The position numbers and the translations under genes were made by a program. From the UHGV virus genome UHGV-0259225: a DNA stretch of 15,804 bases; one strand, 5' to 3'. Positions 1 to 15,804 of this stretch are shown piece after piece. The notes beneath the pieces were generated by a model that made no database searches, was not told the origin of the DNA, and saw nothing but the letters and a program-made list of their open reading frames with translations. Origin of the DNA: a virus. How positions within the stretch are numbered: position 1 is the stretch's first letter; the number at the start of each line of letters is the position of its first letter.

Positions 1-81
1 AAATACTCCCGCTATCAACTGACGGTAGTATAACGGAAGCAAATCATCTGCAATGCATTAAGCAGCAGGCAAATTGAGGAT

Positions 82-108
82 AAAAAAAACCCCCACATCA
101 TGTGGGGG
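82..108 (-). terminator. Rho-independent terminator on minus strand: 8-bp GC stem (90-97 / 101-108, loop tca) followed on the minus strand by U8 (plus-strand A-run 82-89)
   Basis: Read directly: plus strand aaaaaaaa-cccccaca-tca-tgtggggg; the minus-strand RNA would be hairpin + UUUUUUUU. Second terminator downstream of ogr, or belongs to host-side transcript. Confidence 0.6.
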
Positions 109-174
109 AAGACAGGGATGGTGTCACAAAAAAGCACCTAACCTGATGATATAAATGGATTTATATCAACCACT

Positions 175-194
175 GTCCACATAGCGTCCACATC
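175..194. repeat. Direct repeat GTCCACAT x2 (175-183 and 186-194), one helical turn apart; candidate integrase arm-type binding sites of attR
   Basis: Repeat seen in sequence; location (between ogr stop and presumed prophage end) is where the att arm lies in P2-like prophages. Functional assignment is inference. Confidence 0.25.
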
Positions 195-206
195 GACCAT
201 AAATAA

Positions 207-233
207 AGCCCCTCAACTGAGGGGCTATTTTTG
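207..233. terminator. Bidirectional intrinsic terminator immediately 3' of ogr: stem gcccctc/gaggggc (208-214 / 219-225), loop aact, U-rich on both strands
   Basis: Plus strand hairpin followed by tattttt; minus strand hairpin followed by TTTATTTAT. Lies 4 nt downstream of ogr stop codon. Confidence 0.65.
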
Positions 234-236
234 TGA

Positions 237-455
237 TCACATCCACATAATTTGCTGCCCTGACGGCAACGGGTGCGGCCTTACGGCGTGGACTTCTCCC
301 GGCTTCACGATGTATCGCTGTACCGACTCATAAGTGATGAACGTGGCACTGCAATTCACGTTCTGACACTGGTGATAACGCTCTTTTGTCGTGTCAGTGA
401 TATAGCGGCTTGTACGCGCATGTGCGGCATGCTGGCATAAAGGACAATGAAACAT
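237..455 (-). CDS. ogr: Ogr, zinc-finger late-gene transcription activator (72 aa)
   Basis: Translation MFHCPLCQHAAHARTSRYITDTTKERYHQCQNVNCSATFITYESVQRYIVKPGEVHAVRPHPLPSGQQIMWM matches recalled P2 Ogr with C-x2-C...C-x4-C zinc motif. I chose the internal ATG (455) rather than the 93-aa ORF-track start because the extension covers the promoter-like AT-rich region and P2 Ogr is 72 aa. Confidence 0.9.
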   Translation of the reverse strand: MFHCPLCQHAAHARTSRYITDTTKERYHQCQNVNCSATFITYESVQRYIVKPGEVHAVRPHPLPSGQQIMWM

Positions 456-489
456 CGCGAGCACCTCTTCCGGTTTTGTTGATGGTGCC

Positions 490-518
490 ATTTTAGTTAA
501 TTTATCCTTATAAAACAA
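490..518 (-). promoter_or_regulatory. Candidate sigma70 promoter for ogr: -35 TTGTTT (plus-strand 513-518) and -10 TAAAAT (plus-strand 490-495), 17-bp spacer
   Basis: Hexamers read on the minus strand in the D-ogr intergenic region; motif match only, no experimental support. Confidence 0.3.
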
Positions 519-536
519 ACAGATAAAATAAAAACA

Positions 537-1700
537 TCACTCATTATCTTCTGTTTCGTACTCCACATCAGAAAGCCTGACCTCAAGCTCCAAGGACGTC
601 GTGAAGCCGCTATTATTCAGAAAATGTGTCACCTTAGTGATTGTCCAGTCCTGCTCGTCTATGACGCGCTTAAAGCCTGACACTTTAACCGGTGTTTCCG
701 TGTAAATATCTGCCCGACCGGTAGCCAGGCTGATGGAGAACTCCGCTACGCCCCGTTGCAGTTTATCCCACTTCGCCTGAGCGGCGCGCATGGCCTGCGC
801 TTTCGTGGCATATACCGTAGTCAGGGCAAAAACGTTATCAGCCTCACCGGCCATGTATTCACCTTCGCGCGCTTCCGGTACTTTAGGCGCTTTCTTCTGC
901 CTGACCGGTTTCGCTTTCGGGTGCTCCAGTGCGCGCAGGTGTTTTTCTTTCTTTTTGCGTTTCAGTTTTACCTTCTGCTTTTGCGGTTTCGGGTCTTTGG
1001 TGTGTAACCACTTTGCTGTTACGCCGGTATAGGCTCCACGGTCAGCAATCGCAAAATGATGGCGGTCGCCGTCACTGCGGGTGATGGTAATATGCGGGAT
1101 TTTTTTACCGCTGGCCGTCACCCCCTGCCCCGCTTTGAGAAACAACAGTTTTCCCATTTTTACCGACACCTCACCGCCGTTGCGTTCTGCAAGGCGGGTC
1201 AGGAATTTTGCATCAGACTCCTGCGACTGGTCGATGTGCGGAATTTTAATTCCGGCCAGTGACGGCGCGACACTGGCTTCCAGCCTGTTACGGGAGGCTA
1301 TCGCCTCAACAATCGCACCGAGCGTGGTGTCATGCCATGAGCCTTCCCGGCGGGAATTGAGCGTCCCGCGAAAATCTGCACTCCGGGCGCGGATGGTGAC
1401 CACATCCGGTGCGCCCCGGTGTTCAACCTCATCAACGGTAAATTTCCCTTTGCATACCAGGGCAAAACCTTTCCAGCCGATATACACCGTCAGGACAGCG
1501 CCACGAACCGGCAGCCCGACCTGCCCGTCGGCATCGTCCAGTTCAATATCAAGCTGGTCAGCCTCAAAGCCCCGGTTATCCGTCAGGGTCATGCTCATCA
1601 GACGGTCGCTGATATTGCCGGTAATATCCCTGCTGTCGAGCATCAGCATGTAATCCGGCGTCAGCGTACTGCCTGCATCAAATGTCAGTGCATCCAGCAT
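537..1700 (-). CDS. D: Tail protein D (late control gene D), 387 aa
   Basis: ORF length and sequence match recalled P2 gpD; position between U and ogr; start overlaps U stop (ATGA). Confidence 0.9.
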   Translation of the reverse strand: MLDALTFDAGSTLTPDYMLMLDSRDITGNISDRLMSMTLTDNRGFEADQLDIELDDADGQVGLPVRGAVLTVYIGWKGFALVCKGKFTVDEVEHRGAPDVVTIRARSADFRGTLNSRREGSWHDTTLGAIVEAIASRNRLEASVAPSLAGIKIPHIDQSQESDAKFLTRLAERNGGEVSVKMGKLLFLKAGQGVTASGKKIPHITITRSDGDRHHFAIADRGAYTGVTAKWLHTKDPKPQKQKVKLKRKKKEKHLRALEHPKAKPVRQKKAPKVPEAREGEYMAGEADNVFALTTVYATKAQAMRAAQAKWDKLQRGVAEFSISLATGRADIYTETPVKVSGFKRVIDEQDWTITKVTHFLNNSGFTTSLELEVRLSDVEYETEDNE

Positions 1701-2179
1701 TATCCCGCCCCCGTCATACCTGTGAATCTGGTCGCCATACTGCCAGCCTTACCGATGAGCGATTCCGCCTGTTTACCGATATCGCCATAAAGCGCGGCCA
1801 GTGATTCATCAACGCGGGTGAGCGACAGCGTAAAATCAATTTTTCGGGGTGTGCCGTCTGCAAAGAAAATACTCCCTGTTTCACTCACCCTGCTGATGAC
1901 ATACATGCCGTAAATCATGCCGGTGCCATCCAGCAACGGCCACGCCCGACCTTCCTCTGCCATCAGCCTGAGCGTGGTCATCGTCAGCTTTCCGCCGGTC
2001 AGTTCGGGATAAAGCACACCGGCAAGCGTGATGTTATCCTCACCCACACCGAGAAACTGAAAGGCATCCCGTTTACCGATACGGGAATTTGACGGCCAGC
2101 GATAATCTGATTCACGCTGCATGGTCTGGTGTGGCAGCGTCTGGCGCATAAAAACAAACATACCTAACGCGAGCATCAT
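1700..2179 (-). CDS. U: Tail protein U, 159 aa
   Basis: Size and synteny with P2 gpU; GGAGGTGA Shine-Dalgarno upstream of ATG. Confidence 0.9.
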   Translation of the reverse strand: MMLALGMFVFMRQTLPHQTMQRESDYRWPSNSRIGKRDAFQFLGVGEDNITLAGVLYPELTGGKLTMTTLRLMAEEGRAWPLLDGTGMIYGMYVISRVSETGSIFFADGTPRKIDFTLSLTRVDESLAALYGDIGKQAESLIGKAGSMATRFTGMTGAG

Positions 2180-2193
2180 TTTTCGTCACCTCC

Positions 2194-4641
2194 TTAACCG
2201 TCATGCATCATGCTGGCACGGGCGCGCGCACGTTTATCCCGCTCGTATTTTTCGAGCGCATCCTGTAACTGGCGGTCAAGCTGTGTCCCCGGCGCAGTAC
2301 CACCCGTCAGGCTGATGTGATATTCGTTTTTACTCTGGTCTACATAAGAGCGGCCAGCCGGTGCCGTGACCGGCTGATAAGCCTGATAGCCTGCATAAGA
2401 GCTGGTCGCCGGAATATAACCACCGGTGCCATACGTGGCGGCATGAGTTCTGGCGGCGGTCTGGTCAAGTGTGTCTGACTCTTTGTTGATGACCCCGAGC
2501 TTTTCCAGTACCCAGTCAATGCCGCTGCGCAGTTTGTTGAACGCATTAAGCGGCAGCATCAGCGCGTCAGCCAGTGCCTGCCCGAACATGACGCCCGTGT
2601 CACGGCAACGGTTCAGGGTGTCCTGTGTGGCTTTGACCGGGGCAATCAGGTTTTTAAACCACTGCCACGCGGCCTGTAACTTTTCGCCCAGCCAGTCAAA
2701 CACCGGCTTAAGTGGCGTGAACAGTTCCCCCACCGGCGCAAATGCCGCTTTCAGCCCTTCCACCACACCGCCAAAGAATGCGCTGACAGGCTCCCAGTAT
2801 TTACGGATAAGCAACGCCCCGGCGACAATGGCGGCCACCACGGCCACAACCGGCCAGCTAATCGCCCCGATGGCCGTCATAACAGCACTGCCAACCGTCG
2901 TGAAGATTGCCCCCATTGCGCCTGCTGCCGCGATGATGGCATTGATGCCGGTGATAACCGGCCAGGCTACAAGACCAATGGCACCGATGATGCCAGTAAG
3001 CGCCAGCGCGCTACCGACAATGAGGCCGATGGTTGACGCCAGTGATTTGTTTTTCTGGATCCAGCCGTCGAGTTTTAACACATACTTTGTGGCCGTCTGA
3101 GTGAGCTTACGCAGTGCGCCTTCCTGCTGGTCAAACAGGTCAGTCCCCACCGCCTCATAAGCGGACTGAAACTCCTTAAAGTCACCGCCGAGGTTATCCT
3201 GCATGATTTTAACCAGCTCTTCCGTTTTACCGTCCGAGGCTTTCAGCGTGGCGGTCAGCTTATCCAGTTTTCCGCTTGCTGCCGCTGCCAGTAAAACGTT
3301 CGCTGATTTCAGGGCTTCCTCACCAAAAATGGTTTTAAGGTATTCCCCCTTCTGAGACGTTCCCAGCTTGTGTTTATCAAAGCTGGCCTGAATCTCTTTC
3401 AGAATGGTGAACAACGGACGCATATTTCCCTTTTTGTCCGAGGTTTTAACGCCAAGCTCTTTGAGTGCATCCCATGCTTTTCCAGTCGGTGCCTGTAATC
3501 GGGTGACAACGGCACTGCTACCCGTCCCCGCCATTGACCCCCTGATGTTATTGTCATGCAGCACACCTGTCATGGCTGCTGCCTGCTCAAGACTTACACC
3601 TGCCGTCCTCGCAACCGGCCCGAGGTAAGTCAGTGCATCACTGAGTCCCTGAAAATCAGCCGCCGACTTATTCATCGTTGCCGACAACACGTCGCCCACA
3701 TGGCTGACATCATCATTTGACAGTTGAAAGGATGCCTTAGTCCCCAGCAACAGTTGCGCGTTTTCTTCCATCGACCGCTGATTCGCCAGTGCCATATTCA
3801 GCGTGACCGGCGTTGCCGCCTGAATAGCCGCAGCATCTCCACCCGCTTTCGCAATGATAATCTGTGCACCGGCTGCATCATCTGCCGAGGCTGCGGTATT
3901 GTCGCCGAGCTGGCGCGCCTGCTTGCGGAGTGCGGTCATTTCGGCGGAGTCTTTTGCCACTCCTAGCACGGCCTGCAATTCTGAGTTTTTCTGCGCAAAC
4001 TCATAACCGGGCATCAGCAGCTTAACTCCGGCCATCGTTCCCGCCGCCGCAATCCCCACACCGGCAGCGCCTACCGAGGCCATATTTCCGGCCAGTTCCT
4101 TTCCGGCCTGATAACGCTGTTTTACTGCGTTAAGTTTTGCCTGTTGCGCACTGACACGCGCCAGCGCGTCACGCTGACGGTTAAGTTGTGCGGTGGTTTC
4201 ACTGATACGGTTTTTCAGTCCCTGCTCATCATGTGCAAGATTGCGGGTATTAATTCCCACAACGGCCAGTTCCCGTTGCTGGCGTTTAACGGAATCCGTC
4301 AGGCGGTTATATTTCGCCTGTAAGTCCTCCGCCGCACGCTTTGCGGATTCCAGCACTTTCGCCTGAGCACGGGTCGGACGTTCGGTGTTTTTAAACTGTG
4401 TGGCAAGGGCTTCGGCTTCCTGCCGTGCCTTTTCAAGTGCATGACCAGTCACGGCGAGCTGTGCACTGGTCTTGCGGAATCCCTCAATACGGGATGCGTG
4501 ACCGTTCAGCTCGCGCAGTGATTTTTGTGTTTCCCGGATATCCCCCGACAGCGATTTGCTCGCTGTACGGATGGATTTAAACGGGCGGGATGCCTGGTCA
4601 ACAGCCCTGAGCAATACCTGTAATTTTACATTGTTACTCAT
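2194..4641 (-). CDS. T: Tail tape measure protein T, 815 aa
   Basis: 815 aa as in P2 gpT; coiled-coil-rich N-terminal half, Gly/Ala-rich hydrophobic central segment typical of tape measure proteins; start overlaps E' stop. Confidence 0.9.
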   Translation of the reverse strand: MSNNVKLQVLLRAVDQASRPFKSIRTASKSLSGDIRETQKSLRELNGHASRIEGFRKTSAQLAVTGHALEKARQEAEALATQFKNTERPTRAQAKVLESAKRAAEDLQAKYNRLTDSVKRQQRELAVVGINTRNLAHDEQGLKNRISETTAQLNRQRDALARVSAQQAKLNAVKQRYQAGKELAGNMASVGAAGVGIAAAGTMAGVKLLMPGYEFAQKNSELQAVLGVAKDSAEMTALRKQARQLGDNTAASADDAAGAQIIIAKAGGDAAAIQAATPVTLNMALANQRSMEENAQLLLGTKASFQLSNDDVSHVGDVLSATMNKSAADFQGLSDALTYLGPVARTAGVSLEQAAAMTGVLHDNNIRGSMAGTGSSAVVTRLQAPTGKAWDALKELGVKTSDKKGNMRPLFTILKEIQASFDKHKLGTSQKGEYLKTIFGEEALKSANVLLAAAASGKLDKLTATLKASDGKTEELVKIMQDNLGGDFKEFQSAYEAVGTDLFDQQEGALRKLTQTATKYVLKLDGWIQKNKSLASTIGLIVGSALALTGIIGAIGLVAWPVITGINAIIAAAGAMGAIFTTVGSAVMTAIGAISWPVVAVVAAIVAGALLIRKYWEPVSAFFGGVVEGLKAAFAPVGELFTPLKPVFDWLGEKLQAAWQWFKNLIAPVKATQDTLNRCRDTGVMFGQALADALMLPLNAFNKLRSGIDWVLEKLGVINKESDTLDQTAARTHAATYGTGGYIPATSSYAGYQAYQPVTAPAGRSYVDQSKNEYHISLTGGTAPGTQLDRQLQDALEKYERDKRARARASMMHDG

Positions 4642-5061
4642 TCGTGTTTCCGCTTCGCCGGAGCGCCTTTTCGCGCCATGTGATGAGTTCGGTCAGGCTC
4701 ATGGGATACAGTTCTGATGGCGGCCAGTGAAATATCACTGCCACATCTGCCATCAGGTCATCGACCGACAGATTTTTCGGAAACGTCACTGCACCGAGTT
4801 CGGAGACAAAAAACCGACCACCTTACCGGCCAGCGCCACAAGGTCAGGCAGTTCCAGCGCGGCGACCTCCTGCTCGGTCAGCATCGGTGCCGTCATGCGC
4901 GGCAGCACCTTAATCAGTGCATCGACTTCGGAGTTTGCGACCGCAGCCAGACTGACACCGCGCAGCGTCCCGGCATTAGGTTTCATCAGCGTGACCTGTT
5001 CGATAACCTGCTCACCACGCTTGACCGGATTGTCCAGGGTAATCACATTTTCTTTGTTCAT
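4634..5061 (-). CDS. E+E': Tail assembly chaperone fusion E+E' (142 aa) made by programmed -1 ribosomal frameshift at 4807-4813
   Basis: I translated the -1 frame by hand downstream of the slippery heptamer: VSELGAVTFPKNLSVDDLMADVAVIFHWPPSELYPMSLTELITWREKALRRSGNTNE, stop TAA at 4634-4636, 4 nt into T. Total 85 + 57 = 142 aa, as in P2. Confidence 0.85.
4786..5061 (-). CDS. E: Tail assembly chaperone E (91 aa, zero-frame product)
   Basis: 91-aa ORF between FII and T, same size and position as P2 gpE. Confidence 0.9.
   Translation of the reverse strand: MNKENVITLDNPVKRGEQVIEQVTLMKPNAGTLRGVSLAAVANSEVDALIKVLPRMTAPMLTEQEVAALELPDLVALAGKVVGFLSPNSVQ
4807..4813 (-). promoter_or_regulatory. Slippery heptamer T TTT TTG (minus strand) for the E/E' -1 frameshift
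   Basis: Codons GGT TTT TTG in E frame verified by hand; canonical X XXY YYZ site, analogous to lambda G/GT. Confidence 0.8.
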
Positions 5062-5089
5062 GGTTTTCTCACTTCTGAATCGGGGTTAA

Positions 5090-5110
5090 CCGGTCAGCCA
5101 GGCTGACCGG
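5090..5110 (-). promoter_or_regulatory. Perfect inverted repeat (cggtcagcc a ggctgaccg) in the FII-E intergenic spacer; candidate mRNA stem-loop / attenuator
   Basis: Seen in sequence; the minus-strand RNA hairpin is followed by UUAACCCCGAUU (not U-rich), so not a classical terminator. Confidence 0.4.
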
Positions 5111-5117
5111 ATGAAAA

Positions 5118-5636
5118 TCACAGGCCGATATTGCGGCGGTGTTGCTCCAGCCGGTCGACGCCGTTCACCTTCTCAATCATGTTGATGGTGTCGATTTCGA
5201 CCAGCTCCTTACCGTCCATCGTCAGCCGGAAATAGGTGCAGACCACGGAGATTTTCGACTCGGTGTCTTCTCCCTGTTTACCCTCGCCGGTGTCGATTTC
5301 TTTCTGACGTCCACGCATGACCACTTCGACGGCCACCGTTTCGCCGGTATCGTCGCGCTGGTAAGAGCCTGCAAAACGAATCGGCACGGCATCCACACCG
5401 GTTGCGGCGTAAAGCTCCCAGATAACCGAATCCGGGAAGCCACCGAGCGACCACTCCATTGACAGCGCATCGTCATCAAGGCCGAGGTCTACCGGTGCGC
5501 TGCCGTTCATCCCCGCACCGCGATAGTTTTCGAGCTTACGGGTCAGTTTTGGCAGCGTGACGGACTTTGCAACGCCCTGATAGCTGTAGCCGTTCAGAAA
5601 GACGTTCATTAACTTGAGTTTGCGCGGCATTGCCAT
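5118..5636 (-). CDS. FII: Major tail tube protein FII, 172 aa
   Basis: Size and sequence consistent with P2 gpFII; immediately downstream of sheath gene; AAGGAG RBS. Confidence 0.9.
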   Translation of the reverse strand: MAMPRKLKLMNVFLNGYSYQGVAKSVTLPKLTRKLENYRGAGMNGSAPVDLGLDDDALSMEWSLGGFPDSVIWELYAATGVDAVPIRFAGSYQRDDTGETVAVEVVMRGRQKEIDTGEGKQGEDTESKISVVCTYFRLTMDGKELVEIDTINMIEKVNGVDRLEQHRRNIGL

Positions 5637-5648
5637 CGGTCAGGCTCC

Positions 5649-6839
5649 TTAATTGCTGTTAACCGAGGTGACCAGACTTGCCAGGTATCTTGAAGTAATA
5701 CGCTGGCGTAGGGTCAGGTTTTCGAGAGGAGGCACCGGTGTATAGTCGTAGTCGATATACAGTTTTCCGGCCTTGAGGGTTTCCGCATCGTTGGCTTCTT
5801 CACTGAACCAGCATGTGCCATCCACGATATAACCGTTGTTTTTCAGTTCGCGGAATTTGGCATTGATGCCATCAATGATGTCGCGAATCAGCGTTGCGGT
5901 GATGGGCTTATCAATAGCCCACATGTGCGCCTCAGCCATCGTGTCGGCCAGTACCTGCGCGGTACGTGTGTAGCTTTCAAAGAGGAAAAGTGGGTCATCG
6001 GAGCAGGTACGGTTACCCCAGAAACGGAAACCGTCGCGGCGAACCAGCGTTGTGACGCCTGCCTCGTTCAGCAGGTCAGCATCAGTGCCAGACTTCTGCA
6101 AATCCCAGAATACAGATGCGCTGATGCCGGTAACACCGTTTACCCCGACGTTGGACAGCGTTTTATGCCAGCCCTGCTCCTGGTCGATTTTGGCACGCAG
6201 CCCCAGCGCACGGGCGGTGGCATACGCGGTGGCGGTGGTACTGGTGACCGTATCCCATGCAAGGAAATCCGGCCAGATGACCATCAGCTCACGCTGACTG
6301 AAATTCTGACGGTAGGCTTTTGCCTCGGAAATGGTTTTACAGCCCCATGCGCTGATATACCCGAAGGCATTCAGTTCCTGGCATACCGATGCCAGTGCAA
6401 CCGCCACCTCTTTGGTGTCCAGTCCCGGTACGCCGAGAATGCGCGGTTTAACGCCGGTAACCGACTCTGCGCCCATCAGGGCTTTCAGTCCGGTGTACTG
6501 ACCGTTTTCGTCAGTGGTGCCGATGATATTGGAAACGGTCTGCGCGAGTTTCGTTTCTTCGTCGTCGCCGGTGCCGTCTTCCACGCGCACGACAACGGTG
6601 ACCGGTTTTGACTGGTCAGCGATGGCCTGCAACGATGCCGCCAGCGTGCCTTTTTTACCGGCCTTTGCAATCGCGCTCTGCACATTGGTGATCAGCACCG
6701 GTTTATTGACGGGGAAGGTTTCCGCATCCGCATCGCTGGCCGTGCAGACCATGCCAACAATGGCGGTGGATACGGTGGAAATGACGCGGGTGCCGTCGTT
6801 AATCTCCAGCACCTGCACGCCGTGATGATAGTCACTCAT
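5649..6839 (-). CDS. FI: Major tail sheath protein FI, 396 aa
   Basis: 396 aa as P2 gpFI; first gene of the FI-FII-E-T-U-D operon; GGAG RBS 9 nt upstream. Confidence 0.9.
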   Translation of the reverse strand: MSDYHHGVQVLEINDGTRVISTVSTAIVGMVCTASDADAETFPVNKPVLITNVQSAIAKAGKKGTLAASLQAIADQSKPVTVVVRVEDGTGDDEETKLAQTVSNIIGTTDENGQYTGLKALMGAESVTGVKPRILGVPGLDTKEVAVALASVCQELNAFGYISAWGCKTISEAKAYRQNFSQRELMVIWPDFLAWDTVTSTTATAYATARALGLRAKIDQEQGWHKTLSNVGVNGVTGISASVFWDLQKSGTDADLLNEAGVTTLVRRDGFRFWGNRTCSDDPLFLFESYTRTAQVLADTMAEAHMWAIDKPITATLIRDIIDGINAKFRELKNNGYIVDGTCWFSEEANDAETLKAGKLYIDYDYTPVPPLENLTLRQRITSRYLASLVTSVNSN

Positions 6840-6930
6840 CCGTTTAACTCCGTGGTTAATGGGTGCAACTATTTTCTGTTGTGCAGAGCATGAGACGCTA
6901 TTTGACCTGGCTGGTCAGTGGATGAAACAA
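6840..6930 (-). promoter_or_regulatory. Expected location of the Ogr-dependent late promoter P_F; contains partial dyads (TGT-N12-ACG at 6880-6897; TGACC-N5-GGTCA at 6903-6917)
   Basis: Position is by synteny with P2 (P_F precedes FI). P2 late promoters carry a TGT-N12-ACA dyad near -55; only imperfect matches found here. Confidence 0.3.
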
Positions 6931-6963
6931 CAGATAAAGAAAAGGCGGGCAATTCGCCCGCCT
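6931..6963 (-). terminator. Rho-independent terminator on minus strand: stem aggcgggc/gcccgcct (6943-6950 / 6956-6963), loop aattc, followed on the minus strand by UUUUCUUUAUCUGUUGUUU
   Basis: Read directly. Ends the G/cargo transcript and insulates it from the FI operon. Confidence 0.7.
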
Positions 6964-7060
6964 GTCCTGATTTGAACTCACTCATTTTCCGACTGACAAT
7001 TTACATAGCCCAAAAGTTATCAAATCTGACGGTCTGCTTTGAACAAGAAGCGGACATTTG

Positions 7061-7087
7061 CCTGTCAGGGTATATGCCGCTCTGCGG
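7061..7087. repeat. Left copy of an imperfect inverted repeat flanking the cargo cassette (CCTGTCAGG-gtatat-GCCGCTCTG)
   Basis: Partner at 7911-7928 reads CAGAGCGG-CCTGTCAG on the plus strand, i.e. the reverse complement with a 6-7 nt deletion and one mismatch. Confidence 0.35.
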
Positions 7088-7168
7088 TTATTATCCAGAA
7101 TCAATAATTCATCTGAGTTGGATTACATATAAAACATAGTTACCCCATGAATAACCATTAGCAGATTA

Positions 7169-7762
7169 TCAATTATGTAAATCTTTTATTTTATGTTCTT
7201 TGGCGTGTTGTGACAACAAATGGCTATAGCGTTTAAGCAAAATATTAGAAAGATTAAGCTCATTCATGAAGTGTTCTTCTAATAAGTAACCATCAATATC
7301 AACTTTAATATCATTACCACTTTTCATCTTCTGTAACGTAGATTTTACACGCTCCAGCAGGATGCTTTGCTCATGGTAATAGTCCATAAGAAGAGTAACA
7401 TCCTCTTTATCAAGCTTACTTAATTCGCTGAAGTAGGATTTAAACACTTTATCACTCTGGTTTAATGCAATCTGTAAGCGAGGCCCCCCTAATGATTTGA
7501 CATTAATGGCAAAAGGCTCGCCAACAAAATGCTCCGAATTTTCGTCAAAGCCAATATATCTCGTTTTATCAAGAAAAGTGAGAGCGCGATGGTTATTAGC
7601 GATTTCATATGCAAACATTGTTCTGATACTGTCCCTCTCAGCCTCCATGCTTATATCATCACGATGATTTGTATAAAATATATTTCCAACAAAGAGAACC
7701 ATAGCAAGAATCACTGAACTTGCCTCCCAGTTAATATTTTTTAATCGTCGCTTAGTAAACAT
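7169..7762 (-). CDS. Hypothetical membrane-anchored protein (197 aa), AT-rich cargo gene at the Z/fun-equivalent position; candidate phage-exclusion/defence protein
   Basis: Intact ORF with AAGGTG RBS; N-terminal KRRLK followed by hydrophobic segment SSVILAMVLFVGNIFY (one predicted TM helix), then a charged, likely helical domain. GC content visibly lower (mid-30s % by eye) than flanking tail genes (>50%). No motif I can assign. Confidence 0.75.
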   Translation of the reverse strand: MFTKRRLKNINWEASSVILAMVLFVGNIFYTNHRDDISMEAERDSIRTMFAYEIANNHRALTFLDKTRYIGFDENSEHFVGEPFAINVKSLGGPRLQIALNQSDKVFKSYFSELSKLDKEDVTLLMDYYHEQSILLERVKSTLQKMKSGNDIKVDIDGYLLEEHFMNELNLSNILLKRYSHLLSQHAKEHKIKDLHN

Positions 7763-7983
7763 ACCGCACCTTAATTATCAAAAATATTCCTTCAGTGTTA
7801 TCTGGTTAGCCTAAACCAAGTCATTAAAGTCTGCAGGATATCATATACATAAAATGTATTGATTAGAATTTGCACTAATAAAATAATGCTTTACTAAAAT
7901 CTACTCCAGACACAGAGCGGCCTGTCAGATTAGGCTTTACTCTGTGCCATAGATACGTTTGCTCACTCCAGAGATCATACAAC
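7763..7983 (-). promoter_or_regulatory. AT-rich 220-bp region upstream of the cargo gene; probable autonomous promoter region
   Basis: No ORF; strongly AT-rich with several TATA-like hexamers (e.g. TATGAT, TATATG on minus strand). No confident -35/-10 pair assigned. Confidence 0.3.
7911..7928. repeat. Right copy of the imperfect inverted repeat flanking the cargo cassette
   Basis: See 7061-7087. Confidence 0.35.
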
Positions 7984-8511
7984 TTATTGCGGCATTTCCG
8001 GCCATTCAGGATTTGCAGGATCCACACGACTGACCAGAACGCTGTAACGCTCCCATGCATCCAGTCGGCTACGCTCCTCATCTGTTGCCATGTTCAGTCT
8101 GACCGCGCGCTCCAGCGGCAAAATCACGGATTCAGCTTCGGAAAGTAAAGTTGCCTTTTGTGATTCTGCCAGTTGCTGCTGTTCGTCTGCCGTATAAATC
8201 CGCTTAATCACGGCACCATCCTTAAACATCCATTTACCTGAGTCATCAGCACGTCGGTTAGCGGTAATATCAGGAACCTCGACAACGCTAAAACCTTCAG
8301 GATGAAGCGTTGAAGCATCTCTGGTGATGGCGACAATAATATTATTCTCGTCGTAAACAATTTTTATTGTGTCTGGCTGAAAATTACTTACTTCCTCATA
8401 CCAGTTTTTTCCGTCTTCGGACCATAACCAGATAACATCAAAATTCTTTGTTAGCTGATATTGTTCTTTTGTTTTTGGATTACCTGACTTAATGTTTTTT
8501 AAATGCTGCAT
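7984..8511 (-). CDS. G: Tail fibre assembly protein G (Tfa-type chaperone), 175 aa
   Basis: 175 aa as P2 gpG; immediately downstream of H. The 5' third of the gene is markedly AT-rich. Confidence 0.85.
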
Positions 8512-8514
8512 AAT

Positions 8515-11250
8515 TTACACCTGCGCAACGTTATACCATGTGCCATTGATGTATTTTTGTATTGGTCTGAATACTGCGGGGTCATCACCATCGACTTCAC
8601 CGACAATACCAAGCCCCGTGATTACATGGCCTGATTTTTCATACATCACGCCTTTTTGCATGGTCTGAACAACACGTGTGCCAAGTCTGACATCTCTCAC
8701 ATAGCGGGAATCAAAGTTACCGTAATCCGAGGGATTAACACGCCCCGTAATATTTATGGTTTTATTACTTTGAATACTTCCCGAGACAAAGCGCATAATA
8801 TGGACGCTATTAGCATAAACATCCAGATTACCATCACCATTTTGTTTAAAGCCCGTGTCATTATCACCCAAAACAATCGAATTACCGCCAAGAGCACTGG
8901 ATGTTCCTATACCCAGAGCACCATTCAATTGACCACCAGATAACGGCAGTGCACCGACATCTCCCGCTGTAGGTTTTCGCGTTGTGGTATAAAACTCAGA
9001 CCAGTCAGCCTCGAATCCGTAACCGTCACGAGCAGAACGATAAAAAATACCGCCGTTCTTATAATTAACGCGGAACTGGGCGGCGGGACAACTTCCTTCA
9101 CCGATATTAAAATGAAGAATTAACGTTGATGCCCCACCAGTAGTTGCGTTATAGGCTCCGCTACTCCAGTTCCACCCAACGGCTTTATCATTCGCAACGG
9201 TGTCTCCTGTTTTTCCTGAAGCAAATGCACCAATATTTTTCGGCGTCAGGTTAATATCTGATGTTCCATCAAACGAAACGTTATTAATTTTACGGGCTGT
9301 TTTCAGCTTTGTTGCTGTCGCCGCATTGCCGGACAGTTCACCAGAAAGGCCAGCACTGAATGTCTGTTTCGCGCCCCATGTCTGGGCTTCGTCAATGATT
9401 GGTACTCGTCTTGCTGTGATCGTGCGGCTTCCCGGATTTCCTGAAATACGCACCATAAAAAATCGGTAGTTCGCTTTACTTACAGTGCTGCGCCATACAT
9501 GCATTGAGCGCCCCGTACCGGAATCATCACTCGGACCAACTGCGATGTTTATCAGGTTGCCATCAATGACGCCCCAGTCCATACCGTCGGGAATATTGGT
9601 CATATTATCCAGCCTAACGGCTATCAGACTGCCCGGCACAAAATCGTAGCTCTGCCAGTCCAGACTGGATAGTTTTGCCACTGCGCCACCGATGCCCAGA
9701 TTCAGAGGCAACGAAAAGGAGTTATATACTTCTCGCCATTCGGTCCATTTTCTCCCGGCATAGACGCGCTCAAAAGTGCGCCCCTGTGTGGTTTCTGATT
9801 TCCCTGTGGTTGTGTAACGCTGCCAGACAGATACACCATCAAAACGCCTGATTACTTCCAGTATTCCAAGCAGTGTCGCTCCAGCGGTATCCTGCATTGG
9901 ACCGTTTGACGCCTTCCCTGTAACGCTGTAAATGCCTGGCGAAGTCAGATCATTCAAATCACCTTCGTAATAACGACATTCTGACTGATGGCCTACTCTT
10001 GACCACGGCTCCCACTGTGGGTTCTGTGCATTCCATGTAGCAGAAAGGCAGCGAACATATACGTTCCCACGGCGGGTCGTATAGCGTTGCGTGCGTGAGT
10101 ACCCACCACCCTCAAGAACTTCAAGGAATCCCTGACCATAACTTCCTTCTTCCGGATAGTTGCGGTCAAATGAAGCGATAGAGCCACTACTGTTTCGCCA
10201 TAAACCAAGATGCTCTGCGCCTCCTAGCGTGTTCAGGTCAATAGTTGTGCTCAGGGGGCGTGTTGCAGACTGAATCTGACGCCAGTAGCTCCACGGACCG
10301 TCTGAGCCATTCCAGGTGCCAGAAAGATTACGCATATAAACATTGCCAGTTCTGGTGGTATAACGCTGCATTCCGGAAAAATTACCGCCATTGAATACCT
10401 CAAGAACACCGACTGCACCGTCTTCAGGGAAATTTTTCTCCAGTGTTGCGTTGGAGGATGTGGATTTATACCAGACACCCACATAAGCCTTAACTGGACC
10501 AAATGTATTGAGATCAGCATCAACCGGCATTTCGCCGTTGTTTTTCATAAACGTCAGGCTGGTAACACCAATATTGTCCAGAAAAGCTGATTTATCCTGG
10601 ATATCTGCACCGTTCTGATTTTTCGCCAGACGTGAATTTGCGTTGTCATTTGCTGCCTTGACCGCTTTTGGCGTTGCCGCCAGCTCTTCACTGGTGCTGT
10701 TTGTTGCACTGCTTAACTGAGTAAAACCTTTTTCTGTCAGCGTGGCGTCAGGATGGCGGCGGGACTGCTCATGCTCTGCGATTTTGTCATCGACGTAATC
10801 CTGCGTCGCCATCACTGTGCTGGCATCAATACTCAGCTCAACGGACGCCACGTTGCTGAGAATAATAACCATGCGGCAGGTCTGCGCACGTCCGGAGCCT
10901 TCAGCCAGTTCTGGCTTATAGCTTTCTGCCATGTTGGACACCGCAATCAGTGTTCCGGCATCGTCATACAGACCAAGTTCACGCATCCAGAAGCCGCCCA
11001 CTTCTGGCGGTACAACCAGTTCAGCCACGATATAGTTTTTATTCTTGTTATCCACGCTGACTTTATTCAGAGCGTGACGCCAGACCTCATGCACCAGTTT
11101 CGTCTGACCGGCATCCGGCACCGGCAATTTGCCATTACCGTCACCCACGGCCATTGCAGACAGGTTTACTTTTTTCCCGCCGGGGACAGTGGCGGCTGCC
11201 AGCTTTGCGGCTCCGGCAGTAGTGATAACGGTTTTAAATTTCGTGCTCAT
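8515..11250 (-). CDS. H: Tail fibre protein H, 911 aa (P2-like N-terminus, expanded repeat-containing shaft, divergent C-terminal receptor-binding region)
   Basis: N-terminal ~230 aa match recalled P2 gpH (MSTKFKTVITTAGAAKLAAATVPGG...); located between I and G. Confidence 0.9.
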   Translation of the reverse strand: MSTKFKTVITTAGAAKLAAATVPGGKKVNLSAMAVGDGNGKLPVPDAGQTKLVHEVWRHALNKVSVDNKNKNYIVAELVVPPEVGGFWMRELGLYDDAGTLIAVSNMAESYKPELAEGSGRAQTCRMVIILSNVASVELSIDASTVMATQDYVDDKIAEHEQSRRHPDATLTEKGFTQLSSATNSTSEELAATPKAVKAANDNANSRLAKNQNGADIQDKSAFLDNIGVTSLTFMKNNGEMPVDADLNTFGPVKAYVGVWYKSTSSNATLEKNFPEDGAVGVLEVFNGGNFSGMQRYTTRTGNVYMRNLSGTWNGSDGPWSYWRQIQSATRPLSTTIDLNTLGGAEHLGLWRNSSGSIASFDRNYPEEGSYGQGFLEVLEGGGYSRTQRYTTRRGNVYVRCLSATWNAQNPQWEPWSRVGHQSECRYYEGDLNDLTSPGIYSVTGKASNGPMQDTAGATLLGILEVIRRFDGVSVWQRYTTTGKSETTQGRTFERVYAGRKWTEWREVYNSFSLPLNLGIGGAVAKLSSLDWQSYDFVPGSLIAVRLDNMTNIPDGMDWGVIDGNLINIAVGPSDDSGTGRSMHVWRSTVSKANYRFFMVRISGNPGSRTITARRVPIIDEAQTWGAKQTFSAGLSGELSGNAATATKLKTARKINNVSFDGTSDINLTPKNIGAFASGKTGDTVANDKAVGWNWSSGAYNATTGGASTLILHFNIGEGSCPAAQFRVNYKNGGIFYRSARDGYGFEADWSEFYTTTRKPTAGDVGALPLSGGQLNGALGIGTSSALGGNSIVLGDNDTGFKQNGDGNLDVYANSVHIMRFVSGSIQSNKTINITGRVNPSDYGNFDSRYVRDVRLGTRVVQTMQKGVMYEKSGHVITGLGIVGEVDGDDPAVFRPIQKYINGTWYNVAQV
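9721..10518 (-). repeat. Three tandem diverged ~280-bp (~93-aa) repeats inside H (protein residues ~245-337, 338-430, 431-510)
   Basis: Each unit starts DLN(T/D)(F/L) and contains FPEDG/YPEEG ... LEV ... QRYTT(R/T) ... GNVY(M/V)R ... W; DNA copies are diverged but recognisable (e.g. cctcaagaac near 10110 and 10390). Confidence 0.7.
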
Positions 11251-11260
11251 TGTTTCTCAC

Positions 11261-11791
11261 TTATCCGGGATAAACAGTAATAACATCACCATCACAGACC
11301 ACACCGCCTGTATACAGATAGCCGGGAATGTCCTGGATAATGTTCAGACCGATAAGGTGGCGACTTGCGGGTTTGGCATCGGCAATCAGCCGTTCCATTT
11401 CCAGATACATCTCCTCTGTGATACCGCTTTCCAGCACACCGATATCAAGGCGAAAGGTTCCGGGCGGGTCGTTTGTCTCCCACCATTCCTTTACGTTAAT
11501 GAGATAGCCGAGCGGCTCCACCACACGCCGGATTGCGCCTATAGTGCCTTTATGACAGTGGATGAAATACGCATCGCGGATCACGGCGCGTTTTGTCGCT
11601 TCCGGCCACTTTTCATCCCACCTGTCGACCGAAAACGCCCACGCCAGCCACGGCAGCAGATTTGCCGGACAGGTGCCCGGGTTCCACAGCTCACGAATAC
11701 TGACCGGTGTCTTTTCAATTTCCGCACAGGCTTTTGCGGCAGCAACTTCAAGCGGTGATGAGCCGGTCGGCAGCAGTCGCGAATCACTCAT
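11261..11791 (-). CDS. I: Baseplate assembly protein I, 176 aa
   Basis: Size and synteny with P2 gpI. Confidence 0.9.
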   Translation of the reverse strand: MSDSRLLPTGSSPLEVAAAKACAEIEKTPVSIRELWNPGTCPANLLPWLAWAFSVDRWDEKWPEATKRAVIRDAYFIHCHKGTIGAIRRVVEPLGYLINVKEWWETNDPPGTFRLDIGVLESGITEEMYLEMERLIADAKPASRHLIGLNIIQDIPGYLYTGGVVCDGDVITVYPG

Positions 11792-12692
11792 CCGAGCCTC
11801 CGGTCACGACGCGGTATTCGGTACAGAAAGACGCCTGCGTACTGTTGAGCACGATGTCGGCCAGCGGTGCAGTCAGTTCGACACGCTGCACGCCTTCCAC
11901 ATGCAAAGCGGCATAAATGGCAGACAGACGGATGTCGCGCCCCAGCCGGTGCTGTGCCGTGATGTACGCTTCCAGTTTTTTCACGGCAGCAGCGCGGATG
12001 GGTTCGCTTTCGGGACCAGGGTAAAGGTAAAGCGTGGCGTTTATCTGGTATTCAACAATGGCGGCAGACTGCACGGTCACGCGGTCGGCCACCGGCCTGA
12101 CGTCCTCGCCATTAAGGGCATTACGCACCACGGCCAGCAGGTCTTCGGATGCGACACCGTTATTTTCACGTGACAGCACGGAGATGGTGACGCAGGCCGG
12201 AGACGGACTGGTGACAGAGATATCCGCGACACGCCCGTCGGCACTGCGGCCATGATACTGATAGGCTCCCACCGACCCGGCGACGCTTAAGCCTTCAAAC
12301 GCCTGCTGAATACGCAGACGATAATCCGTGTCAGATTCCATCACTGCCGGTGTCGGCGGGATGGTCGAATCATCTGCCGGGGTGATAGTCAGGCGCGTGG
12401 TGTTGTAATTGGCACCAATCACATCAAGGTCATTACCGGCGGCACAGGCCAGCATCACCGCCCGTGCGGCCTCATTCACACGCTGACGCCAGATAAGCTC
12501 ACGATAAGCATTTTCCTCCAGCAGTTTGACGAGAGGCTCGGATTCCAGCGTCAGGGTACGGGCGACCGCCTCCTGCTGGTCTTCCGGGTAAAGGGAAATC
12601 AGTGTCGCCTTGCGTTCAGCGAGAATGGTTTCAAAGTCCAGCTCCTCGACCACATCCGGTGCGGGTAGCTGGTTCAGGTCGATAATCGGCAT
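11784..12692 (-). CDS. J: Baseplate assembly protein J, 302 aa
   Basis: Size and synteny with P2 gpJ; 8-nt overlap with I. Confidence 0.9.
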   Translation of the reverse strand: MPIIDLNQLPAPDVVEELDFETILAERKATLISLYPEDQQEAVARTLTLESEPLVKLLEENAYRELIWRQRVNEAARAVMLACAAGNDLDVIGANYNTTRLTITPADDSTIPPTPAVMESDTDYRLRIQQAFEGLSVAGSVGAYQYHGRSADGRVADISVTSPSPACVTISVLSRENNGVASEDLLAVVRNALNGEDVRPVADRVTVQSAAIVEYQINATLYLYPGPESEPIRAAAVKKLEAYITAQHRLGRDIRLSAIYAALHVEGVQRVELTAPLADIVLNSTQASFCTEYRVVTGGSDE

Positions 12693-12696
12693 GGTT

Positions 12697-13044
12697 TCAA
12701 CTCACAGGGATGGTTAATGAAAGTGGCTGGCCGGTGTCGTTGTGCTGGCCGGTTAACGTGACCGTCATTCGCCCGTCAAAGCTGCGCTCAGTGATGACGG
12801 ATGACAGGGTGACGCGGGGTTCCCATTTCAGCACTGCCATGTAACAGGCTACCTTAATCTGCAACTCAAGCGCCGGGGTCTGCGGCTGGTCAATCATTGA
12901 CGCCAGCAACGAGCCGTAATCACGACGCATCACCCGTGAGCCGACCGGCGTGCGCAGGATATCGCCGATACTCTGGCTGATATGCTCAAGGTCAGTGACC
13001 GTCAGGCCATCACTGCGATTCATTCCGAGATAACGCGCTGTCAT
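12697..13044 (-). CDS. W: Baseplate wedge protein W, 115 aa
   Basis: Size and synteny with P2 gpW; start overlaps V stop (ATGA). Confidence 0.9.
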   Translation of the reverse strand: MTARYLGMNRSDGLTVTDLEHISQSIGDILRTPVGSRVMRRDYGSLLASMIDQPQTPALELQIKVACYMAVLKWEPRVTLSSVITERSFDGRMTVTLTGQHNDTGQPLSLTIPVS

Positions 13045-13676
13045 AAAGGACTCCCGGTTGTGCCGCCGCTGTCGCCGGGGTGTTTATGGGTATGCAGTAC
13101 CTTACCGTTTGATGAGAGTTCACCGCCGGTGTGTTCAATGTTGCCGCGCATCGTCCCGCCCTTCTGTACTTCCAGCGTGCCGGTAATCAGCCTGTTGGTG
13201 CAGACCACCTCCGGCGTGTCCAGGGTGATGCGGGTTGATGCTTTCACCATGACCACCGGCACCGTGGCAGTAACAGAATCAGAAGCCGTCACGCTGGCCG
13301 TTTTAACTCCGCTTACCGTGAGCGCGCTGGTTTCAGGTTCATACTCAATCACCGCCCCGTCAGGGAAACGGATATACAGGGCATCCGCCGACGCAGACGG
13401 CGCGGGGTTATCGCCGGAATAAATCCCCGGCAGAACGAACGCCGTGTCGAGTTCACCACCCACGGCCAGAATCAGCACCTGTTCCCCCACGGAAGGTGCC
13501 CACCATGTGCGCGAACGCCCGGCGCGATGGGTCAGCCACTGAAGCCAGTCGGTGCACATGCCGCCGGTCTGCACACGGCAGCGACCGGCATTAAGGTCGG
13601 TTTCGACGATAATGCCGGTGCGGATCATGTTGCGCAGTGCGCGCGCGAGTTCCTGAATATTTGCGAGAGTGTTCAT
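13041..13676 (-). CDS. V: Baseplate spike protein V, 211 aa
   Basis: Size and synteny with P2 gpV; first gene of the V-W-J-I-H-G operon. Confidence 0.9.
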   Translation of the reverse strand: MNTLANIQELARALRNMIRTGIIVETDLNAGRCRVQTGGMCTDWLQWLTHRAGRSRTWWAPSVGEQVLILAVGGELDTAFVLPGIYSGDNPAPSASADALYIRFPDGAVIEYEPETSALTVSGVKTASVTASDSVTATVPVVMVKASTRITLDTPEVVCTNRLITGTLEVQKGGTMRGNIEHTGGELSSNGKVLHTHKHPGDSGGTTGSPL

Positions 13677-13687
13677 AACGGGAAGGA

Positions 13688-13711
13688 TGCCGCCGGGTCA
13701 TACCGGCGGCA
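13688..13711 (-). promoter_or_regulatory. 9-bp GC-rich stem-loop (tgccgccgg gtcata ccggcggca) 12 nt upstream of the V start codon, within the expected P_V late promoter region
   Basis: Stem-loop read directly. No Shine-Dalgarno between hairpin and ATG. A TGT-N10-ACA palindrome lies at 13726-13741. Function inferred from synteny with P2 P_V. Confidence 0.35.
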
Positions 13712-13742
13712 ATGTGACGATGAGGTGTCAGGAATGGCACAA

Positions 13743-14195
13743 CTAACGCTCAAGGTGAGCCAGGATAATCTCTTCAATCATCTGCACATCCTCACCGGTA
13801 AAGCCGAGCAGAGGACGCGTCGGATAATCAATTTTCTTACCGTCTTTCCGGGTTTCTTCCGACAGACCGAACTGATGCACACTGGCGATTTTCGGTGACT
13901 TTCCGCCGTAAAACTCCATTGATGCCTGTTCCGGGCTGGCGCGGATATGCAAAAAACGACTGGTGATAAGTTTCGCAAACATTTTTCGCTTAACACGACC
14001 GGTCTTTTTTCTGGCGCTCTGCTGCTGGCGTGGTGCGTAGGGTGTGCCGTCCGGGGCTTTCTGTGCCATCACCCGGCGCTGCTGACTCTGCCGCAGATGT
14101 TTCGCCAGTTCGGTGCTCAGTCGCCGACGCCCTGATGGTGACAGTGATTCAATCAGCCCGGTCAGCCGGTCTTCAAAACGCTTAAACTCATTCAT
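13743..14195 (-). CDS. S: Tail completion protein S, 150 aa
   Basis: Size and synteny with P2 gpS. Confidence 0.9.
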   Translation of the reverse strand: MNEFKRFEDRLTGLIESLSPSGRRRLSTELAKHLRQSQQRRVMAQKAPDGTPYAPRQQQSARKKTGRVKRKMFAKLITSRFLHIRASPEQASMEFYGGKSPKIASVHQFGLSEETRKDGKKIDYPTRPLLGFTGEDVQMIEEIILAHLER

Positions 14196-14655
14196 CCCAC
14201 TTGCTCACCAGTTCGCCATTGATATAAAGCTCCATCGGGCGGATGACCGGCTCCGGCGGCGGAGGTTCCGGGATATTCTTCACATGCAGTGCGCCGTCCA
14301 CCTCACTGACCAGCGTGCGCTCGGTCAGCATCAGGCTGATGCTGATATCAAAGCTGCTGTCATTGTTGATGTCCGCATAAAACGTGAAGCCCTTTTTCTG
14401 GCCTTCGTCGGTGGTCATGATGTCGGGCTGATTTTCCCGCAGCCACGCCAGCACCGGCACGATGAGCAGGTCAAAATCACCGGTAAAGTCGGTCACAATG
14501 ACATTGAGCGTGTAACGCTTTTCGAATGACAGCGACGTCGCCAGTGTGGAGGCAATACTCCCGTTATCCACGAATATCCGCAGCATATCGGGGTTAGTTT
14601 TCAGCACCGTGACGGCATCAGTCAGCGCCCTGCGCAGGCTGTCGGGTTTGAGCAT
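14188..14655 (-). CDS. R: Tail completion protein R, 155 aa
   Basis: Size and synteny with P2 gpR; 8-nt overlap with S. Confidence 0.9.
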   Translation of the reverse strand: MLKPDSLRRALTDAVTVLKTNPDMLRIFVDNGSIASTLATSLSFEKRYTLNVIVTDFTGDFDLLIVPVLAWLRENQPDIMTTDEGQKKGFTFYADINNDSSFDISISLMLTERTLVSEVDGALHVKNIPEPPPPEPVIRPMELYINGELVSKWDE

Positions 14656-14908
14656 CGTTTTCGTCCTGACAGTGTTTAATCATTTTTACCTGGCTGGCAC
14701 AGCGCGCCAGCGCGTTCTCAAGCTGCCGGATATCGGCACTTAAATCACCGTTCGTCTCCGGGTCGCTGCCCGGCATCGGGCAAAGACTCACTTTCGGGCA
14801 GGCGTTGTGGACAATCACTGGCGTCGGTGCAGGCGGGGCGCTGGTGCAACCGGCGCACAGCATCAGGCAGGTCAGCACCGTACCAGCGGCGAAAATCTTC
14901 GTTTTCAT
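14618..14908 (-). CDS. lysC: LysC, Rz1-like outer-membrane lipoprotein spanin (96 aa), embedded out of frame in lysB 3' end and overlapping R start
   Basis: Signal peptide with Cys-containing lipobox-like LCAGC, proline-rich APPAPTPV segment; 96 aa as P2 LysC. Confidence 0.8.
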   Translation of the reverse strand: MKTKIFAAGTVLTCLMLCAGCTSAPPAPTPVIVHNACPKVSLCPMPGSDPETNGDLSADIRQLENALARCASQVKMIKHCQDENDAQTRQPAQGAD

Positions 14909-15188
14909 TCAGTAACCTCGTGATGGTTTTCTCGCGCTGTGCTTCACGTTTCGCGGCGTTCTCCAGTTCCTGACGCAGTGCCACCTGCGCCAGCTCGTTT
15001 TTGTCTGCCCTGGTGAGTGCAACATGAAGCTGGTTTTTCAGCATGGTGATGGTCGTCTGCTGTTCACTGGCGACGTTGTTCGCCCTGTCCAGCGAAGCGC
15101 GCAGGCTGGCATTTTTGTGTTTCACCAGAAACAGACCGGACACCGCCAGCGATAACAACACGACCAGCACAATCATCAGCTTTGACAT
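14745..15188 (-). CDS. lysB: LysB, Rz-like inner-membrane spanin (147 aa from first ATG; 143 aa if started at the ATG overlapping the lysA-like stop)
   Basis: N-terminal TM helix (IVLVVLLSLAVSGLFLV) followed by charged coiled-coil-like region; position upstream of R. Confidence 0.8.
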   Translation of the reverse strand: MSKLMIVLVVLLSLAVSGLFLVKHKNASLRASLDRANNVASEQQTTITMLKNQLHVALTRADKNELAQVALRQELENAAKREAQREKTITRLLNENEDFRRWYGADLPDAVRRLHQRPACTDASDCPQRLPESESLPDAGQRPGDER

Positions 15189-15469
15189 GGTTCCCGCTCC
15201 TCAAGACGCTGACGGCAGGCCGTACATATCAGCCGGAAGAACACCGATGCCACGAGATAAATCAGCGCGGTAAAAATCCACCCGGCAGCGACCAGCGAGA
15301 TAAACGTCGCCACCATCACTACCAGAGCCGCCGCCCGTCTGCGCCACGGCACCGGCTGCAAAAACAGCGACGTGACAATCTTCACGGCCAGCGATTCCGG
15401 CGGCAGCTCCCGCCCGTAGCGTTCCAGTACATACTCCGTGGCATACACGCCGACACCACCGGCAACCAC
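15176..15469 (-). CDS. lysA: LysA-like small membrane protein; start uncertain (GTG at 15467-15469, no in-frame ATG; hydrophobic reading frame continues upstream to stop at 15509-15511)
   Basis: Hydrophobic segments (AAALVVMVATFISLVAAGWIFTALIYLVASVFF) and position between K and lysB. Stop overlaps lysB internal ATG (TGATG). Confidence 0.5.
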   Translation of the reverse strand: MVAGGVGVYATEYVLERYGRELPPESLAVKIVTSLFLQPVPWRRRAAALVVMVATFISLVAAGWIFTALIYLVASVFFRLICTACRQRLEEREPCQS

Positions 15470-15594
15470 ACAGATAACCGTCGCCAGAATCGCCGGCGGC
15501 GTACCGGCTTAAACGGAGTCAACACCATGAAGAAATTATCCCTTTCACTGATGCTGAACGTGTCGCTGGCGCTGATGCTGGCACTGTCCCTGAT

Positions 15595-15804
15595 TTACCC
15601 GCAGAGCGTGGCCGTCAGTTTTGTCGCTGCCTGGGCGGTACGCCAGGCGGTGACCAGTTTTTCCAGTGAATGCTCACGCTGACCGTAACCGGCACCCGGC
15701 AGGGACGCCCAGATATTGCGACAGCGTGAAATGGCGCGCTCAATGCGTCCCGCCCGGATGTCATCCAGTGCACCGCGTTCGCGGATCAACTGAATGGCGA
15801 GTCT
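15595..15804 (-). CDS. K: Endolysin K (lysozyme), C-terminal 69 codons; N-terminus lies beyond the window edge
   Basis: Frame is open to the window edge; translation ...RLAIQLIRERGALDDIRAGRIERAISRCRNIWASLPGAGYGQREHSLEKLVTAWRTAQAATKLTATLCG matches recalled P2 gpK C-terminus. ORF-track start at 15789 is a TTG artefact. Confidence 0.85.
   Translation of the reverse strand, partial: RLAIQLIRERGALDDIRAGRIERAISRCRNIWASLPGAGYGQREHSLEKLVTAWRTAQAATKLTATLCG

What the first reader, a model, noticed from the sequence alone, without database searches (positions are those of the whole stretch)
7061..7928. Imperfect inverted repeats bracket the cargo cassette
CCTGTCAGG-(gtatat)-GCCGCTCTG at 7061-7084 is mirrored by CAGAGCGG-CCTGTCAG at 7913-7928, about 16 of 17 matching positions in inverted orientation, enclosing the cargo gene and its upstream region. 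This could mark the recombination boundaries by which cargo is exchanged at this hotspot, or be a remnant of a small mobile element. A chance match of this length inside ~1 kb is possible but not likely.
Basis: seen in the sequence. Interest (0 to 1): 0.45.

Follow-up and report, generated by a model that had tools for sequence, protein, structure and literature searches.

The report
Transposon ends flanking P2 cargo gene
The repeat is real, but it is only a fragment of the already-described ~90-base inverted repeats that flank the swappable "Z/fun" gene slot of P2-like phages, and those repeats look like the ends of an old transposase-less IS481-type transposon.

Summary
The strings are at the stated coordinates. 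They form a 9-nt exact inverted repeat plus a 9-nt exact direct repeat. The window is the late region of a P2-like phage. The AT-rich cargo lies between tail genes G and FI, the classical Z/fun hotspot.

Across 31 unrelated cargo types, similarity ends at the same two symmetric points, window 7058|7059 and 7895|7896. These are the inner edges of two inverted 86-nt ends, 6973-7058 and 7896-7981.

GenBank records AJ512680 and AJ512683 already annotate these flanks as "left/right inverted repeat" of the Z region, so the core phenomenon is known.

Additional observations:
- The same 86-nt ends flank cargo on plasmids and chromosomes and beside integrase genes; 17 of 31 pairs have perfect 7-bp target duplications.
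- The first ~29 nt of the ends match the ends of ~1.2-kb IS481-family insertion sequences.
- One 6.7-kb CBASS-carrying copy sits at two unrelated sites.

Best reading: an old, non-autonomous IS481-type cargo transposon whose interior is exchanged by recombination within its ends.

The parts
6943..6963 (-). Strong intrinsic terminator: a 9-bp stem with 7 G-C pairs, followed by TTTCTTT. It is the ancestral terminator of gene G. In empty sites it follows the G stop codon directly.
   Evidence: terminator scan; empty sites.
6966..6972 (-). FI-side flanking 7-mer, AATCAGG on the minus strand. It is a degenerate copy of the target-site duplication, matching its partner AATAAGT at 5 of 7 positions. 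Empty sites have AATAAAC or AATAAAT here.
   Evidence: 7-bp duplications in relatives.
6973..7058 (+). FI-side 86-nt end ('B-type'), read from outer tip to inner edge on the + strand. It corresponds to the 'right inverted repeat' of GenBank AJ512683 (window about 6965-7055).
   Evidence: 62 of 86 identical to the B-type consensus. Conserved across 31 cargo types. GenBank annotation.
7026..7058 (+). Dyad-symmetric 33-nt inner core of the B-type end: CTGACGGTCTGCTTTGAACAAGAAGCGGACATT. The cargo breakpoint follows base 7058.
   Evidence: Folds at -6.3 kcal/mol.
7059..7895 (-). Cargo module of 837 nt, AT-rich. This type occurs in 7 of the 50 loci examined.
7061..7084 (+). It is a third, partial copy of the inner segment of an A-type end (CTGtCAGG + 7-nt insertion + CCGCTCTG), pointing into the cargo. 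It is specific to this cargo type. CCTGTCAG can also pair with CTGACGG of the B core.
   Evidence: fold at -11.5 kcal/mol.
7169..7762 (-). Cargo ORF of 197 aa. No Pfam or PADLOC match; PHROG 3829, function unknown.
7896..7981 (-). G-side 86-nt end ('A-type'), read from outer tip (7981) to inner edge (7896) on the minus strand. It lies within the 'left inverted repeat' of AJ512683 (window about 7899-8011).
   Evidence: 63 of 86 identical to the A-type consensus..
7896..7928 (-). Inner core of the A-type end: CTGACAGGCCGCTCTGTGTCTGGAGTAGATTTT. In this cargo type the distal arm has decayed and the hairpin is lost.
   Evidence: fold at -2.1 kcal/mol, z +0.4.
7982..7988 (-). G-side flanking 7-mer, AATAAGT on the minus strand. 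It contains the stop codon of G (7984-7986).
7984..8511 (-). Gene G, tail fibre assembly protein (Caudo_TAP).
5649..6839 (-). Gene FI, tail sheath.

Best explanation
The window carries the Z/fun accessory-gene slot of a P2-like phage. The slot is an old insertion of a transposase-less transposon with 86-nt terminal inverted repeats. It landed on the 7-mer AATAAAy, which holds the stop codon of gene G, between G and its terminator.

The two ends are 7896-7981 (A-type) and 6973-7058 (B-type). They have stayed in place in the phage lineage while the DNA between them has been replaced many times. The inner edges of the ends (..GGACrTT) are therefore the cargo breakpoints.

Shown here:
- the ends, the symmetric breakpoints and the empty site;
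- the same ends elsewhere with 7-bp target duplications;
- an identical element at two unrelated sites;
- IS481-family insertion sequences that share the terminal ~29 nt.

Inferred:
- New copies arise by transposition, catalysed in trans by an IS481-family transposase.
- Cargo replacement at a fixed site occurs by a double crossover within the two ends. The partner would be another copy of the element family in the same cell, on a chromosome, plasmid, prophage or satellite.

It points into the cargo and is nested just inside the B-type end. I read it as a footprint of an earlier cargo replacement, not as a working boundary.
For: (1) Breakpoints. Fifty loci hold both ends and fall into 31 cargo clusters. 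Column conservation among cluster representatives is 0.74-1.0 up to position +32 of the core on both sides. It drops to 0.3-0.45 at +33 (sequences).

(2) Empty sites in Yersinia phage P37 and in E. coli lack both ends and the cargo. In them the G stop codon is followed directly by the terminator.

(3) The flanks are already annotated as the 'left' and 'right inverted repeat' of the 'proviral Z-region' in GenBank AJ512683.1 and AJ512680.1. Prototype P2 carries them around fun(Z).

(4) The same 86-nt ends, with tip TGTATTAGCTCAGAyTTGAyCTGAC, occur outside the G-FI context. Examples are a site downstream of carB, sites after P4-type integrases, plasmids and Acinetobacter. Of 31 distinct tip-to-tip pairs, 17 have perfect 7-of-7 flanking duplications and 4 have 6 of 7.

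(5) L186 and L205 hold the same 6.7-kb element. They are 98.7% identical exactly from tip to tip, with unrelated flanks and different duplications (CTTTATC, CATCACC). The cargo is a type II CBASS system.

(6) L180, L186 and L187 share one insertion site and one duplication but hold three cargos of 3.4, 6.7 and 1.4 kb. This is the same behaviour as in P2.

(7) IS-sized units of ~1.2 kb bounded by inverted copies of the same tip (L247, 1201 nt; L253, 1220 nt) hold disrupted copies of a transposase gene. The first ~29 nt of the L247 end match the 86-nt ends. A related intact gene in L240 scores 285.8 bits against the IS481-family model NF033577, whose cut-off is 224.

(8) Within the window's cargo type the cargo-proximal arm of B is constant. 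Its outer arm and loop vary and match other backbones. This is the mosaic expected from crossovers inside the ends.

(9) Long cargos contain internal end remnants of up to 76 nt.
Against: - No transposase with these ends was found in Enterobacterales or in any P2-like locus, so mobilisation in trans is inferred.
- The IS copies share only the first ~29 nt with the 86-nt ends.
- The two IS-sized units whose flanks could be read lack clean 7-bp duplications: 5 of 7 by eye for L247 and 2 of 7 for L253.
- In the window the flanking 7-mers match at only 5 of 7, and the outer halves of the ends are only about 60-70% like the consensus. Transposition into P2 is therefore ancient and reconstructed, not observed.
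- Exchange by homologous recombination is not distinguished from site-specific recombination at the dyad-symmetric core. Nilsson et al. 2004 appear to have proposed the latter, judging from their title, but I could not read the paper.
- The origin of the third copy is a guess.
Confidence: 0.7

Rival explanations
1. The dyad-symmetric 33-nt cores are sites for a site-specific (tyrosine) recombinase, and cargo is exchanged by recombinase-mediated cassette exchange between inverted sites. This resembles the way pdif modules are thought to move. It also fits the title of Nilsson et al. 2004.
For: - The core can be read as 11-6-11: CAGTCCGCTCT GTGCCA GGAGCGGACGT.
- Boundaries are sharp to the nucleotide and symmetric.
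- Outside P2 the ends often sit directly 3' of integrase genes: L122, L141, L147, L113 and L140.
- A small tyrosine recombinase gene lies next to ends in L113 and L129, and inside the L069 cargo.
Against: - The neighbouring integrases belong to different families, and no recombinase is conserved with the ends.
- Variable 7-bp duplications at the outer tips, 86 nt away from the core, point to a staggered-cut transposase.
- The element tips match IS481-family ISs.
- There is no covariation in the arms.
- The core has decayed in the window's A-type end, yet this cargo type is common.
Confidence: 0.15
2. The right arm is functional backbone. The left arm (7061-7084) is a chance or locally selected sequence, for example a small hairpin in the 3' untranslated region of the cargo gene, with no historical link to the ends.
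For: - Exact 9-mers in inverted orientation are common in this interval.
- CCGC-TCT-GCGG at 7077-7087 forms its own mini-hairpin, and the scan flags 7066-7084 as terminator-like on the + strand.
- The left arm is absent from the other cargo types.
Against: - The gapped 15-of-16 match to a predefined 16-mer was reached in only 0.1-0.3% of shuffles.
- It starts 3 nt from the breakpoint.
- It points into the cargo, as a true end would.
- It shares the G at core position 7, the base of the A-type consensus, where most P2-like A cores have T.
- Other cargos carry clear internal end remnants.
Confidence: 0.1
3. The hairpins are RNA or transcription signals: terminators, stabilisers or an RNase III stem formed by A pairing with B. 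They would insulate the cargo from late transcription and would be conserved for that reason. Recombination would merely stop where conservation stops.
For: - The consensus A hairpin folds at -9.5 kcal/mol, z -3.8.
- 85% of stem cells are paired, against 33-57% in slid controls.
- The elements insert between stop codons and terminators.
Against: - No T-run follows the hairpins, and flags only 6943-6963.
- The P2 record places the V-operon terminator elsewhere, inside the cargo.
- There is no covariation beyond shuffles.
- No Rfam family matches.
- The window's A hairpin is lost.
- This reading does not explain the tips, the 7-bp duplications or the identical element at two sites.
Confidence: 0.05

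Closest known systems
Inverted repeats of the P2 'Z region' (fun(Z) locus). GenBank AJ512680-AJ512683, from the Haggard-Ljungquist laboratory; presumably described in Nilsson, Karlsson and Haggard-Ljungquist 2004, Mol Biol Evol 21:1-13.
   Same: Same locus and same sequences. The annotated 'right inverted repeat' (91 nt) corresponds to window about 6965-7055. The 'left inverted repeat' (113 nt) corresponds to window about 7899-8011. Different cargo lies between them.
   Different: Those annotations run from inside gene G to the core and do not mark tips or target duplications. I could not read the paper. I therefore cannot say whether it recognised the 86-nt ends, the 7-bp duplications or the IS481 link. 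Its title proposes site-specific recombination.
Non-autonomous derivatives of insertion sequences that carry passenger genes. From memory: mobile insertion cassettes such as MIC231 of the IS231 group, and 'transporter IS'.
   Same: IS-type terminal inverted repeats flank passenger genes with no transposase. Target-site duplications are present. The same element occurs at several sites. The termini are shared with an autonomous IS family, here IS481.
   Different: The ends are long (86 nt) and come in two types (A and B). They share only ~29 nt with the autonomous IS copies found. The interior is repeatedly swapped at fixed sites. Mobilisation was not shown.
pdif modules of Acinetobacter plasmids (from memory).
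   Same: Discrete cargo modules are bracketed by short inverted sites. Modules are found in many contexts, and it is unknown how new modules form.
   Different: pdif sites are 28-bp XerC/XerD sites with no target duplication. Here the ends are 86 nt, show no visible dif-like arms, and have 7-bp duplications at the outer tips.
Integron gene cassettes and attC sites.
   Same: Promoter-poor or single-gene cassettes with imperfect palindromes at their borders. Arrays with internal sites exist.
   Different: An integron has one attC per cassette in direct orientation, an adjacent IntI integrase and GTTRRRY core sites. Here two inverted ends flank each cargo, no IntI is present, and there are target duplications.
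P2 and P4 defence hotspots (Rousset et al. 2022, PMC9122126; Vassallo et al. 2022, PMC9519451; iLund4u preprint 10.1101/2024.10.15.618418).
   Same: The window's slot is the second P2 hotspot (the fun locus) noted by Vassallo et al. and by the iLund4u authors.
   Different: In the text I could search, those papers do not mention inverted repeats, hairpins or transposon ends at this hotspot. Rousset et al. propose cos-end recombination for the other hotspot.

Membership tests
P2 Z/fun-region flanking inverted repeats (GenBank AJ512680/AJ512683 annotation) | Located between tail genes G and FI of a P2-like phage. | tested here: met
   G (Caudo_TAP) at 7984-8511 and FI (sheath) at 5649-6839. The window is 99.9% identical to Peduovirus P24B2 over 6700-8200.
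P2 Z/fun-region flanking inverted repeats (GenBank AJ512680/AJ512683 annotation) | Sequence homologous to the annotated left and right inverted repeats. | tested here: met
   A 73-nt consensus query hits AJ512683 and AJ512680 under the feature 'right inverted repeat'. The sequences were read. The window's own ends align to the same consensus.
P2 Z/fun-region flanking inverted repeats (GenBank AJ512680/AJ512683 annotation) | Unrelated cargo between conserved repeats in different phages. | tested here: met
   31 cargo clusters with common breakpoints.
Non-autonomous IS481-family-derived cargo transposon | Terminal inverted repeats that share their termini with autonomous IS481-family elements. 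| tested here: met
   The L247 end shares about its first 29 nt (TGTATTAGCTCAGACTTGATCTGACAGTT) with the 86-nt ends, and L240, L253 and L175 carry the same tip motif next to a related transposase gene. The intact L240 transposase scores 285.8 bits against NF033577, cut-off 224. In the window the tips are degenerate (TGTATGATCTC and TGAACTCACTC).
Non-autonomous IS481-family-derived cargo transposon | Target-site duplication of fixed length at the outer tips. | tested here: inconclusive
   Relatives: 17 of 31 pairs have a perfect 7 bp and 4 have 6 of 7. Window: AATAAGT versus AATCAGG, 5 of 7, consistent with an old insertion into AATAAAy.
Non-autonomous IS481-family-derived cargo transposon | The same element at unrelated sites, showing that it moves. 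| tested here: met
   L186 and L205 are 98.7% identical from tip to tip, with unrelated flanks and different duplications. This was shown for relatives, not for the P2 copy.
Non-autonomous IS481-family-derived cargo transposon | No transposase gene between the ends. | tested here: met
   The window cargo is one 197-aa ORF of unknown function. The clustering of interior ORFs of elements outside P2 gave no recurrent transposase between paired 86-nt ends, and the interior proteins scanned against Pfam had no transposase domain.
Non-autonomous IS481-family-derived cargo transposon | Mobilised in trans by the cognate IS481-family transposase. | not testable with these tools
   Needs a mobilisation assay.
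Integron cassette / attC | A single attC per cassette with R''/R' core sites (RYYYAAC ... GTTRRRY) and an adjacent IntI integrase. | tested here: not met
   Two inverted ends flank each cargo, and no IntI is present. The GTT at the inner edge has its AAC partner only across the whole cargo.
Xer (dif/pdif) module | 28-bp site with XerC and XerD arms resembling dif. | tested here: not met
   By inspection against the dif sequence recalled from memory, no similarity beyond the 11-6-11 geometry. The 7-bp duplications at the tips argue against it.
Intrinsic terminator | G+C-rich hairpin followed by a T-run on the transcribed strand. | tested here: not met
   The scan flags 6943-6963 but neither core. 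The P2 record annotates a different hairpin as the V-operon terminator.
Structured RNA family (Rfam) | Match to a curated covariance model, or covariation in the stem. | tested here: not met
   No match near any gathering score. Covariation does not exceed shuffles.

The most novel reading that the evidence does not exclude
The inverted repeats of the P2 Z/fun hotspot would be the 86-bp ends of a widespread family of transposase-less cargo transposons. The family would derive from IS481-family insertion sequences and make 7-bp target duplications.

It is found in Enterobacterales and beyond. It carries defence systems, for example a complete type II CBASS, and other accessory genes. It inserts between stop codons and terminators in phages, beside integrase genes of prophages and satellites, on plasmids and on chromosomes.

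Once a copy is fixed at a site, it would act as a landing pad whose interior is swapped by recombination within the ends. This would give a concrete molecular origin for at least one classical phage 'defence hotspot'. It would also give a route by which defence cargo moves between phages, satellites, plasmids and chromosomes.

I could not establish whether this has been published. Nilsson et al. 2004 was unreadable here, and no ISfinder or TnCentral look-up was possible.
Probability: 0.35. Interest if true: 0.65.

Novelty: already known. Interest (0 to 1): 0.4.

Why it matters
Hotspots of accessory and anti-phage genes in P2-like phages are much used to discover defence systems. The papers I could search either leave the turnover mechanism at this hotspot open or discuss only the other, cos-adjacent hotspot.

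If the flanks are transposon ends that also occur on plasmids, on chromosomes and next to integrases, three things follow:
- The ends give a sequence handle for finding cargo slots genome-wide.
- They explain nucleotide-precise cargo boundaries.
- They suggest how the same cargo can move between phages, satellites and plasmids.

For the finding as submitted the consequence is modest. It re-identifies a feature annotated in GenBank about twenty years ago, and the particular pair of strings is not the functional boundary.

Tried and rejected
1. Cargo inserted into the loop of a G-proximal hairpin, with the distal arm displaced to 7076-7084. Rejected. The window's A core still has a distal arm in place, only decayed (GGAGTAGATTTT versus GGAGCGGACATT).

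2. attC-like and Xer/dif-like sites. Rejected; see the membership tests.

3. Resemblance to the 38-bp Tn3-family inverted repeat (TCTGAC..GAnCGAAAA..ACGTT), to phage Mu left-end tips and to ERIC repeats. These were recalled from memory only. Tn3 and Mu make 5-bp duplications, and the element is single-copy per E. coli genome. Dropped once the IS481 link appeared.

4. A second copy of the element elsewhere in a full P2-like genome, for instance at the old/tin hotspot. None was found. The best other hit scored 17, against 23-29 for the true copies.

5. Covariation support for the hairpin. None.

6. Rfam. Nothing.

7. The outer 50 nt of the two P2 arms as inverted repeats of each other. Not significant, 1235 of 2000 shuffles.

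8. Adjacent A and B with no cargo in E. coli. Not found in 5426 genomes. The smallest cargo is an HNH endonuclease gene of about 0.7 kb.

9. Shared cargo between P2 slots and the few non-P2 elements fetched. None, apart from end remnants and a small recombinase gene.

10. Literature. Nilsson 2004, Odegrip 2006 and Christie and Calendar 2016 are not held. Searches for the end sequences as text found only unrelated primers.

11. An autonomous copy with full 86-nt ends and a transposase. Not found.
Full report
**Observation.** CCTGTCAGG is at 7061-7069, GTATAT at 7070-7075 and GCCGCTCTG at 7076-7084. CAGAGCGG is at 7913-7920 and CCTGTCAG at 7921-7928. The repeat finder splits this into an exact 9-nt inverted repeat (7076-7084 with 7913-7921) and an exact 9-nt direct repeat, GCCTGTCAG (7060-7068 and 7920-7928). 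The second block counts as inverted only because CCTG(T/A)CAGG is nearly palindromic. In the strictly inverted register the match is 15 of 16 with a 7-nt gap. The interval holds about ten other exact 9-10-nt inverted pairs, so a blind pair of this kind is not remarkable.

**Context.** Genes lie on the minus strand:
- H, 8515-11250;
- G, a tail fibre assembly protein, 7984-8511;
- a 197-aa ORF, 7169-7762;
- FI, the tail sheath, 5649-6839.

GC falls to 0.29-0.38 between about 7085 and 7912. The segment 6700-8200 is 99.9% identical to Peduovirus P24B2. Many P2-like phages match only the two flanks, with different DNA between them. This is the fun(Z) slot of phage P2. It is one of the known variable loci of P2-like phages (PMC9519451, PMC9122126, preprint 10.1101/2024.10.15.618418).

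**Where cargo variants diverge.** I aligned both junctions of seven phages with different cargo. I then analysed 80 IMG/VR loci found with the FI protein.
- Fifty loci carry a conserved element just downstream of G and an inverted copy about 184 nt upstream of FI.
- Their cargos fall into 31 clusters, and the distance between the two conserved cores is 0.9-4.2 kb.
- Counting from the C of CTGACAG, column conservation among cluster representatives is 0.74-1.0 up to position +32 (..AGCGGACrTT) on both sides. It drops to background (0.3-0.45) at +33.
- In window coordinates the breakpoints are 7058|7059 and 7895|7896.

It is invariant in the seven loci with this cargo and absent from the other 30 types. 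Taking the right arm as a predefined 16-mer, a gapped match of that quality in the 837-nt cargo arose in 3 of 3000 mononucleotide shuffles and 8 of 3000 dinucleotide shuffles. The left arm is thus a real third, partial copy.

**Prior art.** A search of phage records with the FI-side flank hit GenBank AJ512683.1 and AJ512680.1, titled 'proviral Z-region'. The matched stretch there is annotated 'right inverted repeat', and a 'left inverted repeat' is annotated next to G. These map to window about 6965-7055 and 7899-8011. [quoted passage not shown] 2004), a paper cited by the hotspot papers. I could not read it. Prototype P2 has both repeats around fun(Z). Its record does not mark them, and it annotates a different hairpin inside the cargo as the V-operon terminator. 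The statement that inverted repeats bracket the Z/fun cargo is therefore already known.

**What the repeats are.**

*Empty sites.* Empty sites exist in Yersinia phage P37, several IMG/VR loci and E. coli prophages. In them the G stop codon is followed directly by the strong terminator that lies at 6943-6963 in the window. The whole segment 6966-7983 is an insertion relative to that state.

*Copies outside P2.* A pattern scan of one genome per species found the core in about 23 Enterobacterales genomes, mostly with no G or FI gene within 8 kb. Aligning the outward flanks of these copies showed that the unit is 86 nt long. It starts with the tip TGTATTAGCTCAGAyTTGAyCTGAC and comes in two types:
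- A-type: ..CTATGGCACAGAG..CCTAAT-CTGACAGGCAGCTCTGTGCC..
- B-type: ..TTTTCACTGGCAGCACACAATCAAAT-CTGACAGTCTGCTTTGAGCG..

One end of each type, in inverted orientation, flanks a cargo.

*Target duplications.* Perfect 7-bp direct repeats abut the tips. Examples are GCTAATA downstream of carB in Klebsiella spallanzanii, CACTATT after a P4-type integrase, GCTAACT in Pantoea, CTTAATA in Acinetobacter and GCTAAGG on a Klebsiella plasmid. After adding plasmid hits and 120 metagenome loci, 31 distinct tip-to-tip pairs gave 17 perfect 7-of-7 duplications and 4 with 6 of 7.

*Movement and swapping.* L186 and L205 hold the same 6.7-kb element. They are 98.7% identical exactly from tip to tip, with unrelated flanks and different duplications. 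The cargo is a type II CBASS system: cyclase, E1-E2 and a SAVED-HNH effector. L180, L186 and L187 share one site and one duplication but hold three different cargos. That repeats the P2 pattern in another context.

*Link to IS481.* IS-sized units of about 1.2 kb (L247, L253) are bounded by inverted copies of the same tip and hold disrupted copies of a transposase gene. The first ~29 nt of the L247 end match the 86-nt ends. A related intact gene next to such a tip in L240 scores 285.8 bits against the NCBIfam IS481-family model, cut-off 224. Pfam finds HTH and rve domains.

**The window in this light.** The A-type end is 7896-7981 (minus strand), 63 of 86 identical to the consensus. The B-type end is 6973-7058, 62 of 86. 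The flanking 7-mers are AATAAGT, which contains the G stop codon, and AATCAGG. They match at 5 of 7, and empty sites have AATAAAC or AATAAAT at that place. All 31 cargo types share these flanks. This indicates one old insertion followed by replacement of the interior, not repeated insertion.

Three observations fit replacement by crossovers inside the ends:
- The inner ~37 nt of the P2 ends remain close to the family consensus, while the outer ~50 nt have drifted.
- Within the window's cargo type the cargo-proximal arm of B is constant, while its outer arm and loop vary among phages.
- Long cargos contain internal end remnants of up to 76 nt.

None of these excludes a site-specific mechanism.

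**The dyad symmetry of the core.** The consensus A core folds at -9.5 kcal/mol (z -3.8) and the B core at -6.4. In alignments of 35 A cores and 34 B cores, 85% of stem cells pair, against 33-57% when the partner is slid. However, no measure of covariation exceeds the shuffles. In the window's A core the distal arm has decayed and the hairpin is gone (-2.1 kcal/mol, z +0.4). There is no Rfam match, and no T-run follows the cores. I therefore treat the symmetry as part of the transposon end, possibly a binding site, and not as a demonstrated hairpin function.

Read on the plus strand towards the cargo, it is CTGtCAGG, a 7-nt insertion, then CCGCTCTG. This is the inner segment of an A-type end in the orientation a true end would have, nested directly inside the B-type end. 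It shares the G at core position 7, the base of the A-type consensus, where most P2-like A cores have T. Its CCTGTCAG can also pair with CTGACGG of the B core. I read it as a relic of an earlier end left by a past replacement. This is an inference.

**Verdict.** The phenomenon is already annotated in public records. The reading of the repeats as ends of an IS481-type cargo transposon with 7-bp duplications is well supported here for relatives and by reconstruction for the window. I could not determine whether that reading has been published.

Noticed in passing
L186 4447-11154 and L205 6598-13308 (metagenome contigs): The same 6.7-kb element with 86-nt ends carries a complete type II CBASS system (cyclase, E1-E2, SAVED-HNH). 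It sits at two unrelated sites with different perfect 7-bp duplications (CTTTATC, CATCACC) and is 98.7% identical from tip to tip.
   Followed up: yes
L180 250-3638, L187 867-2266, L186 4447-11154: One insertion site with the same duplication (GATAAAG, i.e. CTTTATC on the other strand) holds three different cargos of 3.4, 1.4 and 6.7 kb. This is a non-phage parallel to the P2 slot.
   Followed up: partly
L109, L113, L117, L130, L132, L145, L097, L167, L189 (e.g. L113 around 320): The B-type core is interrupted at the same position in its loop (..CTTTGAGC|TGTGAGTTCAAC..). In L113 the interrupting DNA encodes a transposase with HTH_38 and rve domains that looks like IS30 family. The same junction occurs in several genera, including non-Enterobacterales. 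This suggests an IS that targets this palindrome.
   Followed up: partly
L213 2726-2772; L156 1105-1132; L171 1617-end: In soil metagenomes, minimal palindromic forms occur that consist only of two abutting tips. One is a 47-nt perfect palindrome, TGTATTAGCTCAGACTTGATCTGTCAGATCAAGTCTGAGCTAATACA. They look like cargo-less miniature copies.
   Followed up: no
L122 5152-6393, L141 4020-5288, L147 4785-6008, L140 3420-4493, L113 2594-3361: Outside P2 the elements often lie immediately 3' of tyrosine recombinase genes of different families: P4-type, a prophage integrase next to yfdP/Q/R genes, and a small 255-aa type. This may reflect a preference for the gap between a stop codon and its terminator, or a functional link. 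The small recombinase also occurs inside one P2 cargo (L069).
   Followed up: partly
L016, L019, L030, L033 and about 20 other IMG/VR loci, upstream of FI: Many relatives with about 95% identical FI have no Z slot. Instead, the 3' end of what looks like a DNA invertase (Hin/Gin-like) gene sits directly upstream of the FI promoter. This reading is from sequence only and was not checked against Pfam. It would be the invertible tail-fibre arrangement noted in the iLund4u preprint.
   Followed up: no
L091 (E. coli PSUO2) 481-990: The smallest cargo found between the ends in 5426 E. coli genomes is a single HNH endonuclease gene of about 0.7 kb. No locus had the two ends adjacent without cargo.
   Followed up: partly
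window 6918-7139 (+); L004 460-576; L006 460-597: Short 'hypothetical protein' ORFs annotated in several phage records lie between FI and the cargo, over the terminator and, for the longer ones, part of the B-type end. A similar window ORF (6918-7139) has no Pfam family match. They are probably annotation artefacts.
   Followed up: partly
window about 7958-7969; alignment A2 columns 225-236: There is a 12-nt presence/absence polymorphism in the A-type end, absent in L-413C, pro147 and P24C9. In the phages that carry the insert it is followed by AGCTCA, and most also have AGCTCA at its start (the window has TGCTCA and AGATCA). It looks like a slippage deletion.
   Followed up: no
window 7169-7762 (-): The cargo protein (197 aa) matches PHROG 3829, function unknown, over its full length (E 4e-136). 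It has no Pfam or PADLOC match.
   Followed up: partly
L013 A core; L026 B core: In two cargo types the core is a longer palindrome with about 14-nt arms (13 of 14 paired): CTGACAGTCCGCTC..GAGCGGACTGTCAa and CTGACAGTCTGCTT..AAGCAGACTGTCAc. The ancestral core may have been more symmetric than the consensus.
   Followed up: no

What the first reader, a model, noticed from the sequence alone, without database searches (positions are those of the whole stretch)
7169..7762. AT-rich, membrane-anchored orphan gene at the Z/fun position: candidate single-gene anti-phage / exclusion system
A compositionally foreign gene (mid-30s % GC by eye, against >50% for the tail genes) sits between tail-fibre assembly gene G and sheath gene FI. 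In P2 this slot holds Z/fun, which excludes phage T5, and P2 carries other exclusion genes (tin, old) at comparable variable slots. The ORF is intact, has its own RBS (AAGGTG), a 220-bp AT-rich upstream region and a strong intrinsic terminator downstream (6931-6963), so it looks like an autonomous cassette that could be expressed in the lysogen. The protein has a positively charged N-terminus, one TM helix (residues ~15-31, DNA ~7670-7720) and a ~165-aa charged domain with no catalytic motif I recognise. That architecture fits a membrane-acting exclusion or abortive-infection protein.
Basis: partly seen in the sequence, partly recalled or inferred. Interest (0 to 1): 0.85.

Follow-up and report, generated by a model that had tools for sequence, protein, structure and literature searches.

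The report
Uncharacterised membrane cargo gene, P2 phage
This is a real, intact, foreign-looking gene in the known variable cargo slot of a P2-like prophage. It encodes a small inner-membrane protein of unknown function that most plausibly keeps other phages out, but nobody has shown this and the only indirect experiments saw no effect.

Summary
ORF 7169-7762 (-) is intact, 197 aa and 35% GC, against 53% for the window. It lies between tail-fibre assembly gene G and sheath gene FI, where P2 carries Z/fun.

The protein matches no Pfam, NCBIfam or PADLOC model, and matches only PHROG 3829 (unknown function). A confident AlphaFold model (pLDDT 85) shows an N-terminal transmembrane helix running into a generic four-helix bundle. 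Charge distribution across the family predicts that the bundle faces the periplasm.

The family is tiny, 29 representatives among 1.84 billion proteins, and all identified hosts are Enterobacterales. It is under purifying selection and always sits alone in cargo slots of mobile elements. Three copies lie next to known defence genes.

It is not a homologue of Fun(Z), T4 Imm or Sp, P22 SieA, HK97 gp15 or Sie2009. The RefSeq name "lysogenic conversion protein" is positional.

My best guess is an envelope-level superinfection-exclusion protein (confidence about 0.4).

Against: two phages used by Rousset et al. 2022 (P2_AC1, P2_SIDE7) carry this gene. Their lysogens were reported with no protection attributable to it against eight phages. 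T5 was not tested.

The hotspot idea itself is already published. The terminator belongs to the phage backbone, not the cassette. Interest is moderate.

The parts
7169..7762 (-). Coding sequence of the 197-aa cargo protein (PHROG 3829; RefSeq 'lysogenic conversion protein' WP_215258574.1)
   Evidence: ORF list and translation. 100% nucleotide match to an annotated CDS in E. coli EC18. dN/dS is 0.04-0.15 against homologues from other genera.
7670..7726 (-). Transmembrane helix (residues 13-31). It is unusually conserved (N11 W12 E13 A14 S16 V17 A20 M21 F24 are invariant among close homologues).
   Evidence: Hydropathy and charge analysis of 29 family members. Alignment A1. The AlphaFold model has a continuous helix 12-66.
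7172..7669 (-). Predicted periplasmic domain (residues 32-197): an up-down four-helix bundle with a 25-residue loop. The family signature R47, A51, E53, I54, N57 lies on the helix just outside the membrane.
7767..7772 (-). Shine-Dalgarno-like AAGGTG, 4 nt upstream of the ATG
   Evidence: Sequence. The block TTTTTGATAATTAAGG(A/T)G is conserved upstream of homologues in a Pantoea island and an Enterobacter plasmid.
7055..7910 (.). Variable insert (cargo cassette), 856 bp, 34% GC. It consists of 148 bp upstream non-coding, the ORF, and 114 bp downstream non-coding.
   Evidence: Borders come from comparison with phage Wphi, which shares only 6839-7054 and 7911-7989. The same flank-only matches occur in about 800 E. 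coli genomes and about 54 phage records.
7763..7910 (-). AT-rich upstream non-coding part of the cassette; a promoter is presumed but not demonstrated
   Evidence: Partly conserved at the DNA level with the upstream regions in Pantoea (L008) and the Enterobacter plasmid (L007), so it travels with the ORF. No convincing sigma-70 match. No TGT-N12-ACA late-activator box.
7911..7983 (-). Conserved backbone just downstream of G. It contains a weak hairpin and the G-proximal arm (7913-7931) of the inverted repeat that brackets the slot.
   Evidence: It corresponds to the 'left inverted repeat' annotated in GenBank AJ512685 and AJ512677.
7023..7041 (.). FI-proximal arm of the slot-bracketing inverted repeat (15 of 19 bases complementary to 7913-7931)
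   Evidence: It is conserved in Wphi with different cargo. It corresponds to the 'right inverted repeat' in AJ512685 and AJ512677.
6933..6963 (-). Intrinsic terminator (9-bp stem, 7 G-C pairs, T run). It belongs to the backbone, not the cassette, and is the first strong terminator downstream of G.
   Evidence: It lies immediately upstream of the region aligned to the P2 pF activator site.
6863..6932 (-). pF late promoter region of the FI operon (approximate). The end of the activator site maps to about 6907 and the transcription start to about 6863-6865.
   Evidence: Mapped by alignment to the annotated P2 features. The start of the activator site fell in an alignment gap.
7984..8511 (-). Gene G, tail-fibre assembly protein (upstream neighbour)
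   Evidence: PF02413, E=3e-35
5649..6839 (-). Gene FI, tail sheath (downstream neighbour)
   Evidence: PF04984, PF17482, PF22671

Best explanation
The feature is a horizontally mobile single-gene cargo cassette in the G-FI (Z/fun) slot of a P2-like prophage.

Its product is a single-pass inner-membrane protein. About 12 basic residues sit in the cytoplasm. One highly conserved transmembrane helix follows, and a roughly 165-residue four-helix bundle projects into the periplasm.

The most likely role is superinfection exclusion at the envelope. In this model the protein sits where incoming phage DNA and tape-measure or ejection proteins must cross the inner membrane. It blocks genome entry of a restricted set of competing phages, or possibly other mobile DNA, either directly or by occupying a host inner-membrane factor.

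Shown:
- the gene is real and under selection;
- it is foreign in composition;
- its slot and its mobility among elements;
- the predicted fold;
- the lack of homology to anything characterised.

Inferred:
- the topology, from the positive-inside rule only;
- expression in the lysogen;
- the exclusion activity and its target.
For: Gene and selection:
- dN/dS is 0.04-0.15 between genera.
- The gene is intact in 201 of the 203 E. coli genomes that carry it.

Topology and fold:
- Every family member has one hydrophobic segment. The N-terminus is basic (K+R 2-8 against D+E 0-2) and the next 20 residues are neutral or acidic.
- Five distant members have exactly two Cys in the C-domain. In three of them these form a C-terminal CxxxxC pair, as expected for a periplasmic disulphide.
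- The confident model shows the transmembrane helix continuous with helix 1 of a four-helix bundle. This is the layout of periplasmic chemoreceptor sensor domains.

Genomic placement:
- It is always a lone gene in cargo slots. These are the P2 tail hotspot (201 E. coli genomes) and the P4-like primase-att slot in Pantoea and Kosakonia. The latter is a known minor defence hotspot (PMC13586616).
- Other sites are a lambdoid prophage end directly upstream of a complete type II restriction-modification system and an IncFII plasmid beside a PIN toxin-antitoxin pair.
- It is also found in an ICE or plasmid transfer-gene region and 3 kb from a SIR2-HerA system in Dickeya.
- Further copies lie beside a putAbiC protein in Proteus and inside the tail module of an unrelated siphovirus prophage.

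Analogy:
- The architecture matches lactococcal Sie2009 (173 aa, basic N-terminus, one transmembrane helix, external domain).
- The placement matches the HK97 gp15 moron inside a tail operon.
Against: - No homology to any tested exclusion protein (hhalign probability at most 1.3%).
- No PHROG annotated as exclusion and no PADLOC model matches.
- Phages P2_AC1 (94% aa identity) and P2_SIDE7 (98.5%) carry the gene. Rousset et al. tested E. coli C lysogens of their four P2-like isolates against lambda, T4, P1, 186cIts, CLB_P2, LF82_P8, AL505_P2 and T7. They reported protection only for AC1. The cloned TIR system from the other hotspot reproduced that protection (PMC9122126).
- No promoter has been demonstrated, so expression in the lysogen is unproven.
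- The slot is mixed-purpose: neaT in CFT073 is a virulence-linked acyltransferase (PMC3573123).
- A four-helix bundle carries no functional information.
- Topology is predicted, not measured.
Confidence: 0.4

Rival explanations
1. Non-defence lysogenic conversion. The periplasm-facing membrane protein changes an envelope property of the host, such as surface polysaccharide processing, stress tolerance, serum or phagocyte resistance, or colonisation. The prophage would benefit through host fitness rather than through phage exclusion.
For: - The same slot holds neaT, an acyltransferase that promotes bloodstream fitness of CFT073 (PMC3573123).
- The slot is described as mixed-purpose (bioRxiv 10.1101/2024.10.15.618418).
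- No anti-phage phenotype was reported for lysogens carrying the gene.
- Many carriers are extraintestinal, avian-pathogenic or urinary isolates.
Against: - There is no enzyme domain, and no similarity to O-antigen modification or chain-length proteins in Pfam or NCBIfam.
- Relatives occur in plant-associated Pantoea, Dickeya, Pectobacterium and Kosakonia, so a function specific to an animal host is unlikely.
- Repeated placement in defence hotspots and next to restriction-modification, SIR2-HerA and putAbiC genes.
Confidence: 0.22
2. Abortive-infection or membrane-disrupting effector. The conserved polar transmembrane helix oligomerises into a pore when the periplasmic bundle senses envelope damage caused by phage entry. 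The infected cell is depolarised and killed.
For: - The transmembrane segment is unusually conserved, with polar residues (N11, E13, S16, N27), more than simple anchoring needs.
- Single-pass membrane proteins serve as effectors in many defence systems (PMC9122126).
- A Proteus relative lies next to a putAbiC-domain protein.
Against: - It is always a single gene without a sensor partner.
- Only about 12 residues are predicted in the cytoplasm, where most phage triggers appear.
- No PADLOC match.
- Stable carriage in 3.7% of E. coli genomes, with no adjacent antitoxin-like gene.
Confidence: 0.13
3. Lytic-cycle accessory of the phage itself. The gene is co-transcribed with the late V-W-J-I-H-G operon. 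It acts late in infection, for example to keep progeny or superinfecting particles from wasting DNA on a lysing cell, or to tune lysis timing as a periplasmic antiholin-like sensor does.
For: - It runs in the same direction as the tail genes.
- There is no strong terminator between the G stop codon and the ORF. The first strong terminator is at 6933-6963, downstream of the ORF.
- In P2 the annotated V-operon terminator lies inside the variable region next to fun(Z), so read-through from G into the cargo is expected.
- The architecture resembles T4 RI and Sp-type periplasmic regulators in outline.
Against: - The same family occurs in elements with no late tail operon: P4-like satellites, a plasmid, an ICE and chromosomal islets. 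In the Pectobacterium prophage it is antisense to the tail genes.
- It is absent from about 80% of closely related P2-like prophages, so it is dispensable.
- No similarity to T4 Sp.
Confidence: 0.1
4. Orphan immunity or entry-exclusion factor against something other than phage. It could protect the inner membrane or periplasm from a tailocin, colicin or type VI effector, or exclude conjugative DNA.
For: - The protein is anchored in the inner membrane and faces the periplasm, the usual place for such immunity proteins.
- One relative sits among conjugative transfer genes. Another lies about 4 kb from an Rhs toxin-immunity cluster.
Against: - No cognate toxin is adjacent in any of the loci examined.
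- No similarity to known immunity or TraS/Eex families in Pfam.
- Most copies are in phages and satellites.
Confidence: 0.07

Closest known systems
P2 Fun(Z) (NP_046777.1), the T5-blocking cargo at the same slot
   Same: Same genomic slot between G and FI. Both are non-essential, AT-rich and horizontally acquired. Both carry the label 'lysogenic conversion'.
   Different: Fun(Z) is 528 aa, encoded on the opposite strand, and begins with no basic N-terminus and hydrophobic segment like that of the 197-aa protein. There is no sequence relationship (hhalign probability 0.07%). Fun(Z) has an experimental phenotype (blocks T5, per the P2 record). This gene has none.
Lactococcal Sie2009 (Tuc2009 orf2) and related Gram-positive superinfection-exclusion proteins
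   Same: Prophage-encoded single gene. Similar size (173 against 197 aa). Basic N-terminus, one transmembrane helix, and the rest predicted outside the membrane.
   Different: No detectable homology (hhalign probability 0.1%). Different host envelope. Sie2009 lies in the lysogeny module next to the repressor, not among tail genes. No function has been demonstrated for the gene studied here.
HK97 gp15 moron (superinfection exclusion)
   Same: Cargo gene embedded in a tail operon and running in the same direction as it, followed by a terminator. It is an inner-membrane protein.
   Different: gp15 is 62 aa with no large external domain. There is no homology (probability 0.4%). Here the terminator belongs to the backbone.
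T4 Imm and Sp, P22 SieA
   Same: Envelope-located exclusion proteins encoded by phages.
   Different: No homology (probabilities 1.3%, 0.0% and 0.7%). They have different sizes and topologies.
Four-helix-bundle periplasmic sensor domains of chemoreceptors and histidine kinases (4HB_MCP type; PDB 6db1, 6s18, 9kup, 1lih, 8wdf)
Other Z-region ORFs of P2-like coliphages (Nilsson and Haggard-Ljungquist; GenBank AJ512676-AJ512685) and Wphi orf44
   Same: Same slot, bracketed by the same inverted repeats. They are annotated 'putative lysogenic conversion protein' on position alone.
   Different: The proteins are unrelated (Wphi gp44 hhalign probability 0.1%). None of the records of this series held in the phage collection encodes this ORF: tblastn found it in only 13 phage records, none of them from this series.

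Membership tests
P2 Fun(Z) | Sequence homology to the 528-aa Fun(Z) protein | tested here: not met
   hhalign of family profile A2 against Fun(Z): probability 0.07%, E=0.68
P2 Fun(Z) | Blocks growth of phage T5 when expressed | not testable with these tools
   Needs plaque assays. T5 was not in the Rousset et al. panel.
Moron (autonomous cargo transcription unit in a phage genome) | Present in some but not all closely related phages, between conserved genes, with deviant base composition | tested here: met
   The cassette is in 201 of 1020 E. coli genomes that share the flanks, and in 13 of 67 phage records. GC is 0.34 against 0.53.
Moron (autonomous cargo transcription unit in a phage genome) | Own promoter | tested here: inconclusive
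   Promoter-like sites are no more frequent than in shuffles. However, the upstream 150 bp is partly conserved with homologues in other elements.
Moron (autonomous cargo transcription unit in a phage genome) | Own terminator | tested here: not met
   The only strong terminator (6933-6963) lies in backbone sequence shared with phages that carry other cargo.
Superinfection-exclusion proteins (functional class) | Encoded by a temperate phage or other mobile element and dispensable for its propagation | tested here: met
   Present in plaque-forming isolates and absent from close relatives
Superinfection-exclusion proteins (functional class) | Located in the cell envelope, facing outward | tested here: inconclusive
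   A single transmembrane segment and the positive-inside rule predict N-in, C-out in all 29 members. This is a prediction only, with no fusion data.
Superinfection-exclusion proteins (functional class) | Homology to a characterised member (Sie2009, HK97 gp15, T4 Imm, T4 Sp, P22 SieA) | tested here: not met
   hhalign probabilities 0.0-1.3%. No annotated PHROG matches at E<=1.
Superinfection-exclusion proteins (functional class) | Blocks DNA entry of a superinfecting phage without blocking adsorption | not testable with these tools
   Published lysogen assays with carriers AC1 and SIDE7 reported no effect attributable to this gene on eight phages (PMC9122126).
Known anti-phage defence systems (PADLOC-DB v2.0.0) | Match to any defence protein model | tested here: not met
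   0 families at E<=10
Abortive-infection membrane effectors | Partner sensor gene or cytoplasmic sensing domain | tested here: not met
   A lone gene in all 12 loci examined. Only about 12 residues are predicted to be cytoplasmic.
4HB_MCP periplasmic sensor domain | Profile match to the Pfam family, and a second transmembrane helix plus a signalling module | tested here: not met

The most novel reading that the evidence does not exclude
The protein founds a previously unrecognised family of envelope-acting exclusion factors: a single-pass inner-membrane protein with a periplasmic four-helix bundle. The family circulates as a one-gene cassette among P2-like phages, P4-like satellites, lambdoid and siphovirus prophages, ICEs and plasmids of Enterobacterales. 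It would block genome entry of a narrow set of competitors not covered by standard panels, for example T5-like or heteroimmune temperate phages. It might do so through its conserved transmembrane helix binding a host inner-membrane entry factor.
Probability: 0.33. Interest if true: 0.55.

Novelty: new member of a known kind. Interest (0 to 1): 0.4.

Why it matters
If the protein is an exclusion factor, it would add a new structural type to the few known Gram-negative superinfection-exclusion proteins. It is also common enough to shape phage susceptibility and phage-therapy outcomes in clinical and avian-pathogenic strains, being present in 3.7% of complete E. coli genomes and about 20% of prophages that share this backbone.

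[quoted passage not shown] These elements are reported to exchange defence genes almost never (PMC13586616).

The broader idea, that the P2 Z/fun slot is a cargo and defence hotspot, is already established. The gain would therefore be one more uncharacterised cargo family with a testable hypothesis, not a new principle.

Tried and rejected
- Pfam, NCBIfam and PADLOC on the protein, and Pfam on all 29 aligned members, found nothing.
- PHROGs matched only family 3829, of unknown function.
- The profile search against PDB sequences found nothing, best E=0.17.
- The first AlphaFold run, using close homologues only, was poor (pLDDT 64). It was replaced by a run with distant members (pLDDT 85).
- Foldseek against BFVD gave no hit at E<0.001. 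The best hits include an uncharacterised ORF of the P2-like Haemophilus phage HP1 at TM 0.34, which is too weak to use.
- The afdb50 library was unavailable.
- Homology to Fun(Z), Wphi gp44, HK97 gp15, Sie2009, T4 Sp, T4 Imm and P22 SieA is rejected.
- Rfam found nothing meaningful in the non-coding parts.
- There is no Ogr-type TGT-N12-ACA box upstream of the ORF.
- Literature searches for the accessions and the PHROG id found no paper. The accessions are absent from the DefensePredictor supplements.
- Brenes and Laub 2025, on prophage defences against temperate phages, could not be read. It may contain a relevant test.
- No sequenced phage record shows the two conserved flanks adjacent, that is an empty site or a cargo short enough for both flanks to be joined in one match.
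- The genome-contig scan with the wide alignment failed. With the narrow alignment it gave only two loci.

Full report
**What is in the sequence.** The window is the tail and late region of a P2-like (Peduovirus) prophage, with all genes on the minus strand. In E. coli EC18 the region around the ORF (6840-7990) is 100% identical to the window. The annotated gene order there is tape measure, E/E', tube, sheath, "lysogenic conversion protein", tail-fibre assembly, tail fibre.

ORF 7169-7762 (-) is intact and encodes 197 aa. G (7984-8511, PF02413) lies upstream and FI (5649-6839, sheath domains) lies downstream. The ORF is 35.0% GC, against 52.9% for the window and 55.8% for FI. AAGGTG lies 4 nt before the ATG.

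**Extent of the foreign DNA.** Comparison with phage Wphi, which carries a different gene here, shows shared sequence only at 6839-7054 and 7911-7989. The insert is therefore 7055-7910, 856 bp at 34% GC.

The hairpin terminator at 6933-6963 lies in the shared backbone. It sits immediately upstream of the region that aligns with the P2 pF activator site and transcription start. It is therefore not part of the cassette.

No strong terminator lies between G and the ORF. In P2 the V-operon terminator is annotated inside the variable region. Late read-through from G into this gene is therefore likely.

An independent promoter is not demonstrated. Sigma-70-like sites are no more frequent than in shuffles, and there is no late-activator box. 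However, the 150 bp upstream is partly conserved with homologues in a Pantoea island and an Enterobacter plasmid, so it travels with the gene.

**Distribution.**
- The cassette occurs in 13 phage records, all P2-like. These include the isolates P24B2, P24E6b, P22H1, D8, 12W, PhiR44_1, P2_SIDE7 and P2_AC1.
- It occurs in 203 of 5,426 complete E. coli genomes, always chromosomal and at least 95% identical.
- The number of genomes with near-full coverage is 201 both for the ORF alone and for the ORF with its phage flanks. So in E. coli it sits essentially always in this slot.
- That is about 20% of the 1,020 genomes that share the flanks.
- Beyond E. coli the family is very small. There are 38 clusters at 90% identity among 5.8 billion proteins and 29 representatives among 1.84 billion. 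Every member with a named host is from Enterobacterales: Pantoea, Kosakonia, Pluralibacter, Salmonella, Enterobacter, Proteus, Dickeya and Pectobacterium.
- dN/dS between genera is 0.04-0.15, so it is a real protein under purifying selection.

**The protein.** It has no Pfam, NCBIfam or PADLOC match. It matches only PHROG 3829, of unknown function. No other family member matches Pfam either. A profile search of PDB sequences found nothing.

With a diverse alignment, AlphaFold gives a confident model (pLDDT 85.3, pTM 0.73). It shows one long helix 12-66, which is the membrane segment 13-31 continuing into helix 1. A 25-residue loop follows, then helices 92-100, 105-116, 119-148 and 151-178, forming an up-down four-helix bundle.

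All 29 aligned members have one hydrophobic segment, a basic N-terminus and a neutral or acidic stretch after it. By the positive-inside rule, the bundle faces the periplasm. Five distant members have exactly two cysteines in the C-domain, three of them as a C-terminal CxxxxC pair. This fits an oxidising compartment.

The membrane helix itself is unusually conserved (N11 W12 E13 A14 S16 V17 A20 M21 F24). The only positions conserved across the whole family are R47, N57 and L117, plus the nearly invariant S16, A51, E53, I54 and Y129. R47 to N57 lie on the helix just outside the membrane. This suggests a specific interaction at or in the membrane.

**Genomic company.** The family is always a lone gene in cargo positions:
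- P4-like satellites of Pantoea ananatis and Kosakonia, directly after the primase. This slot was recently recognised as a minor P4 defence hotspot (PMC13586616).
- The end of a Salmonella lambdoid prophage, directly upstream of a complete type II restriction-modification pair (PADLOC E=3e-182 and 4e-178).
- An IncFII plasmid, next to IS91 and a PIN toxin pair.
- A Pantoea island.
- A Salmonella conjugative-transfer gene cluster.
- Dickeya zeae, 3 kb from a SIR2-HerA system.
- Proteus mirabilis, next to a putAbiC-domain protein and an HD protein.
- A Pectobacterium siphovirus prophage, between tail genes on the opposite strand.

This pattern is typical of genes involved in conflicts between mobile elements. 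It is my main argument for a defence or exclusion role.

**Mechanism.** With only about 12 residues in the cytoplasm and no partner gene, a classical abortive-infection sensor is unlikely. The architecture parallels lactococcal Sie2009, and the placement parallels the HK97 gp15 moron in a tail operon.

I therefore favour superinfection exclusion at the inner membrane or periplasm, with confidence about 0.4. This is an analogy of form only. Profile comparisons with Sie2009, gp15, T4 Imm and Sp, P22 SieA, Fun(Z) and Wphi gp44 are all negative.

**Evidence against.** P2_AC1 and P2_SIDE7 are two of the four P2-like phages isolated by Rousset et al. 2022. Both carry this gene, at 94% and 98.5% protein identity.

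Their E. coli C lysogens were challenged with lambda, T4, P1, 186cIts, CLB_P2, LF82_P8, AL505_P2 and T7. Only AC1 was reported to protect, against lambda and LF82_P8. The cloned TIR system from the other hotspot reproduced that phenotype. So no effect of this gene was seen on those eight phages. T5, the target of Fun(Z), was not tested.

The slot is also known to hold non-defence cargo such as neaT (PMC3573123).

**Relation to what is known.** The G-FI slot has been described as a horizontally acquired cargo site since the work of Nilsson and Haggard-Ljungquist. Their GenBank entries annotate left and right inverted repeats around every Z-region ORF and label the ORFs "putative lysogenic conversion protein". 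That probably explains the RefSeq name, which carries no functional evidence.

I recovered the core of those repeats independently, at 7913-7931 and 7023-7041. Recent surveys list the slot as a defence or mixed-purpose hotspot.

The specific 197-aa family is uncharacterised, and I found no paper on it.

**Verdict.** This is a genuine, moderately interesting candidate: a new member of a known kind, namely prophage cargo with probable exclusion function. It is not a new principle. Interest is 0.4.

Noticed in passing
window 7913-7931 and 7023-7041: An imperfect 19-nt inverted repeat (15/19) in the conserved backbone brackets the variable slot. The same pair is present in phage Wphi around different cargo. 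It corresponds to the 'left/right inverted repeat' annotated in GenBank AJ512685 and AJ512677. In a phage without cargo the two arms could pair as a hairpin, so cargo may have entered the loop of an ancestral terminator. No sequenced phage record showed the two flanks adjacent (an empty site).
   Followed up: partly
window 7060-7084 and 7913-7928: The FI-proximal end of the cassette carries a second partial copy of the G-proximal arm. There is a 9-nt direct repeat GCCTGTCAG (7060-7068 and 7920-7928) and a 9-nt inverted repeat GCCGCTCTG / CAGAGCGGC (7076-7084 and 7913-7921). This may be a footprint of the recombination that swapped the cargo, or it may be chance.
   Followed up: partly
L003 5001-5600, L009 5001-5591, L014 6001-6579: The same protein family (about 62% identity) sits directly after the primase gene of P4-like satellites in Pantoea and Kosakonia. 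[quoted passage not shown]
   Followed up: partly
window 7169-7762 against L011 1830-2423: Between the window allele and the P2_AC1 allele dN/dS is 0.78 (dN 0.028, dS 0.036), against 0.04-0.15 between genera. Several of the differences fall in the C-terminal tail. This could reflect relaxed or diversifying selection within E. coli, but the counts are small.
   Followed up: no
protein cluster of P0001 (members P0041, P0042): Truncated 99-aa forms of the protein are recorded on about 40 E. coli contigs, so some lineages carry a disrupted or shortened allele.
   Followed up: no
P0059, P0064, P0068 (distant family members): Three distant members end in a conserved CxxxxC pair, and five distant members have exactly two cysteines after the membrane segment. 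The E. coli-type proteins, including the window protein, mostly have none. This hints at a periplasmic disulphide in one branch.
   Followed up: no
window 7984-9300: Gene G (44% GC) and the 3' third of tail-fibre gene H (37-45% GC around 8250-9000) are also well below the 55-60% GC of the sheath and baseplate genes. This suggests the receptor-binding module next to the cargo slot is itself a swapped mosaic.
   Followed up: no
L028 6001-6582: In a Pectobacterium siphovirus-type prophage a distant family member lies antisense between a 726-aa protein (probably the tape measure) and a T5 pb9-like distal tail protein. This is a second, independent case of the family embedded in a tail module.
   Followed up: no
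BFVD hit P51700 (Haemophilus phage HP1): Among the best, though non-significant, structural neighbours is an uncharacterised 23-kDa ORF from the int-cI region of HP1, a P2-like phage (Foldseek E=0.13, TM 0.34). This is too weak to interpret.
   Followed up: no

What the first reader, a model, noticed from the sequence alone, without database searches (positions are those of the whole stretch)
8515..11250. Tail fibre H enlarged to 911 aa by three tandem ~93-aa repeats, with a divergent receptor-binding end
The N-terminal baseplate-attachment region is P2-like, but the protein is ~240 aa longer than P2 gpH as I recall it (~670 aa). The excess corresponds to roughly three tandem repeats (residues ~245-510; DNA 9721-10518), each with a conserved QRYTT...GNVYxR core. 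Tandem repeats in the shaft change fibre length and are recombination substrates. The H 3' end and the G 5' end (about 8300-9500) are more AT-rich than the rest of the tail cluster, suggesting a horizontally exchanged host-range cassette.
Basis: partly seen in the sequence, partly recalled or inferred. Interest (0 to 1): 0.5.

Follow-up and report, generated by a model that had tools for sequence, protein, structure and literature searches.

The report
Known mosaic P2-type tail fibre
This is the tail-fibre gene of a P2-like prophage of E. coli, of an already described long mosaic type (as in the plague-diagnostic phage L-413C) whose middle holds three tandem 'pyocin knob' domains; it is ordinary and already in the databases.

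Summary
The ORF is real: 8515-11250 on the minus strand, 911 aa, lying between genes I and G of a P2-like prophage. It is 242 aa longer than P2 gpH (669 aa).

The repeats are real. Copies 1 and 2 (residues 236-330 and 331-425) are 45% identical. Copy 3 (426-520) is much more diverged but has the same predicted topology. They are globular 'pyocin knob' domains, not shaft repeats. This domain is a widespread mobile tail-fibre module found in 1 to 6 copies.

They are not DNA repeats. Aligned codons are 40-51% identical and the longest shared word is 10 nt. All ten close relatives have exactly three.

The extra length is not an insertion into P2 H. Residues 208-769 replace an unrelated P2 segment. 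That replacement includes a domain very similar to Mu S' (E 3.7e-48).

The extreme tip (770-911) and G are P2-type; G is 94% identical to P2 G. The low G+C of the H 3' end and G 5' end is real, but P2 itself has the same values.

Among relatives, variation is concentrated in the knob array and in a roughly 40-aa stretch of the tip that co-varies with the N-terminal part of G.

The protein is 99.9% identical to Peduovirus P24B2 H and 82% to L-413C gpH, whose mosaic was published in 2008. Already known; low interest.

The parts
8515..11250 (-). Gene H, tail fibre, 911 aa (stop codon at 8515-8517).
   Evidence: ORF list and translation. 99.9% identical to Peduovirus P24B2 H and 81.8% to L-413C gpH. 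100% DNA identity to E. coli EC18 and an ST1193 chromosome. RefSeq calls it 'phage tail-collar fiber domain-containing protein'.
10630..11250 (-). H residues 1-207: P2-type N-terminal baseplate-attachment module.
   Evidence: 84% aa identity to P2 H 1-207. PF12571 covers 1-151, E 3e-57. DNA homology to P2 resumes at 10645. Pairwise identity among 10 alleles is 0.98.
10552..10752 (-). H residues 167-233: tail-fibre repeat / rod segment, Mu S-like.
   Evidence: PF03406 covers 170-211, E 5e-21. Matches Mu S (5yvq) residues 110-176, E 1.4e-15.
10261..10545 (-). H residues 236-330: knob domain 1.
9976..10260 (-). H residues 331-425: knob domain 2.
   Evidence: Same evidence as knob 1. hhalign of R1 against R2 gives probability 99.7%, E 2e-26.
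9691..9975 (-). H residues 426-520: knob domain 3, diverged.
   Evidence: 26% identity to knob 1. Invariant DLN, G.LEV, QRYTT and W..W motifs. hhalign E 2e-5 to 2e-3. Same predicted strand order, pLDDT 75-85. Most variable unit among alleles, pairwise identity 0.73.
9238..9690 (-). H residues 521-671: middle segment of unknown fold, ending in the conserved GNAATATKL...FDG junction motif.
   Evidence: No Pfam hit. Not related to the knobs. AF2 pLDDT below 50. PHROG tail-fibre families match it. Homology with P24A7b and other fibres ends at about residue 673.
8944..9237 (-). H residues 672-769: Mu S'-type domain (Pfam gp37_C).
   Evidence: Matches 8ju3 (Mu S/S' fibre) residues 321-417, E 3.7e-48, with most aligned positions identical in the printed alignment. 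PF12604 covers 679-754. Pairwise identity among alleles is 0.99.
8518..8943 (-). H residues 770-911: P2/pro147-type distal tip, including the variable stretch at about 858-900 and the conserved end RPIQKYINGTWYNVAQV.
   Evidence: Aligns to P2 H 472-669, minus 56 aa. DNA homology to P2 at 7911-8721 and 8807-8896. G+C 0.432. Near-identical to the pro147 tip. In P88/pro147 a 31-aa region in the C-terminal part of H (residues 716-746 of P88) sets host range (PMC5285337); I infer by position, not by alignment, that it corresponds to this stretch.
7984..8511 (-). Gene G, tail fibre assembly protein (Tfa), 175 aa, partner of the H tip.
   Evidence: PF02413, E 3e-35. 94% identical to P2 G. The N-terminal half has G+C 0.371. 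G residues 1-120 co-vary with the H tip in relatives.

Best explanation
This is the H tail-fibre gene of a P2-like (Peduovirus) prophage of E. coli, of the long 'L-413C type'. The protein is a mosaic of four modules:
1. A P2-type N-terminus (1-207) that anchors the trimeric fibre to the baseplate.
2. A module of three tandem pyocin-knob domains (236-520) plus a segment of unknown fold (521-671).
3. A Mu S'-type domain (672-769).
4. A P2/pro147-type distal tip (770-911), folded with the help of the adjacent G chaperone.

The three knobs arose by ancient domain duplication. Today they are distinct globular trimeric domains stacked along the fibre.

Inferred, not shown:
- The tip makes the primary contact with the LPS core.
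- The variable knob surfaces offer secondary sugar-binding sites that help orient the fibre, as proposed for Knob2 of the R-type pyocin fibre.

New variants arise by exchange of knob segments and of the tip/G cassette between alleles of different phages. They do not arise by unequal recombination between the repeats.
For: Identity and context:
- The gene order I-H-G and the rest of the P2 tail cluster match.
- H is collinear with L-413C gpH (81.8%) and Peduovirus P24B2 H (99.9%).
- The published four-part mosaic of L-413C gpH (N-terminal 207 aa and C-terminal 137 aa P2-like, middle unrelated) matches what I see (PMC7460101 citing Garcia 2008).

Knob assignment:
- NCBI names close homologues 'pyocin knob domain-containing protein'.
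- Foldseek matches R1 pyocin fibre 6cl5_A at E 4e-7.
- The same predicted strand order (about six short strands) recurs three times.

Modularity of the domain:
- 632 clusters at 50% identity carry it. The top 149 have 1 to 6 copies, with a median spacing of 98 aa.
- RBPseg lists 'Pyocin knob' as a mobile tail-fibre pseudo-domain.

Mu S' domain: E 3.7e-48 to 8ju3.

Variation pattern among 10 alleles:
- Pairwise aa identity is 0.73-0.82 in the knobs and 0.79 in the last 76 aa, against 0.98-0.99 elsewhere.
- Nucleotide identity to L-413C is 50-67% in the knobs against 98-99% in the flanks. Different relatives differ in different knobs.
- dN/dS is 0.07-0.16 with dS up to more than 1. This indicates imported old alleles.

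Tip and G: they co-vary, and host range maps to a 31-aa region in the C-terminal part of H in P88/pro147.
Against: - No function of the knobs was tested here. Strands are only slightly more conserved than loops (0.81 against 0.75, p = 0.02).
- The AF2 model is a monomer with a shallow alignment (mean pLDDT 59, pTM 0.30). The relative placement of domains is meaningless, and residues 510-655 are unmodelled.
- Sequence-only links to the pyocin knob are weak (E 0.24 to 6cl5). No Pfam or NCBIfam model matches the repeats.
- Knob 3 is only marginally related to knobs 1 and 2 by sequence.
- The receptor of this particular fibre is unknown. The LPS-core assignment is taken from L-413C.
Confidence: 0.85

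Rival explanations
1. The repeats are passive length spacers in the fibre shaft. Their number changes by unequal recombination, tuning fibre length.
For: The fibre is 242 aa longer than P2 H. Across the wider family the domain occurs in 1 to 6 tandem copies. Buth et al. note that repeated elements allow fibre length to be adjusted.
Against: There is no DNA repeat. Aligned codons are 40-51% identical and the longest shared word is 10 nt, too short for homologous recombination. All ten close relatives (909-919 aa) have exactly three knobs. The knobs are the most variable part of the protein, which is not expected of an inert spacer. The fold is a globular domain, not a shaft motif.
Confidence: 0.1
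2. The knob array acts mainly as a folding and trimerisation nucleus for the long fibre, with no role in receptor choice.
For: Buth et al. suggest that knob-like domains, with their multiple hydrophobic cores, are important for trimer folding (PMC6116203). The predicted strands are somewhat more conserved than the loops. dN/dS is low.
Against: A pure folding role does not explain why the knobs are replaced by alleles only 50-67% identical between otherwise 98-99% identical genes. In R-type pyocins Knob2 is the most diverse region and tracks killing spectrum.
Confidence: 0.2
3. The H 3' end and G 5' end are a host-range cassette recently acquired by this prophage from another phage family, as indicated by low G+C.
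For: G+C is 0.37-0.43 against 0.56-0.57 in the flanking tail genes. The tip and G N-terminus are exchanged together in P24E6b, P22H1 and P24C9. The tip carries gp37-like and Mu S-like motifs.
Against: The window's G is 94% identical to P2 G, and the tip is P2/pro147-type, with DNA homology to P2 across 7911-8721. P2 itself has the same G+C, 0.434 and 0.371. Any horizontal origin therefore predates the split from P2.
Confidence: 0.05

Closest known systems
Yersinia phage L-413C gpH (913 aa; Garcia et al. 2008) and H of Peduovirus P24B2, vB_YpM_50/22, vB_EcoM-569R9
   Same: Collinear over the full length (81.8-99.9% aa identity). Same I-H-G context. Same four-part mosaic, with a P2-like N-terminal 207 aa and a P2-like C-terminal ~140 aa. 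Three knobs in every member.
   Different: Only allelic differences. Against L-413C the knob array is 50-67% identical in DNA while the flanks are 98-99%.
Bacteriophage P2 gpH (669 aa) and gpG
   Same: N-terminal 207 aa (84% identity). Distal tip (101 of 142 aligned residues identical). G is 94% identical. Same operon position and the same AT-rich tip/G composition.
   Different: P2 H 208-471 is unrelated and has no knob domains; it has a second Phage_fiber_2 repeat and a Gp34_trimer domain instead. P2 has 56 extra residues in the tip.
R-type pyocin fibres of Pseudomonas aeruginosa (PDB 6CL5, 6CL6, 6CU2): tandem Knob1 and Knob2 domains
   Different: Three knobs here rather than two. Sequence similarity is marginal (E 0.24). 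The distal part is a Mu S'/P2-type tip with a Tfa chaperone, not a lectin-like foot.
Bacteriophage Mu tail fibre S' (G(-) orientation; PDB 8JU3) and S (5YVQ)
   Same: Residues 672-768 match S' residues 321-417 at E 3.7e-48. Residues 167-233 and the last ~65-75 residues also match Mu S or S'.
   Different: There is no invertible G segment and no gix site here. About 75 P2-type residues sit between the S'-like domain and the tip. The N-terminal attachment module differs.

Membership tests
P2-family (Peduovirus) gpH tail fibre | N-terminal tail-collar fibre domain (PF12571) homologous to P2 H | tested here: met
   PF12571 covers 1-151, E 3e-57. 84% identity to P2 H 1-207.
P2-family (Peduovirus) gpH tail fibre | Position in the V-W-J-I-H-G operon, followed by a Tfa-type assembly gene | tested here: met
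   Tail_P2_I lies upstream and Caudo_TAP downstream. Collinear with the P2 annotation.
P2-family (Peduovirus) gpH tail fibre | Forms the trimeric tail fibre of the virion and binds the host | not testable with these tools
   Binding to Y. pestis cells was shown experimentally only for the homologue L-413C GpH (PMC7460101).
L-413C-type long mosaic H | Full-length collinear homology, with P2-like ends and a non-P2 middle | tested here: met
   100% coverage at 81.8% identity to L-413C gpH. Homology to P2 is limited to residues 1-207 and 770-911. This matches the published description.
Pyocin knob domain (as named by NCBI; Knob1/Knob2 of R-type pyocin fibres) | Fold: small antiparallel beta-sheet of five or six strands with connecting loops, similar to 6CL5/6CL6 | tested here: met
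Pyocin knob domain (as named by NCBI; Knob1/Knob2 of R-type pyocin fibres) | Detectable sequence relationship to the pyocin knobs | tested here: inconclusive
   A profile of the three repeats hits the 6cl5 knob at E 0.24 and Pa193 gp47 at E 0.012. There is no Pfam or NCBIfam model. NCBI's own naming of close homologues supports it.
Pyocin knob domain (as named by NCBI; Knob1/Knob2 of R-type pyocin fibres) | Trimeric assembly with the sheets buried around the three-fold axis | not testable with these tools
   Only a monomer could be modelled.
Mu S' distal fibre domain | Sequence homology to the S' variable part | tested here: met
   Residues 672-768 against 8ju3 residues 321-417, E 3.7e-48.
Invertible host-range segment (Mu G / P1 C type) | Flanking inverted repeats or gix sites, and an alternative fibre end on the opposite strand | tested here: not met
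   No gix-like site with up to 3 mismatches; the site sequence was recalled from memory. No long inverted repeats in 6800-9600.
Tandem DNA repeat / contingency locus | Head-to-tail repeats that are similar at the DNA level | tested here: not met
   TRF and the repeat finder find nothing with a period of about 279 nt. Nucleotide identity is 40-51% and the longest shared word is 10 nt.

The most novel reading that the evidence does not exclude
In L-413C-type fibres the knob array, not the tip, may be the main variable determinant of host range. Patchwise exchange of single knobs between alleles would then create new specificities. The Mu S'-like domain and most of the tip are 98-100% conserved between phages isolated on Y. 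pestis and E. coli prophages, whereas the knobs differ by up to 50% in DNA. This would extend to P2-like phages the Knob2 idea proposed for R-type pyocins.
Probability: 0.25. Interest if true: 0.45.

Novelty: already known. Interest (0 to 1): 0.15.

Why it matters
It matters little as a discovery. The same protein is deposited (Peduovirus P24B2, several E. coli chromosomes). The mosaic was described for L-413C in 2008. The repeat is an annotated, widespread tail-fibre domain.

The practical value is for fibre engineering and host-range prediction. In this fibre class the exchangeable parts are the knob array and the tip/G cassette. The N-terminus, the junction motif at about residue 640-672 and the Mu S'-like domain are nearly invariant. 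The invariant parts are natural splice points for chimeric fibres or retargeted tailocins.

Tried and rejected
- BLASTP of H against itself returned only the diagonal. I replaced it with a diagonal-sum dot-plot and Smith-Waterman scoring with shuffles.
- Pfam, NCBIfam and PHROGs have no dedicated model for the repeat unit.
- TRF and the direct-repeat finder found no DNA repeat with the expected period.
- A possible fourth knob at residues 521-614 was rejected: hhalign probability was 0.4% or less.
- The fold of residues 510-655 could not be modelled (pLDDT below 50). A second homologue search found mostly the conserved junction motif, so I ran no further search on it.
- A Mu/P1-like invertible segment was considered because of the S'-like domain and rejected.
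- A suspected frameshift artefact in L-413C, raised by about 50% codon-wise nt identity in the knobs, was checked by direct DNA alignment and rejected. The divergence is real, with a single 6-nt indel.
- Recent positive selection as the source of knob diversity was rejected, because dN/dS is 0.07-0.16 with very high dS.
- PADLOC found nothing for the AT-rich ORF next to G.
Full report
**What is at the coordinates**

The window is the late (tail) region of a P2-like prophage, with all genes on the minus strand. ORF 8515..11250 (-) encodes 911 aa. Gene I lies upstream (Tail_P2_I, 11261-11791). A Tfa-type assembly gene G lies downstream (Caudo_TAP, 7984-8511). The order matches the annotated V-W-J-I-H-G and FI-FII-E-T-U-D operons of P2.

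The stretch 6800-11800 is 100% identical to the chromosomes of E. coli EC18 and an ST1193 isolate. There the ORF is annotated 'phage tail-collar fiber domain-containing protein'. The protein is 99.9% identical to H of Peduovirus P24B2. It is 87-95% identical to H of several E. coli and Yersinia pestis P2-like phages, and 81.8% identical to gpH of the plague-diagnostic phage L-413C.

**Length and relation to P2 H**

The excess is not an insertion, for three reasons:
- Residues 1-207 are 84% identical to P2 H.
- Residues 770-911 align to P2 H 472-669, with 101 identities over 142 aligned residues. P2 carries 56 extra residues there.
- Residues 208-769 have no similarity to P2 H 208-471.

At the DNA level, homology to P2 covers 491-7054, 7911-8721, 8807-8896 and 10645-13676. 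It is absent from 8897-10644. This is the four-part mosaic published for L-413C gpH, with a P2-like N-terminal 207 aa, a P2-like C-terminal 137 aa and a mosaic middle (Garcia et al. 2008, as summarised in PMC7460101).

**The repeats**

A diagonal-sum dot-plot gives its two strongest off-diagonal signals at offsets 93 and 91.

| Comparison | Result |
|---|---|
| Unit 1 (236-330) vs unit 2 (331-425), identity | 45% |
| Unit 1 vs unit 2, Smith-Waterman | 207 against 29 +/- 5.6 for shuffles (z = 32) |
| Unit 1 vs unit 2, hhalign | E 2e-26 |
| Unit 3 (426-520) vs unit 1, identity | 26% |
| Unit 3 vs units 1 and 2, Smith-Waterman | z = 4.1 and 2.6 |
| Unit 3 vs units 1 and 2, hhalign | E 2e-5 to 2e-3 |

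Unit 3 keeps the motifs DLN, G.LEV, QRYTT and W..W, but not GNVYxR. In an AlphaFold2 model of residues 212-680, all three units have pLDDT of about 70-85 and the same order of strands and short helices.

At the DNA level there is no repeat. TRF and the repeat finder report nothing with a period of about 279 nt. Aligned codons are 40-51% identical, and the longest shared exact word is 10 nt.

**What the unit is**

NCBI names close homologues 'pyocin knob domain-containing protein'. The structural searches agree:
- Foldseek matches the R1 pyocin fibre 6cl5_A at E 4e-7, and Staphylococcus phage receptor-binding proteins.

phi11 gp45, phage K gp144 and T4 gp34 are the proteins that Buth et al. (PMC6116203) list as sharing the Knob1/Knob2 fold. 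Sequence-only evidence is weak (E 0.24 to 6cl5). Pfam and NCBIfam have no model for the unit.

The domain is widespread and modular. A profile of the three units finds 632 clusters at 50% identity with E up to 1e-3. In the best 149 proteins the copy number is 1 (35 proteins), 2 (54), 3 (44), 4 (9), 5 (6) or 6 (1), with a median spacing of 98 aa. RBPseg already lists 'Pyocin knob' as a mobile tail-fibre pseudo-domain (PMC12143355). The three-knob module occurs in 256 of 5426 complete E. coli genomes, including 33 places on plasmids. P2 H and pro147 H have no knobs.

**The rest of the protein**

- Residues 167-233 carry a Phage_fiber_2 repeat and match Mu S.
- Residues 521-671 have no assigned fold. 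They are not knob-like and have pLDDT below 50. They end in the GNAATATKL...FDG motif, where homology with otherwise different fibres stops (P24A7b and prophage side tail fibres).
- Residues 672-768 match the S' part of the Mu fibre 8ju3 at E 3.7e-48, with most aligned positions identical in the printed alignment.
- There is no gix site and no inverted repeat, so there is no invertible segment.
- The tip (770-911) is P2/pro147-type, and G is 94% identical to P2 G.

**Composition**

| Region | G+C |
|---|---|
| H tip, 8518-8943 | 0.432 |
| G, 5' half | 0.371 |
| H middle | 0.47-0.53 |
| Rest of the tail cluster | 0.555-0.571 |

P2 shows the same values, 0.434 and 0.371. The low G+C is therefore an old property of the P2-family tip/G module and not a sign of exchange in this prophage. 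The lowest G+C in the window (0.35) belongs to the neighbouring ORF 7169-7762, outside the finding.

**Where variation lies**

I aligned ten full-length alleles (909-919 aa, all with three knobs). Mean pairwise identity by segment is as follows:

| Segment | Mean pairwise identity |
|---|---|
| 1-207 | 0.98 |
| Knob 1 | 0.77 |
| Knob 2 | 0.82 |
| Knob 3 | 0.73 |
| 521-614 | 0.91 |
| 615-835 | 0.98-0.99 |
| 836-911 | 0.79 |

Against L-413C the knobs are 50-67% identical in DNA, while the flanks are 98-99% identical. vB_EcoM-569R9 differs mainly in knob 3. vB_YpM_50 and P24E6b differ mainly in knobs 1 and 2. The array is therefore a patchwork made by inter-allelic exchange. dN/dS is 0.07-0.16 with dS up to more than 1. 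This points to import of old alleles and not to recent positive selection.

In P24E6b, P22H1 and P24C9 the H tip stretch at about 858-900 and G residues 1-120 are replaced together. The extreme H C-terminus and the G C-terminus stay conserved. This supports the idea of a tip/G cassette in general. In P88/pro147 a 31-aa region in the C-terminal part of H (residues 716-746 of P88) sets host range (PMC5285337). I take it, by position and not by alignment, to correspond to this stretch.

**Mechanism**

Shown:
- The module boundaries.
- The knob fold, at the level of a predicted monomer.
- The distribution of variation among alleles.

Inferred from established knowledge of P2, Mu and R-type pyocin fibres:
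- The N-terminus anchors a trimer to the baseplate.
- The three knobs form successive globular trimeric domains.
- G chaperones the tip.
- The tip contacts the LPS core. For L-413C the receptor is the terminal GlcNAc of the outer core.
- The variable knob surfaces act as secondary sugar-binding sites that orient the fibre, as proposed for pyocin Knob2.

The rival readings (passive spacer, folding nucleus) are not excluded for the knobs, but they explain the variation pattern less well.

**Verdict**

The object is a known fibre type built from known modules. Novelty: already known. Interest: low.

Noticed in passing
window 7055-7910 (ORF 7169-7762, minus strand): A 197-aa ORF with G+C 0.35 and a hydrophobic N-terminal stretch occupies the G-FI gap, where P2 carries fun(Z). 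This stretch has no DNA homology to P2. RefSeq calls it 'lysogenic conversion protein'. It matches phrog_3829 (unknown function), with no Pfam, NCBIfam or PADLOC hit. Relatives carry different cargo at the same site: a NUDIX plus HAD hydrolase pair in P24C9, a metal-binding-domain protein in pro147, and other ORFs in L-413C and vB_YpM_50.
   Followed up: partly
phage record NC_070906.1 / OU784746.1 (hits H21, H22): A 31,490-bp record named 'Peduovirus P2' carries the long knob-type H (86.8% identical over all 911 aa), not the canonical 669-aa P2 H of NC_001895. The name 'P2' in the databases therefore does not imply the classical fibre.
   Followed up: no
window 237-518, minus strand: A 93-aa ORF with an Ogr/Delta zinc finger (PF04606, E 2e-21), the late-gene activator expected after gene D. 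It gave a weak and probably spurious PADLOC hit to PD-T7-4 (E 0.0025).
   Followed up: partly
E. coli plasmids, hits H67, H77, H79: The three-knob module also occurs on plasmids of about 48 kb and 95 kb (33 places in total), annotated as tail fibre or phage tail protein. These may be phage-plasmids. This shows the module moves between unrelated phage backbones.
   Followed up: no
P0037 (1300 aa): A tail protein with six knob copies arranged as two triplets (216-480 and 719-983) and a Phage_tail_C_2 C-terminus. It looks like a duplication of a whole three-knob block.
   Followed up: no

What the first reader, a model, noticed from the sequence alone, without database searches (positions are those of the whole stretch)
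15176..15604. lysA-equivalent lacks an in-frame ATG; possible disrupted or non-canonically initiated lysis regulator
Between the K stop (15595) and lysB there should be a ~140-aa LysA. The hydrophobic reading frame ending at 15176 is open only up to a TAA at 15509-15511 and has no ATG in that stretch (GTG at 15467, ATT/CTG further up). The nearest ATG with a plausible RBS (15526-15528, AGGG ~11 nt upstream) is in a different frame and would give only 40 aa. So either LysA starts at a non-ATG codon and is much shorter than in P2, or the gene carries a frameshift (real pseudogene or sequencing error). Since LysA affects lysis timing, a defect could matter for induction of this prophage.
Basis: seen in the sequence. 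Interest (0 to 1): 0.45.

Follow-up and report, generated by a model that had tools for sequence, protein, structure and literature searches.

The report
Small inversion splits prophage lysA gene
The P2-type prophage gene lysA, a non-essential lysis-timing gene, lacks a start codon here because a 139-147 bp piece of DNA carrying its start and the last codons of the neighbouring endolysin gene is flipped, a one-off disruption seen in no other genome searched.

Summary
Reading the minus strand, the lysA frame ending at 15176 is open only back to TAA 15511-15509. It has no ATG before codon 52 of the 97-aa GTG ORF.

The cause is neither a frameshift nor an unusual start. Window 15491-15637 is the exact reverse complement of the arrangement in every other P2-like phage or prophage examined. 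This segment is 147 bp, with a 139-bp unique core between 4-bp CGCC/GGCG inverted microhomologies. Flipping it back reproduces E. coli EC18 base for base. That restores a normal K endolysin end (…WRTAGGVPA*) and an intact 141-aa ATG-initiated LysA.

As it stands:
- The lysA ribosome-binding site and codons 1-37 lie on the + strand (ATG 15527-15529).
- K has a 12-residue replacement tail.
- LysA is almost certainly not made.

The inverted junctions and the aberrant proteins were found nowhere else: 1,560 E. coli records, IMG/VR, JGI metagenomes, GTDB representatives and a 15-billion-protein set. Native controls were found easily.

Most likely this is a very recent microhomology-mediated inversion in one clone. 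A sequence or assembly artefact cannot be excluded without the reads. Biologically it is an ordinary private loss-of-function allele in a known, non-essential antiholin gene.

The parts
15491..15637 (.). Inverted segment. It is 147 bp including the 4-bp microhomology at each end, with an unambiguous core at 15495-15633 (139 bp). It is the reverse complement of the native arrangement.
   Evidence: BLAST against EC18 (L001) and P2 (L002). Window 15637-15491 matches L001 1668-1814 on the opposite strand at 100%, and P2 at 97.3%. The flanks match colinearly. Flipping it back reproduces EC18 1501-2305 exactly.
15634..15637 (.). Left junction microhomology, CGCC on the minus strand. In the native sequence it is the left half of the 8-bp palindrome CGCCGGCG at the 3' end of K.
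   Evidence: Junction sequences printed. The ambiguity of 4 bp was computed.
15491..15494 (.). Right junction microhomology, GGCG on the minus strand. It is the inverted-repeat partner of the left junction and falls in lysA codons 36-37.
15595..15804 (-). 3' part of the endolysin gene K; the window cuts off its 5' end. Native codons run to 15638. The last 5 native residues (GGVPA) are replaced by 12 residues (QAATKLTATLCG) read from antisense lysA sequence, ending at a new stop at 15597-15595.
   Evidence: Native K aligns to lambda lysozyme R (1AM7/3D3D) at E=3e-44 up to K residue 163.
15507..15637 (+). Displaced 5' end of lysA, now on the + strand. It carries the native K stop (TAA 15510-15512), the lysA Shine-Dalgarno GGAG (15515-18), ATG 15527-15529 and codons 1-37 (MKKLSLSLMLNVSLALMLALSLIYPQSVAVSFVAAWA). 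It reads on into antisense K as a 51-aa ORF (15527-15682).
   Evidence: No promoter-like site was found on either strand of 15100-15804.
15176..15494 (-). 3' part of lysA (codons ~37-141 plus the stop), left without its RBS and ATG. The longest canonical ORF is the 97-aa GTG ORF at 15469-15176.
   Evidence: NCBIfam NF038378 matches only model positions 45-124. The sequence upstream of GTG 15469 pairs weakly with the anti-SD: -3.3 kcal/mol, against -8.9 for lysB.
15382..15528 (-). 48-aa out-of-frame ORF, a by-product of the inversion. Its ATG is the reverse reading of the palindromic CATG at the lysA start.
   Evidence: It is not in the 15-billion-protein collection.
15623..15654 (+). Hairpin created at the left junction (12-nt arms, 83% complementary). 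It is followed by a T-run only on the + strand, so it is not an intrinsic terminator for the late (minus-strand) transcript.
   Evidence: (I6).
14745..15188 (-). lysB (Rz-like spanin), intact, with its own strong Shine-Dalgarno sequence. It overlaps the lysA stop as in P2.

Best explanation
The window is the late-gene half of a P2-type (Peduovirus) prophage of E. coli, read on the minus strand as K, lysA, lysB/lysC, R, S, V ... D, ogr.

A single clean inversion of 139-147 bp was shown directly from the sequence. It is bounded by the 4-bp inverted repeat CGCC...GGCG and has flipped the K/lysA junction. Its direct consequences are:
- The lysA ribosome-binding site, ATG and first 37 codons now point the wrong way.
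- The remaining 104 lysA codons have no proper start.
- K ends in 12 foreign residues instead of GGVPA.

Inferred functional consequences:
- LysA, a four-transmembrane-segment antiholin-type lysis-timing protein that is non-essential in P2, is not made, or at best as a poorly translated fragment lacking TM1 and part of TM2.
- K probably still works, because only the tail after its last conserved helix is changed.
- lysB, lysC, R and S should still be expressed. No sense-strand terminator was created and lysB keeps its own strong RBS.
- The expected phenotype, if the prophage ever enters lytic growth, is slightly earlier lysis, as reported for P2 lysA amber mutants.

Inferred origin: a very recent, one-off, microhomology-mediated inversion, probably by replication template switching at the palindromic, hairpin-prone 3' end of K, in the sequenced clone. 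It is not a programmed switch.

The structural description (an inversion that splits lysA) is essentially certain. The confidence of 0.7 refers to the full statement, including that the inversion really exists in the organism.
For: - Exact breakpoint mapping, with 100% identity of both the segment and its flanks to EC18.
- Restoring the orientation yields native K and the 141-aa LysA.
- Both native proteins are abundant as exact sequences: K on 473 contigs and LysA on 120.
- Across the rest of the 15.8-kb window there is one synonymous difference from EC18, and the window allele is the common one. This suggests an independent natural genome in which the inversion is very young.
- None of 1,560 E. 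coli records with the locus spans the junction.
- Junction k-mers are absent from GTDB representatives, IMG/VR and JGI metagenomes. The native junction is found in 49 viral contigs.
- Nine possible aberrant gene products are absent from the protein collection.
- Inverted microhomology of 4 bp or more occurs in only ~1.8% of arbitrary inversions in this sequence. That fits a real mutational mechanism better than random mis-joining.
- The full LysA covers the NF038378 model, while the remnant covers only positions 45-124.
- LysA is described as an antiholin with four TM segments (PMC3091744). The P2 record says 'nonessential; affects timing of lysis'.
- K aligns to lambda R up to residue 163.
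- There is no new sense-strand terminator and no promoter-like site.
- The SD of the remnant start is weak, and lysB has a strong one.
Against: - No reads are available, so the inversion could exist only in the assembly or record.
- A singleton with zero divergence is what an artefact would also look like.
- Four bp is a minimal microhomology.
- The native hairpin at the left breakpoint is only modestly more stable than shuffles (z=-1.86, 8 of 200 shuffles as good). The whole region shows no structure that brings the breakpoints together (z=+0.21). The template-switch mechanism is therefore plausible but not demonstrated.
- The effects on K activity, on LysA fragment expression and on downstream polarity are inferred and not measured.
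- The N-terminal 103 codons of K lie outside the window.
Confidence: 0.7

Rival explanations
1. The inversion is not in the organism. It is an assembly, polishing, chimeric-read or record-editing artefact, and the real prophage has the native K-lysA arrangement.
For: - The allele is unique among all collections searched.
- The segment and flanks are 100% identical to a close relative, so there is no sign of age.
- The rearrangement lies only 167 bp from the window end.
- From my own knowledge, not tested here: strand-switch chimeras in amplified libraries are typically inversions with short microhomology.
Against: - De Bruijn or long-read consensus assemblers do not normally produce a clean, loss-free 139-bp inversion bounded by only 4 bp of inverted repeat. 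The junction k-mers would need read support.
- The 4-bp microhomology is improbable (~1.8%) for an arbitrary mis-join.
- The rest of the window looks like a bona fide natural allele.
Confidence: 0.25
2. The segment is a programmed invertible element, a phase switch that toggles LysA (antiholin) expression and the endolysin C-terminus to vary lysis timing.
For: - The inversion is precise and loss-free and sits exactly on a regulatory junction: the K stop, lysA RBS and lysA start.
- A short inverted repeat flanks it.
Against: - The inverted repeats are only 4 bp, and no longer inverted repeat brackets the segment.
- No recombinase or invertase gene is among the 26 features annotated across the equivalent EC18 region.
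- No record among 1,560 E. coli replicons, 75 phage records or 49 viral contigs shows the flipped state. A working switch should be caught in both states.
- The flipped state gives a truncated, start-less gene and not an alternative product.
Confidence: 0.02
3. One reading: (a) LysA here is a naturally shorter, GTG-initiated 97-aa protein, or (b) lysA carries a frameshift (indel).
For: The 97-aa ORF still scores above the NCBIfam cut-off (60.9 bits against 40).
Against: - (a) The listed full-length LysA cluster members are 141 aa, and the one 124-aa entry is labelled partial. P2 and EC18 lysA start with an ATG 14 nt after the K stop. The missing 37 codons are present in the window on the other strand. 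GTG 15469 has a weak SD.
- (b) The alignments to EC18 contain no gaps.
Confidence: 0.01

Closest known systems
Bacteriophage P2 lysA (LysA, NP_046766; NCBIfam NF038378 'DNZ54_00345 family')
   Same: - Same position, between K and lysB in the P2 late O operon.
- The restored protein is 141 aa, near-identical to P2 LysA (8 substitutions by inspection of the two sequences printed) and identical to an allele seen on 120 contigs.
- It matches the full NF038378 model.
   Different: In the window the gene is split by an inversion. Codons 1-37 with the RBS are on the + strand and codons ~37-141 on the minus strand without a proper start. No other sequence searched shares this.
Bacteriophage P2 gene K endolysin / lambda R lytic transglycosylase (PDB 1AM7, 3D3D)
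   Same: The part of K in the window is 100% identical to EC18 K up to residue 160. Native K aligns to lambda R at E=3e-44.
   Different: The C-terminal GGVPA is replaced by QAATKLTATLCG, giving 172 aa instead of 165. This exact protein is not on record.
Microhomology-mediated small inversions (replication template switching at short inverted repeats or quasi-palindromes)
   Same: - The event is clean and loss-free, and bounded by a 4-bp inverted repeat.
- The left breakpoint is in the centre of an 8-bp perfect palindrome inside a hairpin-prone stretch.
   Different: The mechanism is not demonstrated here. The hairpin is only marginally unusual, and 4 bp is at the low end of microhomology length.
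Phage and bacterial site-specific invertible segments (Gin/Cin/Hin/Pin G- and C-segments, fimS-type invertons)
   Same: A DNA segment lies in inverted orientation at a gene boundary in a phage genome.
   Different: - There are no long inverted repeats and no invertase.
- The orientation is not polymorphic in the population.
- The inverted state destroys a gene instead of swapping an alternative one.

Membership tests
P2 LysA / NCBIfam NF038378 (DNZ54_00345 family) | Profile match above the curated cut-off over the whole model | tested here: not met
   As encoded in the window, the 97-aa remnant scores 60.9 bits (cut-off 40) but covers only model positions 45-124 of 124. After computationally restoring the inversion, the 141-aa protein scores 114.9 bits over positions 1-124. 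This is a member by descent, but the gene is not intact.
P2 LysA / NCBIfam NF038378 (DNZ54_00345 family) | Located between endolysin K and spanin lysB in the late operon, overlapping the lysB start | tested here: met
   The gene order K-lysA-lysB-lysC-R-S is colinear with P2 and EC18.
P2 LysA / NCBIfam NF038378 (DNZ54_00345 family) | ~141 aa, ATG start with an SD about 14 nt downstream of the K stop | tested here: not met
   The ATG and SD are on the opposite strand (15527-15529 and 15515-15518). The minus-strand frame is closed at 15511-15509.
P2 LysA / NCBIfam NF038378 (DNZ54_00345 family) | Four transmembrane segments | tested here: inconclusive
   Four TM segments are reported for P2 LysA by OCTOPUS (PMC3091744). 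My Kyte-Doolittle scan shows hydrophobic blocks at about residues 3-59 and 88-130 but does not resolve the number. The remnant lacks residues 1-44, so it lacks the first segment and part of the second.
P2 LysA / NCBIfam NF038378 (DNZ54_00345 family) | Delays holin-triggered lysis (antiholin phenotype) | not testable with these tools
   This rests on the literature: the P2 record note 'nonessential; affects timing of lysis', PMC3091744, and Ziermann et al. 1994 (PMID 8051010), which I recall from memory because the paper is not held.
Lambda R-type endolysin (P2 K) | Sequence homology to lambda lysozyme over the catalytic fold | tested here: met
   Native K residues 9-163 align to 1AM7/3D3D residues 7-152 at E=3e-44. 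The window changes only residues 161 onward. The N-terminal 103 residues, which would include the catalytic site, lie outside the window and were taken from EC18.
Site-specific invertible switch (invertase-driven inverton) | Flanking inverted repeats of roughly 10 bp or more serving as crossover sites | tested here: not met
   Only a 4-bp CGCC/GGCG repeat is present. No inverted-repeat pair has arms at both junctions.
Site-specific invertible switch (invertase-driven inverton) | Recombinase or invertase gene in or near the element | tested here: not met
   None is among the 26 annotated features of the equivalent 19-kb EC18 region. The early region of the prophage lies outside the window.
Site-specific invertible switch (invertase-driven inverton) | Both orientations found among related genomes | tested here: not met
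   None of the 1,560 E. coli records spans the inverted junction, and no junction hit was found in the three contig collections. The native junction is common.
Microhomology-mediated inversion (mutation class) | Loss-free inversion with short inverted microhomology at both junctions | tested here: met
   There is a 4-bp overlap at both junctions and no bases are gained or lost. The chance expectation for 4 bp or more is ~1.8%.

The most novel reading that the evidence does not exclude
The K/lysA junction of P2-type phages might be a hotspot for a reversible, recombinase-independent micro-inversion at the CGCCGGCG palindrome. Such an event would stochastically switch off the antiholin and remodel the endolysin tail, giving a subpopulation with altered lysis timing. 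This window would then be the first captured 'off' state.
Probability: 0.02. Interest if true: 0.55.

Novelty: already known. Interest (0 to 1): 0.15.

Why it matters
It matters little biologically. lysA is a known, non-essential lysis-timing gene of a very well studied phage, and this is a private loss-of-function allele or possibly an artefact.

The practical value is for annotation:
- A gene that 'lacks a start codon' here is a split gene, not a non-canonical start or a frameshift.
- The neighbouring endolysin's apparent C-terminus and stop are also products of the rearrangement.
- Anyone using this prophage for induction, lysis-timing work or endolysin cloning should check the locus by PCR.

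Tried and rejected
- **Frameshift or indel:** rejected. The alignments to EC18 are gap-free.
- **Natural short GTG-initiated LysA:** rejected.
- **Searching for the inverted allele elsewhere:** nothing was found in E. coli complete genomes, GTDB representatives, IMG/VR or JGI metagenomes. Exact-protein look-ups of nine possible aberrant products also found nothing.
- **Pfam:** it gave no usable family for LysA, only sub-threshold membrane-protein noise, and none for K'. NCBIfam and the PDB sequence search were used instead.
- **Primary P2 lysis paper (PMC196335):** not held. One literature search failed on a term shorter than three characters.
- **Structure-driven breakpoint juxtaposition:** not supported. 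The whole-region DNA fold has z=+0.21 and the local hairpin only z=-1.86.
- **Invertase-type inverted repeats:** none found.
- **New sense-strand terminator or antisense promoter:** none found. The junction hairpin is terminator-like only on the + strand.
- **Rho-dependent polarity through the new untranslated gap:** this looks unlikely from composition, at 35% G against 25% C, but it is not excluded.

Full report
**What the window is.** The 15,804-bp window is the late-gene half of a P2-type (Peduovirus) prophage. Read on the minus strand, it contains:
- the 3' two-thirds of K (endolysin)
- lysA, lysB and lysC
- R, S, V, W, J, I, H and G
- a cargo ORF
- FI, FII, E/E', T, U and D
- ogr

The ORF list is colinear with the annotation of P2 NC_001895 and of E. 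coli strain EC18 NZ_CM169484.1. Over window 1-15494 the sequence differs from EC18 by one base in 15,494, with no gaps. That base (window 14545) is a synonymous Thr37 codon in gene R. The window carries the allele that is common in other P2-like prophages.

**Checking the observation.**
- A K-like frame stops at TAA 15597-15595.
- The hydrophobic frame that ends at 15176 is closed upstream by TAA 15511-15509.
- The first canonical start in that frame is GTG 15469-15467, giving 97 aa.
- ATG 15528-15526 is in another frame and gives 48 aa.

P2 and EC18 both have a 141-aa ATG-initiated lysA beginning 14 nt after the K stop. Something is therefore genuinely wrong with the gene here.

**What is actually there.**
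- *The clue.* The + strand ORF list contained MKKLSLSLMLNVSLALMLALSLIYPQSVAVSFVAAWA…. This is the N-terminus of LysA.
- *Search pattern.* In searches of phages and E. coli complete genomes, every listed hit was split into two colinear pieces covering about 83% of an 805-bp query. Each also had a second 'place' in the record. This included the two hits at 100% identity.
- *Breakpoints.* Pairwise BLAST gave them exactly. Window 15804-15634 and 15494-15000 align colinearly to EC18. Window 15637-15491 aligns to the intervening EC18 bases on the opposite strand. All three pieces are 100% identical and gap-free, with a 4-bp overlap at each junction.
- *Junction sequences.* The native sequence reads …CGTAC[CGCC]GGCGGCGTACCGGCTTAAACGGAG…GCTGCCTG[GGCG]ATTCTGG…. 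The window reads …CGTAC[CGCC]CAGGCAGCGAC…CCGGTACGCCGCC[GGCG]ATTCTGG….
- *Restoring it.* Re-inverting 15491-15637 in silico reproduces EC18 exactly. That gives K ending …VTAWRTAGGVPA* and the intact 141-aa LysA.

The lesion is therefore a clean, loss-free inversion of a 139-bp core (147 bp counting the CGCC/GGCG microhomology). It is not a frameshift and not a non-canonical start.

**Consequences that can be read directly.**
1. K keeps residues 1-160, but its last five residues (GGVPA) are replaced by QAATKLTATLCG, with a new stop at 15597-15595.
2. The native K stop, the lysA Shine-Dalgarno GGAG, the lysA ATG (15527-15529) and codons 1-37 now lie on the + strand. There they open a 51-aa ORF running into antisense K.
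3. lysA codons ~37-141 remain on the minus strand without their start.
4. They come from the palindromic TTAA at the K stop and the palindromic CATG at the lysA start.

**Consequences that are inferred.**
- *LysA.* It is very probably not made.
  - The remnant's GTG has weak anti-SD complementarity, at -3.3 kcal/mol against -8.9 for lysB.
  - Even if translated, the product would match only positions 45-124 of the 124-position NCBIfam LysA model.
  - It would lack the first hydrophobic segment and part of the second.
- *K.* It is a lambda-R-type enzyme (E=3e-44 to 1AM7/3D3D). Only the residues after the last aligned helix are changed, so it probably remains active.
- *Transcription signals.* No promoter-like site exists on either strand of 15100-15804. 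The only new hairpin (15623-15654) is terminator-like on the + strand, not on the late transcript.
- *Downstream genes.* lysB keeps its strong RBS. The roughly 400-nt stretch between the new K stop and lysB is G-rich (35% G, 25% C), which is a poor Rho-loading substrate. Polarity on lysB/lysC/R/S is therefore not expected, though it was not excluded.
- *Phenotype.* LysA is described as the P2 antiholin with four transmembrane segments (PMC3091744). The P2 record calls it 'nonessential; affects timing of lysis'. From memory of Ziermann et al. 1994 (PMID 8051010; the paper is not held), a lysA amber mutant lyses slightly early. The predicted phenotype is therefore mild.

**How widespread it is.** It was found nowhere else.

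| Search | Result |
|---|---|
| 141-bp junction-spanning query vs E. coli complete genomes | 1,560 records matched, none over 80% or more of the query |
| Exact junction patterns in GTDB species representatives | 0 matches |
| Exact junction pattern in IMG/VR | 0 matches |
| Exact junction pattern in JGI metagenomes | 0 matches |
| Native junction 22-mer in IMG/VR (positive control) | 49 viral contigs |
| Nine possible products of the rearranged locus in the ~15-billion-protein collection | all absent |
| Native K and native LysA, exact sequences (positive controls) | present on 473 and 120 contigs |

The nine products were full-length K', two partial K' variants, the 97-aa remnant, three shorter remnants, and the 48-aa and 51-aa by-product ORFs.

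**Real mutation or artefact.** This cannot be settled without reads.

In favour of a real, very recent event:
- The junctions share a 4-bp inverted microhomology. Only about 1.8% of arbitrary inversions in this sequence would show that.
- The left breakpoint sits in the centre of the perfect palindrome CGCCGGCG, inside a hairpin-prone stretch at the end of K. That hairpin folds at -12.7 kcal/mol as ssDNA (z=-1.86).
- Assemblers need read support for the junction k-mers.
- The rest of the window looks like a natural allele distinct from EC18.

In favour of an artefact:
- The allele is a singleton with zero divergence.
- The structural argument is weak. The whole-region fold is unremarkable (z=+0.21).

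I put a real private mutation at about 0.7 and an artefact at about 0.25.

A programmed invertible switch is very unlikely (about 0.02):
- The repeats are only 4 bp.
- No invertase is annotated across the equivalent region.
- No flipped state appears in any other genome.

**Comparison with what is known, and verdict.** The gene is P2 lysA (NCBIfam NF038378) by position, by descent and by sequence. It fails the 'intact gene' criteria as encoded here. The neighbouring gene is the P2 K / lambda R-type endolysin with an altered tail. The event belongs to the known class of microhomology-bounded small inversions.

Nothing here departs from known systems. It is an ordinary pseudogenising structural variant, or an error, in a well-characterised non-essential phage gene.

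Noticed in passing
window 7169-7762 (minus strand): A 197-aa ORF sits between the tail-fibre assembly gene (G) and the sheath gene (FI), which is the cargo slot where P2 carries Z/fun. RefSeq calls the EC18 copy a 'lysogenic conversion protein'. It has no Pfam or PADLOC match at E<=0.01.
   Followed up: partly
window 14545 (gene R, codon 37): This is the only base difference from EC18 across 15,494 colinear bases. It is a synonymous ACA/ACG Thr codon, and the window allele is the one common among other P2-like prophages.
   Followed up: yes
window 1-455: ogr lies at 237-455 (minus strand). Window position 1 is the base immediately before the fieF start codon in EC18, so 1-236 should contain the prophage right end (attR) next to fieF/pfkA. 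The att core was not delimited.
   Followed up: no
window 8515-11250 (minus strand): The tail-fibre gene H encodes 911 aa. It combines a P2-type N-terminal collar-fibre domain with T4 gp37-like C-terminal and trimerisation domains, a mosaic receptor-binding tip.
   Followed up: partly
window 13677-13742 (between S and V): S and V are separated by only 66 nt. In P2 this position carries the putative O-operon terminator and the oppositely oriented non-essential orf30, which is absent here and in EC18.
   Followed up: no
L002 (NC_001895.1) 1704-2129: The RefSeq P2 record gives the lysA product as 'endolysin', although its own note says 'nonessential; affects timing of lysis'. Several other RefSeq phage records in the hit list likewise label two features in this region 'endolysin'. 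This looks like an annotation error being propagated.
   Followed up: no
window 15623-15654 (+ strand): The inversion turned an imperfect direct repeat (GTCACCGCCTGG in K, GTCGCTGCCTGG in lysA) into a 12-nt-arm hairpin. On the + strand only, it is followed by a T-run and scores as terminator-like.
   Followed up: yes
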